DNA of 64,000 nt from a virus (lineage: Duplodnaviria; Heunggongvirae; Uroviricota; Caudoviricetes). The stretch lies in IMG/VR virus record IMGVR_UViG_3300028103_000015; one strand, 5' to 3'. Positions 1-64,000 of the stretch are shown here, piece after piece. The first letter of the stretch is position 1. Each line of letters starts with the position of its first letter. Under the pieces are notes generated by a model. That model saw only the letters and a list, made by a program, of their open reading frames with translations, was not told the DNA's origin and searched no databases. The translations under genes were made by a program, and so were the position numbers.

Positions 1-1
1 C

Positions 2-349
2 GAAAACAAAGGATTCCAAAGCTGGTGTGCTGATATGTGGGCTGTGCTGTGGAACCTGTGGGTGAGAGAAAAAGAAGTGAAGGTGATTGAAGAAATGGGA
101 TTCAGCTGGGCCCCAGATCCTGTCACTAAGCTTGAAACACACCCCATCCTTCATAATGCAGGAATTGTAAGCACATCTATGGATGGTTACAATTGCTTCT
201 ATAAAGGTAAATACCACCAAGGAACAGATCCTTCAAAGGATGAACACTTGGATGCTGTACTAAATGATGAGAAATCAAAGACAAGGTGCACATGGTATTA
301 CACAAACGAATTAAAAAATCTTTTTAACAAATATAACCTAAACTATTAA
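2..349 (+). CDS. hypothetical protein; the reading frame is open to the window edge, so this is probably the C-terminal part of a longer gene
   Basis: ORF track 35..349. The frame stays open upstream to nt 2. It is co-directional with the downstream operon. Confidence 0.4.
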   Translation, partial: ENKGFQSWCADMWAVLWNLWVREKEVKVIEEMGFSWAPDPVTKLETHPILHNAGIVSTSMDGYNCFYKGKYHQGTDPSKDEHLDAVLNDEKSKTRCTWYYTNELKNLFNKYNLNY

Positions 350-366
350 CCATTAAATTTTTTACA

Positions 367-582
367 ATGGGAGGCATTAATTCTCGTCCTTTAAAAGCTT
401 ATGTCCGCTTCGATGGAAGTGGCAGAATAGTTGCAGGTAGTCTCATTCTCAGAAGAAAGAAGCCCAAGGTAGGTAAGTGGGTGGAAATTCCAGCTTATGA
501 GTGCTGCAATCCAACAACTACTTCAACAACAACTGTAGCACCAACTACAACAACAACTACAACAACTGAGGGTCCTCGTTAA
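367..582 (+). CDS. small protein: 45-aa conserved N-domain (CC motif) plus C-terminal poly-Thr tail; paralogue A
   Basis: 71 aa. LKAYVRFDGSGRIVAGSLIL...ECCN followed by a T-rich tail (TTTSTTTVAPTTTTTTTT). A tandem paralogue sits at 594..800. Confidence 0.6.
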   Translation: MGGINSRPLKAYVRFDGSGRIVAGSLILRRKKPKVGKWVEIPAYECCNPTTTSTTTVAPTTTTTTTTEGPR

Positions 583-593
583 AATTATAAAAA

Positions 594-800
594 ATGGCAA
601 ATCAAAGTAAACTGAAAGCGTATGTACGTTTTGATGGTACAGGACGCGTTATTGCTGGTAGTTTAATCTTACAGAGATTCAAACCAAAGGTGGGTAATTG
701 GGTGGAGATTGCAGCTAATGAATGCTGTAATTATACAACCACTACCACTACAACTGTTGCTCCAACTACTACAACTACAACCACAGCACCAATTGAATAA
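594..800 (+). CDS. small protein with poly-Thr tail; paralogue B
   Basis: 68 aa. About 70% identical to the 367..582 product over the N-domain, with the same ECCN-polyT architecture. Confidence 0.6.
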   Translation: MANQSKLKAYVRFDGTGRVIAGSLILQRFKPKVGNWVEIAANECCNYTTTTTTTVAPTTTTTTTAPIE

Positions 801-802
801 TT

Positions 803-1216
803 ATGGCAAAATCATTATTTCCTTCTGACATGCTGAAGAGTGGTGGAGGAGAAATGTCTCTAGAAACTATAGCTGGGAAGCTTACATACTTTCATGAGCA
901 GCTACATCTTTTACACTGGCAGACAAGTTCATATGCAGAACACCAAGCTCTTGGTGGATTGTACGATTATGTACACGATTTTAAGGATGGGGTGATTGAG
1001 AAACTTATGGGCTACATGGGCAAGCGTCCCAAAGCACCAAAGATGGAACCTCTGTCTGACTCAGCAAGTGCTAGTCTGGTGGTCAGCGAGCTTATGAGTT
1101 TCGCCTCAAGCCTTAAAAGCTATGCTGAGAGCAATGGGTATCATGACATTTCAAACCTAGCTGATTCCCTCAGTGGTGAGGCTGCAAAGACCAAATATCT
1201 CCTAACCCTATCCTAA
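803..1216 (+). CDS. Dps/ferritin-like four-helix-bundle protein (short, 137 aa)
   Basis: The motif string LHLLHWQ..YAEHQALGGLYDYVHDFKDGVIEKL aligns with the Dps ferroxidase-region signature (FHWNVKG...LHEKFEELYDE...VDEIAERI). Assigned by eye only. Confidence 0.4.
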   Translation: MAKSLFPSDMLKSGGGEMSLETIAGKLTYFHEQLHLLHWQTSSYAEHQALGGLYDYVHDFKDGVIEKLMGYMGKRPKAPKMEPLSDSASASLVVSELMSFASSLKSYAESNGYHDISNLADSLSGEAAKTKYLLTLS

Positions 1217-1503
1217 TGATCGTAAGCAAACGATTCTTCCCTCCTGTGATGAACGACAATGAGCAAGCTTATTTTGCTCATCTAGAGGGAGTGATAAGTT
1301 CCGTGGATGAATTAAGCACCCTTGAGATAACCAAGAACCCCCACTCTTATCACTTTAGGTTGGTACCCAGTGTACCGATGTATAACCAAATGCTGTTAGA
1401 AGAGATATTAAAACTACATAATGTGTTCCAAATCAAGCTCAAGCTATCCAAGAGCATCAAGAGTTCAGCAACCATAGCATTCGAGATAAGTTTGGAAAAT
1501 TAA
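1216..1503 (+). CDS. hypothetical protein
   Basis: 95-aa ORF. Tightly packed in the operon: its ATGA start overlaps the upstream stop. Confidence 0.5.
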   Translation: MIVSKRFFPPVMNDNEQAYFAHLEGVISSVDELSTLEITKNPHSYHFRLVPSVPMYNQMLLEEILKLHNVFQIKLKLSKSIKSSATIAFEISLEN

Positions 1504-1514
1504 TAACATGTACA

Positions 1515-1522
1515 TATATTTG
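1515..1522 (+). promoter_or_regulatory. TATATTTG, a Bacteroidetes-type -7 promoter element (TAnnTTTG)
   Basis: Exact match to TAnnTTTG, about 25 nt upstream of the ATG at 1547. Confidence 0.3.
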
Positions 1523-1546
1523 TACCAACCAAAAAAAATAAATAAT

Positions 1547-1783
1547 ATGGCAACTTACGATCCTAGTAAACGTTACACCTGGACTCCTAATGATAAGTTT
1601 GAATTCACAGGAGCAGAATTTGGTCTCATTCTGAACGCATTTCGTGCTGTTCTGAACACAGAAGAAGCTGCAAAGATTCTTCTAGCTAATGAAGCTAACC
1701 AAGTGGTAGAGCGTGCTCTTGCAGCAGCTGTTGAAGCTGATGTTGTTAAAGAAGCAGAAGAGATTAAGCAAAGCGGTTTGTGA
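1547..1783 (+). CDS. hypothetical protein (78 aa, acidic, Ala-rich)
   Basis: The ORF 1508..1783 is trimmed to the internal Met at 1547 (MATYDPSKRY), which lies downstream of the -7-like motif. Confidence 0.5.
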   Translation: MATYDPSKRYTWTPNDKFEFTGAEFGLILNAFRAVLNTEEAAKILLANEANQVVERALAAAVEADVVKEAEEIKQSGL

Positions 1784-1861
1784 GACTCTGTGGCATCCAT
1801 ATAATAGAACTAGATAGGGACGGTTTATGTCCTAAATGTTTAGAAGAAAAAAACACTTAAA

Positions 1862-2287
1862 ATGGCGAAGATTAAAAAGTATCAGATTGGTGGTAAAGCA
1901 AAAGCTAAACCAGATTCAGTGGAGAGCGAGATGTTTCCTGGGAAGAAAATCCCAAGATCTCAATCCAACTATGCCACTGGTAGAATAGCTAAGATGGCTG
2001 AGGCTGGTAAACCTAAGGTGGTGGCTATTAAGAAAGCAGCTGTTCCAAAGAAGAAACTTGGAGGTAAGCTTGCTAAACAAGCTGCTACAGCAATTGCTAT
2101 GAAGAAGAAAGGCATAAAGCCTAAAATGGATAAGGCTAAAGGTGGTAAAGAGATGATTAAGCGTGCTGACGGAAGCTATTCACAACGTGGTTTGTGGGAT
2201 AATATTCGTGCCAACAAAGGAAGTGGAAAGAAGCCAACTTCAGCAATGCTCAAACAAGAACGTAAAATAAAAGCTAAAGGTAAATAA
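1862..2287 (+). CDS. lysine-rich basic protein 1 (H1/protamine-like low-complexity); first of a tandem paralogue array
   Basis: 141 aa, about 25% Lys. It starts MAKIKKYQIGGK. AK-rich low-complexity sequence with no Cys. Confidence 0.7.
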   Translation: MAKIKKYQIGGKAKAKPDSVESEMFPGKKIPRSQSNYATGRIAKMAEAGKPKVVAIKKAAVPKKKLGGKLAKQAATAIAMKKKGIKPKMDKAKGGKEMIKRADGSYSQRGLWDNIRANKGSGKKPTSAMLKQERKIKAKGK

Positions 2288-2288
2288 C

Positions 2289-2645
2289 ATGGCAAAAATG
2301 AAGAAAGCCCAAGCTGGCTTAAAAGCTTCTACAAAGCGTGTAGGTCCTGTTGATCCTTCAGGAGCATGGACAAAGGTGCAGGAAATGAACCTTCCTCCAC
2401 GTAATGTAAAGACCAAGGTGAGTCTTACAAAGGACAAAGAACAAGGAGCTACATCTATGGCCAAGGGTGGTAAGTGGATTCAGAAGGCTATTAAGAAGCC
2501 TGGAGCTCTACGTAAGTCACTTGGTGCTAAACCTGGTAAACCCATCCCTGCTGGTAAGCTTGCAAAAGCTGCTAAGGCTAAGGGTAAACTTGGTCAGCGT
2601 GCTAGATTAGCAATGACTCTCAAGAAAATGAGCAAAAAGAAATAA
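2289..2645 (+). CDS. lysine-rich basic protein 2
   Basis: 118 aa. Starts MAKMKKAQAGLK. There is a 1-nt gap to the previous gene. Confidence 0.7.
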   Translation: MAKMKKAQAGLKASTKRVGPVDPSGAWTKVQEMNLPPRNVKTKVSLTKDKEQGATSMAKGGKWIQKAIKKPGALRKSLGAKPGKPIPAGKLAKAAKAKGKLGQRARLAMTLKKMSKKK

Positions 2646-3127
2646 TGCCAACTATCAAGAAACTCTTGAAGGTTGCTCCTAGAATGCGCAACACACTTCC
2701 TCAGAATGTAACAAAGGGGAATGGTGTAAAGAACCCACAGAAGGCATCTGCTTACGTGGGAAAGGGTGTGTTGAAGAATGGTGATACAATTGCAGCTGTC
2801 AAGGGGGCTATTACACCCGTACCCAACGGACCATTGATTAAGAAGAAGGGTCCATATGCTGGATCTACACTTAAGAAGGGTGGAAAGGTGACTGTGATGG
2901 CTGGTGGTGAGAAGCATGTTGTATATAAGAAGACCAGTCCAACAGGTGTTGGTAAGGGAAAGAAAGGAAACATCATGGTGAATCATCCTACAAAGGATAA
3001 GGGTAAATGGGACACCATAGATCTCACAAAAATAGGAAGAGCCAAGACTGTCAAACAGGGTGTAGCTGCTACCAAGAAATGGCACAGAGACAATCCTGAT
3101 TATAAATACAAAGGCAAAAAGAAATAA
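2645..3127 (+). CDS. lysine-rich basic protein 3
   Basis: 160 aa. Starts MPTIKKLLK. Its start overlaps the previous stop (TAATG). Gly/Lys-rich. Confidence 0.65.
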   Translation: MPTIKKLLKVAPRMRNTLPQNVTKGNGVKNPQKASAYVGKGVLKNGDTIAAVKGAITPVPNGPLIKKKGPYAGSTLKKGGKVTVMAGGEKHVVYKKTSPTGVGKGKKGNIMVNHPTKDKGKWDTIDLTKIGRAKTVKQGVAATKKWHRDNPDYKYKGKKK

Positions 3128-3129
3128 CC

Positions 3130-3588
3130 ATGGCTAGGATTAAAAAAGCACAGAAAGGAGATACTCTCAGAGCATCTGTTGCCACATTCAAAAGCAGAAT
3201 TGGAGACACCGCTGCTGTAAAGAAGAAAGCAGATTCTCTTGGACTCTCCACTGACAAGGTGAGGAGTGCTCTTAAGGCTAGAATAGCTGCTAAGAAGCAA
3301 CGTTCTGGTGGTAAGACACCAGCTTGGCAAAGAAAGGAAGGAAAGAATCCTTCAGGTGGTTTGAATGCAAAAGGTGTAGCGAGCTACAGAGCTGCTAATC
3401 CTGGATCTAAGCTTAAGACTGCTGTTACAACCAAACCATCTAAACTAAAACCTGGAAGCAAAGCTGCTAACAGACGTAAGAGTTTCTGTGCTAGAATGTC
3501 TGGTATGAAGAAAAGACTGACATCTGCCAAAACTGCTAATGATCCAAACAGCAGAATTAATAAGTCTCTTCGTAAATGGAATTGCTAA
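3130..3588 (+). CDS. lysine-rich basic protein 4
   Basis: 152 aa. Starts MARIKKAQKGD. Arg/Lys-rich, with a C-terminal ...RKSFCARMSGMKK..DPNSRINKSLRKWNC segment. Confidence 0.7.
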   Translation: MARIKKAQKGDTLRASVATFKSRIGDTAAVKKKADSLGLSTDKVRSALKARIAAKKQRSGGKTPAWQRKEGKNPSGGLNAKGVASYRAANPGSKLKTAVTTKPSKLKPGSKAANRRKSFCARMSGMKKRLTSAKTANDPNSRINKSLRKWNC

Positions 3589-3609
3589 CATTTAAAAACT
3601 TAAATAACA

Positions 3610-4107
3610 ATGGCAAAAATTAAGAAATATCAAGACGGTGGTAAGTCCTCCCTTGGTATGAAATCTGTTAAAGCTGGATATGATAAGAATCCTGGTGTAA
3701 CAAGGGCAGACATTATTGTAGCTGCTAAGAAGGAAGCTAAATCAGGAGCAAAGGTTAAGAAGGCTCAAGCTGGTAGCAAAGTGGCTCTTCGTACAGCTCA
3801 ATTGAGAAGACTAGGCAGACTTTCTGCTAAGAACCCAGCTAAGGCAGAACAAGTGGGATCTAAGATGGTAGAGAAAGCTACACGCGTATCACGTGGTAAA
3901 GACTACTTGAAGAAGAACATCAGCAGTCTTATGCCTGAATCACGCAAGGGTAGCAAGGTGAAGAAAGCACGTAACGGAGCTACACTATCTCCTTCTAAAA
4001 AGAGTGTTTCTTCTGAGCTCGGTAGCTATAAGCGTGTAGCTGGAAAGAACCTTTCTAAGATGAAGATGGGTGGTTCTATGAAAAAATGCAGAGGAGGTTG
4101 CTATTAA
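3610..4107 (+). CDS. lysine-rich basic protein 5
   Basis: 165 aa. Starts MAKIKKYQDGGK; the first 8 aa are identical to protein 1. An internal KKAQAGSK repeat echoes protein 2. Confidence 0.7.
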   Translation: MAKIKKYQDGGKSSLGMKSVKAGYDKNPGVTRADIIVAAKKEAKSGAKVKKAQAGSKVALRTAQLRRLGRLSAKNPAKAEQVGSKMVEKATRVSRGKDYLKKNISSLMPESRKGSKVKKARNGATLSPSKKSVSSELGSYKRVAGKNLSKMKMGGSMKKCRGGCY

Positions 4108-4108
4108 T

Positions 4109-4249
4109 ATGAAAGCAGGAAAACCAAAGAAGGCCCCAAAGGTGCCACCACCTAAGCCTATCAATGCCAATTATATGAAAGAGGCTGATACCAAACTTAG
4201 GAGGTCCAGTAAAATGTGGCCCATGAAATCAAAACGTCTATCTAAATAG
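4109..4249 (+). CDS. small basic protein 6 (46 aa; not in the ORF track because it is under 60 aa)
   Basis: ATG at 4109, 2 nt after the upstream stop, and TAG at 4247. Translation: MKAGKPKKAPKVPPPKPINANYMKEADTKLRRSSKMWPMKSKRLSK. Confidence 0.4.
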   Translation: MKAGKPKKAPKVPPPKPINANYMKEADTKLRRSSKMWPMKSKRLSK

Positions 4250-4280
4250 TTATTGTTTCATAGTGTTGTTTGTTTAATAA

Positions 4281-4312
4281 AAGCCTCTTTTATCAAGAGG
4301 CTTTTTTATTTT
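4281..4312 (+). terminator. rho-independent terminator closing the basic-protein operon
   Basis: Perfect 9-bp stem AAGCCTCTT/AAGAGGCTT with loop TTATC, followed by TTTTATTTT. Confidence 0.7.
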
Positions 4313-4318
4313 CATCAT

Positions 4319-4951
4319 ATGGTAAAACTAACATGTATATGTCCTGTGTGGAAAAGACCACAGAGAACTATCAGAGCCATAGAGTCTGTTGTAGCCCAGA
4401 AGTTTGATGGTTGGGAGGCGCTGTTTATTGGAGACAAATGCCCAGAGTTTCAAAAGAATATTGACGAGGGTGTATTTAAGAAATACGAAGAACAGGTGGC
4501 AGCTACAGGCAATCACATCCTCTTCCATAATATGGATGAACATTTTGGTGGATGGGGACATGGAGCACGCAAATATGGTATTGACATAGCTCAAGGAGAA
4601 TATGTATGCTTCCTAGACAACGATGATGTCCTATTACCAAATCATTTTGAGAACTATTACAGCTTTATGCAAGAGAATCCAGACATTCACGCAGGCTATT
4701 TTAATGCACGTACAGAGCCCTGGAAAAAGAACAGAACATCTTGTCTATCTAGAGGAGGCATTGGAAATGCAGAACTTATGATAAGAACAGATGTGCTCAG
4801 GAAAAACTATAGGCTAGATCCAGAATATGAACACGACTGGAGACTGGTGGATAGGATGTTAAACTACGGATATAAGTTTAAGAAGAGCAAAGCTGCTCCT
4901 ACATACATCATCATGAGTGTTCCTAACTACCGAGAAACCACTATTGACTAA
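4319..4951 (+). CDS. glycosyltransferase, GT-A fold / family 2-like
   Basis: DxD motif (FLDNDDV). The start is placed at the Met after the terminator, MVKLTCICPVWKRPQRT, a typical GT2 N-terminus. Confidence 0.65.
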   Translation: MVKLTCICPVWKRPQRTIRAIESVVAQKFDGWEALFIGDKCPEFQKNIDEGVFKKYEEQVAATGNHILFHNMDEHFGGWGHGARKYGIDIAQGEYVCFLDNDDVLLPNHFENYYSFMQENPDIHAGYFNARTEPWKKNRTSCLSRGGIGNAELMIRTDVLRKNYRLDPEYEHDWRLVDRMLNYGYKFKKSKAAPTYIIMSVPNYRETTID

Positions 4952-5631
4952 TGATTACAGTGATTATTCCTGCTTACAAGGCAACCAAATACATAGATGA
5001 ATGTCTTGCATCCCTGCAAGGGGCTGAGATATTAGTGGGAATAGATAATTGTAAAGAAACTTTTGACCATTTAGTGGGTAGAACAGACATAAAATCGTTC
5101 TATTTTGCACAAAATGTGGGACCGTTTGTTGTTAAAAACACATTAATAGACGAAGCTTCTAATGATAAAATCCTGTTCTTTGATTCTGATGATGTGCTTG
5201 CAGAGGGTGTGCTAGACAGAATAGAACAGGCGCTCAATATTGTAGACTATATAAAGCTCAATTACATCAACTTTACACACAATATAAATCCTAAAGGACA
5301 TGTAATGAATGATGCTGTAATAGCCATCAATCGTCCTGTGTTTAATGAGTTGAATGGATTCCAACCATGGAGATGTGGAGCTGATACAGAGCTAGCTAAG
5401 CGCCTTGAGTTCAATAAGAAGAAACATATAGTGCTAGATGATGTAACGTATTACAGAAGACTGCATGATAACAATCTCACTCTTAGGAAGGAAACAGGAC
5501 ATGGTTCTGTCATAAGACAGAAATATGTTCAATACATTGCTGCACACGAAAGATCTAAACAGTGGGAAAACCCAACACATAAACACACACAAGGATATGT
5601 TACTTATACAACAACCCATAGAGGAGCTTAA
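4951..5631 (+). CDS. glycosyltransferase family 2
   Basis: MITVIIPAYKATKYIDECLASL plus DSDD (DxD). Its ATGA start overlaps the upstream stop. Confidence 0.7.
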   Translation: MITVIIPAYKATKYIDECLASLQGAEILVGIDNCKETFDHLVGRTDIKSFYFAQNVGPFVVKNTLIDEASNDKILFFDSDDVLAEGVLDRIEQALNIVDYIKLNYINFTHNINPKGHVMNDAVIAINRPVFNELNGFQPWRCGADTELAKRLEFNKKKHIVLDDVTYYRRLHDNNLTLRKETGHGSVIRQKYVQYIAAHERSKQWENPTHKHTQGYVTYTTTHRGA

Positions 5632-6463
5632 AATAGCTCCTGAAGTGACAGTAGGAAATAGAAAGAGATATTCTACAGCCACAGCTGTAGCATGGATAAA
5701 TGATAACAAACTTGTATCAGCTGCCTTTAATAGCAGGAATATATATCTAATAGAGCTGAAAGACGATGGTACATCGCAGATATTGGATGTTATAAAAGCC
5801 CCATACAATCCAGACTTGATGGATTATAAAAATGGTATGATAGTCACATCAGACTATCCTTATTCAGATCAACATGGACATGCGTCCATATTTGATGTTG
5901 TAGATGATAAGATAGTGTACAGGAAGAGCATTACACTTCCTAACACCAAGTCTCATGGCTGTGAGATAGTGGATGATAACACTGTCATCATCACTAGTAA
6001 CAGTGACCACAATAAAGGCTGCCTGTTTGTAGACATCAATAAGGGGATAGTTAAAAGCACCCTAACAAACATGGACCACTATCCAAAAGATGCCTATATA
6101 AAGGATGACAGACTCTTAGTGATATGTGCAAAGAGTCTTCCCCAGATAGGACAAACCACCGTGATTGGTGAGTCTGTGCTCTACCTATTTGACCTATCTA
6201 CATTAAGTAGAATTAGTGAGGTGAGATTTCATGGACAGACTGACTCTCTCACCATGGATGGAAATGATGTGTTCATAACCATCCAAGGAGATGATACAGT
6301 GGCACATTGCACACTGATGGATGATGTATTGTCTTATTTTGGTAGAACTGGTGGATTCAACTTCCCACACGGTATAGATGCCCTAAATGGTAAAGTGGCT
6401 GTCACAAACTATGGAGACAACACTATTAGGATATATAACAAGGAAGAACTAAAGACCAATTAA
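5597..6463 (+). CDS. beta-propeller repeat protein (YVTN/lactonase-like) of unknown function
   Basis: Repeated ...DNTV...NGKVAVTNYGDNTIRIYN-type blades. The start is trimmed to the internal Met at 5597. Confidence 0.45.
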   Translation: MLLIQQPIEELKIAPEVTVGNRKRYSTATAVAWINDNKLVSAAFNSRNIYLIELKDDGTSQILDVIKAPYNPDLMDYKNGMIVTSDYPYSDQHGHASIFDVVDDKIVYRKSITLPNTKSHGCEIVDDNTVIITSNSDHNKGCLFVDINKGIVKSTLTNMDHYPKDAYIKDDRLLVICAKSLPQIGQTTVIGESVLYLFDLSTLSRISEVRFHGQTDSLTMDGNDVFITIQGDDTVAHCTLMDDVLSYFGRTGGFNFPHGIDALNGKVAVTNYGDNTIRIYNKEELKTN

Positions 6464-7102
6464 TGTCTTATAAGAGGATGCTGATGTAGCATTTTTCATG
6501 TAATACATAAACTCTTCACTAGCCTTAGCTTCCTCTATAGAGAATTCCCATGGGTAGTGTCTGGCCACATATGGAAATGTTGTAGACCCTCCACCTATAA
6601 AATACCCACCTAGCCTATATAGAGCAAACGTGGTATCTATTTGCACCTCAAGCGCCACATCTTCTTTAACAGGAGATTTCTGCCACCTGTCTCTTTCATA
6701 CAAATGCAGACGGTTATAATAGGGAGACTTGCTCTCCACCCTCTGCCAATCTAATCCTAACCCCACCTTATTCAATTCTAGGCTGTTCAATCTATCCTGC
6801 AGATAGAGAAGTGTGTCATTGGGTGTCTCTTCTAACCCCATGTCTGGGTCTGTAACAACATATGGACAGTCTTTAAACTGCCCCACTACACCCGCTAACC
6901 AGGGAGCAGCTACCCCTACATTATTATTTAACCTCATTATTGTACAGGGGTTGGTTGCATACCATTCTAGAAGAGGGGGATAGGTGGAGGCATTATCCAC
7001 AATAATCACATCCCCCACCCCGTCATATTCTTTTATTCTCTCCACCATAGCCTTAGGCCATGTGAGCAGATTTCTGTTATTTATTATAACTGGAATGTTC
7101 AT
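6449..7102 (-). CDS. putative glycosyltransferase (GT2-like)
   Basis: N-terminal MNIPVIINNRN...VIIVDNASTYP resembles the GT2 signature. Confidence 0.45.
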   Translation of the reverse strand: MNIPVIINNRNLLTWPKAMVERIKEYDGVGDVIIVDNASTYPPLLEWYATNPCTIMRLNNNVGVAAPWLAGVVGQFKDCPYVVTDPDMGLEETPNDTLLYLQDRLNSLELNKVGLGLDWQRVESKSPYYNRLHLYERDRWQKSPVKEDVALEVQIDTTFALYRLGGYFIGGGSTTFPYVARHYPWEFSIEEAKASEEFMYYMKNATSASSYKTLIGL

Positions 7103-7635
7103 CTCTTTTGTATGATAAGAAGTTTAGCATCGTTTACAAGGGTCATAAAGTGATCACGTCCATCTAACCACTCAGTGATCCTCTTGATAGTATCTTGTCT
7201 ATTGGCATGTCCAGCGTGTAAATCTTCAATAAAATAATATCCTCCTACTCTCAGATCTTCCCATAGTATTTTGAACGAAGCTACAATGTGATCACCCACA
7301 TGACTTCCATCATCAATAATAAAATGGGGTGCTCCACTTTTATCTATAACTCCTTTCATAAACTGTTTGTCTGACTGGTCTCCTATGTATATATTGAATC
7401 CAGACACATGGTTGTGCACATTAGGATCAATATCCACAGCATGTATGTCCAGTTCAGGATTGTATTCTCTCCACATTCTGAGAGAGTCCCCATGCCATAT
7501 TCCTATTTCTAGGAGTATATATCTTCCTGTCTCAGGAATGTACATATCATACACCTGTGTATATCCATGCTTCTCGTAGTGTTCTGTACCCTTGTCAGTT
7601 TTATTACGATTGGCAATTTCTGTAAGTCTTCTCAT
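7099..7635 (-). CDS. class I SAM-dependent O-methyltransferase (TylF/CmcI, Methyltransf_24-like)
   Basis: DKGTEH..Y and EIGIWHGDSLRMW (the SAM-binding GxWxGxS) match the macrocin/cephalosporin sugar O-MTase family. Confidence 0.6.
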   Translation of the reverse strand: MRRLTEIANRNKTDKGTEHYEKHGYTQVYDMYIPETGRYILLEIGIWHGDSLRMWREYNPELDIHAVDIDPNVHNHVSGFNIYIGDQSDKQFMKGVIDKSGAPHFIIDDGSHVGDHIVASFKILWEDLRVGGYYFIEDLHAGHANRQDTIKRITEWLDGRDHFMTLVNDAKLLIIQKR

Positions 7636-7639
7636 AAAA

Positions 7640-8206
7640 TTAGTTGTGTACGAATAACACTTTATTAATTTTCACAATGGGCTCGTCAGGGAACATCTCT
7701 CTGAACTTATTCACAAACCACCCATCAGCATCATATCTAACACCCAGCTCAATCTGCTGAGCTAAGTCTCTACGCGTGGCAAATGCTCCCATGTCAATTC
7801 TCCCATTGGCAGGCTCACATTGAAAATATGCATAGTCATAATGGGAATGCACCATATCCCAATAAATCATTCCTGGATTATTATTAGACGCAAGGGCTAT
7901 TTCTTTTATGAAGTTGGGAGTGTAATAGTTGTCATCTCCCGTCATTACAACATACTGGGCACTGCTCTGTTGCTTTCCATACTCCCTTGGTGTATGGCCA
8001 AAGTTGTTATAACGTATGTTCATCTTTGACCACATGATTCTCTTGTCCATTAAGCTTTGTACAAGCTGTACATTCTCTACATCCTCTGGATTGTCAATAA
8101 CAACGTGTGCCACCCAGTCTGGATGGGTTTGTGCTAATAGAGACAACAACATGCTTTTTAAGGGAACAATGCGATTATATGTTGGAATTATGAAGTCTAC
8201 TAACAT
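7640..8206 (-). CDS. glycosyltransferase family 2
   Basis: FIIPTYNR near the N-terminus and TGDDNYY (DxD). Confidence 0.7.
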   Translation of the reverse strand: MLVDFIIPTYNRIVPLKSMLLSLLAQTHPDWVAHVVIDNPEDVENVQLVQSLMDKRIMWSKMNIRYNNFGHTPREYGKQQSSAQYVVMTGDDNYYTPNFIKEIALASNNNPGMIYWDMVHSHYDYAYFQCEPANGRIDMGAFATRRDLAQQIELGVRYDADGWFVNKFREMFPDEPIVKINKVLFVHN

Positions 8207-8912
8207 AGTCTTTCAGCATTTGTGTGTAGTCGTGATTCCAATGAGGCTTAAGCTCTATTTCTCCTGTAGGTATTTTACCCTGCGCTCTTAAGTTTTCTAC
8301 GTGTAAACTATGTCTTTGTATGACATTGGGTTTGCCAGGAACATCGTGTCCTTGTCCAGACATGTGATATCCTCTGCCTCCCCACATATAAAACCAACTA
8401 GCTTCTTCTTTAGGAGGAGATGCAAAGAGTCTTCCACCATGAGCATGTAAACGTTCTATGAATGTCATATCATATCCAGCATTCTCAATAGGATGGCCAC
8501 CTATGGCTTCCCATGCAGACTTCCTAAATACAATACCAGAATTCCCTATCCATGTAATATCTGTTATTCTATCACCATTAAAGAACACTCCTGGGTTCCA
8601 ATGCATGATGTTCACATCATCTGTGAAATATTTAGCTACATTCTGTAAATGCCAAGGAACAGCAACATCATCATCATCCCACTGGCATATAATATCTCCT
8701 TTACAGATGTCTGTAGCGTAGTTTTCTTTGTCACCAATGGTGCTAAAGGTGTAATCCAGGTTGTATATTCTCACCTGTGGATGATTATATCTCAGCTTCT
8801 GCAGAGGATAGTCATTCACTATAACTAGCTCACACCTGTCTGCAGGGTAGTCCTGCTTGAGGAAAGAATGTAAACTCTCCTCAAGCGTATCCACCCTACC
8901 ATAAGTGATCAT
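8175..8912 (-). CDS. glycosyltransferase family 2-like
   Basis: MITYGRVDTLEESLHSFLKQ and QWDDDDV (DxD). Start trimmed to Met9 of the ORF 8175..8936. Confidence 0.6.
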   Translation of the reverse strand: MITYGRVDTLEESLHSFLKQDYPADRCELVIVNDYPLQKLRYNHPQVRIYNLDYTFSTIGDKENYATDICKGDIICQWDDDDVAVPWHLQNVAKYFTDDVNIMHWNPGVFFNGDRITDITWIGNSGIVFRKSAWEAIGGHPIENAGYDMTFIERLHAHGGRLFASPPKEEASWFYMWGGRGYHMSGQGHDVPGKPNVIQRHSLHVENLRAQGKIPTGEIELKPHWNHDYTQMLKDYVSRLHNSNI

Positions 8913-8913
8913 T

Positions 8914-9216
8914 TTACATGATATTAGTGGCAGCATAAAAACGTTCTACATCTTCTGATTCTAAATAGATTTCACTCTGAAAGGTGTTTCTCTGACGTTT
9001 AACACCCTTCACCTTATTGTTTCTAGGATCTACGTCAGGTACTTCCTGACTTCTTTCATGTAAATCATCTAACAAGACTAACAGTCTTCCATCCTCAATA
9101 CCCACAGTGCGAATCACCTTGTTCATGTTAAAGCTGTCTCTAAATACATTGTACACAGGATTGTCTGGTGTACCGCTCTTAAGCTCCTTACGAGTGTAAA
9201 AGAATTGATTTTTCAT
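8914..9216 (-). CDS. hypothetical protein
   Basis: 100-aa ORF tiling the leftward operon. Confidence 0.45.
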   Translation of the reverse strand: MKNQFFYTRKELKSGTPDNPVYNVFRDSFNMNKVIRTVGIEDGRLLVLLDDLHERSQEVPDVDPRNNKVKGVKRQRNTFQSEIYLESEDVERFYAATNIM

Positions 9217-9644
9217 TTGAGTTTGTTATAAAATTGATTTGTTAAATACTGCATTTGATAGGCGTAGGTTTCCTCTGTATGCTCATTTAATGGCACACCT
9301 GCCCAATCCATAATATTGAGCGTTGCATGAAACAACTCATGACTATTTATGCTTATGTCATCAGCTGTTGGAAGCCATATAATGGGAGCTTTTCCATCCA
9401 CAATACCGAATGTAATGCCCCTGCAATCAAGGTCACCACCCACCACTGTACTATCTAGGTTTTCTCTAATATACTTAGCAGCATACCCTGTATCTTTTGT
9501 AATGATAACTTTTACATCCATGTCAAATGTTCCTCCAGGGATGGTGAACTTGCATGATCTGTAGAAATCTTCATCATTAAGATATACAATAACAGCTATT
9601 GCAAACAGCAGTGATAAACCTGCTATAATTAAGTTAGTTTTCAT
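9213..9644 (-). CDS. signal-anchored HExxH zinc metallopeptidase-like protein
   Basis: Hydrophobic N-terminal segment (LIIAGLSLLFAIAVIVYL) and an HELFH motif. Confidence 0.45.
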   Translation of the reverse strand: MKTNLIIAGLSLLFAIAVIVYLNDEDFYRSCKFTIPGGTFDMDVKVIITKDTGYAAKYIRENLDSTVVGGDLDCRGITFGIVDGKAPIIWLPTADDISINSHELFHATLNIMDWAGVPLNEHTEETYAYQMQYLTNQFYNKLK

Positions 9645-10035
9645 ACTTTTTCAGTAGTTTTTGACGAGTATTGTTGATTATTTCATACTTATACATATCT
9701 TTTTCCACCTGATCATGCTCTTCTAATGTCAAAAGTACGATGTTTTCCTCATCTAACATAGCTTGAGGATATTTTTCTTTTGGGAGAATGTGATGAAAGA
9801 ATATTGTTAGAGGTTCTTTGCCTAACCACTTGCCACTGATTTCCGAATAGTGTGCTTTTTTTGACCAAATTTGTAAAAAAAACTCTTGTAACTCGGAGAT
9901 TTGTCGAATTACCCTCTCAGATTTGTCCAGTTTTTTGTACAATTTACTGGACGTTTTTGGTAATGGTTTTCTAGGCTTGTGTCTAAAACAATGAGACCCT
10001 TCACATTTTGCTCCACACGTGGGGCATATGTTCAT
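9634..10035 (-). CDS. putative HNH-fold / NinG-like nuclease
   Basis: N-terminal CxxC...C..H zinc knuckle and C-terminal FFHHILPKEKYP...ENIVLLTLEEHDQ, resembling the NinG/HNH arrangement. Confidence 0.3.
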   Translation of the reverse strand: MNICPTCGAKCEGSHCFRHKPRKPLPKTSSKLYKKLDKSERVIRQISELQEFFLQIWSKKAHYSEISGKWLGKEPLTIFFHHILPKEKYPQAMLDEENIVLLTLEEHDQVEKDMYKYEIINNTRQKLLKKYEN

Positions 10036-10259
10036 TTTACACGGTTGTAGGTTTTAAACTTGCTCTTAGCATTGTACATGTCAATCAAGAAGTTGAGATT
10101 GTCTTTCCAATCTTTGTATGCTTTCTTTTTGCGCTTGTCCATCTTCTTACCCTCTTCAAACTGTTTTTCTATTTCTTCATGCAGTTCAGGAAGACTGAGG
10201 TATTGTTTATTGAACAGCTTTAGTTCATCTTCTTCGATGTTGAGTATAAGCTTTGCCAT
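10032..10259 (-). CDS. hypothetical protein (Lys/Glu-rich, 75 aa)
   Basis: ORF tiling the operon. Confidence 0.4.
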   Translation of the reverse strand: MAKLILNIEEDELKLFNKQYLSLPELHEEIEKQFEEGKKMDKRKKKAYKDWKDNLNFLIDMYNAKSKFKTYNRVK

Positions 10260-10263
10260 AGCA

Positions 10264-10713
10264 TTATTTTAAACCTGTTGATCCGAACCCACCAGTACCA
10301 CGAGTTGTGTCAGAGAGTTCATCTGTTTCTATGAATTCAGCATCTTGAACCTCCTCAAAATAGATTTGAGCACATCTATCACCTATACCAAAAGGAAAGG
10401 GACCATCTGTCATCTCTCCTAAACACCTGAATACAGCTTTCCATTCTCCTCTATAATCAGCATCAATGATGCCTATAGAATTAGCCAGCACCCAGTTTGT
10501 TTTGGAAATTCCACTACGGGGAACAACTACTCCTCTGTATCCTCTAGGGATTTCTGTGGCAAATCCCAGTCCTACGGTCATTTTGTTAGGACGTTCCACT
10601 TCTATGCTTGCTGCGTATACATCAAAGCAAGCAGCATCCAAGCTACCCTTTGTAGGTAGCTTGGCGTGCCCATTAAGTTTCTTATACTTGATCTTCAACT
10701 TCTTGCTTGGCAT
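10264..10713 (-). CDS. dut: dUTP diphosphatase (trimeric dUTPase)
   Basis: All five dUTPase motifs are present: AACFDVY, VPRSGIS, GIIDADYRGE, GDRCAQ and TTRGTGGFGSTG. Confidence 0.9.
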   Translation of the reverse strand: MPSKKLKIKYKKLNGHAKLPTKGSLDAACFDVYAASIEVERPNKMTVGLGFATEIPRGYRGVVVPRSGISKTNWVLANSIGIIDADYRGEWKAVFRCLGEMTDGPFPFGIGDRCAQIYFEEVQDAEFIETDELSDTTRGTGGFGSTGLK

Positions 10714-11716
10714 TGTCTGTTTCCTTTATTTTGTTAAGAATTGCTGTTTTGATTTCCTCATAGAATTCAGCATTGTCTACAAGCATTGTCTTAAACTCAT
10801 CCAGGTCATACTTAGTGTCATTGAATGTCATGGTTTTGCCATACTTTCTGCCTATTTCATATTCATTCATAAGCTCAAGCACCTCTCCCACTCTGTCAAT
10901 TCCCTCACCATAAACAATCTCAAATGTCGCCATTCTATATGGAGGAGTCATCTTGTTCTTAGTGGCTTTCACTTTTGTAAGATTACCATAAGTGACATCT
11001 CCTTCTTTTGCTAGAGATCTGCTCACCTCTACACGAACATCAGAATAAAACTTCAGCGCATGTCCTCCTTGTGTAGTGGTGGGATTACCAAACATCACAC
11101 CAATCTTTTCTCTATACTGACTAATAACAATCACACAAACATTGTTGTTTGCTGCAGCAGTTTTGAGTTTTGGATAGGCATTGCTATTTAGTCTAGCCTT
11201 GTGACCAAGGGTGCTATCACCCACATCACCATCTAATTGCTTCTTTGGAATCAAACTGCTGTCTGAATCTATAATCACTAGATCCACCTCTTTTGTGTTG
11301 ATCATCTCCATAGCAATGTTAAAACCCTCCTCACCGCAGCTTGGTTGAGCAATCAACATCTTGGTAGTGTCTACACCCAGGGCCTGGAAATAATTCTTAT
11401 CAACAGCATGCTCGCCATCTATATAAAGAACAGTGCCTCCCTTTCTTTGACATTCTGCAGCAGCATGTCCACAAATGGTAGACTTACCTGTACCTTCCCA
11501 TCCCATCAGTTCATATAGTTTTCCCTTCACAAATCCTCCCACACCAAGTGTAATGTAATCAAAGCCAATGGATCCTGTACTAATTACATCATAATCACCA
11601 TTTGTTTTGCTGTCAAGTGCAAGCACAGTGCCCACACCATACGTCTTGTTTAATTTGTCTAATGCTTCTTGAAATCTGCTTTTTGCTTCAGAACTTTCTT
11701 GTTTCGATTTTGCCAT
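10682..11716 (-). CDS. recA: RecA-family recombinase
   Basis: LGVGGFVKGKLYELMGWEGTGKST (Walker A) and LYIDGEHAVD align closely with the RecA core. Confidence 0.8.
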   Translation of the reverse strand: MAKSKQESSEAKSRFQEALDKLNKTYGVGTVLALDSKTNGDYDVISTGSIGFDYITLGVGGFVKGKLYELMGWEGTGKSTICGHAAAECQRKGGTVLYIDGEHAVDKNYFQALGVDTTKMLIAQPSCGEEGFNIAMEMINTKEVDLVIIDSDSSLIPKKQLDGDVGDSTLGHKARLNSNAYPKLKTAAANNNVCVIVISQYREKIGVMFGNPTTTQGGHALKFYSDVRVEVSRSLAKEGDVTYGNLTKVKATKNKMTPPYRMATFEIVYGEGIDRVGEVLELMNEYEIGRKYGKTMTFNDTKYDLDEFKTMLVDNAEFYEEIKTAILNKIKETDNAKQEVEDQV

Positions 11717-11831
11717 AAATGTGTTGTTTATTGTCTACAAATATACTATTTTTTGCTGGTATTTCCAACAGTTTTTTACAAAAAAAAGCCCCAGTGTAGA
11801 CACACCAGGGCGCTTATTATTAACCGTAAAA

Positions 11832-12038
11832 CTAAGGTTTTTGATCCTTATCAATCTTTTTATTTCCTTTCTTATACTTGGGGTCAAAGGGGCAGTGTCT
11901 GCAAGATTTGCCACAGCAGAAACCTCGTTCAATATGAAATTTCTCTGTGAACACAACCTTGTCATTCTCAAGGTAGTAGTGTATACCAGCCCTAGGCGAT
12001 TTCACAAGCACCTCCTGCACATGCTGCAATTTGACCAA
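11832..12038 (-). CDS. small Cys-rich protein
   Basis: GFCCGKSCRHCPF motif. Overlaps the 3' end of the RNR gene by 47 nt in another frame. Confidence 0.35.
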   Translation of the reverse strand: MVKLQHVQEVLVKSPRAGIHYYLENDKVVFTEKFHIERGFCCGKSCRHCPFDPKYKKGNKKIDKDQKP

Positions 12039-13842
12039 ATTCTACAGTGTCATCTAGTTCTGTCACCTTAGTGAGATCTACATTTTTAAGTGAGGACAGT
12101 CTAGTGTCATACTCTGTCCTCTCTATGTCCTCAAAGGGGGCTTGTTTGTAACTTCCTCCCCAGAAGGGTAGTACAGAGAGTCCATTGTAATATTCTTTGT
12201 TAGTCCACATCCATTCACCTACAACAGGCCATTCTTCTGGCTTGATAGAAATTGTAGCGCTCACATTGTGTGTATTCTCTCCTGTGTTATGTCCTGCCTT
12301 GATCCATTGTGTAGCAAACTTCTTAACACGCTCTAGTGTGTCTAGAGGGCTTTCAGTTCTAAATATAGATCCTTCTGGGGCTTTAACAGGAATTCTTACA
12401 CACACTGTGTCATGAGGACGCAGTACATCATCTTCTACAAGTTCTGGATGATTTACCATCAAATAGGATGCAACATCCTCATTCTTGCCAAATCTCATTG
12501 TTCTCAAATAATATGGAGCATGCCATGCATGAATGCCACTAGCTGTACCTAACACAAGACTTGTTGTTCCTGAAGGCTTAATACATGTTACACGTGCTGC
12601 CTCATTGATTCCAATCTTCTCACTAATAACAGCGTTGGTTAGTTTGGCTACATGTGCTGCTGCTTCCAAGCTATATTTCAAGATTTCTCCTGATCCAATA
12701 CCTGTCATTCCTATACCTAACAATGCATCCTTCTGAGTAGTTTTAGACCAAATAGGTCTGAGATAGTGGAAGTCTGTAAATCCAGCCTGCAGTGTTCCCA
12801 AGAAGGCTGCTGCTGTAACACGGTCATTCAGGTCTTCCTGATTAACCACATCACTTACGTTCACCTCACATAGGTTACAGAACTGGTATGGTCTAAGAGC
12901 AATCTCACAACATGGATTGGTTCCCCAGTCTAAATTGTTGGTCCAATAGATTCCAGGCTCACCAGATCCAGAAGCTTCAATCCTCTTCCAGAGGGCATCA
13001 AATTCTTCTTTGCCTACAGAACCTCTCAACAGTACAGCTGAGTTATTAGCTCTACCACGCTGTTCATTGGTTTCCCACCAGTTACCATATTTACATGTAA
13101 TCATCTCCTCATCATCATGACTGAATAGAGATATCATGGCTGATCTACGAATACCACCAGCTAGAACACTGTTAGCAATGTGACAGAGGATATCATGACA
13201 TTCTAGAGGACTCAATTGTTCTCCTTCCTGTTTCCTGTCTAAGACTGCCTGCACATGCGCCAGACATATCTTAAGAGGCTCAGGACCAGGAGCTTTACCA
13301 CCAGCTGTCACTAGTCTAGCACCTTTCTTACGAATGGCTCTAAAGTCAAACTTAGGCATAAATCCTTCCTCTAGATAGGCTTTCATGAGCACCTTCACAG
13401 CGTCTGCCCAGCCCATAATGCTATCCTCGATGAGATAGTTACGGAGTTTTCCAGGCTTTGTAATAGCTGGAAGCTTTGCAACGTGTTGTTTCTGAACACT
13501 ATAGCCCACACCTGTACCACCTAGAAGCAAAAACATAGTTTCGCTGAAGCTATGGATGCTATCTATAGGTAGGTAGCAACAGTTGTAAATACGAGAGTTG
13601 TTCACTTCAGCTGCTGGTCCAGCAAACTGTAGAGCTCTCATAGAGGGAAGCACCTTCTTTTTCCTTATAAATGTGGCTGTTTCTACAATTTGACTTTCTA
13701 GTTTGGGATATTTCTTGATCATCATTTGCTCATATCTATCCACAATCTCATCCCAGGTTTCTCTTCTTTTGAGCTCTGGAATATACTTTGCATACTTACT
13801 AAATACCGTGAGCTTGCTCAACGCGTCCAATCCTAAATCCAT
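11992..13842 (-). CDS. nrdJ: ribonucleotide reductase, probably class II (B12-dependent, NrdJ-like)
   Basis: N-terminal YAKYIPELKRRETWDEIVDRY (NrdJ signature), active-site NPCCEI, and a C-terminal Cys pair (CAGGAC). No NrdB partner is present in the window. Confidence 0.7.
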   Translation of the reverse strand: MDLGLDALSKLTVFSKYAKYIPELKRRETWDEIVDRYEQMMIKKYPKLESQIVETATFIRKKKVLPSMRALQFAGPAAEVNNSRIYNCCYLPIDSIHSFSETMFLLLGGTGVGYSVQKQHVAKLPAITKPGKLRNYLIEDSIMGWADAVKVLMKAYLEEGFMPKFDFRAIRKKGARLVTAGGKAPGPEPLKICLAHVQAVLDRKQEGEQLSPLECHDILCHIANSVLAGGIRRSAMISLFSHDDEEMITCKYGNWWETNEQRGRANNSAVLLRGSVGKEEFDALWKRIEASGSGEPGIYWTNNLDWGTNPCCEIALRPYQFCNLCEVNVSDVVNQEDLNDRVTAAAFLGTLQAGFTDFHYLRPIWSKTTQKDALLGIGMTGIGSGEILKYSLEAAAHVAKLTNAVISEKIGINEAARVTCIKPSGTTSLVLGTASGIHAWHAPYYLRTMRFGKNEDVASYLMVNHPELVEDDVLRPHDTVCVRIPVKAPEGSIFRTESPLDTLERVKKFATQWIKAGHNTGENTHNVSATISIKPEEWPVVGEWMWTNKEYYNGLSVLPFWGGSYKQAPFEDIERTEYDTRLSSLKNVDLTKVTELDDTVEFGQIAACAGGACEIA

Positions 13843-13925
13843 AAAGTTTTGTAATTTTTAAGTGAAAAATAAGGGATGGCAAATTTAATTTACCATCCCC
13901 TAAATTCCAAGAGAATTTGAAAATT

Positions 13926-14177
13926 CTAACTAACTAATTTCCTTATTTTCATTCCCAAATCTTCATCATTAATGCTGGTGCTAACCAATTTGGTTATCTC
14001 CTGATGTTGAGACATGAGCTTCTCTAAATAGAGGGTGGCATCCATGAGCTCCTCTTGAAGGTGTTTAAGGTAGTTGTCTTTATTATTCTCTTGAAGAGTG
14101 GTACCATACTTGTTATAACCTACGTTAGAACGTTCTGTATACTTATTCACCACCTGTTGAACTATCTTGTCCTTCAT
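13926..14177 (-). CDS. hypothetical protein
   Basis: ORF tiling. Confidence 0.4.
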   Translation of the reverse strand: MKDKIVQQVVNKYTERSNVGYNKYGTTLQENNKDNYLKHLQEELMDATLYLEKLMSQHQEITKLVSTSINDEDLGMKIRKLVS

Positions 14178-14556
14178 GTAATGTTATGTTTAACTTTTCA
14201 TTCAATATTTGAAAGGAACGTTCAACAGCTTGTCTCTCAGCTTCCTTTCTAGAAGAATAGCTATCTACACTTTTCACATTGTTTACATCCCATGACCACC
14301 ACCCATTGGTATGTACAACATTGATTATCACACCGTTATCATCAAACACATCAAACAACACCCTAGCATTGACATCAATCAGATTTATCAAGTTATCATC
14401 AGGAAGCCCATGCTTGTACATAGTTTCTTTAAATTCAGCAGGCACCTCACTATTCTTGAAAGATTGAATCATCTTGTCTATGTACCATTCTCTTACAGCT
14501 TGTGCAGCATGTGGATGGTTTTTTAATAATTCACTGGTTATCATATTGTTGCGCAT
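14143..14556 (-). CDS. hypothetical protein
   Basis: ORF tiling. Confidence 0.45.
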   Translation of the reverse strand: MRNNMITSELLKNHPHAAQAVREWYIDKMIQSFKNSEVPAEFKETMYKHGLPDDNLINLIDVNARVLFDVFDDNGVIINVVHTNGWWSWDVNNVKSVDSYSSRKEAERQAVERSFQILNEKLNITLHEGQDSSTGGE

Positions 14557-14744
14557 TTAAGTTCATCAAATTTAAGTTGCCACCAGTCACGCTCAAAGCT
14601 GTGTTCAATAGGTTCATCCCTACCATTTTTCTTAGCCTCCTGATATAGAACATCGTGCATATAGCTCACCATCTCAGCAAAATCTGTGGCTTTCTCTATA
14701 CCAAACATATCAATCATCTTGTTTAGTAATTCATGATTGTACAT
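14541..14744 (-). CDS. hypothetical protein
   Basis: ORF tiling. Confidence 0.35.
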   Translation of the reverse strand: MYNHELLNKMIDMFGIEKATDFAEMVSYMHDVLYQEAKKNGRDEPIEHSFERDWWQLKFDELKCATI

Positions 14745-15288
14745 ACTCTTTAAGTTTTTGAATGTTTAAAATCTCGTTTTCTTCTTCAAACCCATGCCAA
14801 ACCTCCTGATCATCAGAAAATTCCACACCAAGCTTTTCCTCCCAGAATTTGATAAGATCTTCTGTTCTATTGAACACGCGATACTGCAGAGATATTTCAT
14901 CTCTATGCAAGCCGTTCTTCTTTATCTTAATCACCTTAGGAAAGAGAGCCTGGAATGCAGGAGAAGTTTTAGAATATTTTCCCCTTCTTACCAGATCAAA
15001 ATCTTTGGAAAACTTGGCATCCAATTGATACACCACTACAACATATCCCTCCTCATAATCATAGTCATCAATCAGATCTTTGGTTCGTTCATATTCACTG
15101 TCTAGAAACTCTCTGAACTTATCTAGGTCTTTAGGCTGGAAGAGCAGATAGATGCAGTTGTCATACTGCACCTCTCTGCTACCATCCTTGACATAACCAT
15201 TGATAAATCCATTTTCTCTCAAGGCATCCTTAGGAATCTTGAGAGTTGGCACCATAAAAATACTAGTTATTGTCCTTTTTATTTCCAT
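14731..15288 (-). CDS. hypothetical protein
   Basis: 185-aa ORF. Confidence 0.5.
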   Translation of the reverse strand: MEIKRTITSIFMVPTLKIPKDALRENGFINGYVKDGSREVQYDNCIYLLFQPKDLDKFREFLDSEYERTKDLIDDYDYEEGYVVVVYQLDAKFSKDFDLVRRGKYSKTSPAFQALFPKVIKIKKNGLHRDEISLQYRVFNRTEDLIKFWEEKLGVEFSDDQEVWHGFEEENEILNIQKLKEYVQS

Positions 15289-16331
15289 CCCATAATGTTT
15301 ACTAATCCATTGGCAATACTGTTCTCTCTAGATATGTTCCATGTGTTGTTCTCCATGGCCCATTTTAAGTCTGCAATAAGTGAGCCAACACCCTTATATT
15401 CTCTATTCTTATAGGTGAAGCCATTATATGCATTTAAAAGATCCTCCATAGAAAGCGTATAGATGAGTGGATTGTAATAGTTGGTGCTGTCACATACAAT
15501 GAACCTAATAGGATTGATTTCATAATCTCCCATATCATTCTCATTCTTGAAATGAACAGCTGCTTTCCAATACAAATAAGCCTGAATATATGCTCTGCGA
15601 TAGAGATAGTATTCCTCCAGGAAGTTCTCTACAGACCATGTACACTTCAGATCATACACTTGGATGGTTTTCTCATCATGATCTATAATCATCTTATCCA
15701 TCATGCTTTTGAACTGATGACCATCTATCTCATATCCCTCCACCTGCAGCTGATTGTGCACTGTATACCTACTACTACTTACCAGATTCACCACATCCTT
15801 GGTAACAGGATTGTTACGTAGCTCTTCTACAATCTTCTCAGCGTTGCTTACATCTTCTGCAGTGACCACTGTTAGGTTCATGCTTCTCACCTTACGGATT
15901 TCATTATAGAAGATTTCTGCATCACTGCCTACAAATTTGCTGATTACAGCATCATATTTAATCTTAAACCCAGATTCTGTATATGCATCCTTAGATATGT
16001 CCTCAAAGCTCCTTGTCACGTTCCCATTATCATCTGTAGCTTCCTTGGTGAATCTATACAGCGCCTCTACAAACGCTAGCATGAGCCCTGTAGGAGCAGA
16101 TGCACAAGATGACATATAAAACCTTCCATCAAACTCTTCTGGCTCTAATAAGAGCGTTTCTACAATCCTGCCAATAGTGGCAGCCTGGGTGTCCTTATCC
16201 TCAACCTCTTCACCCAGTATATACTTTCGGTAATACTTCTTTCTGTCCATGCTGAATTCCTTCAAGCTGGACGAGCTATCAAGCATGTTTGCACGATAGA
16301 CTGCTTCTGTTTTTGCTGTTCCTGTTATCAT
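15279..16331 (-). CDS. putative PD-(D/E)XK-type nuclease
   Basis: IIDHDEK...VYDLKCTW resembles a D...(D/E)xK motif of the YqaJ/Cas4 type. Weak call. Confidence 0.3.
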   Translation of the reverse strand: MITGTAKTEAVYRANMLDSSSSLKEFSMDRKKYYRKYILGEEVEDKDTQAATIGRIVETLLLEPEEFDGRFYMSSCASAPTGLMLAFVEALYRFTKEATDDNGNVTRSFEDISKDAYTESGFKIKYDAVISKFVGSDAEIFYNEIRKVRSMNLTVVTAEDVSNAEKIVEELRNNPVTKDVVNLVSSSRYTVHNQLQVEGYEIDGHQFKSMMDKMIIDHDEKTIQVYDLKCTWSVENFLEEYYLYRRAYIQAYLYWKAAVHFKNENDMGDYEINPIRFIVCDSTNYYNPLIYTLSMEDLLNAYNGFTYKNREYKGVGSLIADLKWAMENNTWNISRENSIANGLVNIMGWK

Positions 16332-16552
16332 ATTGCTGTTGGTTTTAACGGTTCACCTGCTGATGGATTTCCATATACACGCAGGTCATTTTGATCTACT
16401 GTTCTAAGTTCTCCTGTGTTGTAGAAGCGTACAATAAACTGGGGATTGGAATGGATGCTACCCACAATCATGAATAGCGCCACTCCATATCCTAAGTCTT
16501 TCACATCTACATCAAAGGGATTTAGAATTTCATGTACAGTTTGTACAATCAT
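16328..16552 (-). CDS. hypothetical protein
   Basis: ORF tiling. Confidence 0.4.
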   Translation of the reverse strand: MIVQTVHEILNPFDVDVKDLGYGVALFMIVGSIHSNPQFIVRFYNTGELRTVDQNDLRVYGNPSAGEPLKPTAI

Positions 16553-16791
16553 TTCTTTGTCTGTTTAAATGCTTCAATAATAGAATTGTACATAGCTCTC
16601 ACTTCACGAGGCACTCTTGCGAAGAACCATCTTACCTCTGGAGCATATTCATTGCCTCTAGGATCTACACCCTGAGGATCAATAAGCCAGAAATAATGAC
16701 GCTCTCCCTTGGATTCTATGTATCCCTCATGCCACACCTCCACAAAGGAGGCTTCTTTGTTAATCACTATCTGATTTACTTCTTCTGACAT
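16549..16791 (-). CDS. hypothetical protein
   Basis: ORF tiling. Confidence 0.4.
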   Translation of the reverse strand: MSEEVNQIVINKEASFVEVWHEGYIESKGERHYFWLIDPQGVDPRGNEYAPEVRWFFARVPREVRAMYNSIIEAFKQTKK

Positions 16792-17180
16792 TCTTTTTCC
16801 AATTTAGTTTTGTGATCATGACATTTCTCACATAACACCTGCAAATTGTCCTTCTCACAGAACAGACGCTCCACAAATCCTGGGAGGTCTTGTGCAGAAT
16901 TAAGACTTCCTGCTGGGCGAATATGATCCACGTTAATCTTCTTTTCCTGGAACCACTTACCACAGCTAGCACACTCATACTCATACTTCTGTCTCTTATT
17001 AGGGCCTTTGTATGGTCTACGAGCTTCTAGCTTAGCCTGTAATATGGGTTTCCAAAATCTGCTCTTCTGCCTCAAAGCACTGCGAATAAAGGACCAAAAG
17101 GCGCTTTCAGTCATAGTGCCAGCATTCCTAGGTTTAGCCACCTTGGGCTTCCTGGATGCTCGTTTCTTCTTGATTATCAT
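16776..17180 (-). CDS. HNH endonuclease
   Basis: CASCGK...VDHIRP...NLQVLCEKCHDHKT is an HNH motif with a zinc-finger pair. Confidence 0.75.
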   Translation of the reverse strand: MIIKKKRASRKPKVAKPRNAGTMTESAFWSFIRSALRQKSRFWKPILQAKLEARRPYKGPNKRQKYEYECASCGKWFQEKKINVDHIRPAGSLNSAQDLPGFVERLFCEKDNLQVLCEKCHDHKTKLEKECQKK

Positions 17181-17239
17181 ATAGTTATAAAATGGGGACG
17201 TAACAAATTTAAGAAAAAAATGTTACATCCCCAAATTTA

Positions 17240-18778
17240 TTAATCAACAATCATCTGCACCCTAGAGCTGATTTCATCTCTCATGTGGTCAAGAGACTGA
17301 ACAATATTCTCAATCTCCACAGTGGAAATGTGAGGAATGTTGAACTCATGCTTCTTAGACTCAGCTACAAAACCATCCTTGGCCTTCTCTGACAAGCTCT
17401 CAAGCTCACGAATAGCGTAGCTATCATCTAGTTGAAGAGTATCAAAATCTAGGTCATGTAGGATTTCTGTAGCTTCCTCTCTAGGAACAGTCATGATTGG
17501 GAGATATTCCCAGCACCTGCCCTTAGATTCACCAATACCAACCACCTTCATAGGATTGATTAATACAAGCACAGATTGATCACCACAGCCTACATAATGA
17601 ATCTCGTCAGATGTGAAATGCAAACCTTCTGCACCACAATCATCTGTGTTCCATCTACACTTACCTGGATCCATGTTTACAGGCTTACCAACACGAATAT
17701 CAAATGTGCGTGTATGAGCATCTGTAAATCTATTCTCTGCCCTATTAGGTAAATCTAGATAGAGATCTGTCAAACCTCCAATCTTCTCACCATACTCACT
17801 GTCATTATAATCATAACGATCACCATCACCATCACACGTACCACATGCTGTATACTCATTCTCCTCCTCATCCCACATTTCACCAGTACCATCACAGTCT
17901 TCACATGTTACAACTTTATTAAGGTCTTTGTTATCCACTATTCTATACTCACCATCCTTGAGAAACACTGTATATTCATTTGGACTCTTCTTCCATACAG
18001 CTTTCACCTTGTTGTAAGCATTACTCACGAATTGTACAAGCTCAGTACTACCGTGGAGCGTTACTACGTTCCTCAGTGCAACAAAGAATCCTTGCTTGGT
18101 GATCTTAAAGCTATTCTTCTTGAGGAAGTTGTATAACTTGTCAGCCACCTCAGCACGAGGATTCAGACAGCACCACATAAAGAAGCGCTTCAGAGACTGA
18201 TATTCCTCGTCAATAGACAAAGACCAACGATTTCCATTGTGTCTGTTCACTATACGAAGGAACTCCTCAACAAGAAGTTGTGGAAGTGTGCGGTTGATAC
18301 CATACAGATAAACACTATTCCCCTTCACCTCAAAATCATTCAGCTCAGCCAGTAGTTTAATACCAGCCTGTAGCGCTCTAACTCTCTCAGCTTCATGCTC
18401 TTGTTTCTTTCTCTCTGTAACCACCTCTTGAACAGCCATAATGTCTATAATCTCATATTCATCTATAGCACTACGAACATCCTCAAAATCCTGTGTTGTA
18501 GCATTTGGCTTAGATAGGATGGACCCATCGTTAAGCACCACAGTGAGCACATTATTCACAAGCTTTACATTCTTGTAGGACTTTGTAGCTACACCTCCTG
18601 TGTTGGTGTTCACAGTCCAATTGTATGTCTTTTCTGCAGCAGGTAATGTCGCAGATGTTGCAGATGTTGCTTGAAACAATTCTTTTCTTAGGAGCTCATT
18701 CTTTATTCTTTGCTCCTCCACCTGTAATTCATCAAGTTCTCTTTGTTTTTTTGATTTGAACCAGTTTAATGTAAACAT
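17240..18778 (-). CDS. hypothetical protein with DnaJ-type CxxCxGxG zinc-finger repeats
   Basis: CEDCDGTGE and CGTCDGDGD motifs, plus a C-terminal Cys/His-rich region. Lies immediately downstream of the HSP90 gene. Confidence 0.5.
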   Translation of the reverse strand: MFTLNWFKSKKQRELDELQVEEQRIKNELLRKELFQATSATSATLPAAEKTYNWTVNTNTGGVATKSYKNVKLVNNVLTVVLNDGSILSKPNATTQDFEDVRSAIDEYEIIDIMAVQEVVTERKKQEHEAERVRALQAGIKLLAELNDFEVKGNSVYLYGINRTLPQLLVEEFLRIVNRHNGNRWSLSIDEEYQSLKRFFMWCCLNPRAEVADKLYNFLKKNSFKITKQGFFVALRNVVTLHGSTELVQFVSNAYNKVKAVWKKSPNEYTVFLKDGEYRIVDNKDLNKVVTCEDCDGTGEMWDEEENEYTACGTCDGDGDRYDYNDSEYGEKIGGLTDLYLDLPNRAENRFTDAHTRTFDIRVGKPVNMDPGKCRWNTDDCGAEGLHFTSDEIHYVGCGDQSVLVLINPMKVVGIGESKGRCWEYLPIMTVPREEATEILHDLDFDTLQLDDSYAIRELESLSEKAKDGFVAESKKHEFNIPHISTVEIENIVQSLDHMRDEISSRVQMIVD

Positions 18779-18796
18779 GTTGTTTGTTTTTGAATT

Positions 18797-21097
18797 TTAT
18801 AATATTTCGTTTAATACTTCCTCACTAATAGGTGTTTCTATTTCCACCTCATCGTTGAGCTTGATTTGATAATATTTCAGATCCACCCTATGCTTGTGAT
18901 ATTTGAATAGATCTACGAGAGCCTGTGTTATTTTCTGAGTTTTATCATTAGTGTAAACACTCATGGCGTCTAGAATTGGATGGAGGAACAAAAGCTTTTC
19001 GCACACAGCCTTCACCTGCTTATACGTGTCATGTATCTCAGGATCAAACTGATTCACCTCTGTAGCATGCGCTGCAATAGCATCTCTAGCTTCATCACTC
19101 ATGATGTCTCTATAGTTTTTTCTAAAATAACTCTCCAGTATTTCCACCTTATTAAACAGATCTGTAGATACGTATTGCAGGTGTTGTCTATTACTGAACA
19201 CAGCTCTATATTCATCTCTGAGCTTGTCAATCATACAGCTAGAAGCTATACGTTGGAACATTTTATTCTTCCCTTCCATAAATTTACTAAAAGACATTAG
19301 GTTATGTAATTTCAAGCTAGTCACTATTTTGAGCTCACGGTCACTGAATATAGCCAGCTCAACATTGTGGTTTCTACTAGGTTTAAACCATTCATCCATT
19401 TTGTTAGCATCTTCCTGCTTACCATACAAAAGAACAAACTTGTTCTGGTGGAACTTAGCTAGGTCATATATCTTGCTCACCCACTTACAGTTTTTACCAT
19501 CAGACCAACGCTCTAGCGCTTCAGCCTGTTTACACACAATCTCACCCTTGAGCTTTATTCTACGAACACCAGGCGTACCACTTGCATTAACACTCACCTT
19601 CACCTTCTTTCTAGAATCAATGAAGGATTGAGGAATGTCTATTGTGTCAAGACTGATAAATGTACTTGTTAAGCTCTTAACAACCAATTGGAAGTCTTTA
19701 ATCAATTGTCTCCATTGTTCCTTTGGATAGTCACGAAGCTGTAGGATGTTATAATAGTTGTCATAAGCACCATCTTTACCACGCAGCTTGAAGTTTTTCA
19801 CCTTCTTAAATATGTAAGCCTCTTCATGTGTATGAGATTGTGAGCTCTTGACATAGTCTTTCTTTAACTGACTAAGTTTCTCTGATTCATATACATACAC
19901 TTTATCCTTCAGACGTCTTACAGATGTTATTTGGTAATAACTCTTGGCATCACGAACCATCTTTCTGTTTACAACAAACTTGCCCTCATATTCTCCAAGA
20001 ATATACTCCTGCAGCTTTGCAATGCGAGAAGGTTTTAGTAATGTAGTTCCCTTAAAGTTGGGCTCGTTCATTTTAATTGTAGCAAACTGAGACAAAGGAT
20101 TGATGTCCCACTTGTTAGTGTTAAACATCAAATACCTATTGTTGCTATCAAAATACTCTACAATCTTTCTAACATTATCTGTTTCTTTAACACTCTCGTT
20201 ATATTTCTCCACAAAATAATCAGCAGCTTGAGAAAGACGTTTGAGAATGATAGCCTTGGCCTCCTGTGTATATCTAATAGATTCTCTGTTTGGTGTTGGA
20301 AATATACCATCTGTCAAACTAAATCTAAGACCAACAGGAAGCATTATATAATCAATACCAAGCTTCTTAAAATCCATGGGATAGTAGACATTATCCAAAC
20401 AGATGTGTAGATTGTTGTCTTTAGCTAGTTCAGAGAATTGAAAATACTGATGACGGACAATTGTAAAATCATTACTAATCCCTTCTACATCAAAATATAC
20501 ATTCTCGAAATAAGCTAGCTGCTCGTTGATTTTATGATTGAAATCATACTTATCACGCCAGCTAATTGGAACAATCACCTTAACACCATTAGGCTGATCT
20601 GTAGGAGCTTCATATAAGAGGTCAATTGTATTGACATCTTCTCCTTCATACATCATGTATTTGCGTTCCATTCCATCCTTACGAGCGATAAAATAGAAGC
20701 TAGATGTATATGCTAGCGGGGCTTTAAATCCTAGCCCCATCATGCCTAGTTCTGTAGTGCTATTACGCTTTGTACTCTTACCATATTTACTGATGATATT
20801 CTTTACGTCCTCAGCATCTAGTCCTGTACCAAAATCCTCTACAGAGAATTCATATGAGTTGTCTTTTGTAGCACGCAGGCTGACAATAATAGGTTTGTCA
20901 GTTTGTGCTCTTCTGTGACTGTCCAGCGCATTAGAGGCACACTCACGAATAGTGGAACCAATTGCGTCTGAATACAAGTTCTTGCTCAGCATTTGCATAA
21001 GCACCTGTGCTGAGTCCAGGTCTAAGGACATGCCTATAGACTCTGTGGATTCACCGTCCTGATGAATCAATGCTTCTTTCTGTTTTTCTAATATCAT
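18797..21097 (-). CDS. HSP90-family GHKL ATPase (HtpG-like), 766 aa
   Basis: N-box LMQMLSKNLYSDAIGSTIRECASNALDS (compare HtpG [24 protein letters not shown]), G1 box VEDFGTGLD, G2 box ELGMMGLGFKAPLAYTSSFYFIAR. Confidence 0.75.
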   Translation of the reverse strand: MILEKQKEALIHQDGESTESIGMSLDLDSAQVLMQMLSKNLYSDAIGSTIRECASNALDSHRRAQTDKPIIVSLRATKDNSYEFSVEDFGTGLDAEDVKNIISKYGKSTKRNSTTELGMMGLGFKAPLAYTSSFYFIARKDGMERKYMMYEGEDVNTIDLLYEAPTDQPNGVKVIVPISWRDKYDFNHKINEQLAYFENVYFDVEGISNDFTIVRHQYFQFSELAKDNNLHICLDNVYYPMDFKKLGIDYIMLPVGLRFSLTDGIFPTPNRESIRYTQEAKAIILKRLSQAADYFVEKYNESVKETDNVRKIVEYFDSNNRYLMFNTNKWDINPLSQFATIKMNEPNFKGTTLLKPSRIAKLQEYILGEYEGKFVVNRKMVRDAKSYYQITSVRRLKDKVYVYESEKLSQLKKDYVKSSQSHTHEEAYIFKKVKNFKLRGKDGAYDNYYNILQLRDYPKEQWRQLIKDFQLVVKSLTSTFISLDTIDIPQSFIDSRKKVKVSVNASGTPGVRRIKLKGEIVCKQAEALERWSDGKNCKWVSKIYDLAKFHQNKFVLLYGKQEDANKMDEWFKPSRNHNVELAIFSDRELKIVTSLKLHNLMSFSKFMEGKNKMFQRIASSCMIDKLRDEYRAVFSNRQHLQYVSTDLFNKVEILESYFRKNYRDIMSDEARDAIAAHATEVNQFDPEIHDTYKQVKAVCEKLLFLHPILDAMSVYTNDKTQKITQALVDLFKYHKHRVDLKYYQIKLNDEVEIETPISEEVLNEIL

Positions 21098-21099
21098 AA

Positions 21100-21411
21100 T
21101 TATGCCTTTTTAACCAACCAAATGTTTCTGTAATTTAGATCTACGTATTTTTCCACTGTGTAATTATCTGATGCGTTGTATTCTTTTCTGGTCCATGTGC
21201 GTGCGTGACCACCCCAATTAGTGTTGTATGTTATTTCTTTCATAGCCACTACACATTTCACCGATTTGTAATAGGTTTTACCTTGTTGACCATGAACAGG
21301 CTGCACCTTCTTTGGTTCTACGGGTCTAATCACCTTAGCTCTGGCAATAGTTCCCTGTACAGAGTAGAGGAACTCATCCCCCATCTGTAATTGTGTTACA
21401 TCAATTTCCAT
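21100..21411 (-). CDS. hypothetical protein
   Basis: ORF tiling. Confidence 0.4.
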   Translation of the reverse strand: MEIDVTQLQMGDEFLYSVQGTIARAKVIRPVEPKKVQPVHGQQGKTYYKSVKCVVAMKEITYNTNWGGHARTWTRKEYNASDNYTVEKYVDLNYRNIWLVKKA

Positions 21412-21421
21412 AAATGTTTGT

Positions 21422-22141
21422 TTAGAAAGGAGGCTCTTCGTAGAGCCATTCGATTTGATAATTGTTGTTGTCTTTTACAATCTTGTTCACCTTGGTGAAT
21501 ACACCCTCTGTATCCCAATCTGTGTTCTTGTAAGAAGCACTGGCTGGATGACTAAGAGCAAAAGACCATGTGAAGGGTGATACATAGCGCTGATATTTGG
21601 AAGCATCTTTGCCCAGAAATATAATAGGCACACCAGCTGTATCTATTGCGTGTTCAAAGAACCAACGTGTAAATGGTTCCCAAAGAGCAATGTGTGAGCC
21701 TGCCTTGTTGATTTCTGTTGTGAGCGCTGCGTTAAACATCAGCACACCCTGGTGAGCTAGATAGCTAACGTCTGGTGTCTTGGTGAATTTAAGATTGAGC
21801 CCGTCATAGAGTTCTCTCTCAATACCACCATAAAACTGTTCCAGCGATGGCTGTAGGCTATTTGTAATAGAACAACCCATTAACAAACCATCTGCTACAT
21901 ATACACCATTCTTAGCTGTGTGATAGGGGCACATGCCCATCATCACCACCTTTAGATTGTCTAGCGAAGTTTCTTTGAATGCTCTGAATACATTAGAAGA
22001 AAGAGGGGCTATTTTCTTGCCCCTCTTTGATTCTCTTTTGAGAAACTCATAGATCTCATCACATTCACTACTTTCGATGAATGGCCTCATCTTAGCATGC
22101 CAGCTCTCATGAAACTGGTCTTTGAATTTCTCCCAAATCAT
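21422..22141 (-). CDS. uracil-DNA glycosylase family-1 homologue with the water-activating Asp replaced by Cys (GMCPYH instead of GQDPYH)
   Basis: Colinear with E. coli Ung: KVVMMGMCPYH against KVVILGQDPYH, PSLEQFY against PSLLNMY, GVLMFNAALT against GVLLLNTVLT, and HPASASY against HPSPLSA with His187 conserved. Confidence 0.75.
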   Translation of the reverse strand: MIWEKFKDQFHESWHAKMRPFIESSECDEIYEFLKRESKRGKKIAPLSSNVFRAFKETSLDNLKVVMMGMCPYHTAKNGVYVADGLLMGCSITNSLQPSLEQFYGGIERELYDGLNLKFTKTPDVSYLAHQGVLMFNAALTTEINKAGSHIALWEPFTRWFFEHAIDTAGVPIIFLGKDASKYQRYVSPFTWSFALSHPASASYKNTDWDTEGVFTKVNKIVKDNNNYQIEWLYEEPPF

Positions 22142-22142
22142 A

Positions 22143-22916
22143 TTAAAATGGCATTTCTAATTGTGTGAAAGGAATTTCTTCTACCACTGGCGTGAGAACA
22201 TTAATACCAGCAGCATTCACAAAGAAGGAATGCGCGTTGATATGATTTCTCATCCATAAGCTTGGGTGAACCTCCTTCATAGCGAATGTGGTGTGTTGAT
22301 AGAGCTCCCATAAGCTGCCTGGAGCACCATAATCAAAAGATGGGTTCTCTATTTGACCCCTGATGATGTTAAGCTGTGTGCTCTCAATGATGTTTTCCTC
22401 TATGATCATTCTACCAATAAGCTCAGCTGTTGTACGCTTTGTCACTTCCATATTCTTCATAGCATCACGTTCGCTTTGAATCTTTGTGAAAGCATCACCT
22501 GCTTGCTTAATATATTCTGTAATAGCGTTAGGTGTGAATGTTTGGATTTCTCCTCTGTGTGCTTTTCTAAATGCACCATAATCACCTGATACACAACCAT
22601 TTGAACAAATAAAGATGCGTGTACCAATAGCAAACTTCAAACTCATAGTTTTGTCATAGCTATTCTGCCAGCCAATCTGTAGCTGCATTTCGCTATCTGC
22701 TATATTCTTGATGGTATATCTACCATTTGCTACATTACCATCTCTTGCTGCTGAATATGTTTCTTCTTCTAATTCAAAACCTGCTCCATGTATGCTCTCT
22801 AATGTCAGGTCCATAAGCTGTTGATGTGTAACAGGCTTGTAAGTTTTTGTTTCTGCAGGAAGTGCTGCGTTTAGCAGAATGTCTTTTGCTGCTAAATAGG
22901 ATTTTTTTGTTTCCAT
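22143..22916 (-). CDS. DUF932-like phage/plasmid protein
   Basis: Size and the IGTRIFICSNGCVSG motif resemble the DUF932 core. From memory only. Confidence 0.35.
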   Translation of the reverse strand: METKKSYLAAKDILLNAALPAETKTYKPVTHQQLMDLTLESIHGAGFELEEETYSAARDGNVANGRYTIKNIADSEMQLQIGWQNSYDKTMSLKFAIGTRIFICSNGCVSGDYGAFRKAHRGEIQTFTPNAITEYIKQAGDAFTKIQSERDAMKNMEVTKRTTAELIGRMIIEENIIESTQLNIIRGQIENPSFDYGAPGSLWELYQHTTFAMKEVHPSLWMRNHINAHSFFVNAAGINVLTPVVEEIPFTQLEMPF

Positions 22917-22926
22917 GTGTTGTTGT

Positions 22927-23931
22927 TTATAAAAGTTTCTTTTCGTTTAAATACGATATAATGGCTCTTAGTCCGTGCTCTTTTGCTAGATCAGCCCAAT
23001 CCTTAATGCCTTCTGTCAGATATTTTCGTGGAACATTTGCATACTCAAAGTTAAACAATTTGGTTATCATTTGACTATTCCTAACACCCACATCATCTGC
23101 ATCAAAGGACAGGATTTGCCTGTCAGAGTTGGCCTTTAGATATTCTACATTCTCATCAGAAAAGCATGCTACACCCTCATTCTGGACAGCACAGCAGCAG
23201 GGAAACACCTTTTTCATCACCATGTAGTCCTTTTTAGACTTGTTGATGAATGCCACCCTACAATTCTTTATATCCTCCTTACCATCCATGGCTGTAATAG
23301 GCACATTATTGGGCACCCATTTGCTTTTCTTGTCTCCAAAAGGACGATAGATCTTCCAATGACCATCATATAGATAACCAAACCTGAGTTCTGTGTCCTT
23401 TAGAGGAAAACGCTTCCTGTTGAGAAATAGCTCTTTGATTGAATACACACTGTTGGCTCTGAGATCATCTAAGCTCTGATAGTATTGGTTCCAATATTCA
23501 AGTTCTTCTTTTGTGAACTTGCGTGTCACCACCTGAATCAAAGAATAGCGCTTTCCCAGGTCTTCTGGTTGCTTATATTCCTTCTGAATGGTCTTATACT
23601 TGTCTGTAGAGGTGCCTGGTAGAAAACCTAGCCCAAAGTCTTTATCAATCAATCTGAGCACCTCATCCATATTGGATAGATTGTACAGCATTTTGACAAA
23701 TGTGAAGCAATCTCCACGCTTGCTGGTATCTGCAAAATCTATAAAGGATATTGTCCCTCTTTTATTCCCTATAACAAATGAGGGATTATTTTCGCTCCTA
23801 AATGGGGAAAAGGTGGCTTGATTGAGCTTCCAGTTTTTATCTGGCATGTAGAACCTAAATATGTCATACTCTGATATCTTGTTGAGCACAGCCTGAGGAG
23901 TGAGCCTCAACTTGATGTCTCCTTGAATCAT
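22927..23931 (-). CDS. DnaG-like DNA primase (degenerate zinc-binding domain plus TOPRIM-like core)
   Basis: N-terminal ISEYDIFRFY..FSPFRSENNPSFVI is colinear with the DnaG zinc-binding domain but lacks the Cys/His ligands. C-terminal acidic motif ILSFDADDVGV is TOPRIM-like. Confidence 0.5.
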   Translation of the reverse strand: MIQGDIKLRLTPQAVLNKISEYDIFRFYMPDKNWKLNQATFSPFRSENNPSFVIGNKRGTISFIDFADTSKRGDCFTFVKMLYNLSNMDEVLRLIDKDFGLGFLPGTSTDKYKTIQKEYKQPEDLGKRYSLIQVVTRKFTKEELEYWNQYYQSLDDLRANSVYSIKELFLNRKRFPLKDTELRFGYLYDGHWKIYRPFGDKKSKWVPNNVPITAMDGKEDIKNCRVAFINKSKKDYMVMKKVFPCCCAVQNEGVACFSDENVEYLKANSDRQILSFDADDVGVRNSQMITKLFNFEYANVPRKYLTEGIKDWADLAKEHGLRAIISYLNEKKLL

Positions 23932-24311
23932 TTGTAATCAATATATTGTTTTACCTCTTGAATGTCTGAATTAAGCAAAATATTTATCTTGTTCTTTATA
24001 TTGAAGCGCTCATCATTTAGATGGTATACACTTCTAGCTAGAGATACAAACTCGCCTTCAAACTTGTTTTCTTTCTCAAGGATGCGCAGCTTATCTTCTA
24101 CATTCCATAGCTGTGAATTAATTCCTATTAAGTCCTCATAAAGGACAGATATAGAATCATTGGCTAAGAATGGACCTGCTACAGCCATTAGTTCCTTGAT
24201 CTCTGTTTGAACCTTTGCAAGCTTGGTTTCATCTTTTATCTTGCTCCTTTTTATTTGTAGGATGCTTATTTTATCAATCAGCTCTCCTACGCTCACTGGG
24301 ATTGTCAACAT
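23928..24311 (-). CDS. hypothetical protein
   Basis: 127-aa ORF with predicted coiled coil. Confidence 0.45.
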   Translation of the reverse strand: MLTIPVSVGELIDKISILQIKRSKIKDETKLAKVQTEIKELMAVAGPFLANDSISVLYEDLIGINSQLWNVEDKLRILEKENKFEGEFVSLARSVYHLNDERFNIKNKINILLNSDIQEVKQYIDYK

Positions 24312-24367
24312 AACAAAAATAAAGCCCCCACCAATCTTTGATGAGGGCTATTTGGAGGTTAAGGGAT

Positions 24368-25231
24368 TTAATAGTCATCACCATCATCAGAGAGCACAGC
24401 ATCAGATGCAACCAAGTTATCATCTGGGTTATACTCCTTGATATCATGGAGAACATAGAAGTCTCTGCATCCATATTCACCTGTAACATTCACTACAAAA
24501 CGCTCATGAGGTTTCAAGTCTTTCAACTTCTTAGCACGAAGGCTTGTTTGTAATGTTACATCGTTATAGTTGATAAGACGGAAGTTCTTTAATGCATAAG
24601 CTGGCAAGAATGCCTTGTTATACACACCCTGATATTCCTTGTTCTCACCATTCTTCTCTTTCATAACAACAGTGGCAAGAGCACCAATGTTTGTGCTATA
24701 TGCACCATCCACTTGGCTCTTCAGCTCACTAACGTTGCCTTTCATAAGCTTCTTCCAGTCAGCCTGTAGAACAGTGGTGTCCTTCATATAGTCAAGCTTA
24801 CCTAACCATGTGCGGAGGAACTCATAGAATTCTTCTTCTCCTACATATGCAACACGATAGTCACGCTTTACAAACCATTCATTCAAATCATTAGGATCTG
24901 CAGCCCAAGCTGTTCTACCAATGTTGTTGATATATTGTTTCTTGCTACCATCTCTGCTTTCGCGTTCTTTGTCTTCCAAGAAGAATGTAGCCTTGAACTT
25001 ATCACCGCTTTTAACATCTTTAAGCCAAACGTCAATACGCAAATACGCATTGCCATCTTTACTCTTGCCAAGGTATTCTGTCACCTTGTTATCTGCAGGA
25101 AGTTCAATGTCTAAGATTTCTTTAAATTCTTCTGGTGTAGGATTGATAGCTACCACTTCAGCTTCAAATAATCCCACCTTCTTTGGAAATTCTTTCGATT
25201 GTAATTGTTCTCTTTTGTCTCCTTGAATCAT
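24368..25231 (-). CDS. putative single-stranded DNA-binding protein
   Basis: Sits in the replication module and carries a strongly acidic C-terminal tail (SDDGDDY), typical of SSB partner-interaction tails. No conserved OB-fold motif was verified. Confidence 0.35.
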   Translation of the reverse strand: MIQGDKREQLQSKEFPKKVGLFEAEVVAINPTPEEFKEILDIELPADNKVTEYLGKSKDGNAYLRIDVWLKDVKSGDKFKATFFLEDKERESRDGSKKQYINNIGRTAWAADPNDLNEWFVKRDYRVAYVGEEEFYEFLRTWLGKLDYMKDTTVLQADWKKLMKGNVSELKSQVDGAYSTNIGALATVVMKEKNGENKEYQGVYNKAFLPAYALKNFRLINYNDVTLQTSLRAKKLKDLKPHERFVVNVTGEYGCRDFYVLHDIKEYNPDDNLVASDAVLSDDGDDY

Positions 25232-25265
25232 TGTTTTTCGTTTTAATTGTTAATGAATGTGTGCT

Positions 25266-25937
25266 TTAATTGTAATATTCGTCTATTGTATCTGCTACAA
25301 GCTGTAGGTTGTTTTCCACTTTGATGTCTTTAAACATACCGTCTGGACTCTTAGCAGGATATTTTCTGAATCTGTTGGTCACGAAATAATAGCTAGATGA
25401 ACCATCTTTGGTCTCCTCAATATGTGTATACAAACAAATAGTGAGCAGGCCCTCTAGTCCAATCTGACTATCAATCATCTTACCAGCAGTTTTGATCTTG
25501 TAACCAATTATCTCACCACCATCTTCCACTGTTTCTGGATGGGAGAAATAGAACACCTTTAGATCATCACGGAGATTACGAGCTGTTCTGAACAAATCAA
25601 CCATGTCTCTAGCCATAATAGTAAACTTGGTAAAACCAGTTTCTGTGGCTTTTTGCATCAGGTTGAAGCCCATAATGTAATTACTGTCCTCGATGATGAT
25701 GTTCTTAACATGCGGAGCATCTTTTGAAAGTGTGCGCAATCTCTGAGAAATCAGGTTTGCGTCATCAATTTCATCATAGTTTCTGTTCTCTCTGTTGTAC
25801 AATTTGTCTGCGCCTTTGAATGGAAGTTCCTTCTTTGCTACGTTGATAATGTACGTTTCTTTTGGATTTAGGTGCTTGATAGAGGTGGATTTACCTGTAC
25901 CAGTGGGACCCACAATTGCGATGAGTTTACTTGACAT
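25266..25937 (-). CDS. P-loop NTPase (AAA_24/Sak4-like or kinase-like)
   Basis: Walker A IVGPTGTGKST and Walker B-like IIIED. Confidence 0.55.
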   Translation of the reverse strand: MSSKLIAIVGPTGTGKSTSIKHLNPKETYIINVAKKELPFKGADKLYNRENRNYDEIDDANLISQRLRTLSKDAPHVKNIIIEDSNYIMGFNLMQKATETGFTKFTIMARDMVDLFRTARNLRDDLKVFYFSHPETVEDGGEIIGYKIKTAGKMIDSQIGLEGLLTICLYTHIEETKDGSSSYYFVTNRFRKYPAKSPDGMFKDIKVENNLQLVADTIDEYYN

Positions 25938-25967
25938 GTGCTTTAAGTTTATGTATGTAGTTTAGAG

Positions 25968-26159
25968 CTATAAAGGTAGGTCAATTTCTTCACTTCTCAA
26001 AATTTCTGAGTATTTATTTGGTACACCATTTTTCATACTTTCAAACTTCTCTTCTATCCATAACAAACTATAAGAACCTGTGACATAATCACCATCTTTG
26101 AGTAGTCTATACCAGGGTTCTTTACCAATTTCTGTTACTTTTTCAATTTCTAGTTTCAT
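25968..26159 (-). CDS. hypothetical protein
   Basis: ORF tiling. Confidence 0.35.
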   Translation of the reverse strand: MKLEIEKVTEIGKEPWYRLLKDGDYVTGSYSLLWIEEKFESMKNGVPNKYSEILRSEEIDLPL

Positions 26160-27232
26160 ACGTATTTAATTTTTGTTTTGTCAAAGAATTCTAATGCTTT
26201 CTTAAGCCATTTCCTTTCTACATCCTCTGTTGTGCAGATGATATATATCTTGGCTTTCTTGTCAGGATTGTCATATTCCATAGCCATGCACCTGTTTATC
26301 TTTTGAGCCAGGTTTTCTGCATTACTATCGAAATAGTTGATAATCACCTTGTTAAGAGGTTTATATGTTACCCCCGTGTTACCTATTTTCACTACAGCCA
26401 TATGATTACCATGGCCTGCAGCAAACTTCTCAAATGTGTCTTTCTCTCCTTTCTTGCTATGATAGGAAGGAATGCCTAGCTGGTCAGCTATTTTTGTGAC
26501 ACCACAGAACACCAGAATGCGTTCATCTTTGAAATTCTGTAATATTCTCTTTGTACATTCACGTTTGGCTAAGCTGTTTTGGATTATTCTCATCCTTGCT
26601 AGCCTGAGAAACATGGTGGTTTTACCCTCACGCTCAGCGTTGCCTATAGCCCATGTGTAAGCATCAAAGCGCCTCTTCTCTGTACATATCTTGCCTTTGA
26701 AGTTTTGCTTTATCTTATCATCCAGGGGAATCATTCTCACAACTATCTCATAATCAACAATAACACCTTCCTTGATAGCCTGTTCAATTGAATAGTCTGC
26801 AATGACACACAAATCTAGGTGTTCACAGAGTGTGTCCTCTGTCCATCTAGATAGTGTACCTGTCAGGCCTAATACAACATCATTGCGTTTCAATAGGTCC
26901 TTGGTTGCAAATAATTGATTATCAGACAGTAAGTGGATTTCATCTATCACCACCATGTCATAAGCATTGTCCTTATACTTATGCAGAGATATGTGTGTAG
27001 TGTATGTGACACCACTGTCATCATATCCACGTTTCTCAAAGTCTGTTTGCCAAGCTGCTTTGATCTTTGTGTCTGGGTAGGCAATAAGAATGCTCTTTGG
27101 TTTAGTTTTCTCAAGGATGTTGATGGTGGTAAATATCTTACCAAATCTGGGACACAGATTAAGTATCCCAAACTTGCCAGCATTTATCCATATATCAGCA
27201 AACTCCTTTTGTCGTTTGTCTCTTAGAGTCAT
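26156..27232 (-). CDS. superfamily-2 DNA helicase (DEAH-like)
   Basis: Motif I PRFGKIFT, motif II VVIDEIHLL, motif III GLTGTLSR. Confidence 0.65.
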   Translation of the reverse strand: MTLRDKRQKEFADIWINAGKFGILNLCPRFGKIFTTINILEKTKPKSILIAYPDTKIKAAWQTDFEKRGYDDSGVTYTTHISLHKYKDNAYDMVVIDEIHLLSDNQLFATKDLLKRNDVVLGLTGTLSRWTEDTLCEHLDLCVIADYSIEQAIKEGVIVDYEIVVRMIPLDDKIKQNFKGKICTEKRRFDAYTWAIGNAEREGKTTMFLRLARMRIIQNSLAKRECTKRILQNFKDERILVFCGVTKIADQLGIPSYHSKKGEKDTFEKFAAGHGNHMAVVKIGNTGVTYKPLNKVIINYFDSNAENLAQKINRCMAMEYDNPDKKAKIYIICTTEDVERKWLKKALEFFDKTKIKYV

Positions 27233-27474
27233 AATAGTTTTATAAGTTGTCCGTTTCTATCTAACAAATGCACAACATCAAATTTGGTGTCATATTCCTC
27301 AATGATGCCTTGTAGTATATCATGAGGATTACGCCACATTTGCACAAACGTAAGCAGCTCCTGTGCTCCTAACAAACGTCCATGCTTATTTGGGTCATGC
27401 TTCTCCCTATACTTCTCATATATTAGTATAGTAGGATTTGTCATCCTCACTGTTAGATAGTCTTTCTTTGTCAT
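27229..27474 (-). CDS. hypothetical protein
   Basis: ORF tiling. Confidence 0.4.
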   Translation of the reverse strand: MTKKDYLTVRMTNPTILIYEKYREKHDPNKHGRLLGAQELLTFVQMWRNPHDILQGIIEEYDTKFDVVHLLDRNGQLIKLL

Positions 27475-27634
27475 GTGTAAATATTGACACGCTCCAGAAA
27501 AGCCACTCCAGGTTGATCACTGTGTATCTATCTAAAGGATCAGGACTTCTCAGGATTGTTATTGTGGGTAATAATACAATTTGCCAGTAGGGTTCTTTCT
27601 CACTTGGAAAAGTGGAGAATAATTTCACGTTCAT
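27416..27634 (-). CDS. hypothetical protein (overlaps its neighbour; uncertain)
   Basis: ORF track only. Confidence 0.25.
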   Translation of the reverse strand: MNVKLFSTFPSEKEPYWQIVLLPTITILRSPDPLDRYTVINLEWLFWSVSIFTHDKERLSNSEDDKSYYTNI

Positions 27635-28698
27635 AGTTGGTTATTTAAAAAATAGGATTTGTTAATCACTGCCTCATAATCAGCGTCTGTCATTACATTG
27701 CGTTTAGGCAGTTCTTTGAACATACCGATCTGGCCCATAAAACCAAGACCAATGCGCACATCATCTTCACCATAGGAATTCTTTATCAACCTAAGGTTTC
27801 TAAAATACTTAGCACCATATTGGTCCTTCAGCTTATTCAGGTCATAACCACTTGGGTCAGCCACCTTATAGCGCATAGGATCAAACAGGGCTAATACAAC
27901 ATCAGCATCATTCTGTGTCTGTGAACTCTCAGCAAAATCTTCTAGCTGAGGCTCAACATCACCATTCTTAATCCTGATGGGATTGCTAATATCACGATTG
28001 AACTGACTCACCACCACTGGCGTATATCCATAGAAGTCACGAGCATATCTGAGCTCATCACTCATCTTATCAATAGCCTGCTTCTTAGTGGTTTGGTCCT
28101 TCGTAGTCTTTAGTAGACCAATGTGGTCAATAATCACAAGTGTTATCTCATTCTCATGATTGGGGAAATAGCGCTTGTTATATTCATCCACCTGTTCTAT
28201 CTTACCATGTTGTAGAGCGTGAGCTTTGAGCTCCTTGGCTATACCCACAGCATTCTCTGGACCATCAATGATTGTAATGATGTCATCCATTCTGCCAATA
28301 TAATCCTCATACATCATGAACAAATCATGCTCATCCTTGGTCATCTTCTCATTCCAGCCCAATAGCTTGCTTACAGGGATGATGATGCCCTGGTCGATGA
28401 ATATCTTCCTGCTCACCCATTTAGCCAGCTTATAGGTCCTAGAACGCTCCATAGAGCGATATATGATGCGTAGCTTCACTCCTGGATCAGTTTGGCTGAT
28501 ATACCAGTCAAATGGATTGAGAACAAAGGCATCATCAATAAAGCTAGTCTTACCAGAGCCTGTTAAACCACCCACCAGGAAGTATATGCTCTTACGAATG
28601 CCAATATATCTATTTAGCCTATTAAAACCCATGGGTATACCGTTATTCCTCCCTGCTAGGCCAAGCTCCACTTCTTGTTTAAGTAGTTCAAAACTCAT
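27631..28698 (-). CDS. dnaB: DnaB-like replicative helicase (C-terminal RecA-fold domain)
   Basis: Walker A GGLTGSGKTSF, Walker B LVIIDHIGLL, VVVSQFNRD. Confidence 0.75.
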   Translation of the reverse strand: MSFELLKQEVELGLAGRNNGIPMGFNRLNRYIGIRKSIYFLVGGLTGSGKTSFIDDAFVLNPFDWYISQTDPGVKLRIIYRSMERSRTYKLAKWVSRKIFIDQGIIIPVSKLLGWNEKMTKDEHDLFMMYEDYIGRMDDIITIIDGPENAVGIAKELKAHALQHGKIEQVDEYNKRYFPNHENEITLVIIDHIGLLKTTKDQTTKKQAIDKMSDELRYARDFYGYTPVVVSQFNRDISNPIRIKNGDVEPQLEDFAESSQTQNDADVVLALFDPMRYKVADPSGYDLNKLKDQYGAKYFRNLRLIKNSYGEDDVRIGLGFMGQIGMFKELPKRNVMTDADYEAVINKSYFLNNQL

Positions 28699-28870
28699 GA
28701 TTCTTTTATTAGTTCTTCTATACTGTTATGACATAACTCACGCTCATGTTCTGGGCTACCACCCTCTTCTATCTCATCCAAACAGAGCTGATAATAACTG
28801 AGAATATCTGGCTTCATTTTAGGATGGGTTGCAATCTGTTCTTTAATATATTGTAATAATTGTTCATGTG

Positions 28871-29500
28871 TCATACGTCTGTTCCTCCTACGGGTTTATC
28901 AGTTTCTTCAACTTTTCCACCCTCTTTAATTAGTTCAATAAATGGTTCAAAGCTTCGTTGGTTCAAATAAGTGAAGGAGTTCTGCATATAACTAAGTCTG
29001 TTAGTGCCTGTCTTTACAGAATTCTCTTTCTTTTGAGCCACCTCGAAGTTTAATGCTTCTATCAGCTGTCCAGCTGTATATTCTCCCTCTAGAAGGATTT
29101 TGTCAAATCTCAGTCTACATTCATCTCTATTCTGTTTTAAGCCTCTTGTGCCTGTAAACTTCTTTCCTTTGTGTGTAAATGTATCAGTGCCTGGATAGGC
29201 TTTCCACCACTCTTCAAATTCTGTTGTAGCAGGCTTACGCTTTATAATCTTTGTAGCCTCTTTGGTCTCCATAAACTGGAGCAGTTCTTCACCCAATGTT
29301 GTTATCTTCTCATCAGTGTTGGATATGAGTCCTTTTCTAATCAAAGTCTGATAGAGCGCAGCAATCTTCATACTCCCTTCACAGAGAGGTTGAACATCAA
29401 ACTTCTGCTCTATCAGCTTCAAAAGATATATAACATCTAGGGAATAACTTTTCTTGATTAACTCTTCAAAATGGTAAGGAGTTATCTTTAAGTTGGTCAT
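28871..29500 (-). CDS. hypothetical protein
   Basis: 209-aa ORF. Confidence 0.5.
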   Translation of the reverse strand: MTNLKITPYHFEELIKKSYSLDVIYLLKLIEQKFDVQPLCEGSMKIAALYQTLIRKGLISNTDEKITTLGEELLQFMETKEATKIIKRKPATTEFEEWWKAYPGTDTFTHKGKKFTGTRGLKQNRDECRLRFDKILLEGEYTAGQLIEALNFEVAQKKENSVKTGTNRLSYMQNSFTYLNQRSFEPFIELIKEGGKVEETDKPVGGTDV

Positions 29501-29690
29501 TTGGCTGGGGTTTATTCTCGTAAATCACTGTCACAGTTGCTGGAAGACGTGTATTCTCTTCTTCCATAATCTCTTGCATTATTCTCTGTTGCTCTTCTAA
29601 CAAATATACGGAATCTTTGAGACTTTCCCGCTCAAAATCTTCAGAAATTATTGGATTGTTCATAACAATTTTTGTTAGTCTTCGTGCCAA
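29466..29690 (-). CDS. hypothetical protein
   Basis: ORF track only. Confidence 0.3.
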   Translation of the reverse strand: MARRLTKIVMNNPIISEDFERESLKDSVYLLEEQQRIMQEIMEEENTRLPATVTVIYENKPQPNDQLKDNSLPF

Positions 29691-29823
29691 AATGTTGTTG
29701 TTGGATCATCATCTGCGTCATTATTCTCTTTCATTGTTGGAGCATGGATTATCTCATAGGCAATCCATATCCATACGATCACAAGGATCGCAATAAATAA
29801 ATAAGTCATGGGTTGGGGGAGTT

Positions 29824-30252
29824 TTAGTCTTTTATGCGAAGGCCAAATTGCAGGTCAAACCATTGAAAGGTTTGCTCAGCTTTAGTTTTGTTGAACTTGA
29901 ACACCTTCCTTAATAAAGGAATGGCATATGACTTGAATAATTCATATTGTTTGGTAGTCATGGTGTTAGTGGAATACCATTTTTCTTTCTTGGTTTCCTC
30001 CATGGTTTTACCAATCATATTGAGTTGATATTCAACCAAATGTGTAGATACATTGGCTCTATTAATCACCACCTTAGGCTGTGGGAAGAATCTATTTCCA
30101 TTCACCTCATCAATAAACTCCTGCTTGTCCCACACCTCTACATATGAATTATCATCAATGTATGTAAGTTTGATGATGTCTCCTCTCATGTAGCTGATGA
30201 AACACAGTTCACCAATGTAATTCTTGAATCTATCTCCTTTTGCTAGTTTCAT
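29824..30252 (-). CDS. hypothetical protein
   Basis: 142-aa ORF. Its stop abuts the polymerase gene start. Confidence 0.5.
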   Translation of the reverse strand: MKLAKGDRFKNYIGELCFISYMRGDIIKLTYIDDNSYVEVWDKQEFIDEVNGNRFFPQPKVVINRANVSTHLVEYQLNMIGKTMEETKKEKWYSTNTMTTKQYELFKSYAIPLLRKVFKFNKTKAEQTFQWFDLQFGLRIKD

Positions 30253-32228
30253 TAGAATAATGTTAGTTGGTTAGGATTTACTACCACCTTGCGCTTTCTT
30301 CCTTCATAAGCAATCTTATGAATGATTTTCTCAGCGCGCTCTATGTAATATTGATAATTGATATTATCTAGAGGATGGCTTTTGTCTAAATGATTGCACA
30401 CTGTACAAACCCACTCACCTGCTTCCACTTGCATAACATCTGCAGCTGTAGATTGACTGTCTGCATTCTTCACCTTGAGGAGCTTCTGTCCTGTGTTGGA
30501 TACATAATACCTAATGAGCTTGTCATAGACAGTTTTCTCACCTGTGGACCTATCTATTCCTTCATAATGGAAGTCTTTAGATGCTTTCTGTCTCAGGCAG
30601 AAATCAAATATCCTATCACAACTCCTAATAGTACGCTCAACAGGTATATTATTAGTATAATATTGTTCAAGAGCCAACGGGATAATACGCGCTGACTTGT
30701 TCTTATGAAGCTCGAAATCTGTGAGGAAGTCTCCCTTCTTTTTAATTTCTCCATCTGTTTTTATTGCAATATAGTCATTTACCGTGGAAAATACAATCTT
30801 CTGATAATCAGTGCGTTCTAGCTCATATTGAGTGAGACTAGACCACCATTTGTTTATCTCATGCATTCTGTCTAATGTCACAGTTTTTATAAGAATTGTG
30901 ACACCATCTGTGTTTGCAGAAATAACACGTATACCAGCTAATTCATATGCCTCAATAAGCATCATCAGGCTAAGCTCTCCTGTTATAGTGGTGAACATAG
31001 TGAGCTGTCTATCATATATCCAGGACTGCATGTCACTAGATTTGCCATACACAGAGTTTACAGCGAGCTTCAGTGCACCCACAATACCCTTAATCTTCTT
31101 ATCCTTCTTAGCTAAAGGTTTGAGCTCTAGACGCTTCTCAAACATGGCTTGATAGCCTCTGAGAAATGCTGGTCCCAAATGTTGTGGATAACGCTTGTTA
31201 TTGATGATGATAGCTGGATAGTAACTAGACACATCCCAGTCTATTATCTGATGATCTTCATCAGCTTCAAATATCTTAGGACTATTCTCTGTATGCAAAC
31301 CACCCTTCATAAAAGAATACACATTGTTATAGAAATGTAGCTCCTCTTTGAAATCATCTTGCAAGCCCAGGCTCAGCTTCTTTATTCTCTTAAGGAATTC
31401 CTGCAGCTCTTTTGTTTGAAACTCCACATATGGAGCAATACAATTCTTTACAAGTATGTTCTTTCTAAAGAATCCTTTCTTGGGCAGTTCTTTATAATCA
31501 ATGCCCTTCTCCTGACAGTAGTATTTTTTGATCATCTCATCACCAATCTTACTGTCAGAATAATTGAGACACGGGATACCGAACTCTTGCTCGATATCCT
31601 GTCTCAACTCAATTTGATTGTTTCCTCTATATAGAGGATGATCTGTCTGTCCAATTGTTACCAAGTAAAACTGATAGGTAGCCCATACATCGTTTATACA
31701 ATAACCTGTGGTGGTAACAATGTCCTCAGTGGTCATTCCTTCCTTGTTATGCACAATAGGCATCTCCTCAATGTTCTCTAAATCCATCTCAAACTCTAGC
31801 CTCTTTAAGCTAACACGTCTATTCTTGTTGTCAAAGTGGTGTATTCTAAATAAGTCCACTTGTTTTAATGTGAGGTCTGTCTCACGATATTCTGGGAATA
31901 CATCATGATTGGCATCATCTATCACATCTGCTGCCTTCTGGTGGATTTTAGCTGTAATTTCTAGAGCAGAAAGCTCATGCCAATATTCATTGTTGCGTAT
32001 CACCCATTCTACCACTTGAGAGTCAAAGCGCAAGTTGTTGTAGCCCACCCAATAATAGTCTTTGTACTTCTCTGTGAAGTTGATGAATGCATCTAGGCTG
32101 TTCTCATCCTTATTCACCCTGAATATTCTATAGGGCTCTTGAGGAATAAGACAAACAACCAGGAAATATTCTTTAAGCGTTTCTATGTCGTAGATAATTA
32201 CGTTGTCCATCATTAATCGTTTTCCCAA
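30252..32228 (-). CDS. family B DNA polymerase with 3'-5' exonuclease domain (phi29/piPolB-sized, 658 aa)
   Basis: ExoI IIYDIETL, ExoII YNNLRFDSQ, ExoIII YCINDVWATY, motif A DWDVSSYYP, motif B KLAVNSVYGKSS, motif C ISANTDGV. Confidence 0.85.
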   Translation of the reverse strand: MGKRLMMDNVIIYDIETLKEYFLVVCLIPQEPYRIFRVNKDENSLDAFINFTEKYKDYYWVGYNNLRFDSQVVEWVIRNNEYWHELSALEITAKIHQKAADVIDDANHDVFPEYRETDLTLKQVDLFRIHHFDNKNRRVSLKRLEFEMDLENIEEMPIVHNKEGMTTEDIVTTTGYCINDVWATYQFYLVTIGQTDHPLYRGNNQIELRQDIEQEFGIPCLNYSDSKIGDEMIKKYYCQEKGIDYKELPKKGFFRKNILVKNCIAPYVEFQTKELQEFLKRIKKLSLGLQDDFKEELHFYNNVYSFMKGGLHTENSPKIFEADEDHQIIDWDVSSYYPAIIINNKRYPQHLGPAFLRGYQAMFEKRLELKPLAKKDKKIKGIVGALKLAVNSVYGKSSDMQSWIYDRQLTMFTTITGELSLMMLIEAYELAGIRVISANTDGVTILIKTVTLDRMHEINKWWSSLTQYELERTDYQKIVFSTVNDYIAIKTDGEIKKKGDFLTDFELHKNKSARIIPLALEQYYTNNIPVERTIRSCDRIFDFCLRQKASKDFHYEGIDRSTGEKTVYDKLIRYYVSNTGQKLLKVKNADSQSTAADVMQVEAGEWVCTVCNHLDKSHPLDNINYQYYIERAEKIIHKIAYEGRKRKVVVNPNQLTLF

Positions 32229-32367
32229 TAATAATCACAGTCCTTCTTATCCTCATCATATGGAGGATTTGCAAAATATGACTGCCCATATTCATCTGCA
32301 GGAGCTGTATATCTATAACATGTCTCTTTTAAAGGACAATCTTCTCCTTTACATTTTGCTATGTCTG

Positions 32368-32655
32368 TCATATGTCATCATCTATATTCTCGTAATAAAT
32401 TTGCCTCACTTTAGTGCCTAGCTCTTGGTCATTAGGAGTGTCATACACAATATGTGTTGGAATCAAAATGTGTGTACGATCTGTACCTCTCCTATAACAT
32501 TTAATGCAGAGCTGTCCTGCTCCCTCGATATATCCCGTCCTCATATCAATGTGTGTTTCGTATTCATATGGTGTCTCTGCACCACAGAGGATACATGTAT
32601 CTTTTGCCATAATGAAAGATTTAAAATTGGTGCCCACATTGCTGTAGGCACTCAA
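32368..32655 (-). CDS. hypothetical Cys-rich protein
   Basis: CILCG...CIKC pairs. Confidence 0.45.
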   Translation of the reverse strand: MSAYSNVGTNFKSFIMAKDTCILCGAETPYEYETHIDMRTGYIEGAGQLCIKCYRRGTDRTHILIPTHIVYDTPNDQELGTKVRQIYYENIDDDI

Positions 32656-32657
32656 AT

Positions 32658-32867
32658 TTACTTAAATTTTCGTAAACGAACAACTTTCTTGTAATCATCT
32701 GAAGGAGAATAATACATCTTGTTGTTCTCTAATGTGAGCCTGTTGGTCTTCTTTCGTTTGAAGATGGCATCTATTAGTTTGTTGACATTTGGATTGTCTG
32801 AATCATCTGAATAAACTAATGGCCTAACAGAGCTCCATGAGGAGCGGTAAACGAGGGTTGCTGGCAT
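32658..32867 (-). CDS. hypothetical protein
   Basis: ORF tiling. Confidence 0.4.
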   Translation of the reverse strand: MPATLVYRSSWSSVRPLVYSDDSDNPNVNKLIDAIFKRKKTNRLTLENNKMYYSPSDDYKKVVRLRKFK

Positions 32868-32886
32868 AAGTGTGTGCTTTTATTGT

Positions 32887-33189
32887 TTAGAAATAAATTC
32901 TAATGTGGTCTTTGTGCTGCTCCACCATTGCACTCATCAATCTTGGCTGCATAATAGACACCATTTCTGTCCTTTTTGTAGCATTTGTATTCTTTGTTCT
33001 ACGTCTTTTAGGACCATTCCACTCAGCCACCTTGCGTGTACGCTTAGCTAGATTGTAAAGGGTGATGCGAAATGATGATGTTTTTCTACCATACTGAGGA
33101 GCAAGTCTGTCAGCAATAGCTGCAATTGGTTCTCCTGTACGAATAACTGTCTTTAATTCCTGTACCTGTTCTGTTGTTAACCTTGACAT
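32887..33189 (-). CDS. hypothetical basic protein, possible DNA-binding
   Basis: Arg/Lys-rich, with an N-terminal helix-turn-helix-like segment. Confidence 0.4.
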   Translation of the reverse strand: MSRLTTEQVQELKTVIRTGEPIAAIADRLAPQYGRKTSSFRITLYNLAKRTRKVAEWNGPKRRRTKNTNATKRTEMVSIMQPRLMSAMVEQHKDHIRIYF

Positions 33190-33409
33190 TTTTCTTTGAT
33201 TTTAATTGTTAGTAAATAATTAACGAGGTCTGTCTGATCCGAGTATGTCCACCACTAGCCCTGAGCCATCTATTGTTGGCGCATATTCTTTTAGCCAAAC
33301 AGGCATGGGAAGCTGTGATTTAATACCGTCTCTAATGTTGTTCCAATCATCAATGTCTTTTGCTTGTTGGAGCTTTTCCAACGCTTCTTGAAGGGTCATT
33401 TGCTTTGAT

Positions 33410-33586
33410 TTAATGTGAATAATCTGCCATCATGCGGTTGGCGTTTGTTATACCCTCTCTGCTTACATACAGTCTGGATATGTGCATTTCGTCAAACCAC
33501 TGCTGATAGGCTGGGTCCATTTGTGTTTCTAGTCTTTCTTGTTCGATTTCTTCTAGCCTTTCAATCGTAATGTTTTCTAAAATCAT
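33410..33586 (-). CDS. hypothetical protein
   Basis: ORF 33410..33766 trimmed to an internal Met to remove a 164-nt overlap. Confidence 0.3.
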   Translation of the reverse strand: MILENITIERLEEIEQERLETQMDPAYQQWFDEMHISRLYVSREGITNANRMMADYSH

Positions 33587-33602
33587 ATGCTTTTTGTTTT
33601 TG

Positions 33603-34181
33603 TTAGGAATTATCGTCCGTATCAGCCTCATCAAATTCGTCATATTCATAATATTGTCCCTCCCCACCACATACAACACACACTGTGTCTGGTGTAGATC
33701 CATATCCTGTACCATTGCAATGCTCACACATCCATGGTCCGTCATCATCTTCCTCTGTATACTCACCAGGAATGGACATGGTCACCTTGCCTGCATACAG
33801 AATTGGATTTATAGCATCCTCATGAGCATAGTCCCATTCATCAATCTCTACATCCACCTCACCATCCCATTCTTCTAGGATGAAATTAACATCTTTGAGC
33901 TCTATGTCTCTTAATTCGTCTGTATGCTCTCCTTCATCCCACCAGCCTATCTCATGTGGCTCAGCTATCACCTGTTCATCATAGATCAAATAAGGCTCTA
34001 CAGGCGCTCCATTTTTCACAATAAACTCTTCCATGCTTTCCTGAGGAATCTTATCCAATGCCCATATCTCTGTATATTCTTTTCGTGTGCCTGGATTAAT
34101 TTTAATGATGAACCACATGCCTATTTCCAATTGTTTAGGCATATAGCTCTTAAGGACGAGCTCCACTGTTTGGTGTGTCAT
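33603..34181 (-). CDS. acidic protein with two DnaJ-type CxxCxGxG zinc-finger motifs
   Basis: CEHCNGTGY and CVVCGGEGQ. Asp/Glu-rich. Confidence 0.5.
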   Translation of the reverse strand: MTHQTVELVLKSYMPKQLEIGMWFIIKINPGTRKEYTEIWALDKIPQESMEEFIVKNGAPVEPYLIYDEQVIAEPHEIGWWDEGEHTDELRDIELKDVNFILEEWDGEVDVEIDEWDYAHEDAINPILYAGKVTMSIPGEYTEEDDDGPWMCEHCNGTGYGSTPDTVCVVCGGEGQYYEYDEFDEADTDDNS

Positions 34182-34398
34182 CTGGCTTGTTTTTCAAGTA
34201 ATTAAGAATGTCTTTTTCTTTAAATGTACGCTTTTGTGGATTGGCTGCACCCATAGGATCTTGTGTATTATCTACACGTACACACTCATACAAACCATCA
34301 CCTATTTGTTTTATCACCTTCCATGCTTGATACATAGAATTGCCATGTGTGCCCAGCTCATGTCTTTCAATGTGCTTTCTAAAGATTGTTCCCACCAT
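34150..34398 (-). CDS. hypothetical protein
   Basis: ORF tiling. Confidence 0.4.
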   Translation of the reverse strand: MVGTIFRKHIERHELGTHGNSMYQAWKVIKQIGDGLYECVRVDNTQDPMGAANPQKRTFKEKDILNYLKNKPDDTPNSGARP

Positions 34399-34409
34399 AT
34401 TATTCTTTT

Positions 34410-34760
34410 TTATAATTTGAATATGCTGCCATTAGAATCTATTTCTACCTCCACCTCAGCTCCCTGATGCCTGTCTGATACAAAGTCTATAAGGTCTCCG
34501 ATAATCTGCTTATCCTTGATATGATTGTCAATTAGCAACAAATTGTATTCTTCTACCAGCTCACCAGCATCTAATGAATAGGTTTTAGCTTGGTATTTGG
34601 CAATAGGCTTATCCTTGTAATAGACAGTGATGTCATTCACAGAGAAATGGCTCAGTGATTCTCTCTGTCTTTTGTCAAATAGTGCCTTACCAATAATGAT
34701 TTGTTTGGCTGCTGTACAACCAATGGCTGTAATAGCTAATACTAATAGTAGTTTTTTCAT
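34410..34760 (-). CDS. lipoprotein (signal peptide plus lipobox AIGC)
   Basis: MKKLLLVLAITAIGC. Confidence 0.55.
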   Translation of the reverse strand: MKKLLLVLAITAIGCTAAKQIIIGKALFDKRQRESLSHFSVNDITVYYKDKPIAKYQAKTYSLDAGELVEEYNLLLIDNHIKDKQIIGDLIDFVSDRHQGAEVEVEIDSNGSIFKL

Positions 34761-35011
34761 GGCTTTTCTGTTTTAGTGTATAATAATGTTTCGAATGCAT
34801 CTGCAGCCTTTGGATCTTCATCCTTGAGCATGTCTAGAGCTAGTTGATAACGTGTAAGCTCTTGTATTAGGCTGTCTTTAGCTATATCACCACCCTCAAT
34901 CATACAATCAGCTTCCATCTTTCTCAATGTGATGTTCTGATTAATAACGATGTACACTATGCCTATAAATGCTATAGCTGTCAATGTACGTTCTAAAGTT
35001 TCTGATTTCAT
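34757..35011 (-). CDS. small membrane protein (single N-terminal TM)
   Basis: LTAIAFIGIVYIVI TM segment. 4-nt overlap with the lipoprotein gene. First gene of the leftward operon. Confidence 0.5.
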   Translation of the reverse strand: MKSETLERTLTAIAFIGIVYIVINQNITLRKMEADCMIEGGDIAKDSLIQELTRYQLALDMLKDEDPKAADAFETLLYTKTEKP

Positions 35012-35046
35012 ATATAATTGATTTACAATTGATTATGTGATGAATT

Positions 35047-35075
35047 TGCATGAATTTTACCGAAAATGTCATGCA
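35047..35075. promoter_or_regulatory. 7-bp inverted repeat TGCATGA-N15-TCATGCA
   Basis: Seen directly. Lies 36-64 nt upstream of the first leftward gene. Confidence 0.35.
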
Positions 35076-35086
35076 TTTACTTCCTG

Positions 35087-35122
35087 ATTTGGCTGATTAT
35101 GAGCTACAAAACTCAGCCAAAT
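35087..35122. promoter_or_regulatory. operator-like perfect 10-bp inverted repeat ATTTGGCTGA-N16-TCAGCCAAAT
   Basis: Seen directly. ATGAGCTA direct repeats lie at 35098 and 35121. Confidence 0.45.
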
Positions 35123-35161
35123 GAGCTATAATGTGACTTATATGGGACAAATACACCGCAA

Positions 35162-35183
35162 AATGTGCGTTTTATGACACATT
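35162..35183. promoter_or_regulatory. palindrome AATGTG-N10-CACATT
   Basis: Half-site related to the AAAGTG..CACTTT repeats. Confidence 0.3.
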
Positions 35184-35233
35184 ATTCAACACAAACCGTG
35201 CTTGATGGTGCTTTTTGCATATAATTTCATCAT

Positions 35234-35322
35234 AAAGTGCATTATTATACACTTTTACGTATAATTTGTTCCTCATGAATGATATTACTGCTTAAAAGTG
35301 CATTCTGTTACACTTTTACGTA
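35234..35322. promoter_or_regulatory. two 28-bp direct repeats, each internally palindromic (AAAGTG-N12-CACTTTTACGTA), spaced 61 bp apart
   Basis: 35234..35261 and 35295..35322 are identical except for 4 central positions. Confidence 0.45.
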
Positions 35323-35602
35323 CTTAAAAATGTAACAAAAAGAAGCAGCCCATATTGCAGAGCTGCTTCAGAGTTACAGCACTTAGTAACCCAACCCTTC
35401 TAGAAATGCTGCATCAGCTATCACCAATATGTCTCCTTTTGAATAAGTACATTCAAAGAAGATGCGAAGCTGATTAGCTAATTTCTGGAAGTTCCTAAAA
35501 TCTTTTACGTCTGTAAATTTTACGGTTTTCATTTTGCTTTGTATTTGAAGGGTGAATAAATACTTTGTCGCATAAATATAGCAATAAATAGCCAAACCAC
35601 CA

Positions 35603-35637
35603 AATAAAAAAAAGCTCCCGTATAGACATACAGGAGC
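35603..35637 (-). terminator. rho-independent terminator (leftward transcripts)
   Basis: Stem GCTCCCGTAT/ATACAGGAGC, followed on the minus strand by T8. Confidence 0.55.
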
Positions 35638-35748
35638 GTTCATTAAAAATGAAATAGTCAACCAAAACAACTGTTGGGATCTGTCCCCTAGTTATTAGCT
35701 AAGACTCAATGTATCCTAGCATGAGATGTACGACCATCAACCAATATC

Positions 35749-35967
35749 CTATGAATTATTTTTAATGTATTCTGCTACCATCAGCTCCCTCATCCTACCT
35801 CTTGTCCTCCTAGGCAAATCATTATCCCTAGCAAACCTGTGTAATGTTCTTTCTGTAAGCCCTGTAGCATTACATATGTCCTTCATTGTTGGAAACCTAT
35901 TTATGTCATACCAACATTTCTTGACAATACGCACCTTCATGTCATATATATTAAGATTCTCTTCCAT
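35749..35967 (-). CDS. AlpA/Xis-like helix-turn-helix DNA-binding protein
   Basis: TMKDICNATGLTERTLHRFARDNDLP matches the AlpA-family HTH pattern. Confidence 0.5.
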   Translation of the reverse strand: MEENLNIYDMKVRIVKKCWYDINRFPTMKDICNATGLTERTLHRFARDNDLPRRTRGRMRELMVAEYIKNNS

Positions 35968-36109
35968 ATGTTCCCTGTTTTAATAGCCTATATCCTTCCT
36001 CTATATCAGCAGCTAATTTAGCCACTTGTTCGTCTGTATACGTCTCAAGTTCTTCAAGCTTCCATGTTGTGTTGTCAAGGATGTAATCAATAAGTTGTTG
36101 TCTGGTCAT
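35951..36109 (-). CDS. hypothetical small protein
   Basis: ORF 35951..36166 trimmed to Met20 so that it does not run into the tRNA-like element. Confidence 0.3.
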   Translation of the reverse strand: MTRQQLIDYILDNTTWKLEELETYTDEQVAKLAADIEEGYRLLKQGTYGRES

Positions 36110-36140
36110 AATACATGGTTTAAATGAATAAATAGTGTGT

Positions 36141-36241
36141 GCAGCTGGAGGGACTCGAACCCTCATTTCCTGGTATTAACCACGTAAACATGGCATCTCT
36201 CCCTTATCTTTTACATTTCCATACATTAGAGAGCCAGCTGC
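36141..36241 (-). other. tRNA-derived element: perfect T-arm (GAGGG-TTCGAGT-CCCTC) plus a 7-nt acceptor 3' strand, with a complementary 5' strand 100 nt away; not foldable as a canonical tRNA
   Basis: The plus strand carries GGACTCGAACCCTC at 36150..36163 and CAGCTGC at both 36142..36148 and 36234..36240. There is no workable D-arm or anticodon arm. Confidence 0.5.
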
Positions 36242-36414
36242 ATAAAATGGTTGATTAATGCTATATTTATGTCCTATTTGGCCGATGTGTCCTATTATCA
36301 ATTTACCCCTTATAAGTGTCTATGGGTCACACTGCATCTCTCTAACACACTGAGAATCAATTGATTACACCCACCCTACGCAACAAAACACCATTGCCCA
36401 CCCATATATACAAT

Positions 36415-36451
36415 GGGAAAAAAGAAAGACTCCCGTGGGTGAGAGCCTTTC
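36415..36451 (-). terminator. terminator-like hairpin after gene 36461..36865
   Basis: Imperfect 11-bp stem GAAAGACTCCC/GAGAGCCTTTC with a T-rich tail on the minus strand. Confidence 0.4.
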
Positions 36452-36460
36452 TTGGTTAGT

Positions 36461-36865
36461 TTAGAACGGTGAGCTTGCAAGAGCCTTGAGAGATTCTTCT
36501 GTAAGACCAGCAGAGCTAGCCTGTGTGCGAATCTCTTGAGCAATCTCAATGTCTAACAAGCTTGCGTCAGCATGAGCCTGCTTGATTTCATCGCGTGTCT
36601 TGAACGCACTAAGAGCTGTAAGCCTGTCTGATGTCACAGGAAGACCTTTCTCATCAACAACAGGATTGCCTTTCAAATCAAGCTGTCCAATCTGCTTAAT
36701 CGTAGCAATGCAATAGAATGGGAACTTAACGTCTGTTTGACTTTCCCAACCAAGAGCCTGCATTTGACGCTTGAACAAATGGATTCTGTCTCCGAGTGCT
36801 GTGTAGCCTGAGAAATTACCGCTTGCTGTGAATGCTCCATTGTTGATGACATAATTCTTGTTCAT
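36461..36865 (-). CDS. hypothetical protein
   Basis: 134-aa ORF with its own upstream motif and downstream terminator. Confidence 0.55.
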   Translation of the reverse strand: MNKNYVINNGAFTASGNFSGYTALGDRIHLFKRQMQALGWESQTDVKFPFYCIATIKQIGQLDLKGNPVVDEKGLPVTSDRLTALSAFKTRDEIKQAHADASLLDIEIAQEIRTQASSAGLTEESLKALASSPF

Positions 36866-36917
36866 CTGTTTTTGTTTTTAAAGTTAATAATAAATAATAA
36901 ACCTATATCCGATAAAA

Positions 36918-36938
36918 GGTTTTGGGATGGATGATGGG
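36918..36938 (-). promoter_or_regulatory. conserved upstream motif copy C (plus-strand GGTTTTGGGATGGATGATGGG)
   Basis: One of three related motifs found just upstream of consecutive leftward genes. Confidence 0.4.
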
Positions 36939-36941
36939 AAA

Positions 36942-36962
36942 AAAGGGGAGCAATTCCCCTTT
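36942..36962 (-). terminator. rho-independent terminator after gene 36967..37281
   Basis: Stem AAAGGGGA/TCCCCTTT with a T-run on the minus strand. Confidence 0.5.
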
Positions 36963-36966
36963 ATTG

Positions 36967-37281
36967 CTAACTTACTAACTCAAGCCATTCTGCGTCTGGT
37001 TCATATTGCTCACAACTCTTCATTGCTGGTATTGTCAACCAATCCAGCATGTCTCTTTTCCTTTGGAAGGCAGCACCAATCACCTTGAATGACCCACTAA
37101 TATCTTCTCCCCACAGTGGGCTGAAGTCTTTTATATCTTTCATTTGGTCAGAGATTACAGCATAGAATGGTGTTTTCAATGAACCACTAATTAATTCAGG
37201 CAGGAAGAACATTTCTCCAAACATGTTCTGGCAAATGTTCATTGTCTTGTCAATGTGAAGAATAACTGTAACTTTAAACAT
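36967..37281 (-). CDS. hypothetical protein
   Basis: 104-aa ORF flanked by a motif and a terminator. Confidence 0.5.
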   Translation of the reverse strand: MFKVTVILHIDKTMNICQNMFGEMFFLPELISGSLKTPFYAVISDQMKDIKDFSPLWGEDISGSFKVIGAAFQRKRDMLDWLTIPAMKSCEQYEPDAEWLELVS

Positions 37282-37307
37282 AATGTATTGATTTATAGTT
37301 GTTTAAT

Positions 37308-37322
37308 GGTTTTGGAATGAAT
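37308..37322 (-). promoter_or_regulatory. conserved upstream motif copy B (GGTTTTGGAATGAAT)
   Basis: 26 nt upstream of the start at 37281. Confidence 0.4.
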
Positions 37323-37325
37323 AAA

Positions 37326-37348
37326 AAAAGCACGCATTGAGCGTGCTT
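37326..37348 (-). terminator. rho-independent terminator after gene 37347..37547
   Basis: Stem AAGCACGC/GCGTGCTT with T7 on the minus strand. Confidence 0.6.
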
Positions 37349-37547
37349 ATTCTCCGAATGCAACTAATTCATCCCACTCTTCAGGTGTCATTCCTGTTAG
37401 AATGAACTCCCTTTCATGTGGCTTGAGGTGAGGAAATGCATCCTGCACCTTAGCACCACTTAAGTAGGAATCAATCTGTTCTTCTGTAATGTCTAGCTCC
37501 ATTGTGTGTTGTTTGCCTGTCAATTGGCTTGTTGTTGTTACTAGCAT
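37347..37547 (-). CDS. hypothetical protein (66 aa, acidic)
   Basis: ORF flanked by a motif and a terminator. Confidence 0.5.
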   Translation of the reverse strand: MLVTTTSQLTGKQHTMELDITEEQIDSYLSGAKVQDAFPHLKPHEREFILTGMTPEEWDELVAFGE

Positions 37548-37573
37548 AACGTTTAATTTTAAGGCTGTTAAAT

Positions 37574-37593
37574 GGTTTTGGGATGGAATGAGG
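37574..37593 (-). promoter_or_regulatory. conserved upstream motif copy A (GGTTTTGGGATGGAATGAGG)
   Basis: 26 nt upstream of the start at 37547. Confidence 0.4.
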
Positions 37594-37812
37594 ACAAGGG
37601 AAGAACTGGTCTTCCCATGATGTGTCTGCCGTTCTTAGTGGCTTAATTCTCCATAATTAATCTATTCCTTTAGAATGCAGCAATGAACTTGTGGCAGACC
37701 GTTGAACTGTTGCTGTCCTTTAGAAAAGATTTCCAGAACGTTTTACCTGGCAAAATCGCCCATTCTGTAGCAATTGATGGGGGGTAGCCCCAACATTGCA
37801 AGACAGGCTGGG

Positions 37813-37827
37813 GGTTTTGAAATGGAG
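37813..37827. repeat. related motif copy GGTTTTGAAATGGAG
   Basis: Same core as copies A-C. Confidence 0.3.
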
Positions 37828-37865
37828 TACCCTCCCCTCCTATACACATAATACCTAGGGGCACT

Positions 37866-38010
37866 TACAAGTGTAGGGGGGCTTGTCAGGATATGAGTTG
37901 ACATAGGGGGGTGTTTTGTCAGGCCATAGGTTTACAAAAATAAATTTGGCTTATATGGAGGAAGGTTTGTAACTTTGGGGTGGAGGGTGGGGTGAGAGAA
38001 TAAGTCTGGT
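37866..38010. repeat. G-rich repeat region: TAGGGGGG-N3-6-GTCAGG twice, plus a GGGGTGGAGGGTGGGG tract
   Basis: G-runs stand out in an otherwise AT-rich, apparently non-coding region. Confidence 0.35.
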
Positions 38011-38133
38011 CCTATAGATAGAATGTGGTTAAATGGGTGTAAGTGGTGGATGGAATGGTCTGGGAGATGGAAAAAAGAGCATAATATAGCAATAAGCTAA
38101 AAGATTGTATTTGAACATGTTAGAATAACATTG

Positions 38134-38141
38134 TATCTTTG
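38134..38141 (+). promoter_or_regulatory. TATCTTTG, a Bacteroidetes-type -7 element for the rightward operon
   Basis: Matches TAnnTTTG, 15 nt upstream of the ATG at 38156. Confidence 0.35.
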
Positions 38142-38155
38142 TACCATTCTACATA

Positions 38156-38503
38156 ATGAGAGTGATATTACAAAAACTAAAGAAGGAAGAGAAGGACGAT
38201 TATCTGTTAGCAGAGAGGTATTACACCATCCTTTCTTCTATTAATGATTTGAAGCTTACACAGAGGGAAATACAGCTTATAGCCTATGCAGCTATAAGAG
38301 GTAACATCTCTTATGCTAATATAAGGAAGGATTTTTGTGAGAAGTATGGCACCACCAATCCGTCTATAAATAACATTATTTCTAGGCTGAAGAAGATGGG
38401 CGTATTAGTGAAGGATGGGACGAAGGTGAAGGTGAATCCTAGGATAGTATTAAACTTTGAAAATGATGTCACCCTTGAAATCAGACTTGTTCACGGACAA
38501 TAA
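38156..38503 (+). CDS. winged-helix DNA-binding regulator (MarR/ArsR-like)
   Basis: LTQREIQLIAYAAIRGNISYANIRKDFCEKYGTTNPSINNIISRLKKMGVLVKDGTKV: HTH plus wing. Confidence 0.45.
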   Translation: MRVILQKLKKEEKDDYLLAERYYTILSSINDLKLTQREIQLIAYAAIRGNISYANIRKDFCEKYGTTNPSINNIISRLKKMGVLVKDGTKVKVNPRIVLNFENDVTLEIRLVHGQ

Positions 38504-38507
38504 GCCA

Positions 38508-38930
38508 ATGAGTCTGTCCGTCAAGGATTGGATAATAAGAAAGCTGGCTCCTAAGATGTTGCTCAGTGAGAAGACGATTGAGGCTGTTGTCAACCACCAG
38601 TTTCAGGGAGCTAATGAGGCGCTGAAGAATGTAAAGAGCTTGGAGATAAGTGGGTTTGGGAAATTCTTCTTCAATGAGGGGAAGGCTGTCAGGCAGATGG
38701 AGAAACATCACAGTCAGGTGGCGCTGTTCTCTAAGATGTTGGAAGACGATGCACTGACGGAACAGAAAAGGAAGTCGCTGGAGCTCAAATTACAGATTGC
38801 TAAAGATTGCATAAGAGATTTAAAACCAAGAATGTATGCTATCACAGATTTACGAGGGATGGAAGAACAACCTGTTTCCCTCAGAGGAGCTGAAGACGAT
38901 TATAAAGGAGACGAGCCTTTCGAGGCTTAG
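38508..38930 (+). CDS. hypothetical protein
   Basis: ORF 38457..38930 trimmed to an internal Met to avoid overlap. Confidence 0.4.
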   Translation: MSLSVKDWIIRKLAPKMLLSEKTIEAVVNHQFQGANEALKNVKSLEISGFGKFFFNEGKAVRQMEKHHSQVALFSKMLEDDALTEQKRKSLELKLQIAKDCIRDLKPRMYAITDLRGMEEQPVSLRGAEDDYKGDEPFEA

Positions 38931-39180
38931 CATTTGTAAGCAATGTGACTATCATTCATCTAACAGGTGGGGATATAAAACCCTACGTCTCGATGAGCAT
39001 TGCACAAAATGTGGATGCACCCTGTCTGCTAAAACCAAGTGTCTCTCATGTGAATGTCCTCTAAAGAAATGGACAGCTGTGGTGACACAAGAACAAGAAG
39101 AGCAAATGAAAAACGATGGAAAACAACGAAGTAATATTGAAGAAAATTCCGTTGAAGGTGTTGATAGACATTCTTCATGA
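38836..39180 (+). CDS. hypothetical zinc-ribbon protein (overlaps its neighbour; uncertain)
   Basis: CKQCDY..CTKCGC..CLSCEC. Confidence 0.3.
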   Translation: MLSQIYEGWKNNLFPSEELKTIIKETSLSRLSICKQCDYHSSNRWGYKTLRLDEHCTKCGCTLSAKTKCLSCECPLKKWTAVVTQEQEEQMKNDGKQRSNIEENSVEGVDRHSS

Positions 39181-39370
39181 CGCTTGGAACAAGGGGGCTG
39201 ACTATGTTGACATCATGGGAACAGCCAACGAGGTGCAAGACAACATTGCTATAGCCATAAAGGAAGAATATATGAATGTCAATCCTGAGGATGAGTTTGA
39301 AATAGATGTGGAGCTGGATGAAAGGAAAGACGAAGATATGACAGACGAAGATTTAAACCAATTAATATGA
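39116..39370 (+). CDS. hypothetical acidic protein (start uncertain)
   Basis: ORF track; there is an internal Met at 39212. Confidence 0.3.
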   Translation: MENNEVILKKIPLKVLIDILHDAWNKGADYVDIMGTANEVQDNIAIAIKEEYMNVNPEDEFEIDVELDERKDEDMTDEDLNQLI

Positions 39371-39546
39371 ACCCTGTAGTGGAAGCATGGATAGTAATTG
39401 AAAAGCTGGGGGCACTTGTTGCCACACCAGGCATTTCAGAAGATGTAAAAACACTGGCCAACGAACAGATTGCTAAGCTTATAAAGGATGTAATTACGCC
39501 TGGACTAAACAAGCTGTCTGCAAGTTCAGCTGGGATTATTGCCTAA
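39367..39546 (+). CDS. hypothetical small protein (59 aa; not in the ORF track)
   Basis: ATGA start overlapping the upstream stop. Translation: MNPVVEAWIVIEKLGALVATPGISEDVKTLANEQIAKLIKDVITPGLNKLSASSAGIIA. Confidence 0.3.
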   Translation: MNPVVEAWIVIEKLGALVATPGISEDVKTLANEQIAKLIKDVITPGLNKLSASSAGIIA

Positions 39547-39555
39547 ATTGTAGAC

Positions 39556-39837
39556 ATGGGAAGACCCAATGATTATTACAGAGTGCTCGCACTCTTACAA
39601 CAATTACATGTAAGCTACCCTAATTACAATATGGGTAGACACCTAGCCACTGCGCTAGATGAATATGGAGATGTGTGGGGACTCACTGACAGAGAGCTGT
39701 TGTTTGCTCTTGATAAATACAAGGCTGAGCTAGACATGGACGTGCCCCATACAGACGAGAGTGAAATTGATCAGATTATAAAGGAGGGGATGAATCTGGA
39801 GAACATATTAAAAGAAGAAGATGGCGAAGACTATTAA
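39556..39837 (+). CDS. hypothetical protein
   Basis: 93-aa ORF. Confidence 0.45.
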   Translation: MGRPNDYYRVLALLQQLHVSYPNYNMGRHLATALDEYGDVWGLTDRELLFALDKYKAELDMDVPHTDESEIDQIIKEGMNLENILKEEDGEDY

Positions 39838-40156
39838 AAAAACTACATACGTAAATGCTGAGCTTGATTGGGCAGAACAACAGCTTTCCTCCTGGAAGGC
39901 GTATGTTGATGCCAATCCCCTGCATGAACTTAAAGATAGGATTGAGTGGAAACCTACAGCCAAAGGAGGCATGCTTCCCATGGTGATTGCATCAATCGAA
40001 GCACAAGGTAAGTTTATACAGGAAACAATGAAGAACTACTTGGCTCTTCTAGAGGTGGTGGAGAAACTAAGAGAGAAGGAAGAAGCTAAAGTGGAAATCA
40101 GAGGCAATGGAGAACTAAGCTCCATGGCTGAGGACTTCCTTAAGAGCAGACGATAA
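39821..40156 (+). CDS. putative terminase small subunit
   Basis: 111-aa gene immediately upstream of the large terminase, overlapping it with ATGA. Assigned by position only. Confidence 0.3.
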   Translation: MAKTIKKTTYVNAELDWAEQQLSSWKAYVDANPLHELKDRIEWKPTAKGGMLPMVIASIEAQGKFIQETMKNYLALLEVVEKLREKEEAKVEIRGNGELSSMAEDFLKSRR

Positions 40157-42183
40157 TGGGCGAGCTTAAAAGCATAGACTACAAAGACTGGTTTATTAAC
40201 CAGGGGCGTCTGCCTGACCGTGAGTCAGAGGAGTATAAACAGTTCTATGACTTTCACAAAGAGCTTTGTCTCAATGGTTGCATGATGGGCGGTGTATACA
40301 TCAACCCATTTTTATACTGGCATCTGAACATGTGGCATACAGAGGTGGATGTTGTTGATGAGCGTGGAAGAATATATCAGAAATATGCCAATCCCCTGTT
40401 GCGTGATAACGAATGGATAGTGACAAATGAAATCGACAGGGCACAACAAGAAAAAAAGGGCTTGGTCATCCTAGGAATTAGACGTTTTGCCAAGTCTGTT
40501 TTAGAGGCTTCTTACATAGGGTGGGGCGCAACGTTTGACGAAAATTCCCAGAATGTGATCGCTGGGTTAAATGCCCCCGATATAAAGCTGATCACAGATA
40601 AGCTGGACAAGGGCCTCAACTTTTTGCCTGAAGCATGGAGATGGCAGAGAGTGGAGGATAATTGGAAAAACCAAGTCACCCTAGGTATCAAGACTCGTGG
40701 AGGGGAACGTATACCGTTCTCCCAAATCCTCATCCGTAACTTGGATGAAGGTAATAACGAGGAAGCTATTGCAGGTACAAAACCACGTAAACTAATTATT
40801 GATGAGATTGGTAAGGGAAATTTCCTTAGAGGTTTTCAGGCAGCTGTGCCTGGTTTCACCACACCTTATGGTTGGGGATGTTCTCCTTTGCTTACAGGTA
40901 CAGGTGGTGATATGAAGAAATTCATGGATGCTAAATCCTTGATGTTTGATGCAGACAATTTTAACTTCCTAAGTTATAACAATGAGAAAGATGACACGCG
41001 CGTTCATGGGTTATTTATCTCATATAAGTATCGCATGGAGGCAAAAGAAGAAAGCACGCTCGGTGAGTTTTTGGAACAGCCTGTTGACAGTGACTTGTAT
41101 AATGTTAAGATGTTGGTGAGCAATGAAGACAAAGCTCTTGAAATCACCACAAACAATTTAGAAAGACTAAAGAAGGCTGGAGACAGAGTGGCTTATTTGA
41201 AAGAGAAGATGTACTATCCAATTGAAGTGGATGACATCTTCCTCAATGAGGACACAAACATATTTGATATAGAAGCAGCCAAACGTCAAAAGAGTAGGTT
41301 GCTTATGCAGGGGCGTACGGGCACTCCTGTTATTCTGTTTAATGACGGTGAAAAGATTTGTCACGAGTTTACGGACAAACAACCAATAACCAACTTCCCT
41401 CTAAAGAACAGTGACTTAAAAGATGCTCCTGTTGTTATATACGAATTCCCTATCGAGAATCCTCCATACGGACTCTATGTAGCAGGGGTTGACCCATACA
41501 GACAAGGACAAGCTGCGTATTCTACATCTCTTGGTAGTGTGTACATTTATAAAAGAATGCATGATATTACAGGAGAGAAATATCAGGATATGTTCGTAGC
41601 TTCGTATTGTGCAAGACCTGATAAGAAAGACACCTGGGAAGAACAGGCACGACTTCTCATCAAGTATTTCAATGCACGTACACTTTGTGAGAACGATGAC
41701 ATATCTTTCATAGAATATATGAAAGCAAAAGGAGATGCACACTACCTAGAGAAGCAACCTGATTGGTTGAAGGAAGTGGTGCCTGGAACAACAGTGAAAC
41801 GTGACTATGGTGTACACCGTTCTTCTGAGAAAATCAGAGACTATCTACACAACTGTCTGAAGAAGTATATGGAGGAAGTGGTGTATTCTGAGAAGGATGA
41901 TGACGGAAAGATAGTGAAAGAAGTGACAGGTGTATCAAAGATATTTGATCCTGTGCTGTTGGAAGAAATCATCCAATACAACGATCAAGGTAACTTTGAC
42001 CGTATTGTGGCTGCAGAACTTGCTATTGCTCAGGCTCTTAAGATGGATCCTGTGCTTGGTAAGGTGGGAGGATCCAGTGATCCTAGAGTGAGCGCGATAT
42101 TCAAACCCAATAAGAAGAATGTGTTGTTCACAGAATCTCGTGGGTTATTTAATAAAAGGAAAAAAAGTAAACTTTTTACATAA
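40156..42183 (+). CDS. terminase large subunit
   Basis: Terminase-type Walker A (ILGIRRFAKSV) and Walker B (LIIDEIG). 675 aa, followed by the portal-sized gene. Confidence 0.7.
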   Translation: MGELKSIDYKDWFINQGRLPDRESEEYKQFYDFHKELCLNGCMMGGVYINPFLYWHLNMWHTEVDVVDERGRIYQKYANPLLRDNEWIVTNEIDRAQQEKKGLVILGIRRFAKSVLEASYIGWGATFDENSQNVIAGLNAPDIKLITDKLDKGLNFLPEAWRWQRVEDNWKNQVTLGIKTRGGERIPFSQILIRNLDEGNNEEAIAGTKPRKLIIDEIGKGNFLRGFQAAVPGFTTPYGWGCSPLLTGTGGDMKKFMDAKSLMFDADNFNFLSYNNEKDDTRVHGLFISYKYRMEAKEESTLGEFLEQPVDSDLYNVKMLVSNEDKALEITTNNLERLKKAGDRVAYLKEKMYYPIEVDDIFLNEDTNIFDIEAAKRQKSRLLMQGRTGTPVILFNDGEKICHEFTDKQPITNFPLKNSDLKDAPVVIYEFPIENPPYGLYVAGVDPYRQGQAAYSTSLGSVYIYKRMHDITGEKYQDMFVASYCARPDKKDTWEEQARLLIKYFNARTLCENDDISFIEYMKAKGDAHYLEKQPDWLKEVVPGTTVKRDYGVHRSSEKIRDYLHNCLKKYMEEVVYSEKDDDGKIVKEVTGVSKIFDPVLLEEIIQYNDQGNFDRIVAAELAIAQALKMDPVLGKVGGSSDPRVSAIFKPNKKNVLFTESRGLFNKRKKSKLFT

Positions 42184-44765
42184 TGGCTATCATTAGATAT
42201 ACCAAGGATGCTACGATTAGATATGCCTATCTAAACATATTCCCTGATCAGTTTAAAACTGACAAAGAGAAGCAGGATGAGAGTTGGATAAAGAACACGA
42301 TGGACTACTTTGCAAACAAGTCTTATGCTGAGTATGTAAAGAACCGTGATACATTTGTCAAAAACTACGACTTGATAAAAGGTATTCTTCGTATGGAAGA
42401 CTTCTATCAAGAACCACAGGTGAAATCATTTACAGACATCATGACAGCTGACTTACAGCTTCCTGCATATGTGAAGATGTATTCCATCATGACTACACCA
42501 GTGAATGAGCTGGTTGGTGAAATCACAAAGCGTCCTGATACATTCAGGGTGAAAGCGTTTGATGATGACAGCAAAGCTGAAGAGCTGCAATTTAAAACAG
42601 ACATTCTACAACAATACGTAATTAGTCAAGCCAAGCAAAAGATTGTTCAGCAAGCCGCAATGACTGGTCAAGAGATTGATCCAGAGGAACTAGAACAAAT
42701 GACAATGGAGCAAGTGAAAGATGTGCTTGACAGTTATACATCTGTAGCTGAGAAATGGGCCAACCATGTATTGACATGTCAAAAGGCAGAGTTCAATCTA
42801 AAGGAGAAATCAGAAGATGCATTTCGTGACATGCTTATATCAGGAAGAGAATTCTATCACATATATGAAGATAATTCAAAGCTTGGATTTAACATTGAGG
42901 TGGCTAACCCAAAGAATACATGGTTTCTCACAACGCCTGATAGAAAGTGGATTAGCGACCCTACAGGGAGAGCTCAAGGTGCTTATGCTGCTGGTACTGT
43001 TCAAGTTATGGAGCTTTCAGAGATCATTGAGAGCATTCCTGATCTCACTAAAGAGGAGATAGATCACCTGCGTTCATCTCTTCAAGACTACGGACTTATT
43101 AATGTACGTGAATCCAATCTAGGTAATCCTGATGCGATTCCTGGTATTGATTCTGTAATGTACGACACATATGATCCTCTTGTTCTTCAGACACGTATGA
43201 TTATTGAATCAGAAATGAAGGAGAACAACGATGGGCTGAAAGACTTCTTAGGACTCACATCAAATGTTTCCTCTTTTGGATACAAGTATGTTGTTGTCCG
43301 TTCTTATTGGATTAGTAAGAAGAAGATCGGTAAGGTCATTTACCTGGATGAATTGGGAAATGAGCAGTCTGTCCTGGTAGATGAGAATTACAAATCTAAC
43401 ACCATTCCTACACAGCAGTCTCTAGAATGGGGATGGATAAATCAGTGGTATCAAGGAACAAAGATTGGTCCAGACATCTACCACATCAAACCGTTTAATC
43501 TTCTCAACTATTGTCCCATCATTGGTACAACATTTGAGGTGAAGAACACAGAGGCTAAGAGTCTTGTAGACTTAATGAAGCCTTTCCAGGTGCTCTACAA
43601 TGTTTGTATGAACCAGCTTTACAAGCTCCTTGAGAAGGAAGTGGGTAAGGTGTACTTGACATCCATCAGGCACATTCCCGTTCCCAAGGATGGTGATGCA
43701 CAAGATGCACTAGACATCTGGGAAATGGAAGCTCGTAATCGTGGTGTTGTATTTATTGACGACAGCCCTGAGAATCTAAAGAGTCCAAGCTCATTCAATC
43801 AGTTTAGAGACATTGATCTTACACGTACACAGGAAATACAATCTCGTTACACACTGGCTCAACAGCTCAAGAACGAATGTTGGGAACTTGTGGGAATGAG
43901 CAGACAACGTATGGGATCTATTACATCCAGTGAATCTGCTACAGGTGTAAACACAGCTGTACAACAATCTTATTCTCAAACAGAACCATTATTTGTAGCT
44001 CACGAATATATTATGGGTCAGCTCTATCAAGCAATCATTGATGCTGCCCTATATGTAGAATCCAAGAAGCCTCAGTCTACACTAAGTTATATCACCAGTG
44101 AAGGTGAATCAGCATTTGTTTCTGTAAATGGATCTGATCTCAAGTTTAGAGATTTGAAAGTATTCTTGACAAATCGTCCTGAAGATAAGCAAATGTTTGA
44201 CGAGCTTAGAGGTCTTTCTCAGGCTATCATCCAGAATGGTGGTACATTGTATGATGTAATTGAACTTTACAGTACCAAGTCTATGAGAGCAATGAAGAAA
44301 GTGTTTAAAGACTTGAGAAACAGACAAATGGATCTACAAAATAGTGAGCTCCAGTTGAAACAGCAACAACTTGATCAACAAGCTCAGATTGCTCAGTCTC
44401 AATTGCAACAGGCTCAGTTCCAGAAGGAACAAGATATGGCTAATGAGAACTATCAGAATGAACTTGATAGAATCAATAAAAAAGAAATAGCTCTGATAAA
44501 TGCTGAAGCTAAGGTGGGTCCTCTTACAGATATAGACAAGAGTGGAGCTCCTGATGTTCTGGAAATTCAGAAGATTGCAGCTGAACAGTCACGTACAGGC
44601 AGAGAATATGAAATGAAGATGGCAGACATTCAGTCTAAGAACTCTCAAAGTTTACAGAAGCTGGAAATCGAAAGAGAAAAGCTGAAGGTGGCTAGAGAGA
44701 ACCAAAAGAACGATCTCGAAATAGCAAAGGTGAACGCTAGAAATCGAGCTAAAAAACCTAAATAA
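42183..44765 (+). CDS. putative portal protein (860 aa, C-terminal Q-rich coiled coil)
   Basis: Position directly after the large terminase with an ATGA overlap. Assigned by size and position only. Confidence 0.45.
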   Translation: MAIIRYTKDATIRYAYLNIFPDQFKTDKEKQDESWIKNTMDYFANKSYAEYVKNRDTFVKNYDLIKGILRMEDFYQEPQVKSFTDIMTADLQLPAYVKMYSIMTTPVNELVGEITKRPDTFRVKAFDDDSKAEELQFKTDILQQYVISQAKQKIVQQAAMTGQEIDPEELEQMTMEQVKDVLDSYTSVAEKWANHVLTCQKAEFNLKEKSEDAFRDMLISGREFYHIYEDNSKLGFNIEVANPKNTWFLTTPDRKWISDPTGRAQGAYAAGTVQVMELSEIIESIPDLTKEEIDHLRSSLQDYGLINVRESNLGNPDAIPGIDSVMYDTYDPLVLQTRMIIESEMKENNDGLKDFLGLTSNVSSFGYKYVVVRSYWISKKKIGKVIYLDELGNEQSVLVDENYKSNTIPTQQSLEWGWINQWYQGTKIGPDIYHIKPFNLLNYCPIIGTTFEVKNTEAKSLVDLMKPFQVLYNVCMNQLYKLLEKEVGKVYLTSIRHIPVPKDGDAQDALDIWEMEARNRGVVFIDDSPENLKSPSSFNQFRDIDLTRTQEIQSRYTLAQQLKNECWELVGMSRQRMGSITSSESATGVNTAVQQSYSQTEPLFVAHEYIMGQLYQAIIDAALYVESKKPQSTLSYITSEGESAFVSVNGSDLKFRDLKVFLTNRPEDKQMFDELRGLSQAIIQNGGTLYDVIELYSTKSMRAMKKVFKDLRNRQMDLQNSELQLKQQQLDQQAQIAQSQLQQAQFQKEQDMANENYQNELDRINKKEIALINAEAKVGPLTDIDKSGAPDVLEIQKIAAEQSRTGREYEMKMADIQSKNSQSLQKLEIEREKLKVARENQKNDLEIAKVNARNRAKKPK

Positions 44766-45295
44766 TGTTTGATAAACTCATAGACCTAATAACTCATTGG
44801 TGGAATTTTTTGATGCCAGCAGTGATCATACCAGACTATGAGGAAGCTGTTTTGCTAAGGGCTGGTAAGTTCAAGAAGGTATTGAAACCAGGGTTCCACG
44901 TGAAACTCCCTGTTATAGATGAAGTGATACAGCAGCATGCTGTTGTAACAACGTTGAGCCTTTCTGCCCAGTCGCTATATACAAAGGATAAACAAAACAT
45001 AGTTGTTAAAGGTGTTGTCAAATATAAGATATCTGATGTCAAAGTGTTCCTCCTGGAAGTATTTGATGCTCAGGATGCCTTGGCTGATATGACCCAGTCT
45101 ATCATCAAGAACATCGTCATATCCCTACCTCTAGAACAGTGTATAGATCCAGAAATAGACAATACACTTACTAAGAAGGTGAGGGTTGAAGCTAAGAAAT
45201 GGGGAGTTGACATTCAACAGGTTACGCTTACAGATATAGCCCCTATCAGAAGCTTTAGACTCATAAATGACACGATTACAAACAAACTTGATTAG
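44765..45295 (+). CDS. SPFH/Band-7 (stomatin/prohibitin-like) domain protein
   Basis: N-terminal hydrophobic anchor. DYEEAVLLRAGKF (compare EYERAVIFRLGRI) and WGVDIQQVTLTDI (compare WGIKVERVEIKDV). Confidence 0.75.
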   Translation: MFDKLIDLITHWWNFLMPAVIIPDYEEAVLLRAGKFKKVLKPGFHVKLPVIDEVIQQHAVVTTLSLSAQSLYTKDKQNIVVKGVVKYKISDVKVFLLEVFDAQDALADMTQSIIKNIVISLPLEQCIDPEIDNTLTKKVRVEAKKWGVDIQQVTLTDIAPIRSFRLINDTITNKLD

Positions 45296-45418
45296 AGTGA
45301 ATTATATTAATGCTATATTATACGGGAAAAACATTCACACAAATGCATAACTCTTTGCTATTCAATATACTCTGATTACTTTTACAAACGTATAAACCAA
45401 ACTTAAAATAAACTACAT

Positions 45419-46708
45419 ATGGCTGAGAACCTTGATACCCCGTCATTTGGCAACTTTAGTATTGAAAATACTATGGAAATGGGACCTGGAGGTGCAGAGC
45501 TTCTTAATGACTTGCTCTCTCCTGAAACTTCTACAAGCAATCCTGATCAGATTCAAGAGATTGTAAAGAACGTAGAAGATCCTGCTCCTGCTCCAAAACC
45601 TGAGGTGCCTAAAGGAAAAGAAATCGTTCCTCAACAAGATGGTAAAGAACCTTCTGCTCAGGACTTGATTTCAAACTTCCTTGGTGACAACACTGATGAA
45701 GAAGAGGAAGAAACACAACCTGTTGATCCTCAACCAGTTAAGAAGAAAGCTGGCGAAGCAAAACCTGCTGAAGCTGCTCCTGCTGCTGAAGAGGAATCAC
45801 AAGATGAGGAGACAGAACAAGTGAGTCAATTCACCGCACTTTCTCGTGACCTATTCAAACTTGGTGTCTTTTCAAAGGATGAAGATGAAGAAGATGCTGA
45901 CATCTCTACACCTGAAGCTTTCCTTGAGCGCTTCCAAAATGAGAAGAAGAAAGGAGCTGTTGAAATGGTGCAGAGCTTCATTGGTCAGTTTGGGGAAGAT
46001 TATCAACAAGCGTTTGATGCTATATTCGTAAAAGGCGTTAATCCAAAGGACTACTTTGGTACATATAATAACGTGACCAGCTTTGCTGAAATGGATTTGT
46101 CACAAGAGAATAATCAAGTGGCAGTGATAAAACAAGCACTAGCTGATCAGGGTTTTGAAACTGAAGACATTAACACAGAGGTTGAAAGACTCAAAAACTA
46201 CGGTGATTTGGAAAGCGTTGCTACAAAGCACCATAAAGTGTTGGTTAAAAAGGAAGCTGCAAAACTCCAACAAATGGAGCAAAGAGCTGAACAAGAACTC
46301 CAACAAAAGCAAGCAATCAAAAACCAATACATCCAGAATGTTCAGCAAGTTCTTAACGACAAGCTGAAATCTAAGGAGTTTGATGGTATACCCATCAATC
46401 CCAAGTTGGCAAACGAACTACAAGACTTCCTGCTGGTAGATAAGTATAAGACAGCAAACGGTGAGACCCTCACTGATTTCGACAAGACCATCTTGGAATT
46501 GAAGAGACCTGAGAACCATGCAACAAAGGTGAAAGTTGCTCTCCTGCTTAAAATCTTAGAAAAAGACCCTACATTATCTACCATCCAAAGAACAGGCGTT
46601 TCAAAGAAATCAAACGAGCTGTTTGGGGAAGTGGCTAGACAGGTTACAAAAACTAAGTCAGCAGTGGGTGGTGCACAGCCTTCTAAACAAAATTCATGGT
46701 TCTTATAA
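45419..46708 (+). CDS. putative scaffolding protein (acidic N-terminus, coiled-coil middle)
   Basis: EEEEE/PA-rich low-complexity stretch, then coiled coil. Lies between the portal region and the capsid candidate. Confidence 0.4.
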   Translation: MAENLDTPSFGNFSIENTMEMGPGGAELLNDLLSPETSTSNPDQIQEIVKNVEDPAPAPKPEVPKGKEIVPQQDGKEPSAQDLISNFLGDNTDEEEEETQPVDPQPVKKKAGEAKPAEAAPAAEEESQDEETEQVSQFTALSRDLFKLGVFSKDEDEEDADISTPEAFLERFQNEKKKGAVEMVQSFIGQFGEDYQQAFDAIFVKGVNPKDYFGTYNNVTSFAEMDLSQENNQVAVIKQALADQGFETEDINTEVERLKNYGDLESVATKHHKVLVKKEAAKLQQMEQRAEQELQQKQAIKNQYIQNVQQVLNDKLKSKEFDGIPINPKLANELQDFLLVDKYKTANGETLTDFDKTILELKRPENHATKVKVALLLKILEKDPTLSTIQRTGVSKKSNELFGEVARQVTKTKSAVGGAQPSKQNSWFL

Positions 46709-46734
46709 ATTTTCATAAATAAAAGGATAACAAA

Positions 46735-48288
46735 ATGGCAATTCAAACAATCCCAGGTCTAACTGGCTTCACGTATGCTCGTGTCGCATCTATGGACAAG
46801 CGTGCTGTTGGTAAGCTAACTGACGCTAACCACCTGGAGAGCTTCCACTCAACTGAGCCTGCTGATTACGACAAGAAAATCATCAGCCTCTATACACAGA
46901 GCTCTCTTTACAGCAACGACTTCCTAGACATGATCAACAAAAGCACGCCTTATTACATTGATAATAATAGCGATGCTTGGAAATGGCAAGTAGCTGTTCC
47001 GTACAAATTCCCTAAAATCATCGACATCCCTGCTTCCACTCTTGAGTTGAGCAAGCCTGGTATTGATGGTCAAGAGTTCCAATTGGTAATTGACACAAAC
47101 GAGTTCTCTAAGAACGCTATCGTTTCTGTTGGTTCTCGCCAATATGGTCCTCGCTTTTACGTTATTAAGGATCCAGTTCCTTGGAACATGGGCTTCCTTT
47201 ATAGCTTCACTTTGGTTACAGACAATCCAACTGTAGACTTCGTTAGTCCTGTGTTCTTGCAAGTGGGCATTGAACTTGAACTAGTTGACGCTGCGATTGG
47301 TGAATTTGACCAAGACTTGTTAGGTCTTCCTCGTTTGGGTGAGCAAATCACAATGTTTGAATCTTTGGGTTCTGCATATGGTTTTGAGCACAAAATCACT
47401 GAGTGGGCTGATGACAAAATGATGAGAGATAGCAAAGGTAATCCTTTGGATATCTTGGTTTACGCTCCTCAAAGACGTAACCAACTTCCTTTAACTCGTA
47501 ACGATGTTAAATGGGAGCCATTCATCGAGTTCTGGATGAGAAAGTCTATGCTTGAGTTGAAAGTTAAGCGTATGATTTGGTCTCGCCCAGGCACTGTTAA
47601 AACAAATGGTAGCAAGCAAGAATTGAAGCGTACATCTGCTGGTGTTTACCACAGAATGCGTAACAACGGTAACTTGGTACAATACAACCGTGGTGAATTC
47701 ACTGCGAACTTGATCCGTTCTGTTTTTGGAGACTTGTTCTACAGAAGGGTGGATGTTAAAGATCGTAGAGTGAAAATGTACACCAACGAAGCTGGATTTG
47801 ACGTGTTCCAACAAGCTTTGAAGAATGACGCTTTGAACAGCGGTTTGACATTCATGGCTGATAGCGGTAACCGTTATTTGCAAGGCGAAGGCCAGCACAT
47901 CACTTACAACTTTGCATTCGATGCAATGGTTACACGTGAAACTGGTCGTGTTGAGCTCATCCATTTGAAAGAATTGGATTTGCCTCAAACTAACTTAGAA
48001 TTTGGTCAGAACAAGAAGAGCACTCCTGTATTCATGGTATTTGACGTGTCTCCAATGTCTGATGGTTCTATGGTTAACAACATCCGTGAAGTTCGTATGA
48101 AGGGTGCACCTTCTATGACTTGGGGATATATTGATGGAACTCGTCACCATTTGGGATTTGCCAAATCTCAGGGTATGAGCTCTGCAAACAAATTCCCAGG
48201 ATATGAAATCTGGATGAAAGACCGTTGTGATGTCTTTATCGAAGACTTGTCTCGTACAGTTTTGATCGAAGAGATTCCACAATTCTAA
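46735..48288 (+). CDS. putative major capsid protein (517 aa)
   Basis: Gene order terminase-portal-scaffold-X. Followed by a very strong GC-rich hairpin. Confidence 0.4.
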   Translation: MAIQTIPGLTGFTYARVASMDKRAVGKLTDANHLESFHSTEPADYDKKIISLYTQSSLYSNDFLDMINKSTPYYIDNNSDAWKWQVAVPYKFPKIIDIPASTLELSKPGIDGQEFQLVIDTNEFSKNAIVSVGSRQYGPRFYVIKDPVPWNMGFLYSFTLVTDNPTVDFVSPVFLQVGIELELVDAAIGEFDQDLLGLPRLGEQITMFESLGSAYGFEHKITEWADDKMMRDSKGNPLDILVYAPQRRNQLPLTRNDVKWEPFIEFWMRKSMLELKVKRMIWSRPGTVKTNGSKQELKRTSAGVYHRMRNNGNLVQYNRGEFTANLIRSVFGDLFYRRVDVKDRRVKMYTNEAGFDVFQQALKNDALNSGLTFMADSGNRYLQGEGQHITYNFAFDAMVTRETGRVELIHLKELDLPQTNLEFGQNKKSTPVFMVFDVSPMSDGSMVNNIREVRMKGAPSMTWGYIDGTRHHLGFAKSQGMSSANKFPGYEIWMKDRCDVFIEDLSRTVLIEEIPQF

Positions 48289-48342
48289 TGACCGTACTAG
48301 TGATGCTACCCGTAAGATCAGCATCCTAGTCTTCATAAAATC

Positions 48343-48386
48343 GAGAAGAGAATGCCCCCCACACTCCCTGTGGGGGAGCTCTTCTC
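48343..48386 (+). other. strong GC-rich hairpin (outer stem GAGAAGAG/CTCTTCTC, inner stem CCCCCACA/TGTGGGGG) with no U-tract
   Basis: Seen directly. Possible transcript-stabilising or attenuating structure after the capsid-candidate gene. Confidence 0.5.
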
Positions 48387-48478
48387 AAACTACAGAGTGG
48401 TTGGACTGGGGTGTCTCCCAATCGCTATCCCTTCGATGGGAATCACTCTGCGAATAAAACCAAATAAATAAACTACAT

Positions 48479-49447
48479 ATGGGTAAGTTAGGTAAAATCT
48501 CAACAATTAAGAAGGAGTATAATAACTCACAACTTCAGACAATGCAAGGTGGACTTGCTTTAAAAGGTTTAACGCGTATTCCTGGAACAGGGGTGTTTAA
48601 ATATCCCTATAAGGAATTGGATGGTAAATACAGAACAGGACTTGATACTGAAGCTGCTTACATCCGCAGAATTTCTGATCCTCTAGAAAGAGACTTGGAG
48701 ATTGAGCGTGTTACAAAACTGAAAGCTAAATTGCAAGCTGCTCTTGGTGATGTTGACTTAGGTCCTCGTTCTAGTTTTTGGAACTATGGATTGTCTACAT
48801 CTACACAAGATGGAATGCATGTTCAGCCTGTTAAACTTCTGGATGGTGACAACTTCTTCGATCTTGCAATTCCTCTACAGGAACTAGCTTTTTCTTGGTT
48901 ACGTGTTCATCCAACCATCGCAAGCTCATATCAAGCTTGGGAGCGTGGTGAATATCCAGCTGACACACAGTTTTACGTAGCTGATGATGAAATTGAAAAT
49001 GCTGTTCTGTTCAAGAAGAAGCAACTCATCAACAAAGCTATTGTCAAGTTTGATGGAATGACTCCTGAGAGAAAAAGAAAAGTGGCACGTTTGTTGGGCC
49101 TACCTGTAACTGATGATACTAAAGAGGAAGCAGTTTACAACCTTGTAGACAATGTCCTCAAACAAACCGAGTTTAAAAACGGTAAGTATCAGGGGTTGAA
49201 TCCTGTTGAAGTGTTCACACGCTTTGCAGATATGAAAGACAACTTACTCCATATCAAAGACTTAGTGAAACAAGCCATCACACATTCAATATACAGATCT
49301 AAGCCAAATGGTAAAATCTATGAAGGTGAATTTGAAATAGCTAAGGACGAAGATGATTTGATTAAACAACTCTCTGATGATGACAATCAAGACTTGCTCT
49401 TGACTCTCGAAGGAAAGTTGAAAACTAAGAAATTAGCTGCAGTATGA
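48479..49447 (+). CDS. hypothetical structural protein
   Basis: 322-aa ORF. Its leader AAATAAACTACATATGG is shared with gene 45419. Confidence 0.5.
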   Translation: MGKLGKISTIKKEYNNSQLQTMQGGLALKGLTRIPGTGVFKYPYKELDGKYRTGLDTEAAYIRRISDPLERDLEIERVTKLKAKLQAALGDVDLGPRSSFWNYGLSTSTQDGMHVQPVKLLDGDNFFDLAIPLQELAFSWLRVHPTIASSYQAWERGEYPADTQFYVADDEIENAVLFKKKQLINKAIVKFDGMTPERKRKVARLLGLPVTDDTKEEAVYNLVDNVLKQTEFKNGKYQGLNPVEVFTRFADMKDNLLHIKDLVKQAITHSIYRSKPNGKIYEGEFEIAKDEDDLIKQLSDDDNQDLLLTLEGKLKTKKLAAV

Positions 49448-50175
49448 TACCAGTAGATAGTTTATTATACAAGATAGATCAGAAACTAAATAAACTATCA
49501 ACTAATGTACACCAGCAGATAAACTTAGAAGACAAGATACTAGCCCTCAATGAGGCTCAGATAAAGCTGATAAAACAAAAGGTTGATGGTTTTAGTGTGA
49601 TAAGTGGAATGGGACTTGACGCTTTTAAGAAGCGTTACGAGGACCTCCAAAGTTTGGTGATCACTTACAACCACCAACCTCTTGAGCTCAAACTCAAGAA
49701 CAAGGAACTAAATCAATGGTTTGCTAATCTGCATCTCCTAGTTCCCAAGTACATGTTCTATATTGATAGTTATGTACTGGCTGACAAAGGAGTGTGTAAG
49801 GACAGAAAGATCTGGATAAACAGAGATTTGGCTAAACATGGTGACCTTCAGTTCATTCTGAACAACGACCATTACAGACCAAGCTTTGAATACCAAGAGA
49901 CTTTCAACTTCCTTTCGACAGATGAAATAAGCATCTTCACCGATGGGACATTCACCCCAAGCAAAATCTACATGTCTTACATGAGATATCCAGTTTATAT
50001 CAATAAAGAAGGATATATAATGCTTGACGGAGAACCATCTTACAACCAAGACTGCGAACTTGAACTCTATCTAGAGGATGAATTGGTAGACTTAACAGTA
50101 CAAAACCTAGCTATGTATACAGAGAACGCACCCGCTGTTCAAAGTGCACAGTTCAGGATACAGACAAACGAATAA
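49444..50175 (+). CDS. hypothetical structural protein
   Basis: 243 aa. ATGA start overlap. Confidence 0.5.
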   Translation: MIPVDSLLYKIDQKLNKLSTNVHQQINLEDKILALNEAQIKLIKQKVDGFSVISGMGLDAFKKRYEDLQSLVITYNHQPLELKLKNKELNQWFANLHLLVPKYMFYIDSYVLADKGVCKDRKIWINRDLAKHGDLQFILNNDHYRPSFEYQETFNFLSTDEISIFTDGTFTPSKIYMSYMRYPVYINKEGYIMLDGEPSYNQDCELELYLEDELVDLTVQNLAMYTENAPAVQSAQFRIQTNE

Positions 50176-50203
50176 GTTTTTTAATCACTAAAAATAAAGC
50201 AAA

Positions 50204-51376
50204 ATGGCTGATTTTTCATTAACTACGCTCTTCGTAGTACCAGTAGGGCAAACTGCGCTCCCTAGCTCTGGATCTACGCAAGACCTAACAGCAGGTCAGG
50301 TGGGTATCTACCGTGCTGACTACTCTGTTGCCACAGCTGGTAACATTGCTGCTTCTCCTTATTTCTATATTGCGCAGGGCCGTACCAACACTTATCTGCA
50401 AGGCTCTAAGCGTTCTGATAAGATTAAAGGTTGTCCTTCAGGATCTGGTTGCAAAAGCAACGTAACTGAATGGTATAAAGTGAACGGTTGTCCTACACCA
50501 TTGACTCAAATCACTGATGTAGTAAACTGGAATGTACAATGTGGTGAGGTGGTAACCCTTACACTTCGTGCTCACTCTAGCTATTTAGACACTTTGTATT
50601 TTAACGGTTTCACTCGTTCAGTCACTGTAAATGCTCCTTGTTGTGAGTGTGACGGTAACCCTTGTGCTGCTGTTGATGTTCCTGCATTCATTGATGATGT
50701 AATCTATCATTTGAATTTGCAAGCTCCAGGTAACAACCCTGACAACATCACTTTGTCTGATTTCTATCAGTTCCAAAGAATTGGTAATGATGCAAACGCA
50801 TTCTTGCGTATCACTGGTAAACCATTGACTAAATATGGTCAGCCTTGTGACGTTGCAGCATTTCCTTTCGAGTATGACAGAATGTGGTTCCGTACATTCG
50901 TGTACAGTGGTCCAGCAACAACTGCTGACTTCATTGTGTACGATCCTTGTAACGTTGTTGCTGATCCTGTAGTTGTACAGCGTTCTTCTTACGCCACTGG
51001 TACTTCTGCTGAGATTGCACAATTAGAAAAGAACTTCTACAGCTATCAAGCTGGTTACTTGAAGCATCTTTACAGAATGAATGGCTACAACGAGAACTTT
51101 GAATCTTGGGTGAGCGATGGTACAACCTACACCACCTATTACATCAAGTTCAATGAGTATGACAAGTCTGTTTACAGCTGGGGCGATTATATCAAAGAAG
51201 ATAGCACTGTAATCATTGCTGTTGAAAAAGATAGCGCTGCTGAAGCTGCAATTGAGGCTGTTCTTGTAGCTGGTCTTGGTGCTGTGGCTGATGAGAATGG
51301 AGTTTGTGTAACTACCACTTCTACAACAACCACTGTATGGCCTTCTACTTCTACTACTACAACTTTGATTCCGTAA
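50204..51376 (+). CDS. hypothetical structural protein with C-terminal Thr/Ser-rich tail
   Basis: 390 aa, ending ...VTTTSTTTTVWPSTSTTTTLIP. Confidence 0.5.
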   Translation: MADFSLTTLFVVPVGQTALPSSGSTQDLTAGQVGIYRADYSVATAGNIAASPYFYIAQGRTNTYLQGSKRSDKIKGCPSGSGCKSNVTEWYKVNGCPTPLTQITDVVNWNVQCGEVVTLTLRAHSSYLDTLYFNGFTRSVTVNAPCCECDGNPCAAVDVPAFIDDVIYHLNLQAPGNNPDNITLSDFYQFQRIGNDANAFLRITGKPLTKYGQPCDVAAFPFEYDRMWFRTFVYSGPATTADFIVYDPCNVVADPVVVQRSSYATGTSAEIAQLEKNFYSYQAGYLKHLYRMNGYNENFESWVSDGTTYTTYYIKFNEYDKSVYSWGDYIKEDSTVIIAVEKDSAAEAAIEAVLVAGLGAVADENGVCVTTTSTTTTVWPSTSTTTTLIP

Positions 51377-51408
51377 TAGTAGGAGAATAACCTAGATTAT
51401 ATTAACCT

Positions 51409-51457
51409 AAGCCAGAGGTGAGAGGATTTAAAACTCAATCCTCTGGCTTAATTATTT
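51409..51457 (+). terminator. terminator-like hairpin (10-bp stem AAGCCAGAGG/CCTCTGGCTT, 21-nt loop) followed by AATTATTT
   Basis: Seen directly. Confidence 0.4.
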
Positions 51458-51465
51458 AAGACAAC

Positions 51466-52029
51466 ATGGCAGATTTAAAACTAGACATACTGGTAATCCC
51501 TACATATAATGTAACCACACTTGGGGTTGCTGATGCCTCTACCTATCCAACTAATCCACCTGTTGTTTCTGGTGCTACAATTGAAATCACAGTTCCTGGA
51601 TTTGGCACATTCTTCAAACCTTTTAGTGTTAATGACTTCAACATATTTACAACATCAAACTTAGGAATCACTCCTCCAGGTGTGGATCAGCCACTTCCTG
51701 ATGGTGTGTATCGTTTAAAATATTCTGTGGCTCCTGCATACTTAAACTATGTAGAGAAGTCAATCATGCGTATTGAACAGCTACAAGAGAAGTTTGATGG
51801 AGCATTTATGAAGCTTGATATGATGGAATGTGATAGAGCTATAAAAACACAAGCGTTTGTAGATTTGAACACTATAAATTTCTTTATACAGGGAGCTTTA
51901 GCTGCTGCCAACAACTGTGCTGATGTTGAAGCAACAAAAATGTACAATCAGGCAGATATGATGCTGAACAACTTCTTGAAGAACAATTGTGGATGTTCTG
52001 GAAACAACTACATTATAAACTTTTATTAA
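51466..52029 (+). CDS. hypothetical structural protein with Cys-rich C-terminus
   Basis: 187 aa, ending ...NNCADVEA...NNCGCSGNNY. Confidence 0.5.
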   Translation: MADLKLDILVIPTYNVTTLGVADASTYPTNPPVVSGATIEITVPGFGTFFKPFSVNDFNIFTTSNLGITPPGVDQPLPDGVYRLKYSVAPAYLNYVEKSIMRIEQLQEKFDGAFMKLDMMECDRAIKTQAFVDLNTINFFIQGALAAANNCADVEATKMYNQADMMLNNFLKNNCGCSGNNYIINFY

Positions 52030-52030
52030 T

Positions 52031-52183
52031 ATGGCTGCTTGTAAAAAATGTGGAGCTAAGGTTGGATGTGGATGTCAATTGATTAACGGTCTTTGTGCTG
52101 CATGCAATTCTGCTGTAAAACAAGGAAGAAAAATTATAGGAAATGTTATCACCCAGGCTTACAAATTGTCCAGAGTGCGCTAG
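52031..52183 (+). CDS. small Cys-rich protein (50 aa; not in the ORF track)
   Basis: Translation: MAACKKCGAKVGCGCQLINGLCAACNSAVKQGRKIIGNVITQAYKLSRVR. Confidence 0.3.
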   Translation: MAACKKCGAKVGCGCQLINGLCAACNSAVKQGRKIIGNVITQAYKLSRVR

Positions 52184-52409
52184 TATTCCCAATCTTATCG
52201 CTGAGATAGATTGTAAACTGGCAGCCCTTGGAAACAATTTGTACAATAATGTTGTGTTTATGTTGAACCAGCCTGTACCTGGAGGGGTAATGCTGGCACT
52301 CATAAACTACAGAAGAATACTTGTCTACAAGTATTGTAATCCCGATTATGCTGCTTGTTATACAGTGAATATGATTGCGAGCAGAGTTAAACTTTTAAAA
52401 TATAAATAA
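52143..52409 (+). CDS. hypothetical Cys-containing protein
   Basis: 88-aa ORF. Confidence 0.35.
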   Translation: MLSPRLTNCPECASIPNLIAEIDCKLAALGNNLYNNVVFMLNQPVPGGVMLALINYRRILVYKYCNPDYAACYTVNMIASRVKLLKYK

Positions 52410-53507
52410 ATGTCCAACATTTGTTCAAATTGCTATAACGGTTGTGCAGAAACAATTTCTGATCAATGTGTGAGATATACAGGAGTGGATGTTCCCGTTT
52501 TGGGAATTCAAACAGGAGATTCTCTTTCGTATGTTGAACAAGCATTGATTACTTTTCTTGTATCTACACTTGATGGAAGTGGTATAGTTTTACCAATTGA
52601 CCCTCAAATTATCTGTGAGATTGTAAACAAGAATCTTGTAGAATGTGAAGACCTCACACTCATAAATGTTATCAATGCATTAATAAAGGCCATATGTGAG
52701 CTTGACACAAGACTCACTGCTCTTGAGGCTGACTTTGCTGCTCTAGAGGGAGCATATACAGTGGGTTGTCTTGATGGTGTAACTGGTTCTTCTGGAACAC
52801 ATGCCATCCTTCAGGCAGCCATCAATAAGATTTGTGATATAGAAGTGGACCTTGCAGCGCTAGCTCTTGATGTAGATACAAACTATGTCAAGCTTGCTGA
52901 TCTCAACGCATTAATTCAGGCTTACCTAAACAGTATTGGTACAAGCACCAAGTATTATAACAAAATGATACCTTATGTAGCTGTAGAATACTATGGCTCT
53001 CTTACAGGTAAGTTTGATGGTACAGGTGCTGGTATTGGTGACTGGGAGAAAATCTACCTCTGTAATGGTCAAAATGGAACGCCTGATAAAAGAGGACGTG
53101 TTCCAGTGGGAGTGACAACAGGTATGGGAGGTGGAGCTATGAGCCCTGCAGTGGATCCTGCTGTGCCAAGCAACCCTAACTACACTCTTCTGGGAACAGC
53201 TGGTTCTAATACAGTGACTCTTGCTACCAACCAAATACCTGCACACTCACACTCAGCTACATCATCTGTAACTGATCCTGGACACACACATACACTTGCT
53301 TACGCTCCTGGTAAATCTGATCCAGATGAAGCGGGTGCTGTTGCTGATTATATGGATCAAGCTGGTACAAAGAGTTCTTCTGCAACTACTAACTCAGCAA
53401 GTACAGGAATCTCCGTAAGTGTTACTATTGGCTCTACAGGAGGAGGACTAGGTCATAACAACTATCAACCTGGTCTTGGATGTTACTACATCATGTATAT
53501 TCCTTAA
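52410..53507 (+). CDS. tail fibre protein with C-terminal phage tail-collar (Collar/MdpB-like) domain
   Basis: YLCNGQNGTPDKRGRVPVG and NQIPAHSHS are hallmark Collar-domain motifs. The ...YYIMYIP ending also fits. Confidence 0.7.
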   Translation: MSNICSNCYNGCAETISDQCVRYTGVDVPVLGIQTGDSLSYVEQALITFLVSTLDGSGIVLPIDPQIICEIVNKNLVECEDLTLINVINALIKAICELDTRLTALEADFAALEGAYTVGCLDGVTGSSGTHAILQAAINKICDIEVDLAALALDVDTNYVKLADLNALIQAYLNSIGTSTKYYNKMIPYVAVEYYGSLTGKFDGTGAGIGDWEKIYLCNGQNGTPDKRGRVPVGVTTGMGGGAMSPAVDPAVPSNPNYTLLGTAGSNTVTLATNQIPAHSHSATSSVTDPGHTHTLAYAPGKSDPDEAGAVADYMDQAGTKSSSATTNSASTGISVSVTIGSTGGGLGHNNYQPGLGCYYIMYIP

Positions 53508-53528
53508 TAGCTAAACTCTTTACATAAA

Positions 53529-53783
53529 ATGATATTTCTTCCACAAAACCCATGCTGCACACCTGTAGTCACTCCTGTTTATGCTGCGTGTGAACCTTGT
53601 ACAGCACAGCCTATTCCAACGAATAGTGTGTCATACAGTGGTCCAAACCTTCCATGTACACAGATTCATACATGTGATACAGTGACTGTGTCTCTTCAAA
53701 AAATAGACGAACAAATTTGTATACTGAAACAACAAATCGTAAACCTTCAGAGTCAAATAGACGATTGTTGCACACCTTCATAA
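53529..53783 (+). CDS. small Cys-rich coiled-coil protein (possible fibre assembly or attachment factor)
   Basis: 84 aa. CC and C..C motifs, with an LQKIDEQICILKQQIVNLQSQIDD coiled coil. Confidence 0.4.
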   Translation: MIFLPQNPCCTPVVTPVYAACEPCTAQPIPTNSVSYSGPNLPCTQIHTCDTVTVSLQKIDEQICILKQQIVNLQSQIDDCCTPS

Positions 53784-53818
53784 AGTTAAAAATCCCTGTT
53801 TGTTGGTTTTCAGGGATC

Positions 53819-53854
53819 CTCCCTGGGGCTATGGCCCTGGGGAGTTTTTGTTTT
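53819..53854 (+). terminator. rho-independent terminator
   Basis: Stem CTCCCTGGGGC/GCCCTGGGGAG with a TATG loop, followed by TTTTTGTTTT. Confidence 0.55.
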
Positions 53855-53959
53855 CTAACTAACTTAGTTAGTAACAATAATGAAGTTGGTTAAAATAATT
53901 TGGAAAATATGAAAAAACTTTCGTACCTTTAGGCCAATTTTAATCAAACTAAAACGTAA

Positions 53960-55210
53960 ATGCCTGAAAATCAATCTCTTCTGCAACAGATGGAGCATAT
54001 GCTTCACTGGAAAAAGAGCAAAAAGTTCTATGCAGACAAACTCAACATTACAGAAAGCGAAGTGGATGATTTGATAAAGGAGCTGCGAAGTTCGCAGATG
54101 GCACAGGATGACGCAGAGATAGGGAACTACATTGGGGAGCTAGAAGATCAGATAGTAAGATTTTATGAAGACGTTCAAAGGGGAACTGGAGAAGTGGTCT
54201 TCAACTCTAAAGAGGAAATCAAAAGTTTAGATGAGCTCATTGAGAAGTGCAAGATTGATACAGAGAAATGGGAAATAACTAAATACGTACAAAACTACTG
54301 GGGAAATGCTGAGCAGCCTCACTACCAAGTGAAAGCATGGCTGGGCAAGAAGAAAGGAGAACAAGTTTTTCAAGATAATTTCATCACATTTCTTGAGACA
54401 TATACACCTGTTTCGCCTGAGATAGTGGCTCCTAAGTATGATGCAGGCAGACAAGATGCTTGCCTTATTATCAACAAACAGGATGCCCATTTAAACAAAC
54501 TAGATATAGCAGGGGATAACGATATAGACGAGCGTTTTGGTGATTTCATACAGAGGGTGGAGATCATCCTAGACCAAGCCTCTCTAGCCAACAATCTCAC
54601 AGATATCAAATACATCATTGGTTCTGATGAGTTCAATAGTGAGTTTACCAACACCACTACAAAGGGTACACCCCAACAAAACATCTTGTCCTATCACGAT
54701 GCTTTCCAAGCTATCTGTGATCATGAAGTGAGTGTGATAAACCTTCTCCTTCAGAAGGGTGAAGAAGTGGAGGTGATATTTGTAGCTGGCAATCATGATG
54801 AGTATGTAGGATGGCATTTAGCCAGTTGGTTGAAAACCTATTACAGAAAAGAATATCGTGTGCATTTTGACATATCTCCAAGGTATAGGAAGTACGTAAG
54901 TTATGGAAGTTCTGCAATGATGTTCAACCACGGAGATGCTCTTAAGCCTGCAAAACTTGCGCATCTGTTCCCAATGGAGTTCAAATTTGCATGGTCAGAC
55001 CACGATAATTTCTACATATTTACAGGTGATAAACACCATGAAATGAGTTTAGATTTCAATGGTATTAAGTTCTATCAGCTTCCAGCCTTCTCCACAGCTA
55101 AGAGTGGATGGGATGATAAAAATGGGTACACAATAACCAAAGGTGAAGTGACAGGATTCTTGATAGACTATGATAATGGAATAACAAATATATTCAAACA
55201 GTATTTATAA
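53960..55210 (+). CDS. calcineurin-like metallophosphoesterase domain protein
   Basis: GNHDEY (motif III), FNHGD, and GDKHHEM (GHxH-like). Confidence 0.45.
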   Translation: MPENQSLLQQMEHMLHWKKSKKFYADKLNITESEVDDLIKELRSSQMAQDDAEIGNYIGELEDQIVRFYEDVQRGTGEVVFNSKEEIKSLDELIEKCKIDTEKWEITKYVQNYWGNAEQPHYQVKAWLGKKKGEQVFQDNFITFLETYTPVSPEIVAPKYDAGRQDACLIINKQDAHLNKLDIAGDNDIDERFGDFIQRVEIILDQASLANNLTDIKYIIGSDEFNSEFTNTTTKGTPQQNILSYHDAFQAICDHEVSVINLLLQKGEEVEVIFVAGNHDEYVGWHLASWLKTYYRKEYRVHFDISPRYRKYVSYGSSAMMFNHGDALKPAKLAHLFPMEFKFAWSDHDNFYIFTGDKHHEMSLDFNGIKFYQLPAFSTAKSGWDDKNGYTITKGEVTGFLIDYDNGITNIFKQYL

Positions 55211-55938
55211 TGTCAACTTTTAGGAAGTTAGTTTCAGATGCGCGCTCTATGCACAAGTTGCTCTCCACAGACAACTTGATCACAGATAGAGCTATTATGT
55301 CTGAGATTAAGAACAATGCCTTCCTCTTGATAAAGCGTGAGACTAATCTGAGGAAGTTATGGGCAACCGATACAGTTTTTACCACCATTCCTTGTCTAGA
55401 GATGGTGGAAGTTCCTATTTCTGAATGCTGTGATTATGCTGATCCTTGCACGGTCTCTAGAACGAAGTTTAAGCTTCCTAGGATTACAGAGGGTAACTAT
55501 CAGTATGTAATTCAGGGTGTTTATTCAATTAACGCCATGAGTGGACAGGGAAAGAAACTTAAGGAAATAACCATCAACCGATACGTGAATTTGCTCAAGC
55601 TTCCAATTATTAAGAAGGAAGAATACTATTGGATTTCAAATGGGTATCTGTATGTAAACAACCCATTGCTAAAAGCAATCAGACTAGTTGCTCTTTTCGA
55701 GGAAGATGTTCCAAATGAGATAATGTATCCAGAATGTGGATGTGGAACTCCTAGCTATACACCAGAGCAACTGTGTGTAAATCCTTTAGATAAAGAATCT
55801 CCAGTGCCTGGCTACCTAGAAAAGCAGGTGTTAGAGCTCACTTCTCAGAAGCTTCTCACTACGTATTTCAAACTTAAGACAGACATCACAAGTGATGGCG
55901 TTGATGGTCAAGCACCTAACGCTCCAAACTTGAGATGA
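55210..55938 (+). CDS. hypothetical structural protein
   Basis: 242 aa. ATGA overlap. Confidence 0.5.
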   Translation: MSTFRKLVSDARSMHKLLSTDNLITDRAIMSEIKNNAFLLIKRETNLRKLWATDTVFTTIPCLEMVEVPISECCDYADPCTVSRTKFKLPRITEGNYQYVIQGVYSINAMSGQGKKLKEITINRYVNLLKLPIIKKEEYYWISNGYLYVNNPLLKAIRLVALFEEDVPNEIMYPECGCGTPSYTPEQLCVNPLDKESPVPGYLEKQVLELTSQKLLTTYFKLKTDITSDGVDGQAPNAPNLR

Positions 55939-55939
55939 T

Positions 55940-56422
55940 ATGAGAGTAAAGATAGACTGGCGAAGCGCTAGCAAAGATAACTACAACAGTTTCTGTAAGA
56001 AACATCCGTCCATCAAGCTTACATTTGATCAGTGGAGAAACATCATCTATTCTTTTAATGATGCCTTTAGAGAATATATTCTTGAGACAGGAGAACGAGC
56101 AAAGCTGCCCTTTGGGTTTGGTGAGTTCTCAATAAGCAAGAAGAAGCGCAGGAAGATAAAAGGAATAGATGGTAAAGAGTTTGTCAATCTTCCTATTGAT
56201 TGGAAGAAGACAAAAGAAAAAGGTAAGCGTATATACAATTTCAACTTTCACACAGAGGGTTATTTCTTTGGATGGATGTGGTTTAAATTAACAGCTAGGT
56301 TTAAACACTCACCGCTGTGGTATTTCAAACCTTCCAGGAACACGTCTAGGCTTCTCTCCCACTATCTGAGAGCTGATGACAAATACCAACATTTATATCA
56401 AGAATGGAAAAAAGCATTATAG
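55940..56422 (+). CDS. hypothetical protein
   Basis: 160 aa. Confidence 0.5.
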   Translation: MRVKIDWRSASKDNYNSFCKKHPSIKLTFDQWRNIIYSFNDAFREYILETGERAKLPFGFGEFSISKKKRRKIKGIDGKEFVNLPIDWKKTKEKGKRIYNFNFHTEGYFFGWMWFKLTARFKHSPLWYFKPSRNTSRLLSHYLRADDKYQHLYQEWKKAL

Positions 56423-57394
56423 ATGGCATACTATTACAAATATAATTTCGTCACTCCTGAGCCTATCTACTCTATCGTCAAGGAAGAGTTTAAAAGCTAT
56501 TTTGATACAGGAGCTGTAGATGATTTGATGTTTCCCACCTATCTAGACAAATGTCTCAGAAAGCTGGGAAGAACCACTTATGTGATTTCTCAAGAGATTC
56601 TTCACATCTGTGACTATGAAGCAAGACTCCCAGATAATTTCTACGCTGTTCGTGAAGCTTGGCTTTGTACAGCTGTAAATGGTTTTCCATATCAGCAGGC
56701 CAACTCGTTCTATTCACAAGCAGCTAGCTCTACAACTATTCAAGTGAGCCCTGTGATTGTGTATGGTAATCCTTGTGAAGAGGGTAATTGTGGTCAACAG
56801 TTTTGTCCTAAGTGTATGCCTGATTTGGTGCAAGCTGTATATAAGACAAATAATCAAGCACCTGTACTCTATAGAAAGGAATATCTTCTCAAGCCTGGTA
56901 ATATATCTGCACAGGGTAACTGTGGTGTAGATTATACCAACAACTGGGAATTCTATCAAGAGGCACCTCCTATCAACGAGTTTACACCTGGTTCCTCCTG
57001 GTATGATTCATTTGATATTAGAGACAATAAGTTTGTTACTAACTTCCGCAATGGTGTAGTGCATCTGCTTTTCTATGCAACAGAATATGACCAAGTGGGT
57101 AACCAATTGATTCCTGACAACTATCGTATCAGGGAGTTTGTGGAAGCCTTCATTAAGTATAAAGTGATTGAAACGCTCACCAATCAGACCAATGATGAGA
57201 CATTTAATCAGCTTCAACAAAAGCTAGCTTTCTACAAACAGCAGGCTGATGAGGCGTTCATTATGGCTGATATTGAGATTAAGAAACAAGATCCTTGGAC
57301 CAAGCAACGCAGAATAATCAACGATCTTAATAGGTTTAACATGTATGAACTACCTAACCGTACCAATAGATATGGTTGGAGACGCAATAACTAA
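56423..57394 (+). CDS. hypothetical structural protein
   Basis: 323 aa. Confidence 0.5.
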   Translation: MAYYYKYNFVTPEPIYSIVKEEFKSYFDTGAVDDLMFPTYLDKCLRKLGRTTYVISQEILHICDYEARLPDNFYAVREAWLCTAVNGFPYQQANSFYSQAASSTTIQVSPVIVYGNPCEEGNCGQQFCPKCMPDLVQAVYKTNNQAPVLYRKEYLLKPGNISAQGNCGVDYTNNWEFYQEAPPINEFTPGSSWYDSFDIRDNKFVTNFRNGVVHLLFYATEYDQVGNQLIPDNYRIREFVEAFIKYKVIETLTNQTNDETFNQLQQKLAFYKQQADEAFIMADIEIKKQDPWTKQRRIINDLNRFNMYELPNRTNRYGWRRNN

Positions 57395-57399
57395 CACTA

Positions 57400-60300
57400 A
57401 TGGCTGAACAGGAACAAGGTAATATTAGGCAGGAATATAATAATGCTACCACTGGTCTTAACATGGACCAAACCCCTAATCAAATACAGAAGGGGAAACT
57501 TACGTATGCATTAAACGCTGCTGTTGAAAACTTTGACTCTAATTCTGTAAACTATCAGAATGAGCCAGGGAATGAACTGTGTGTTACATTCCCTTCTGGC
57601 TTTGTACTTATAGGTAATCATTTCATCCAAGAAAGAAACAAACATGTATTCTTCATCACCAATCCAGACACTGGAGCTAGTCAGATTGGATATATGGAAA
57701 ACAATGATTGCGTCTATCGTGTACTTGTAAATGCTCCATGTCTCAACTTTAACACTAGCTATCCCATACAAAAGGTGGCGCACAAGATTACCAACTGCAC
57801 CACTGAGATATATTGGACAGATGGTTACAATCCCAGAAGATACCTAGACATTGACAACATTCCTAAGGTGTTGAAGTCTGGCACTCCTTTCTGCCATCCT
57901 GAGTATACAGACGATCTAGACTGTAATCAACTCAAACTCCAGCCTAATTTCAAGATTCCTCAACTGGATGTAACAGATGTCACTAGCACAGGAAATCTCA
58001 CTGCTGGCACATACCAGTTTGCTATACAATACTCTGATCCTCAGGGCAATCCTTACACATCCTATTATTCTGTTACCAACCCAACACCTATTGCTGATGA
58101 GTTTATTACATCAGTGAACTTCAACTATCCTGTTGGTAAATCCATCATCCTTAATATCAGCAATCTTGAGGACAGTGGGCTCTACCAATATTTCAACTTG
58201 GCGGTGATCAGAACAGTGAATGATATCACTTCTGTGGAGCTAGTGGGTACATATTACATTGATAATGTACAAAAGCAAATCACATACACTGGTCAGAACG
58301 TTACACAAATCCGTCTTACCATCAATGATATATTTGAGAAATTCCCTTATTATGATATTGCACAAGACCTGACAACAGCTCAAGATATTCTTATATGGGA
58401 CAATCTTACATCCATTGATCGTATCAACTATCAAAGCATTGCAAATCAAATCAATCTTCAGTGGGAAAGCTGGAGAATTCCTGCTAATGAGAATTACGCA
58501 GATGAATTGAATGCCACCAACCTTAGAGGTTATCTGAGGGACGAAGTGTATGCATTTGAAATAGTATTCTTGCTTAAGAATGGCAAGCAAACAGATGGAT
58601 TCCATATTCCTGGTAGGATAGCAACAAGCTTTGACTTAACACCAGTTTCTCCAGCAAATGATGACTTCATTGGAGAACCTGATCCTTTTACAGGAACCAG
58701 TCCATATTGGAAGATATACAACACAGCATCTGTTACAGGATTTGCTCCTGAATATTCCCCTGCTGATGACTACAAAGGACCATACCAATATGGTCAGTTT
58801 GCATATTGGGAATCTACAGACACCTATCCTTGTAATGCAGATGTTTGGGGTGATTTGGCTGGTCAACCAATTAGACATCACAAGTTCCCAGATATAAACA
58901 TCAGTGCTGCATATGAGTCTAAGATTTTCTTAGGACCTACAGCAATGGTGCAGGGAAATGATGCTGTATTCCCTATTGGTGTACATCTGGATATACAGCA
59001 AGTGGAGGCTCTCATTCAGTCATCTAGTTTGACAGATGACCAGAAAAGTGATATTGTTGGATTCAAGATTATACGTGCAGACCGTGGCACAAACAAATCT
59101 ATTGTAGCAAAGGGCATCCTTAGGAATGTGAATACGTATGAAAGAGAGAAGCAAACCTACTTCTATCCCAACTATCCATACAACGATCTTAATGTAGATC
59201 CATTCCTTAATGAGAACAACAATGCCTGGACACAGATTTGTGATGATTACACAATAGAGATATCGTCTCTTGGTCCATGCTCTGATGGTGGTGCCAACTG
59301 TGCAGAGGTGTTATACACAGATTGCAACAGTAATAAACAGGGTACACAGAAATATTATTCTACAGGAACATACCATTTATGTTCTACAAGCAAGCCTTTG
59401 GTGTTATCCCCTGCAACAGGAAGAACAGGACTTTCTACATATGATGTTTGGGTGGCAACAATATGTCCTCCTACATTTTTAAAGACAGGTAATAGGATAG
59501 AATGGGTTGATATATACAACGGACCTTCTACAGAATGGATAACAGGATGGCCAAATGTAGAAACATTTACATTCAATGCAGTTCCTGGAACAATCCCAAA
59601 GGTGATAGAAGGAACACCTGATAATATATGTTTCACTGGTCCTACACGTGTCACTGGTCCTAATTGTAAAATAGAAACTCCACAGCACGCTGTAACAGAG
59701 AAGTACAGACAGATATTCAACTCTCCTGAAACTTCCTTTGGACAGCCATTCTTAGGTGGTATTCTGAAGCTTGAGAGTGTAATGTTTGGTGGTGGCAAGG
59801 CCCATTTTGTTGAGGTGAAGAGCAATGCTAAATACAAGCTCTTGACAGAACAAGCTCAGGTGGATGCTCTTAACAGTTCTAATAAACTAGGTGCTCTCAC
59901 CACACCGTTTAGTGCCACTGCTATGTTCACCACATATCAGGCATATTTGACAATCTATGTAAACGGTATCACCAGAAAAAACTATGCTTATTCTTTCAAC
60001 TCTGTAGCTGATTACAACTATGGTGTTGGAGTTCCTGACAACCTTGGTATAAAGCAGAGAAACTTAGACATTGCTAGATATTTGATTCCTGGTGTGCAGA
60101 ATGTTGGTGATGTATACAACATCAACAACTTCCAGAGGGAATCATCTGTATATTTGAGAACTGATCTAGACAGACCAGCGCTTCCTTTCCCAGACCAAAG
60201 TCCTAACATGGTGTCTTCAGGAAGTCCTTTGGTTACAGACAAGTCTAGATTCACCATATCAGAGATTGGTAACTGTGATGTTCCTGGTAAGGAAGAAGAC

Positions 60301-63162
60301 ATATCTGTTGTGTCTTATTATGCTTCTATGAAGAACATCTTCCCAAATCAATATGGACAGATCTATTCATATGACACTGTAGACACTGGTTATCAGGCAA
60401 TTATAAATAGTGTTGACCAACCACGTACAGTGTTTGGTGGTGATACATTCATCAGTAGATTTGCATTCAAGAGCAAGCTTCCTTTCTTTATAGATAATAG
60501 GGTGAACGCTCCTGATGACAGTGATATATTCTATGATGAGATTGGTAATATAGCCTATCCAAAATACTGGCACTCAGCCAGATCTATTCTGAAGGATTAT
60601 GTAAGTAGTGGAGGAACATTAACCAACATCATATCTTATAAGGCTCACAACTTTGATTGCCCTAACGATCAGGGTGTTATTGTTACGCCTTCAATCACCA
60701 CTACCACAACCACCACTATTTTACAAGGCACCATTATTTCAACCAATCCAAACAGGACATACTATGATGGATATTTCTATCTGTTTGCATATGGTATTCC
60801 CAACTTCTATTGTGAAAGCTCTTACAATATTGACCTGCGTCAGGCGTTCAATAATAGAGAGGGTGATTTCTGGCCTCACGTGAGCACAGGTATTCCTGAT
60901 GACTGGGTGCAGCAAAGCTTTGTACCTATTGCTCAGGATAACACCTACTATTACAATGTGAGCTATTCTAAGCAAAACAGGGAGAATACATTCACCCATT
61001 TGCCTATCGACTGGGACAAACCTTGTTACACCTACTATCCATTCAGAGCCATCTATTCTGATAGCCAGAACATAGATGCTGACAACAGAGTGAATAGCTG
61101 GTTGATTTACAGAGCCATCTCCTATTATGATTTCCCTCAGAACTTTGGAGATCTTGTGTCTCTAGATGGAATTCAGAACAGAGCTGTTCTTGCTCGTTTT
61201 GAGAACAAGACACTCATGTATAACAACCTCCTTACAATAGATACAAGTAACCCTCAGGCTGCCTATGTAGGCAATCCAAGGTTGTTTAGAGGAGCACCCC
61301 CAATTGACTTCGCAGAAACTGATTTGGGATATGTAGGAACTCAAAACAAGATGTTATTGAAGATTCCACAAGGACAAGTGAGTGTGGATGCTAAGAGGGG
61401 TCAGGTGTTCCTAATAGCTGGAACAGAGGCTGTAGATTTGTCTGGTTTTGGATCTGGTCTTAACAGGTTCTTTACAGACCATCTGGCATTTGAAATCTTG
61501 CGTTACTTCCCTAAGGTGAACACAGACAACAACTTCACAGGGATTGGATTACATGGTGTGTATGACAGCAAGTATGACCGTGTGCTTATTACAAAGCTTG
61601 ATTATGTTCCTAAGGTGAATTCCATCATGTATGATGAAAATACAAGGACATTTTATGATGTTAAAGAAGTGAATGGTCTTATAATCAGAATACCTATATC
61701 TGTATCTGATGAAAAATACTTCTGTAACAAGAGCTGGACAGTGTCTTTCAACTTCAATACAAAGAGCTGGATAAGCTTCCATAGCTATCTGCCTAATTGG
61801 TATATTGGAGAAAACAACTTCTTCTATTCTGGTATCAACGGATGCTGTGATGACTTTGATGTGCTTGTTGGTACAATTGGACCTATTCCAACCACCACCA
61901 CAACTACAACACTTGATTGTGCTCTTGCAGGTATTGTGTATCTTTACAACTGTGATTTGGAAGGAACAGCAACTCCTGTAACTACTACCACTACATCTAG
62001 TACAAGCACTACAACCACCACATCTAGTACTAGCACAACCACCACATCTAGCACAACCACCACATCTAGCACAACCACTACAACGACTACCGCTCCACCT
62101 GAACCAATTTATAGTGTTAGACGTTGCTCAGATGACTTTGGTCCATACAAGATAACTTACGGTACTGGTGATGTACCAACCCTGGTGGGACAAGCATTTT
62201 TACTAAATAACGGTGGATCACCATTCGATGGAGCTACTTGCTGGTATATTGAAAGTTTATCAGTTGAAGGACCTGCTGATTATGCTGCTGTTGCATTCGG
62301 TACAGCTTATGCAGATTGTGATTCGTGTCCTTCTTTAACAACTACCACCACCACTGCACCACCTCCAGAACAATATACACTAAACTATAGCGATGTTGGT
62401 TGTGCAGAAGCTTGTGCAGGATATGGACCTCCATGTTCGAATTGCTCTACATATTACGCAGCAACTGGTGATCCATTGGCTAATGGTACGACAATTTATA
62501 CAGACTATAATCTAACAACAATAGCTCCAAATGGATATTATTCCAACGGAGTTTCATGTTGGACAATAGCAGGTAGTCCTGGTGGTGTATTAAATGCAGA
62601 AAGTGCCTGTGTAACTACAACAACCACAACAACAGAAGCCCCTGTCACCACAACCACTACAACAACACCAACACCTACCACCACTACAACAACAACTGAG
62701 CCACCAACTACTACCACTACCACTACAGCTGCATTAGTTTTGTCTAGTATATTAGTAGTTGATGATAATGCATATAGCACAACAAGCTTGGCATGTACAA
62801 GTAATATAAACCCAGGTAGTAGCGGAACATACGATTATATACAGGGTAAGGTGACTTGCACGTTGAAGGATCAATATGGAAATACCTTTACAAACAATTT
62901 AGGATATGCAGTGGATGTAGACATAGATGCTAATGTAACAGGATGTAGTCCTGGTACTGTACCATTCACTATATCAATACCAAACGGAAGTTCAAGTGGA
63001 TACATCATATATGACGTACAAATAACAGACAACTGTGGTGATCCAGATGCATTCTCATGTACACAGAACACAACAACTATGGATTGCATCACAGCAATTA
63101 CAAATAGCTACCCAGTTTATACAGGAAGTAATTTGGATTATTGTTCATCACCACCTTTATAA
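57400..63162 (+). CDS. giant (1920 aa) modular virion protein; C-terminal part is a chain of small Cys-rich modules joined by poly-Thr/Ser linkers; likely tail fibre or adhesin
   Basis: Single uninterrupted ORF. Poly-T runs at roughly aa 1096, 1497, 1527-1565, 1646, 1741-1770. Confidence 0.6.
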   Translation: MAEQEQGNIRQEYNNATTGLNMDQTPNQIQKGKLTYALNAAVENFDSNSVNYQNEPGNELCVTFPSGFVLIGNHFIQERNKHVFFITNPDTGASQIGYMENNDCVYRVLVNAPCLNFNTSYPIQKVAHKITNCTTEIYWTDGYNPRRYLDIDNIPKVLKSGTPFCHPEYTDDLDCNQLKLQPNFKIPQLDVTDVTSTGNLTAGTYQFAIQYSDPQGNPYTSYYSVTNPTPIADEFITSVNFNYPVGKSIILNISNLEDSGLYQYFNLAVIRTVNDITSVELVGTYYIDNVQKQITYTGQNVTQIRLTINDIFEKFPYYDIAQDLTTAQDILIWDNLTSIDRINYQSIANQINLQWESWRIPANENYADELNATNLRGYLRDEVYAFEIVFLLKNGKQTDGFHIPGRIATSFDLTPVSPANDDFIGEPDPFTGTSPYWKIYNTASVTGFAPEYSPADDYKGPYQYGQFAYWESTDTYPCNADVWGDLAGQPIRHHKFPDINISAAYESKIFLGPTAMVQGNDAVFPIGVHLDIQQVEALIQSSSLTDDQKSDIVGFKIIRADRGTNKSIVAKGILRNVNTYEREKQTYFYPNYPYNDLNVDPFLNENNNAWTQICDDYTIEISSLGPCSDGGANCAEVLYTDCNSNKQGTQKYYSTGTYHLCSTSKPLVLSPATGRTGLSTYDVWVATICPPTFLKTGNRIEWVDIYNGPSTEWITGWPNVETFTFNAVPGTIPKVIEGTPDNICFTGPTRVTGPNCKIETPQHAVTEKYRQIFNSPETSFGQPFLGGILKLESVMFGGGKAHFVEVKSNAKYKLLTEQAQVDALNSSNKLGALTTPFSATAMFTTYQAYLTIYVNGITRKNYAYSFNSVADYNYGVGVPDNLGIKQRNLDIARYLIPGVQNVGDVYNINNFQRESSVYLRTDLDRPALPFPDQSPNMVSSGSPLVTDKSRFTISEIGNCDVPGKEEDISVVSYYASMKNIFPNQYGQIYSYDTVDTGYQAIINSVDQPRTVFGGDTFISRFAFKSKLPFFIDNRVNAPDDSDIFYDEIGNIAYPKYWHSARSILKDYVSSGGTLTNIISYKAHNFDCPNDQGVIVTPSITTTTTTTILQGTIISTNPNRTYYDGYFYLFAYGIPNFYCESSYNIDLRQAFNNREGDFWPHVSTGIPDDWVQQSFVPIAQDNTYYYNVSYSKQNRENTFTHLPIDWDKPCYTYYPFRAIYSDSQNIDADNRVNSWLIYRAISYYDFPQNFGDLVSLDGIQNRAVLARFENKTLMYNNLLTIDTSNPQAAYVGNPRLFRGAPPIDFAETDLGYVGTQNKMLLKIPQGQVSVDAKRGQVFLIAGTEAVDLSGFGSGLNRFFTDHLAFEILRYFPKVNTDNNFTGIGLHGVYDSKYDRVLITKLDYVPKVNSIMYDENTRTFYDVKEVNGLIIRIPISVSDEKYFCNKSWTVSFNFNTKSWISFHSYLPNWYIGENNFFYSGINGCCDDFDVLVGTIGPIPTTTTTTTLDCALAGIVYLYNCDLEGTATPVTTTTTSSTSTTTTTSSTSTTTTSSTTTTSSTTTTTTTAPPEPIYSVRRCSDDFGPYKITYGTGDVPTLVGQAFLLNNGGSPFDGATCWYIESLSVEGPADYAAVAFGTAYADCDSCPSLTTTTTTAPPPEQYTLNYSDVGCAEACAGYGPPCSNCSTYYAATGDPLANGTTIYTDYNLTTIAPNGYYSNGVSCWTIAGSPGGVLNAESACVTTTTTTTEAPVTTTTTTTPTPTTTTTTTEPPTTTTTTTAALVLSSILVVDDNAYSTTSLACTSNINPGSSGTYDYIQGKVTCTLKDQYGNTFTNNLGYAVDVDIDANVTGCSPGTVPFTISIPNGSSSGYIIYDVQITDNCGDPDAFSCTQNTTTMDCITAITNSYPVYTGSNLDYCSSPPL
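61981..62095 (+). repeat. tandem 21-bp coding repeat (about 4 copies of AGCACAACCACCACATCTAGC-like units, encoding TTTTSST)
   Basis: Seen directly inside the giant gene. Confidence 0.6.
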
Positions 63163-63174
63163 AAGGATAAACTT

Positions 63175-63699
63175 ATGGCACAGACAGTATTAATAGTATT
63201 AACCACAGCAGGAACTAACACAGGCCCCTTTAGCCTGTATTCAAATGTGGACGGATTTGTAACACCGTTTGAACTTGGTGTATCTAAGGCAGCTCTTGAA
63301 GCTGGGTACACTTCGTTTCTTGTCCCTGATGGTGCAACCATAATCAGAGTGAAGTCTAATGGTGTATGTACAAACTACATAGATATTCCTTTTGGTATAA
63401 CCACAACCACCACAACATCTAGTAGTACAACCACCACTACGAGCACCACTATTTCAACCACATCCACCACCACTACAACTTATTGTCAGTCTATTGGTGC
63501 AGGAGCTGGTTGCTTCAACTGGAACTTTACAGCAGGTGGAACAGGAGCAATTGTACAATGGACAGATTGTAATGGTAACAACCAAACATCAGTGTTGAAT
63601 GAAGGTGAGTCAGGAAGCGGATGTTTGTGTGATGGTCAAACACCAAATGTTCTAGAAGGTAGTTTATCTATTATAAGTCAAGTGGGTACATGTCCATAA
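63175..63699 (+). CDS. virion-associated protein: N-domain, then poly-Thr/Ser linker, then Cys-rich C-module
   Basis: 174 aa. Its N-terminal domain is paralogous to the start of the next ORF. Confidence 0.5.
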   Translation: MAQTVLIVLTTAGTNTGPFSLYSNVDGFVTPFELGVSKAALEAGYTSFLVPDGATIIRVKSNGVCTNYIDIPFGITTTTTTSSSTTTTTSTTISTTSTTTTTYCQSIGAGAGCFNWNFTAGGTGAIVQWTDCNGNNQTSVLNEGESGSGCLCDGQTPNVLEGSLSIISQVGTCP

Positions 63700-63711
63700 T
63701 GCGTTTAATAA

Positions 63712-63999
63712 ATGAGTAAAACAATTATCATAAAGCTGACTATCTCAGGACCAAGTGCAGGTCCCTTTAACATCACTGATGAATTTGGAAACATCATAGC
63801 AACTGGTGTTTCCAAAGAAAGTCTGATTGATGGTGTTAGCTACAGTGTTGCAGACGATGTGACAATGGTGACCATTGAGTCCACTGGTAAATGTAAAAGC
63901 AAGAAAACATTCCCAATCGGTGTGACAAATCCTGTAGAAATAGCAGCTTCCAGTTATAAACAAATCACAACAGCTTGTATCTGGAGGCATCTGAAGAAT
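63712..63999 (+). CDS. hypothetical protein (truncated by the window end), N-domain paralogue of the 63175 protein
   Basis: MSKTIIIKLTISGPSAGPFNITDEFGNI compared with TVLIVLTTAGTNTGPFSLYSNVDGF. Confidence 0.4.
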   Translation, partial: MSKTIIIKLTISGPSAGPFNITDEFGNIIATGVSKESLIDGVSYSVADDVTMVTIESTGKCKSKKTFPIGVTNPVEIAASSYKQITTACIWRHLKN

Positions 64000-64000
64000 C

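Follow-up and report, generated by a model that had tools for sequence, protein, structure and literature searches.

A phage homologue of family-1 uracil-DNA glycosylase without the catalytic aspartate: a possible replisome-linked uracil reader or low-turnover enzyme

Family-1 uracil-DNA glycosylases (UNGs) are among the best-understood DNA-repair enzymes, and their catalytic Asp is treated as defining. Uracil-DNA glycosylases (UDGs) of families 2, 3 and 5 carry Asn or Ala at the motif-1 acidic position, and family-4 UDGs, whose motif reads GEGP, are active without an acidic residue there. UdgX, a protein of the UDG fold, is able to crosslink to DNA. In human UNG, replacement of Asp145, even by Glu, sharply cuts activity, and His148 has been proposed as a helper of this Asp (PMC8730318). 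In vaccinia virus, D4 contributes to the polymerase holoenzyme in a way that does not depend on catalysis; the protein has no Leu wedge (its loop reads HPAARDR) and neither a Gly-Ser nor a Pro-rich loop (PMC1936997). UDGs of viruses and phages are placed in front of the polymerase, on single-stranded template, as is the UDG module of the PolA-UDG of SP15-like phages (bioRxiv 10.1101/2025.03.26.645540), which is an active, cis-fused domain of type IV (family-4-type). An Asp-less family-1 variant was not described in the literature searched on crAss-like (Crassvirales) UDGs, phage-encoded UDGs, the GQDPYH motif and unconventional family-1 members.

Here we describe such a protein from an uncultured crAss-like (Crassvirales-related) phage with a genome of ~110 kb, of which a stretch of 64,000 nucleotides (~64 kb, the window) was analysed. 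Contigs of this lineage derive from environmental metagenomes. The ORF (21422..22141, minus strand, as are its motifs and the DUF932, primase, 103-aa, dUTPase and RNR ORFs below) has an ATG start, encodes 239 amino acids and is a genuine family-1 UNG homologue by sequence and fold. In a phmmer search of the PDB, its segment kvvmmgmcpyh was aligned to kvvilgqdpyh of the Coxiella, Burkholderia and Bacillus Ung proteins (E 4e-17 to 4e-13); NCBIfam Ung models match the protein at E 1e-33, and a profile of the phage UDG family matches Ung structures at E 1e-50. When the AlphaFold2 model (pLDDT 97.5) was compared with the PDB by Foldseek, the top 50 matches were all family-1 UNG structures (TM 0.72-0.82, and ~0.75-0.82 for the best of them). 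Homology to E. coli Ung and human UNG is full-length and colinear, as originally predicted, and the fold is common to them (TM ~0.8). Every curated family-1 cut-off is missed: the best score with the NCBIfam Ung equivalogs is 116.7 bits (cut-off 162), with TIGR00628 88.4 (cut-off 185.75) and with Pfam UDG PF03167 22.5 (cut-off 24.3). A search of the six-frame translation with the family HMM gave no second UDG-like gene in the window. No near-identical DNA was found among deposited phages, and the best protein match in deposited phage records has ≤34% identity, so that no cultured phage carries a UDG of the Cys type. No related loci were found in IMG/VR for P0203 and P0129.

The water-activating loop reads GMCPYH (aa 69-74, 21920..21937) and is aligned to GQDPYH by both phmmer and MAFFT. 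Cys71, whose codon TGC was read directly from the DNA (21929..21931), stands in the catalytic-Asp column in three independent alignments. In the MAFFT alignment with E. coli and human UNG, Cys71 corresponds to D64/D145, His74 to H67/H148, Met88 (21878..21880) to the uracil-stacking Phe (F77/F158), Asn137 to N123/N204, Lys178 to S166/S247, His198 to H187/H268 and Ala202 to L191/L272. Features that specify uracil are present, namely the thymine-excluding Tyr73 and Asn137, the last residue of GVLMFN (aa 132-137, 21731..21748; GVLLLN in the cellular enzymes). Motif B, also read from the DNA, is HPASASY (aa 198-204, 21530..21550) in place of HPSPLS; His198-Pro199 are kept, Ala202 takes the position of the Leu wedge and Ala200 that of Ser189/270. 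The placement of the Cys and the retention of the motif-B His, both part of the original prediction, are therefore borne out. In sum, the protein retains the Pro-Tyr wall, the GVLLLN Asn, the Ser of the Pro-rich loop, the motif-B His and the His of GQDPYH, but differs from E. coli and human UNG by Asp to Cys, Gln to Met and the Ser189/270 to Ala change, as well as by three substitutions that had gone unmentioned in that prediction: stacking Phe to Met, Leu wedge to Ala and Gly-Ser loop to Gly-Lys.

The change of the Asp is not private to the window but common to a large uncultured phage clade. G[ML]CPY is present in 120 of the 120 closest database homologues. Among 69 unique relatives with 61-86% identity to the protein, position 71 is Cys in 61 (codon TGT in 46, TGC in 15), Ala in 6, with at least two origins, and Ser in 2; G69, P72, Y73, H74, N137, H150, H198, P199, A202 and Y204 are invariant, and Met88 is Met in all but one (68/69). 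A wider set of 135 near-full-length representatives of the phage UDG family, taken at 50% identity, has D in 58, S in 20, C in 19, E in 16, G in 6 and A in 4 at the catalytic column, where the active site is least conserved; the family as a whole is larger, with 5802 representatives at E <= 0.001. The pocket residues are far more conserved (P72 in 129 and Y73 in 131, or 96-97%, N137 in 127, or 94%, and H198 in 114, or 84%). At position 88 the same representatives have F (71), L (31) or M (28); residue 202 is Ala in 87, and Leu falls outside the six commonest residues there. The motif-B His is also gone in some family members, such as g042 of Cellulophaga phage phi14:2, which argues that the UNG fold can persist without catalysis.

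The loop changes together with position 71. The Asp-less type reads G-hydrophobic-[C/S/A]-P-Y-H-T, whereas Asp-type relatives mostly have GQDPYP, and the columns that covary most strongly with position 71 are 74 (P versus H), 75 (G/Q/S versus T) and 70 (Q versus L/M). Among representatives that retain His198, 65 have an acid without His74, 28 a small residue with His74, 14 a small residue without His74 and 4 an acid with His74; the association of a small residue with His74 has a Fisher p of 6e-12 in a statistic that ignores phylogeny. The neighbour-joining (NJ) tree of the representatives is poorly resolved and star-like, and independent losses of the Asp are not reliably countable from it. 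The loss of the Asp belongs to a co-ordinated remodelling of four loop positions and is not a lone-residue change. The Asp-to-Cys and Gln-to-Met changes of the original prediction are both present, but what was treated there as a single-residue oddity is one facet of a remodelling throughout a large clade. With a dN/dS of ~0.17-0.19 the gene is under purifying selection, and synonymous divergence is saturating across the close lineage while Tyr73, His74, Asn137 and His198 stay invariant. This large uncultured clade has, under purifying selection, kept the uracil pocket and discarded the Asp, the loop changing alongside.

The gene lies in a replication module. Directly upstream, with a 1-nt spacer, is a DUF932 ORF (22143..22916, Pfam DUF932 E 1e-9), and upstream of both is a putative DnaG-type primase of 334 aa (22927..23931), recognized by a weak match to the CHC2 Zn-ribbon. 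A 103-aa ORF in the same operon (21100..21411), which gave no family match in profile searches, follows 10 nt downstream of the UDG-like ORF, and its position is conserved in L001-L004. Not all of the lineage has the DUF932 ORF here: it is complete at 33 of 84 related loci, and L090 and L096 lack it. A homologue of the primase precedes the UDG-like gene throughout the related phages examined; it adjoins that gene in L096, and one short ORF separates the two in L090 and L091. Syntenic relatives of the Asp type are found in L090 (FMDPYN) and in L091 and L092 (CQDPYF); the primase and rIIA of L090 are 62% and 63% identical to those of the window phage. The original prediction had also placed a dUTPase and a ribonucleotide reductase (RNR) in the same module, and both were found 8-11 kb from the UDG-like ORF within one minus-strand block (dUTPase at 10264..10713, Pfam dUTPase E 1e-19; B12-type-like RNR at 11992..13842, Pfam Ribonuc_red_lgC E 1.5e-8). 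DnaB is encoded at 27631..28698 and the DNA polymerase at 30252..32228. PDB sequence searches with the DNA polymerase ORF and with the DUF932 ORF gave no matches. The window also encodes four GT2 glycosyltransferases and a methyltransferase.

Together with the UDGs of PhiCrAssBcn3, DAC15, cr128_1 and FpV4, cultured Bacteroidota phages that are crAss-like or related to these, the window protein forms one divergent phage clade located in the same replication module. Common to all are a Leu-less HPAxxA[R/Y] loop and an A-x-G-hydrophobic strand that replaces AHGL, and the UDG gene of Flavobacterium phage FpV4 comes immediately after one annotated as 'DNA primase', an arrangement similar to that in the window. 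The cultured-phage proteins, however, are only ~30% identical to the window protein, retain the Asp (GQDPYP) and show Pro at the position of its His74. Poxvirus D4/E4 is likewise a viral UDG derived from family 1; it is tied to the replicative polymerase, as the window protein may be, judging by gene order. The D4 loop, GIDPYP, is similar to the GxDPYP seen in phage relatives of the Asp type, but D4 retains the catalytic Asp, is an active enzyme and has the partner A20, whereas the window protein is not known to have an A20-like partner. A special kinship with D4, considered because Asp-type relatives have GxDPYP and HPAxxxR motifs, was dropped since the family profile is far closer to Ung: similarity to D4/E4 is weak (E 0.005 with the single sequence and E 1e-11 with the profile, versus 1e-50 for cellular Ung), and the resemblance is hence partial or convergent. 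UDGs of families 2-5 without the acid share the 'G-x-small-P' start of motif 1 but differ in the architecture of motifs 2 and 3. The UDG domain of the SP15-like PolA differs in being family-4-type, active and fused in cis, whereas the window protein is separate, family-1-type and without the Asp.

We suggest, at a probability of about 0.45, that the UDG-like protein is a replisome-linked uracil reader or a low-turnover glycosylase. Judged from its residues, it probably recognizes uracil without excising it quickly, because the pocket is kept while the Asp has given way to a small residue. With the loop remodelled from GQDPY(H/P) to G-hydrophobic-[Cys/Ser/Ala]-P-Y-H-T and the uracil pocket intact, Pro72-Tyr73 would form the thymine-excluding wall, Asn137 would read the uracil face and His198 would contact O2, so capture of an extrahelical uracil should still be possible. 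Since hardly any member of the phage family has the Leu wedge with which bases are flipped out of duplex DNA, the likeliest substrate would be single-stranded template DNA at the fork. The Asp carboxylate normally positions the water and stabilizes the oxocarbenium ion; without it, fast hydrolysis would be lost, and the outcome would be either a glycosylase of low turnover, its residual chemistry aided by His74 and His198, or a pure reader of uracil. Either would be a replisome-associated accessory, co-expressed with the primase, and in both Cys71 would be a preferred small residue and not a nucleophile. This agrees with a Cys71 that is conserved yet replaceable by Ala or Ser amid invariant pocket residues, with purifying selection close to that on the neighbouring primase (dN/dS 0.17 versus 0.13), with the primase adjacency in L096 and FpV4 and the synteny of the Asp-type relatives, and with the precedents of vaccinia D4 (PMC1936997) and the template-side UDGs (bioRxiv 10.1101/2025.03.26.645540). 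The uracil reader with lost or strongly reduced catalysis that had been put forward originally is one of the two most plausible functions. Against the reading stands the activity of other UDG families without an acidic residue at the motif position, because of which loss of the Asp need not abolish or even strongly cut activity; the link between the small residue and His74 and the invariant leaving-group His198 would also fit a changed general base. As to the replisome, the association is proposed from gene order, and no fusion of the UDG to a polymerase or primase occurs among 150 representatives.

A fully competent UDG is an alternative that we consider unlikely. Here His74, the equivalent of human His148, would activate the water while His198 stabilizes the uracil anion, and residue 71, being small, would only make room for the water. 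The enzyme would remove, in step with replication, uracil that arises by misincorporation or deamination, beside the phage dUTPase. The pairing of a small residue 71 with His74, where Asp-type proteins mostly have Pro, looks like a rule to 'keep at least one of Asp or His', and it is joined by the invariance of His198, Asn137 and Tyr73 in the lineage, by selection as strong as on the primase, by family-4 UDGs, active enzymes in which Gly stands at the equivalent place of the motif, and by the helper role proposed for His148 (PMC8730318). However, the 14 His198-retaining representatives with neither acid nor His74 break that rule, replacement of the family-1 Asp, even by Glu, leads to dramatic loss of activity (PMC8730318), and a catalytic column far more variable than the pocket would be unusual if turnover were selected; the Leu wedge, the Ser of the Gly-Ser loop and one pinching Ser are gone as well. 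The same hypervariable column, and the members with neither the acid nor a motif-B His, could also point to a purely architectural replisome subunit like D4/E4, in which the UNG fold is a DNA- and protein-binding module and uracil recognition is irrelevant. The location in a primase operon and the vaccinia D4 precedent, with its Leu-less loop in common (PMC1936997), speak for such a subunit, which we nevertheless regard as distinctly improbable: Tyr73, His74, Asn137 and His198 are invariant despite saturating synonymous divergence, which is unexpected for an unused pocket, the family profile matches Ung at E 1e-50 but D4 at E 1e-11, and no partner protein was identified.

Two further readings, each put forward in part by the original prediction, fare worse. 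A reader, glycosylase or decoy for a modified (hypermodified or glycosylated) pyrimidine, shielding phage DNA from host enzymes, could draw on the four GT2 glycosyltransferases and the methyltransferase of the window, on the Met that replaces the stacking Phe in the lineage and on one family representative that carries a fused NADAR domain. Yet both the Asn that specifies uracil and the Tyr that keeps out 5-substituted pyrimidines are invariant, and a dUTPase gene is present, a combination that points to ordinary uracil-poor DNA with a uracil-shaped pocket; moreover, related phages hold syntenic Asp-type relatives in the same slot, and no hydroxymethylase or thymidylate-synthase-like gene was seen among the ~60 ORFs scanned, a part of those in the ~64 kb window of a ~110 kb genome. 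A role in modified bases is thus very unlikely. Still less credence can be given to thiol chemistry, whether Cys71 acts as a nucleophile and forms a covalent thioglycosidic adduct (a suicide trapping as in UdgX) or takes part in a redox switch, possibly with Cys90. Position 71 is most often Cys in the lineage, with both Cys codons in use, Cys90 is present in 94 of the 135 family representatives, and UdgX sets a precedent for crosslinking by the UDG fold. Yet Ala (6/69) and Ser (2/69) replace Cys71 in close relatives whose site is otherwise identical, so the thiol is not essential; C, S and A interchange across the wider family, and Cys90 is equally common in Asp-type members. An UdgX-like R-loop or His motif is absent from the window protein, which is of family 1 and not family-4-like. 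A Cys-His catalytic dyad with a thiol nucleophile, considered because the Cys co-occurs with His74, was dropped as the main reading on account of the same Ala and Ser variants.

It is conceivable, although on balance doubtful, that the G-hydrophobic-[C/S/A]-P-Y-H-T proteins are a distinct functional subclass of family-1 UNG. They would then be either Asp-less 'read-ahead' sensors that bind template uracil at the phage fork without cutting, by analogy a phage equivalent of D4 in its catalysis-independent role and of the pocket by which archaeal polymerases sense uracil, or the first family-1 enzymes to use a His-based general base in place of Asp. If either version were true, the widespread crAss-like phage 'UDG' would be primarily a replisome component and not a repair enzyme. 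The locus offers a testable handle on whether crAss-like phage 'UDG' genes encode repair enzymes or D4-like replisome accessories, and on the share of UNG catalysis that residues other than the Asp can carry. The automatic annotation 'uracil-DNA glycosylase' may mislabel a substantial part of such phage genes. Domain fusions in the family are best viewed individually: the NADAR-UDG fusion is found on a single short contig, a DegV+UDG fusion is likely a chimera, and the GIY-YIG part fused to a UDG is probably a neighbouring homing endonuclease.

The UDG-like ORF (21422..22141, minus strand, ATG start, 239 aa) carries, as read from the DNA of the minus strand, the motifs GMCPYH (aa 69-74, 21920..21937, with the Cys71 codon TGC at 21929..21931), GVLMFN (aa 132-137, 21731..21748) and HPASASY (aa 198-204, 21530..21550). 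The original prediction of a Cys at the catalytic Asp position of an Ung homologue is upheld by three independent alignments, all of which place Cys71 in that column. In a phmmer comparison with PDB chains, 'kvvmmgmcpyh' pairs with 'kvvilgqdpyh' of Coxiella, Burkholderia and Bacillus Ung (E 4e-17 to 4e-13), and the protein aligns over its full length to the NCBIfam Ung models (E 1e-33). A MAFFT alignment to the UNG proteins of E. coli and human, whose residue numbers are consistent with Table 4 of PMC1936997, equates C71 with D64/D145 (E. coli/human), H74 with H67/H148, M88 with F77/F158, S99 with S88/S169, N137 with N123/N204, K178 with S166/S247, H198 with H187/H268, A200 with S189/S270 and A202 with L191/L272. 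Three further changes, absent from the original prediction, are the replacement of the stacking Phe by Met, of the Leu wedge by Ala and of the Gly-Ser loop by Gly-Lys. The AlphaFold2 model built from 101 homologues has a mean pLDDT of 97.5, and family-1 UNG structures make up all of its top Foldseek matches in the PDB (TM ~0.75-0.82). By descent and fold the protein is a family-1 UNG relative; it appears to fall short of a bona fide Ung in lacking both the Asp that defines the family and the Leu wedge, and it misses every curated score threshold (Pfam UDG 22.5 bits, threshold 24.3; best NCBIfam Ung model 116.7 bits, threshold 162).

G[ML]CPY is found in 120/120 of the closest database homologues (72-86% identity). 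The 84 related contigs yield 69 unique genes (61-86% identity), of which 61 encode Cys at position 71 (TGT 46, TGC 15), 6 Ala and 2 Ser. The Ala variants form at least two distinct groups, and the sequences nearest to each of them have Cys. G69, P72, Y73, H74, N137, H150, H198, P199, A202 and Y204 are invariant in this set. The median dN/dS of the gene is 0.17-0.19 (dS near saturation), comparable with the adjacent primase (0.13) and DUF932 (0.21) genes in the same genome pairs. Taken together, these results show that a clade shares the change and that the gene is functional and under selection, with Cys favoured at position 71.

A HMMER scan over the full set of 1.84 billion representatives gave 5802 relatives at E ≤ 0.001, of which the best 150 were examined and the 135 near-full-length ones counted. 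Column 71 holds D in 58, S in 20, C in 19, E in 16, G in 6 and A in 4, whereas P72 (129/135), Y73 (131), G85 (134), N137 (127), W154 (135) and H198 (114) are largely retained; at the Leu-wedge position 202, Ala occurs in 87/135 and Leu is outside the six commonest residues. Judged by these counts, the water-activating loop is conserved least within the active site in this phage family and the uracil pocket most. Covariation with position 71 is strongest for columns 74, 75 and 70, all of which lie in this loop: acid types (D/E at 71) have Pro at 74, G/Q/S at 75 and Gln at 70, whereas small types (C/S/A/G) have His, Thr and Leu/Met, so that a small-type signature can be written as G-hydrophobic-[C/S/A]-P-Y-H-T. 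Among the representatives that retain His198, His74 is present in 4 and absent from 65 acid types, versus 28 and 14 small types (Fisher p = 6e-12, uncorrected for shared ancestry). In a minority of representatives the motif-B His is gone as well; these are clearly degenerate. In the star-like NJ tree small-type sequences occur at several places, with independent origins not reliably countable.

The window is part of an uncultured crAss-like phage: its terminase, portal and major head protein match crAss-type PHROGs, and it encodes the tail ring protein CrAss_Ring_2. The terminase shares 39% identity with its counterpart in Leptolyngbya phage Lbo-JY46, ~32% with those of Cellulophaga phages phi17:2 and phi4:1 and ~26-29% with those of crAss-like phages; related contigs reach 109-119 kb. 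The UDG-like gene belongs to an extended minus-strand block of replication and nucleotide-metabolism genes which comprises, in order of transcription, DNA polymerase (30252..32228), DnaB-like helicase, SNF2 helicase, AAA_24 ATPase, a 287-aa ORF, DUF6165, a putative DnaG-like primase (22927..23931), DUF932 (22143..22916), the UDG-like gene, a 103-aa ORF, rIIA-like and then rIIB-like genes, HNH endonuclease, exonuclease, RNR (11992..13842), RecA and dUTPase (10264..10713). The flanking spacers of 1-10 nt indicate that the UDG-like gene and its neighbours form one operon. No second UDG-like ORF was found in the window.

The primase homologue is the most constant upstream neighbour of the UDG-like gene. 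At the related locus L090, a UDG-like gene with the loop FMDPYN occupies the matching slot; its protein is only 49% identical to that of the window, as against 62% for the primase and 63% for the N-terminal region of rIIA, which suggests that the gene evolved faster across the Asp/Cys switch (window 18797-23931). L091 and L092 have CQDPYF and a primase 63% identical to that of the window. The module is kept in other Cys-type lineages, L096 (GLCPYH, primase overlapping the UDG-like start by 4 nt) and L097 (GYCPYH, DUF932 directly upstream and exonuclease, RNR and RecA downstream). Asp- and Cys-type relatives in the same slot argue that the Asp-less form arose within a gene holding a constant place in the replication module.

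The window protein falls in a divergent clade of phage proteins together with the annotated UDGs of crAss-like phages and Flavobacterium phage FpV4, from which it differs in the remodelled loop. The cultured phage relatives with Asp are all ~30% identical to it: PhiCrAssBcn3, DAC15 and cr128_1 have GQDPYP / HPAY[YF]AR, and FpV4, whose UDG directly follows an annotated primase, has GQDPYP / HPAAEAY. Cellulophaga phage phi14:2 g042 (L094 2974-3684), annotated 'uracil-DNA glycosylase' in a cultured crAss-like phage, directly follows aminotransferase and amidoligase genes. Its GKEPYR loop and missing motif-B His (EDPIQAV) make it unlikely to be a canonical UDG. In literature of which our coverage was incomplete, we found no description of Asp-less family-1 UDG homologues in phages.

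The Asp of family-1 UNG positions the water and stabilizes the oxocarbenium ion; its motif-B His stabilizes the uracil anion. Thymine is shut out by the Tyr, the Asn recognizes the face of the uracil, and the Leu is inserted into the duplex as a plug. Since the UDG-like site keeps the pocket and the His and has lost the carboxylate and the wedge, we tentatively favour (probability about 0.45) a protein that would still capture uracil in extrahelical form, single-stranded template DNA being the easiest source, with slow or no turnover, and would act together with the replisome. Precedents are the catalysis-independent role of poxvirus D4, also without the wedge (PMC1936997), and structures in which UDG modules of viruses and phages sit on the template in front of the polymerase (bioRxiv 10.1101/2025.03.26.645540). 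The likeness to D4 is functional and motif-level only, the family profile giving E 1e-11 to D4 versus 1e-50 to Ung. As a third precedent, some members of the family are degenerate altogether.

A fully active enzyme with His74 in place of Asp as general base is the main rival, which we consider unlikely but serious, given the Asp-or-His pattern across columns 71 and 74 and the activity of other UDG families without an acid at the motif position (family 4 has GEGP). Families 2, 3 and 5 have Asn or Ala there. His148 has been suggested to help Asp145, whose replacement, even by Glu, sharply reduces activity (PMC8730318). A purely architectural role is weakened by the invariance of the pocket and seems distinctly less plausible. 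The original prediction also offered a catalytically dead binder of uracil or modified bases; a dead binder would still be viable, but reading modified bases, or shielding them as a decoy, is improbable, as Tyr and Asn are retained, a dUTPase is encoded and Asp-type relatives occupy the same slot in related phages. Thiol chemistry, proposed earlier as a covalent adduct, we regard as very improbable: Ala and Ser replace Cys71 in close relatives, and because Ala is incapable of acting as a nucleophile or redox centre, the thiol is dispensable.

Between the primase and the UDG-like gene, 1 nt from the latter, the DUF932 ORF is a variable insertion: it is complete in 33/84 related loci and missing from L090 and L096. 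Its sequence has no relative in the PDB. The rIIA-like (766 aa, HATPase_c) and rIIB-like (512 aa) genes (17240-21097) lie directly downstream of the UDG-like operon, and the HNH endonuclease ORF (16776-17180) between the rIIB-like and exonuclease genes. The 658-aa DNA polymerase ORF matches PHROG 1252 only (E 2e-138), with no Pfam match at E ≤ 0.01 and no PDB sequence match. Four family-2 glycosyltransferase ORFs (4253-4951 and 4951-5631, plus strand; 7640-8206 and 8175-8936, minus strand) and a Methyltransf_24 ORF (7099-7635, minus strand) form a cluster (4253-8936) adjoining the nucleotide-metabolism block; candidate targets are DNA, the virion and a host glycan. Endonuclease ORFs of the GIY-YIG (and LAGLIDADG) type turn up repeatedly close to UDG-like genes (L087 2111-2833, L096 12820-13611), and in the database protein P0137 an endonuclease is fused in frame to a GMCPYH domain; these are probably homing endonucleases invading the replication module. 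P0133 (locus L089 46-1203, seen on a single 1.3-kb contig) joins an N-terminal NADAR domain to a UDG-like domain of Ser type (GLSPYH). As N-glycosidic bonds are also what NADAR enzymes act on, this fusion could point to a role in base processing.

Follow-up and report, generated by a model that had tools for sequence, protein, structure and literature searches.

The usual explanation of tRNA genes in phages is codon supply; lately they have also been seen as replacements for tRNAs cleaved by host immunity. The tRNA-Lys of phage T5 reportedly counters PARIS. The tRNA-Tyr of the same phage counters retron Ec78 (bioRxiv 10.1101/2023.03.15.532788). Mimicry of the acceptor and T-arm without decoding is displayed by the tRNA-like domain of tmRNA, the YrlA (Y RNA-like) RNAs of bacteria and phages, the 3′ TLS of plant RNA viruses and the vtRNAs of MHV68. 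The T4 RNAC/RNAD-type RNAs have tRNA-like features. These small stable phage RNAs, encoded beside tRNA genes without being tRNAs themselves, are of unknown role (PMC3014915) and have been reported as late RNAs (PMC9697503).

The DNA analyzed here, a window of 64 kb (the whole stretch of 64,000 nucleotides), belongs to a crAss-like phage with a genome of approximately 110 kb and with ring and muzzle proteins of the crAss type. This genome corresponds to ENA contigs ERZ27251800 k141_356890 and ERZ27251589 k141_62333; contigs of the set derive from JGI freshwater samples and from runs such as SRR35818901, SRR31534977 and SRR31065624. The early, non-coding-rich hub of the phage coincides with the cumulative GC-skew minimum and holds, on the minus strand, a unit that we read, with a probability of roughly 0.55, as a discrete gene for a non-decoding tRNA-like RNA of about 102 nt, derived from tRNA-Leu(UAA), which is expressed, processed as a tRNA and active in trans as a tRNA mimic. 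A previous, sequence-only reading had described at this site a tRNA 3′ half and a complementary 5′ acceptor strand, GCAGCTG, and the minus-strand sequence is as it reported. Its headline was a candidate attP core; the interpretation favored by the evidence is the one it had listed as an alternative, a tRNA-like structured RNA with an insertion. The features of the region, in minus-strand order, are as follows.

36416..36452, minus strand: terminator-like hairpin with U-run, recognized from the sequence; the stem-loop and U tail lie in a weak ctRNA_p42d match
36254..36266, minus strand: promoter-like motif ATATAGCATTAAT, ending 12 nt upstream of G1, which follows 13 nt after the 12-nt core ATATAGCATTAA
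36140..36241, minus strand: tRNA-like RNA gene, 102 nt, from G1 (36241) to the discriminator A (36140)
36235..36241, minus strand: 5′ strand of the acceptor stem, GCAGCUG, forming seven Watson-Crick pairs with 36141–36147
36197..36233, minus strand: D-like arm, in which CUCUCU (36233–36228) pairs with GGGAGA (36202–36197)
36227–36203, minus strand: loop of the D-like arm, 25 nt, A-rich, with a UGGAAAU core
36179..36194, minus strand: anticodon-stem homologue GCCAUG-UUUA-CGUGGU, a 6-bp stem with a 4-nt UUUA loop (36188–36185)
36165..36178, minus strand: variable linker UAAUACCAGGAAAU, at the position of a class II variable arm and the least conserved part
36148..36164, minus strand: T-arm GAGGG-UUCGAGU-CCCUC, with a canonical T-loop
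36141..36147, minus strand: 3′ strand of the acceptor stem, CAGCUGC, followed by the discriminator A at 36140
36110..36139, minus strand: trailer/leader CACACUAUUUAUUCAUUUAAACCAUGUAUU, separating the RNA gene from the next ORF
35951..36109, minus strand: 52-aa ORF (MTRQQLIDYILDNTTW...), the first protein gene past the RNA; its homologue in related locus L119 starts at the equivalent ATG
35749..35967, minus strand: 72-aa HTH protein (previously read as AlpA/Xis-like), co-oriented, with a terminator after it at 35637–35614

The acceptor and T-stem consist of Watson-Crick pairs throughout (12/12), with UUCGAGU as the T-loop and A at position 73. The gene has no encoded CCA; the bases after the discriminator are CAC. 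The statement in the sequence-only reading that the intervening sequence cannot form D or anticodon arms needs to be amended: these 70 nt contain a 6-bp D-like stem and a 6-bp hairpin resembling an anticodon stem, although it is correct that they offer neither a 7-nt anticodon loop nor a canonical D-arm with U8. The UUUA tetraloop occupies the place of the expected 7-nt anticodon loop, and because of this tetraloop the element cannot decode; no register of the hairpin yields the 7-nt loop that a canonical tRNA has, along with U33 and a purine at 37. The D-arm is likewise not canonical, having G at position 8, a 6-bp stem and a 25-nt loop in which the UGG core alone is kept, as compared with a stem of 3–4 bp, a loop of 7–11 nt, U8, A14 and G18G19. 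With G at position 8 and a D-arm so far from canonical, an L-shaped fold is not assured.

A pattern composed of a 5-bp T-stem, a TTCRANN loop and a 7-bp acceptor stem within 35–160 nt occurs at exactly one site in the window, namely the element. With Watson-Crick pairs only, 0.005 sites are expected per window and 5 of 1000 dinucleotide shuffles contained a match; if G-U pairs are allowed the shuffles average 0.32 sites, and the geometry by itself is therefore weak. The sequence GGTTCRANTCC was found once in the window, against 0.13 expected. A four-helix cloverleaf was predicted de novo by RNAalifold from the variants described below, the fold energy of the minus strand corresponds to z = −2.96, and covariance model R1 scores the minus-strand element at 137.5 bits. 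Running tRNA finders and covariance models, a check suggested with the sequence-only reading, produced no tRNA call. ARAGORN identified no tRNA or tmRNA in the window, which by this program has no canonical tRNA genes in its 64 kb, and no tRNA in intron mode; no Rfam family reached its gathering score for the element, the tRNA model RF00005 (29 bits) included. At E ≤ 10 the best match within the tRNA clan was the tmRNA model, over 17 nt of the T-arm only (11.9 bits). The earlier judgment that the element is tRNA-derived and yet not a canonical tRNA is congruent with these results and with the 4-nt loop and aberrant D-arm.

Judged by the sequence of its arms, the element is a descendant of a tRNA-Leu(UAA). 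Megablast of positions 35000–37500 against GenBank phages gave no match, and sensitive blastn returned only matches of 27–37 nt to the 3′ ends of T5-like tRNA-Leu genes (E = 0.5). The tRNA-Leu(UAA) of the T5-like Salmonella phage S147 (Demerecviridae; MH370386, 71327–71412) is identical to the element over the T-arm (17/17) and the anticodon stem CCAUG/CGUGG (10/10), and the two have in common five of seven acceptor pairs, the discriminator A and a long variable region. They also share the D-loop core UGGnAAU, which reads UGGCAAU in T5-like tRNA-Leu and UGGAAAU in the element. The S147 tRNA, of 86 nt, has a 7-nt loop (CUUAAAA), U8, a 3-bp D-stem and an encoded CCA. The element, by contrast, is 102 nt long, does not encode CCA, and has G8, the 4-nt UUUA loop and a 6-bp D-like stem around a loop of 25 nt. 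T5-like and crAss-like phages are unrelated lineages. In all of IMG/VR the combination CCATG..CRTGG..GGGTTCGAGTCCC is found only in a T5-like tRNA-Leu(TAA), one tRNA-Pro and the present element.

Four sequence variants (V1–V4) were found in at least six unrelated flank contexts and are alignable over exactly the 102-nt block, the homology beginning at AU|G1 and stopping at A73-CA in at least six contexts. The element of the window is identical to that of related loci L119 or L117 at 101 of 104 positions, and to that of L118 at 97 of 106. Conservation falls off steeply outside it: identity is 97% for the element, 65% for the homologous downstream ORF and 48–51%, the random level, for the upstream 300 nt. 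Within the early, non-coding-rich hub of related crAss-like phages the element changes position as a cassette.

Within the stems, 100% of the cells across the variants are paired. Two changes are one-sided with pairing kept, C5 to U in the acceptor stem of V2 (C-G to U·G) and, in the anticodon-like stem, the replacement of U52·G59 in V1 by U-A in V2–V4; the one compensatory pair is the outer pair of the T-stem, where G-C becomes A-U in V3 and V4. Because G·U pairs are A·C mismatches on the plus strand, the selected molecule is the minus-strand RNA. The D-like stem is invariant in every variant, and its loop differs only by an inversion of 7 nt in V2 and a single base in V4; the variable linker of V2, UAUUAACAAAGGAAAU, has undergone substitutions and a 2-nt insertion. 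Since no more than four sequence variants are known, the statistical support for covariation is weak: the observed score was reached by 155 of 500 column shuffles. Under transition bias, the four stem changes are not improbable.

Among the 84 related loci searched the element is rare, being found in one further phage lineage only; L001, which by the adjacent 134-aa protein is the closest relative found, lacks it. Covariance model R1, applied to 84 related and 10 further loci, detected near-identical copies only and no distant homologues. The V3 sequence is identical in unrelated contexts, which could reflect recent cassette transfer rather than long-term purifying selection. No partner protein was found to co-occur with the element, and the antisense targets of the 25-nt D-loop in the window, two 11-mers against 1.65 expected, are not above chance.

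The promoter-like motif has five sites in the window at no more than one mismatch, against 0.75 expected, and occurs at equivalent positions in nearly all of 80 related loci; in V2 the distance to G1 is 2 nt from the end of the motif, or 3 nt from that of the 12-nt core. We infer that ATATAGCATTAAT acts as a promoter. The hairpin at 36416..36452 closes the upstream 134-aa gene (36461–36865) and parts it from the RNA gene, so that the element lies downstream of a terminator and is co-oriented with its neighbors. Other weak Rfam matches (Spot_42, VrrA and ctRNA) are simply terminator hairpins. A 71-aa ORF call from 36166, which overlaps the T-arm, is probably an over-extension. In relatives the hub carries tRNA-Arg(UCU) or tRNA-like genes. 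The trailer motif TTATTCATTTAAACC, considered as a window-wide signal, has one exact copy and shows no enrichment.

The flanks of the element are of the maturation type, with AU at −2/−1 and, in the window, A73 followed by CAC; the AU directly before the acceptor 5′ strand is kept across all contexts. In the tRNA-like family as a whole, −1 is U in 120 of 140 and position 73 is A in 127 of 140, with CAA, CTA or CAC thereafter. The same flank pattern (AU; N73-CA) characterizes 224 canonical tRNAs of such phages.

The coaxial top half formed by the acceptor and T-arm is the recognition feature for RNase P, RNase Z and the CCA-adding enzyme, and for many tRNA-binding proteins as well. In the mechanism that we propose, the RNA would be transcribed leftward from the hub motif along with small early genes and, to judge from the AU|...|N73-CA flanks that it has in common with real tRNA genes, would be excised by the tRNA maturation enzymes of the host, after which CCA would probably be added. 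The product would be a trans-acting tRNA mimic barred from decoding, and might serve as a decoy, a sponge or a scaffold in relation to some factor specific for the elbow and acceptor end of tRNA. Candidate partners are a tRNA-targeting host defense or toxin, LeuRS, whose substrate recognition does not involve the anticodon, or a tRNA-modifying enzyme, and the conserved D-loop would give specificity. A conserved non-decoder derived from tRNA-Leu points to a third use of phage tRNA genes, tRNA mimicry in trans. Such genes escape gene finders or are wrongly labeled as unusual tRNAs; should the mimic reading hold, the tRNA counts of phage genomes mix two kinds of gene, and the element offers a handle on a host tRNA-binding factor that phages must occupy or disarm early.

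Like the element, the counter-defense tRNAs of T5 are phage tRNA-derived molecules located in early or accessory regions, and by analogy conflict with tRNA-targeting immunity would be the most plausible arena for a tRNA mimic. Unlike the element, they are functional decoding replacements for cleaved host tRNAs; lacking an anticodon loop, the element could, on this comparison, be a decoy or binder only. The resemblance to the T4 RNAC/RNAD-type RNAs is an analogy of kind and genomic setting, and the element is found in an early hub whereas the T4 genes lie among tRNA genes. The element has no tag ORF, no pseudoknots and no G3·U70, and is therefore not a tmRNA; tmRNA is tRNA-Ala-like and at least 250 nt long, while here the third pair is A3-U70 and the length 102 nt. 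YrlA RNAs are permuted, whereas the ends of the element are at the acceptor stem, and the plant RNA virus TLS is situated at the 3′ end of the genome, which the element is not.

Uncultured phages also possess tRNA-Leu-like genes built on an AGTCAGG scaffold, in which the top half is intact and the anticodon arm is closed or replaced. At least 137 distinct variants exist on at least 120 viral contigs, with up to six per genome inside tRNA clusters. They resemble the element in their AU|...|A-CA flanks and in occupying the same hub slot in relatives of the phage. The tRNA-Leu-like gene of L087 has a 7-bp stem capped by a UUUA loop, as in the window element, and in L005 another tRNA-Leu-like gene follows the GCAGAGGGAT motif, at the place where L254 holds an element of the window type. 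The AGTCAGG family differs in its acceptor, D-arm and T-arm sequences, its canonical D-arm and its hypervariable middle, and it passes the Rfam tRNA threshold (34–44 bits), which the window element does not; the latter has kept a remnant of the anticodon stem, has an expanded D-loop and, as a whole, hardly varies. Literature searches revealed no description of phage or crAss-like tRNA-like, decoy or non-canonical tRNA genes such as these, and a representative AGTCAGG-family sequence had no match among cultured-phage records. We suggest, tentatively and with a good deal of doubt, that the element may be one lineage of a broad unrecognized class of phage RNAs. In these a constant tRNA-Leu top half would be the scaffold for processing, stability and recognition, and the anticodon domain would be deliberately closed or swapped for a variable module, producing early decoys or aptamer carriers directed against tRNA-recognizing host factors, including tRNA-targeting immunity. 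Such a class, if real, would amount to a natural “tRNA-scaffold” system.

An alternative that we regard as rather unlikely is that the element acts in cis as a processing or “punctuation” element: its fold would recruit RNase P and RNase Z, the excised RNA would have no role, and through trimming of the promoter-proximal leader the downstream early mRNA would gain a defined or stabilized 5′ end. The promoter-like motif and the first ORF do lie immediately on either side of the element, and the partly conserved trailer, TTTATTCATTTAAA(A)CCATGTATTATG, travels with it in the V1, V3 and V4 contexts. Since cleavage needs the tRNA top half only, this would explain a dispensable anticodon loop, and the hypervariable middles of the AGTCAGG family are compatible. 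However, processing needs neither the 25-nt D-loop nor the anticodon-stem hairpin, yet both show little or no variation; the V2 element precedes other non-coding RNAs instead of an ORF, different sequences follow the element in L254 and L250, and many members of the family reside inside tRNA clusters where there is no mRNA to punctuate.

The conservation pattern also disfavors the degraded tRNA that the sequence-only reading had offered as another possibility, and we consider it improbable that this is a decaying tRNA-Leu(UAA) pseudogene which has lost its anticodon loop, gained a D-loop insertion and has no present function. The missing 7-nt loop, the G at position 8, the aberrant D-arm, the failure of ARAGORN and Rfam to recognize the element, and its rare and patchy distribution would all suit decay. 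Against this, the identity of the element far exceeds that of the homologous ORF and of the upstream DNA, pairing survives all four stem changes, the “defects” themselves (tetraloop and D-loop insert) are conserved in all variants, and the edges of homology fall sharply at the tRNA ends in at least six contexts.

It is very unlikely that the element is an unusual but functional decoding tRNA, in which the hairpin, with its two inner pairs opened, presents UUA or UUU in an 8-nt loop, UGUUUACR, or in which the loop is restored by editing or splicing. The tRNA-Leu(UAA) ancestry would agree with such a function, as would the analogous L087 hairpin with its UUUA center. However, the G59 to A change makes the closing pair stronger (U·G to U-A), where an open loop would call for the reverse; a pyrimidine would occupy position 37, and ARAGORN makes no call in intron mode. 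The window contains long uninterrupted standard-code ORFs, up to 1920 aa, and thus gives no sign of UAA recoding. An ochre suppressor, with UUA in the 8-nt loop, was rejected on two grounds: the variants have stronger loop-closing pairs, and reading by the standard code leaves the ORFs intact. A short intron was dropped as well: the anticodons given by ARAGORN in intron mode for the tRNA-like genes of relatives are mutually inconsistent, with none for the window element, and the sequence beside the D-arm and T-arm lacks the conservation expected of exons. Bacterial-type introns are not known to be so small.

An attP core requires the 3′ part of a tRNA alone and no 5′ acceptor strand. The element resembles the tRNA-derived attP/attB cores of tyrosine integrases in its T-arm and 3′ acceptor sequence, and the sequence-only reading had it as a candidate of this kind, a tRNA 3′ end for integrase-driven, site-specific integration into a host tRNA gene, pointing to the small HTH gene nearby, which it called AlpA/excisionase-like. 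That gene (35749–35967) does show HTH similarity, but a weak one: HTH_17 scores 18.1 bits (cutoff 27), Phage_AlpA gives E = 0.09 and phrog_66 E = 0.002. Comparison of the core with bacterial tRNAs had been named as the test that could refute the attP claim, and it came out negative. The 19-nt 3′ core, TTCGAGTCCCTCCAGCTGC, has nine exact matches in a set of one genome from each of 185,579 species; seven of these fall in GC-rich sequence where neither a tRNA structure nor an ARAGORN call is present, two are in intron-containing tRNAs of Asgard or uncultured archaea, and none is in a bacterial tRNA of this set, outside of which the phage host may lie. As had been noted, there is no integrase in the window; no integrase or recombinase family was found among its 38 ORFs or in precomputed Pfam tables for 10 kb on each side, a search that covered all but approximately 17–27 kb of the ~110-kb genome. 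The phage carries virion genes of the crAss type, for the ring and muzzle proteins, the 5′ acceptor strand and the middle of the 102-nt unit are conserved as strongly as the 3′ half, changes of the G·U type are tolerated, which is a property of RNA and not of a DNA core, and the element is found at several positions within phage genomes. We therefore hold the attP interpretation to be highly improbable.

A DNA-level inverted repeat serving as a protein-binding site or origin, with two palindromic GCAGCTGC copies bearing the PvuII-type CAGCTG in a hub at the GC-skew switch, has the palindromic acceptor sequence and the skew minimum in its favor but is scarcely credible, since V2 disrupts the palindrome in one arm only (GCAGTTG) with the RNA pairing kept, and since the canonical T-loop, the tRNA-Leu arm homology and the tRNA-type flanks are left unexplained. 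Another site of the promoter-like motif precedes the first plus-strand gene, at 38084.

The element is a 102-nt tRNA-like gene on the minus strand (G1 at 36241, discriminator A73 at 36140) and reads GCAGCUG-GC-UCUCU…(25-nt loop)…GGGAGAG-AU-GCCAUG-UUUA-CGUGGU-UAAUACCAGGAAAU-GAGGG-UUCGAGU-CCCUC-CAGCUGC-A. Its 7-bp acceptor stem and 5-bp T-stem pair by Watson-Crick rules throughout and its T-loop is canonical, in agreement with the sequence-only reading, which had recognized a tRNA-like acceptor and T-arm here. That reading also held the middle to be unable to form arms; de novo folding with RNAalifold contradicts this, giving a four-helix cloverleaf with a D-like stem and an anticodon-like hairpin of 6 bp each. 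A scan of the window for the acceptor/T-arm geometry returned one site; shuffled windows yield 0.005 on average if every pair must be Watson-Crick (a match in 5 of 1000 shuffles) and 0.32 when G·U pairs are permitted. The geometry is thus suggestive, and the case is built on comparative data. ARAGORN called no tRNA or tmRNA in the window, with or without intron mode, and Rfam reported nothing there at gathering level; at E≤10 the tRNA clan was represented by one T-arm match only (17 nt, 11.9 bits).

Weak blastn matches to the 3' ends of T5-like phage tRNA-Leu genes became informative once whole genes were read. The tRNA-Leu(UAA) of Salmonella phage S147 is GGAUCUG-UG-GUG-GAAUUGGCAAUA-CAC-A-CCAUG-CUUAAAA-CGUGG-CGCUUAAAUGAUU-GAGGG-UUCGAGU-CCCUC-CAGAUCC-A-CCA. 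The element has the same T-arm (17/17), anticodon stem (10/10, U·G pair included) and discriminator, together with five of the seven acceptor pairs and the D-loop core UGGnAAU; unlike the S147 gene, it has the loop UUUA in place of the 7-nt CUUAAAA and a remodelled, larger D-arm. Across IMG/VR, the pattern CCATG…CRTGG…GGGTTCGAGTCCC is found only in one T5-like tRNA-Leu(TAA), one tRNA-Pro and the element. The element is thus a tRNA-Leu(UAA) derivative.

The element was traced in IMG/VR, JGI, ENA and Logan contigs by exact-pattern scans and by following homologues of the downstream 52-aa ORF, which gave four sequence variants.

Variants of the element (L-numbers are other contigs)
V1: window, L106, L112; reference
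V2: L007/L008/L065/L066/L103/L118; relative to V1, C5→U, D-loop inversion, G59→A, variable linker rewritten with +2 nt
V3: L117/L122, L119, L254/L255; relative to V1, G59→A and T-stem outer pair G-C→A-U
V4: L250; as V3, plus one D-loop base

In all contexts homology is limited to the stretch from AU|G1 to A73-CA, whether the element follows the promoter-like motif (V1 and V2), a terminator (L119) or 180 nt of unrelated non-coding DNA (L117), lies 8 nt past the 3' end of another structured RNA (L254), or stands ahead of a ~200-nt conserved non-coding block (L250), a block that L247 and L249 carry without the element. V1 is 97% identical to V3 and 91.5% to V2; the upstream 300 nt show 48-51% identity and the homologous downstream ORF 65%. 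All paired cells stay paired across the variants, the stem changes comprising a single compensatory pair plus two substitutions on one side only. Read on the plus strand, the two G·U-type states would give A·C mismatches, and they also disrupt the DNA palindrome; this indicates that selection acts on the minus-strand RNA. A column-shuffle control on the four variants was not significant (155/500), and no statistical covariation is claimed. The element is a discrete, conserved cassette from tRNA-Leu with the top half intact, the anticodon arm closed, the D-loop enlarged and conserved, and flanks of tRNA type. The V2 D-loop carries an exact 7-nt inversion, TAATGTA→TACATTA (L118 2739-2745 versus window 36228-36222, minus strand), which makes a perfect hairpin with the adjoining AATGTA repeat and looks like a template-switch (quasi-palindrome) mutation.

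The window belongs to a crAss-like phage and includes genes for terminase, portal and major head protein. The phage genome also has genes for a 4013-aa protein and for CrAss_Ring_1, CrAss_Ring_2 and crAss_MUZ; the leftward module includes DNA polymerase, ribonucleotide reductase, rIIA/B, primase, helicases, and UvsX- and Sak4-like recombination proteins. This gene set is also present on contigs of 110-111 kb. The closest cultured terminases are those of Leptolyngbya phage Lbo-JY46 (39%), Cellulophaga phages phi17:2 and phi4:1 (32%) and gut crAss-like phages (26-29%). The element is situated in the divergence hub between the leftward and rightward modules, at the turn of the cumulative GC skew, co-oriented with early genes and behind a conserved promoter-like motif. 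The minus-strand order is a 134-aa gene, a terminator-like hairpin, the boxes TATATATGGGTGGG and AGGGTGGGTG, the motif ATATAGCATTAAT, a 12-nt spacer and the element, followed by a 30-nt leader, the 52-aa ORF, a 72-aa HTH ORF and a terminator. A public 71-aa gene call on 36 contigs (P0001; window 35951-36166, minus strand) starts at 36166, inside the T-arm of the element; since homologues (P0002, 52 aa; L119) favour a start at 36109, the public entry has probably been extended too far, over the RNA gene.

The motif ATATAGCATTAAT (ATATAGCATTAA) has five sites in the window at ≤1 mismatch, against 0.75 expected.

Promoter-like motif and associated boxes
36254-36266, minus strand: motif ATATAGCATTAAT
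38084-38095, plus strand: motif ATATAGCATTAAT
45307-45318, minus strand: motif ATATAGCATTAAT
35576-35587, plus strand: motif ATATAGCATTAAT
46014-46025, minus strand: motif ATATAGCATTAAT
36397-36410, minus strand: box TATATATGGGTGGG, conserved, ahead of the hub motif copy
36368-36377, minus strand: box AGGGTGGGTG, conserved, ahead of the hub motif copy

One ATATAGCATTAA site precedes the first rightward gene, and the motif is kept at two fixed, equivalent positions in almost all of 80 related loci. We infer that it is a promoter; since it is unlike sigma-70 and Bacteroidota consensus promoters, a phage polymerase may use it.

In relatives, the hub slot is occupied either by a canonical tRNA-Arg(UCU) (L031, L032, L034, L046, L049) or by a tRNA-Leu-like gene (L005, L018, L023, L063, L072-74, L082, L087) scoring 34-44 bits with the Rfam tRNA model. 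The scaffold of the latter, AGUCAGG-UG-GCG-GAAUUGGUAGA-CGC … ACAGG-UUCGAAU-CCUGU-CCUGACU-A, has an aberrant middle: L087 has a 7-bp stem with a UUUA loop, as in the element, in place of the anticodon arm, and the loop in L018 is 3-5 nt. A scan for the 3' half of this scaffold (in DNA, AGTCAGG-TG-GCG-GAATTGGTAGA-CGC ... ACAGG-TTCGAAT-CCTGT-CCTGACT-A) reached at least 120 viral contigs (L127-L246); at least 140 elements were recovered, at least 137 of them distinct, with lengths of 70-191 nt and up to six copies per 5 kb among the matches listed.

Examples of the AGTCAGG family
L005: 4066-4165
L018: 6703-6624
L023: 165-6
L063: 3835-3742
L072: 6082-5925
L082: 4007-3905 and 3413-3327
L087: 6140-6068
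L138: 285-3381
L150: 88-1403
also L144 and L169

These genes are interspersed with canonical tRNAs inside phage tRNA clusters, and combine a constant scaffold with a hypervariable middle in place of the anticodon and variable arms. ARAGORN called 33 of 137 among the matches listed, with "anticodons" that were inconsistent or of 2 or 4 nt. Cultured-phage records gave no match to a representative sequence; in uncultured phages the family is very widespread. Canonical tRNAs of these phages have AU at -2/-1 and CA after N73, and so do their AGTCAGG genes and the element; this argues that all three are matured by one tRNA-processing machinery. The sequence GCAGAGGGAUAU…AU precedes an AGUCAGG-type gene (L005) and a window-type element (L254) at equal distance; the two types are positional analogues. 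The 224 canonical tRNAs called by ARAGORN (L009-L088, L127-L246) mostly have AT or TT just before the gene, and the bases after the discriminator are C-A-A or C-T-A instead of CCA, so that CCA is not fully encoded in these phage tRNA genes.

We put at roughly 0.55 the probability that the element is an expressed, non-decoding tRNA mimic acting in trans. It would be transcribed from the ATATAGCATTAAT-type promoter and cleaved by RNase P following the conserved U(-1), a base that bacterial RNase P favours; 3' trimming past A73 and CCA addition would then yield a stable, L-shaped, non-decoding RNA, which might bind a factor recognising the acceptor end and elbow. Because the hub is a cassette-rich early region, with many small ORFs and non-coding RNAs, and because phage tRNAs act against tRNA-cleaving immunity (bioRxiv 10.1101/2023.03.15.532788), we prefer, by analogy, a role as decoy or sponge in host takeover or counter-defence. 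The element corresponds to no Rfam family and to nothing described in the literature searched; its nearest counterparts are the tRNA-Leu genes of phages and two RNAs of the T4 tRNA region, RNAC and RNAD, which are without known function (PMC3014915; PMC9697503). Taken by itself the window copy is a modest curiosity; the interest comes from a design recurring across many phages.

That the element serves purely in cis, for processing, is unlikely. A pseudogene is slightly more doubtful still, since pairing persists in all variants. We give very little credence to an odd decoding tRNA, for all its tRNA-Leu ancestry: a tetraloop on a 6-7-bp stem is unable to present an anticodon, G59→A tightens the loop-closing pair, and the standard code leaves the ORFs intact, so decoding was rejected.

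The proposal of an attP core beside an AlpA/Xis-like HTH gene hardly survives. A search of 185,579 bacterial and archaeal species, at one genome apiece, turned up nine perfect copies of the 19-nt core TTCGAGTCCCTCCAGCTGC, seven in high-GC sequence without tRNA structure or an ARAGORN call and two in archaeal tRNAs with an intron; no bacterial tRNA in this set carries it. None of the 38 window ORFs hit an integration/excision family, a weak HTH aside, and precomputed Pfam tables list no integrase within 10 kb on each side. Within this range, then, neither a matching host tRNA nor an integrase was found, the outcome that the sequence-only reading had said would point to a relic or a structured RNA instead; the 72-aa protein does resemble HTH_17/AlpA/phrog_66, at sub-threshold level. 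Equally improbable is a DNA-level element, whose palindrome the G·U-type states disrupt.

Archaeal tRNA genes in L092 (672-690) and L097 (3128-3216), from Promethearchaeota and an uncultured archaeon, start with GCAGCTG and end with GGGGGTTCGAGTCCCTCCAGCTGC; they have the acceptor stem of the element, an intron and a long variable arm, and the likeness is judged coincidental.

The hub of relatives contains a new structured RNA motif, ATGCACCATT-[hairpin, loop TTCCCAAGG]-CAG-[variable long hairpin]-CTGAGTGCAGAGGGA, in seven distinct examples of 81-126 nt.

Occurrences of the ATGCACCATT motif
L001: 4176-4301
L002: 4126-4221
L005: 3935-4057
L007: minus strand
also L020, L033 and L068

RNAalifold gave 25 pairs, with compensatory changes in 13, and a pseudoknot between loop UCCC and 3' GGGA is possible. 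The motif is absent from the window and has no match in Rfam; a tRNA-like gene often lies ~8 nt or less past it. The ~200-nt non-coding block of the same hub, CGTTCTGTATAATCCACAGATAGTATG...CTATTCCTAACCTAGCAATAGGGACAGCC...ACACCTGTAAGTTGGATAAATTAGGGTGTT (L002 ~3935-4125; L247 ~945-1140; L249 ~215-400; L250 ~287-480), is probably another structured RNA. The V2 phage has a second tRNA-like element of 138 nt (L065 6352-6215 = L007 3406-3269, L008 2087-2224), 350 nt downstream of the window-type element, with a CCCACAG/TTGTGGG acceptor, a GCAGG-TTCGATT-CCTGC T-arm and three long hairpins between them. A glycosyltransferase/methyltransferase cluster occupies window 4253-8936 and 10 kb leftward (L259/L260). 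It also has a multi-domain glycosyltransferase of 1150 aa and genes of the CTP-transferase-like and PfkB kinase types, and is an unusually large sugar-modification module for a phage.

Follow-up and report, generated by a model that had tools for sequence, protein, structure and literature searches.

The window, that is, the whole 64,000-nt stretch of DNA analyzed here, comes from a crAss-like phage that has not been cultured and whose host belongs to the Bacteroidota, and its genes are laid out in two divergent arms separated by about 600 nt of noncoding DNA (Table 1). The first genes of the leftward, replicative arm are three small ORFs, called genes A, B, and C here, which are all present on the minus strand as the preliminary description of this DNA had reported. 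Its claim that each of them has an intrinsic terminator of its own is also borne out, with a hairpin and a U-tract following each of A, B, and C. The U-tract of terminator A adjoins copy B of a sequence motif, and the U-tract of terminator B adjoins copy C. One more hairpin, placed before motif copy A, closes a noncoding stretch of about 190 nt that runs from a conserved block, the D element, to cassette A. The view of these units as insulated cassettes, each composed of a promoter-like motif, a gene, and a terminator, is supported.

Table 1. Coordinates of the genes and regulatory features discussed in the text
Feature	Position	Strand	Description
Leftward arm	37547 down to 6449	-	DNA polymerase, ribonucleotide reductase, rIIA/B
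Gene A	37347..37547	-	66 aa, PHROG 20898 (function unknown)
Gene B	36967..37281	-	104 aa, no family match
Gene C	36461..36865	-	134 aa, conserved early protein, predicted OB-fold (SSB-like), C-terminal helix
Terminator A	37321..37348	-	GCACGC-TCAAT-GCGTGC (37348-37328) + U7, -14.4 kcal/mol, z -5.4
Terminator B	36939..36962	-	AAAGGGGA-ATTGC-TCCCCTTT (36962-36942) + U6, -11.0 kcal/mol
Terminator C	36418..36453	-	13-bp stem (36453-36422) + U-tract, -17.6 kcal/mol, z -4.5
Hairpin before copy A	37595..37619	-	GGGAAGA-CCAGT-TCTTCCC, weak U-tract, -10.9 kcal/mol
Promoter-leader module A (putative)	37548..37592	-	motif CATTCCATCCCAAAACC (37590-37574)
Promoter-leader module B (putative)	37282..37322	-	motif ATTCATTCCAAAACC (37322-37308), 26 nt before ATG
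Promoter-leader module C (putative)	36866..36936	-	motif CATCATCCATCCCAAAACC (36936-36918), 52 nt before ATG
D element	37772..37855	-	ATAGGAGGGGAGGGTACTCCATTTCAAAACCCCC, ~15 nt, GTTGGGG-CTA-CCCCCC; core = fourth motif copy (37827-37813)
Degenerate fifth copy	38027..38057	-	CATTCCATCC-ACCACTTACACC-CATTTAACC
Three host-type promoters (predicted)	37915-37948, 37945-37977, 38110-38141	+	before first rightward gene
Winged-helix protein (wHTH)	38156-38503	+	small protein, first rightward gene
Rightward arm	from 38156	+	small winged-helix and HU/IHF-like proteins, then terminase, portal, capsid genes

Gene A belongs to a family that is also found in unrelated phages; it shares 85% identity with the first cassette of the relative L102 and is missing in most relatives. 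Gene B is likewise missing in most relatives, and an all-against-all comparison of the related cassettes gave no homologue of it.

Cultured relatives of the phage are all distant. Its terminase (40156-42183) has a best identity of 39%, to a Leptolyngbya phage, and shares 32% with Cellulophaga phages phi17:2 and phi4:1 and 26-28% with crAss-like phages, and DNA-level comparison of the window with GenBank phages in both near and distant modes gave no match. Contigs carrying a protein identical to that encoded at 63175-63699 contain the Pfam domains CrAss_Ring_1, CrAss_Ring_2, and crAss_MUZ, and these crAss ring and muzzle domains fall on the relatives' counterparts of window genes 55210-63162. 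No integrase was found among the proteins scanned, and searches for RNA families and tRNAs with Rfam and ARAGORN gave nothing near threshold. The contigs of about 114 kb known from this clade are permuted differently, and many of the relatives' contigs stop no more than about 300 nt from the D element, at differing positions; a genome terminus and an assembly break at a hypervariable zone are equally likely explanations for these ends.

A conserved motif upstream of each cassette gene

We searched the 64 kb with the degenerate 14-mer GGTTTTGGRATGRA, using 100 dinucleotide shuffles as the null, and found three exact matches (36918, 37308, and 37574) versus 0 expected and none in the shuffles. 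Each match has a hairpin on one side and the start codon of a leftward gene on the other, and is oriented with that gene, so the conserved motif described earlier is indeed upstream of every cassette gene. Of the motif-to-start distances given at that time, the 26 nt of copies A and B is right, whereas copy C lies 52 rather than 53 nt from its start by the same counting. A fourth copy, with one mismatch, lies within the D element at 37813. A looser regular expression shows no enrichment by count (4 observed versus 3.7 expected), and its 4 matches are all on one strand, all intergenic, and all within 900 nt. Because the 31-kb leftward arm of the window contains only these four copies, the rest of the arm must use other promoters, for which the TATAGCAT element is one candidate. 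A role of the copies as iterons or as an origin was rejected, since they are 239-390 nt apart, which is too far.

In module A, the motif is followed by ATTTAACAGCC, a ribosome-binding-like box TTAAAAT, and the ATG, and modules A and B share 76% identity over 41 nt. An A/T-rich box of this kind (TTAAAAT or TAAATC) lies 11-17 nt before each ATG. The same box also precedes operon-internal genes of the window (e.g., 33219 and 25265) and genes of the crAss-like phage phi14:2, and we therefore read it as a translation signal of the Bacteroidota type, which appears more likely than a -10 element; for the same reason, a TAAAAT box acting as a -10 element with leaderless mRNAs is disfavored. If the box is a translation signal, the start site would be placed between AAAACC and the box, probably about 1-12 nt downstream of AAAACC, and the motif would be a compact promoter located just upstream of the start.

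The divergent control region and its host-type promoters

The D element is about 85 nt long and conserved in at least 30 distinct relatives, with the consensus ATGGGAGGGGAGGGTACTCCAnnnCAAAACCCC, a spacer of about 15 nt, and GGTTGGGG-nnn-CCCCCC. In the window, ATAGGAGGGG opens the first block and GTTGGGG is found in the second. In relatives that have no cassettes, the D element immediately precedes gene C, making it the strongest candidate for an ancestral promoter of the leftward arm. It is the candidate primary leftward promoter of the window, and copies A to C seem to be derived from its core and would serve the inserted cassettes. In N4-type hairpin promoters, the start site is immediately preceded by a short G+C stem that carries a 3-nt loop; a hairpin-like run of the form G(3-6)-N(2-5)-C(3-7) occurs in the D element of 25 of 30 relatives, with a weak alignment fold of -5.5 kcal/mol, and the motif itself contains no hairpin. 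The D element was rejected as a structured RNA, since its alignment folds weakly on either strand.

The G-rich tracts noted earlier in this region are present, and they are part of a conserved divergent control region that includes three host-type rightward promoters in addition to the D element conserved throughout the clade. The suggestion that they form a G-quadruplex finds no support in their conservation, since runs of three or more G are not kept in relatives (e.g., GGGAGAGGAGG).

The primary sigma factor of Bacteroidota recognizes TTTG at -33 and TAnnTTTG at -7. Using the pattern TTTG-N17-23-TAnnTTTG, we found three host-type promoters before the first rightward gene, which are predicted to drive the rightward arm. 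No TTTG/TAnnTTTG pair in gene sense is found at any motif copy of cassettes A to C; the motif thus departs from the host -33/-7 consensus, in line with the mismatch to the host -7 element pointed out earlier, and it is the opposite strand of the intergenic region that fits this consensus. The same strand bias is seen in relatives. Of 53 relatives, 50 have one or more host-type promoters within the 850 nt that lead up to the rightward arm, and the rightward side of these 53 contains 92 such promoters in 45 kb versus 7 in 196 kb of leftward early zones (about 4 kb scanned in each). The sole leftward feature of this kind is an isolated -7-like box, TATTTTTG, at 37942, which could allow host-driven readthrough. 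Two additional sources of host transcription were considered and rejected: sigma-70 promoters, for which a scan gives fewer sites than in shuffles and, at the cassettes, a 9/12 match only, with its -10 overlapping the ATG, and an antisense host promoter using the TTTG inside GGTTTTGG, which has no -7 box after it.

Conservation of the motif in relatives

Pooling 63 nonredundant intergenic instances from all loci, we obtained the gene-sense consensus (a)TcCaTCCCAAAACC-TTTT-nn-ACA, in which the TTTT and ACA positions are conserved even though they lie outside the search pattern. Upstream of gene C, an alignment of five orthologues has TCC(A/G)TC(C/T)(C/T)AAA(A/T)CCT as its best-conserved block, while the terminators upstream of it are unrelated to one another. 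The preliminary description had regarded absence of the motif upstream of homologous genes in related phages as grounds for giving up a phage-specific promoter family. The opposite is found: the block C(A/G)TC(C/T)(C/T)AAA(A/T)C(C/T) occurs in 49 of the 68 distinct regions collected upstream of metagenomic gene C orthologues, and together with the lack of a host-consensus match this supports such a family. In these 49 regions, the distance from the end of the 12-nt block to the presumed ATG is 40-94 nt, and it is 43-57 nt in 45 of them. The motif is kept across orthologues with 64-85% protein identity, whereas the flanks are wholly diverged.

A second arrangement with a short leader is found in cassettes of the window, L010, and L102, where the first A of AAAAC is 31-32 nt from the ATG in 8 of 8 cases. 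Short-leader cassettes with unrelated genes have a common leader, TTTAACAGCC-TTAAAT(C/T)AAAC-nTT-ATG, and modules nearly identical to module A precede other genes in L010 and L102. The exact long module is found in one contig only in IMG/VR. The strict motif is confined to a subclade, as 4 of 80 loci fetched via the terminase gene match the first search pattern, and no motif-like sequences were found in the early region of phi14:2.

Turnover of the cassettes

Between the D element and gene C, relatives have from 0 to 5 genes. All-against-all comparison of these genes reveals a cassette mosaic in which a shared regulatory module stands before nonhomologous ORFs. For example, the first-cassette slot of L010 is occupied by an ORF unrelated to gene A behind the same module, and L010_3435 and L102_3463 share the module and not the protein. 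From this mosaicism alone, we infer that the terminator/promoter junctions may be recombination points; they would then be portable borders where small early genes can be acquired, lost, or exchanged.

A candidate polymerase for the motif

Contigs of close relatives have a 4013-aa ORF downstream of the muzzle gene, a region seen in these relatives and lying outside the window. This ORF contains AGSDFDIDKL, with the DFDID of crAss-type polymerases, and the 1100 aa around DFDID match genes annotated as crAss "putative RNA polymerase" (tblastn E = 3e-31, 91% coverage), while sequence searches of the giant ORF against Pfam, PHROG, and PDB were all negative. In phi14:2, the whole replicative arm is early, rifampicin resistant, and transcribed by the virion RNA polymerase gp66, host sigma-type promoters serve the opposite arm and the middle and late genes, and no common motif was found upstream of the early transcripts (bioRxiv 10.1101/2020.03.07.982082). 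With no common motif in phi14:2, a sequence-specific promoter is without precedent for this enzyme class within crAss-like phages. Outside them, a related enzyme, the two-barrel RNA polymerase in the virion of P23-45, uses start sites that are preceded by a strongly conserved motif (bioRxiv 10.1101/2022.12.01.518664).

Putting these data together, we propose that the motif would be the core of a phage-specific promoter of about 25-27 nt, (a)TcCaTCCCAAAACC-TTTT-nn-ACA, which would restart transcription behind every intrinsic terminator where the leftward early arm begins. Each unit is made up of a terminator, the motif, a short leader that is poor in G and contains a TTAAA(A/T) ribosome-binding-like box, and the ATG; the U-tract adjoins the motif and therefore leaves no space for another promoter. 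The most likely reader of the motif would be the virion-delivered crAss-type two-barrel RNA polymerase, since host-type promoters are missing on this arm and the homologous arm of phi14:2 uses that enzyme. Our confidence differs among the parts of this proposal. The motif is quite probably a promoter of some kind. That the injected polymerase reads it is more tentative, at somewhat below an even chance. For the data as a whole, the best explanation that we can offer is a family of early promoters specific to the phage, with the injected polymerase as their probable reader, although we would put it just short of even.

Alternative explanations

The main rival, which we regard as unlikely, is a middle-type promoter where a phage factor redirects host RNA polymerase and the motif replaces the -33 element. 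Redirection of this type is modeled by the appropriation of sigma by T4 MotA/AsiA, and the factor could be the winged-helix protein made from the host-type rightward promoters. The conserved wHTH gene does stand directly behind three such promoters, bacterial-type intrinsic terminators bound every cassette, the short-leader motif is at a fixed spacing about 27-40 nt upstream of the ATG, and a TA dinucleotide lying 10-11 nt downstream of the motif does not vary among five gene C orthologues. However, a -10-like sequence is lost in many orthologues, the A/T box looks translational given its presence before operon-internal and phi14:2 genes, and the arm is independent of host polymerase by homology with phi14:2. 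It is improbable, to a greater degree, that the motif acts in RNA as part of the 5' leader of readthrough transcripts, functioning in processing, translation enhancement, or antitermination rather than as a promoter. Such a role would suit a motif that is G-free and unstructured, like Bacteroidota leaders, and keeps a fixed spacing to the ATG, and the possible leftward -7 box upstream and the D element could be transcript sources. Yet strong terminators immediately upstream of each copy lead one to expect little readthrough RNA, the gene C orthologues hold the motif at 43-57 nt from the ATG in 45 of 49 cases (range, 40-94 nt) with variable sequence between, and the fourth copy is in a block conserved at the DNA level where RNA structure is unsupported.

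Two other explanations leave the initiation of transcription to sites elsewhere or give the copies no function. An operator for a phage repressor or activator, with the true promoters elsewhere, would account for several copies near a divergent control region with an adjoining HTH gene, but the motif lacks symmetry and in every case points the same way as the gene downstream of it, there is no other conserved candidate promoter between terminator and ATG, and the genuine palindromic operator-like repeats at 35234-35322 look different; we give this slightly less credence than a leader acting in RNA. The copies could also be functionless, passive remnants of cassette duplication, as the resemblance between modules A and B and the lack of overrepresentation of the relaxed pattern by count might suggest. 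This is disfavored as the least probable of the four, a very slim chance, because the motif persists among orthologues of 64-85% identity while flanks diverge and also precedes unrelated genes.

Comparison with known systems

The closest parallel to these putative phage-specific promoter cassettes is found in T4-like phages, where composite terminator/early-promoter sequences known as PeSL (promoter-early stem-loop) bring about modular shuffling in hyperplastic regions (PMC2839356, PMC4122927). In both systems, an early promoter or, here, a promoter-like motif comes straight after a stem-loop terminator, an arrangement also present in L010 and L102; small ORFs of unknown function are flanked within a hyperplastic region; insertions, deletions, and swaps at the junctions set close relatives apart; and one regulatory module precedes nonhomologous ORFs. 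In contrast, the T4 promoter is of the host sigma-70 type while the motif here is unlike the host consensus, and the present phage is of a crAss-like lineage with a host from another phylum. In the earlier comparison to moron or early-gene cassettes, the moron analogy is wrong, as the cassettes belong to the early or replicative arm of a crAss-like phage and not to the late operon of a prophage; the T4 PeSL are closer. Morons of lambdoid phages are also autonomous promoter-gene-terminator units with an accessory gene; however, they lie within the late operons of temperate phages, where host polymerase expresses them from the prophage, whereas the cassettes here head an early arm and have no host-type promoters.

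Among phages with virion polymerases, phi14:2 has the same divergent arms, with a replicative arm headed by small ORFs and noncoding stretches, an opposite arm with host-type promoters, and a giant virion protein with DFDID. It differs in that its early transcripts share no motif, whereas a clear consensus is present here. P23-45 resembles the present case in having a strongly conserved motif just upstream of pre-early genes together with a two-barrel polymerase that is packaged in the virion as a fusion within a giant protein. The motif sequence is different there (described as AT rich), phage and host are unrelated, and the evidence there comes from start sites and ChIP, here from sequence.

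Implications for crAss-like phages

CrAss-like phages rank with the most abundant of all known phages, and their infection starts with an injected giant RNA polymerase. In the only experimental study, no common motif was found upstream of early transcripts. The motif described here, where the early arm begins, offers a testable candidate for the promoter of the injected polymerase, and its sharp, widely conserved consensus provides a concrete template for in vitro initiation assays. The consensus also allows start sites to be read from metatranscriptomes, and the clade has hundreds of metagenomic relatives. In the broadest reading, for which we see rather less than an even chance, the motif and the D element would be the first sequence-defined promoter of the giant virion two-barrel polymerase of crAss-like phages, and the junctions would double as modules of recombination, shuffling small early genes across this abundant freshwater clade. 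The finding also carries the idea from T4 that terminator/promoter cassettes drive early-gene turnover over to a very different phage lineage.

Surroundings of the D element

Upstream of cassette A, the terminator-bounded small gene at the head of the leftward early arm, lies the D element, a clade-wide conserved block around a fourth copy of the motif and a candidate primary leftward promoter. Host-type -7 boxes stand back to back in CAAAAATAAATTTG nearby, TAAATTTG facing rightward and TATTTTTG leftward, and a host-driven transcript could run leftward from this region through the D element. The D element is separated from cassette A by a stretch devoid of any credible ORF, with a hairpin at its end and GCGATTTTGCC common to the window and the relatives L010 and L102. 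By analogy with the crAss-like phage phi14:2, in which early noncoding transcripts are abundant (bioRxiv 10.1101/2020.03.07.982082), this stretch may yield a short early noncoding RNA. The mechanical ORF across the D element is probably not a gene, because insertions and deletions distinguish relatives at that place.

Among the truncated contigs of relatives (L020-L088), about 15 of 44 stop at differing positions in a span of roughly 800 nt that surrounds the D element and is equivalent to about 37400-38150 of the window. Either the assembly breaks in the hypervariable zone of the cassettes or a genome end nearby could account for these ends.

Features of the window and of relatives' contigs
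Feature	Position	Strand or direction	Remarks
Direct repeats, 28 nt each	35234-35261 and 35295-35322		imperfect palindromes
tRNA-like element	36140-36242	minus	92% identical copy in L072/L073
Second clade-wide promoter-like element	36258-36274	minus	conservation in relatives
Noncoding stretch, ~190 nt	37590-37770	minus	between D element and cassette A
Mechanical ORF, 64 aa	37670-37864	minus	spans conserved D element
Back-to-back -7 boxes	37935-37948	opposite	in CAAAAATAAATTTG
crAss-type RNA polymerase region (DFDID)	L096/L098, downstream of window's right end; L099-L101, 10001-21749		in giant ORF

Other conserved and structured elements

The second promoter-like element, ATA(A/C)A-TATAGCAT-TAA, accompanies a conserved patch (36242-36361) and is syntenic in most relatives. 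Downstream of it, the window and L072/L073 carry the tRNA-like element, and other relatives have an ATG at 4-25 nt, a spacing which suggests a -10-type promoter with some leaderless mRNAs.

The tRNA-like element, unrecognised by ARAGORN and by Rfam, has an acceptor stem of 8-9 bp, formed by GCAGCTGG and CCAGCTGC. Its T-arm, GAGGG-TTCGAGT-CCCTC, is canonical, and it also includes a long arm (CTCTCT...GGGAGAG) and a hairpin (CCATG-TTTA-CGTGG). It overlaps the start of a mechanical ORF (35951-36166). The L072/L073 copy is 92% identical, and its changes are pair-compatible: a C-to-T substitution yields a G-U pair, and a G-to-A substitution a U-A pair.

The 28-nt repeats, each AAAGTGCA...CACTTT, sit inside a noncoding stretch of 371 nt (35012-35382) and look like operators. 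In one subclade of the metagenome loci covering the region upstream of gene C (L138-L163), a second CCAAAACC, preceded by the palindrome CTCCTATATATATAGGAG, lies ~30 nt upstream of the motif.

RNA polymerase region of the giant ORF

In close relatives the giant ORF is 4013 aa long, with the DFDID polymerase region embedded near residue 3060-3240. The virion RNA polymerase of phi14:2, gp66, has ~2,200 aa, about half that size, and this difference suggests that the relatives' giant ORF is a polymerase fused with other ejected proteins.
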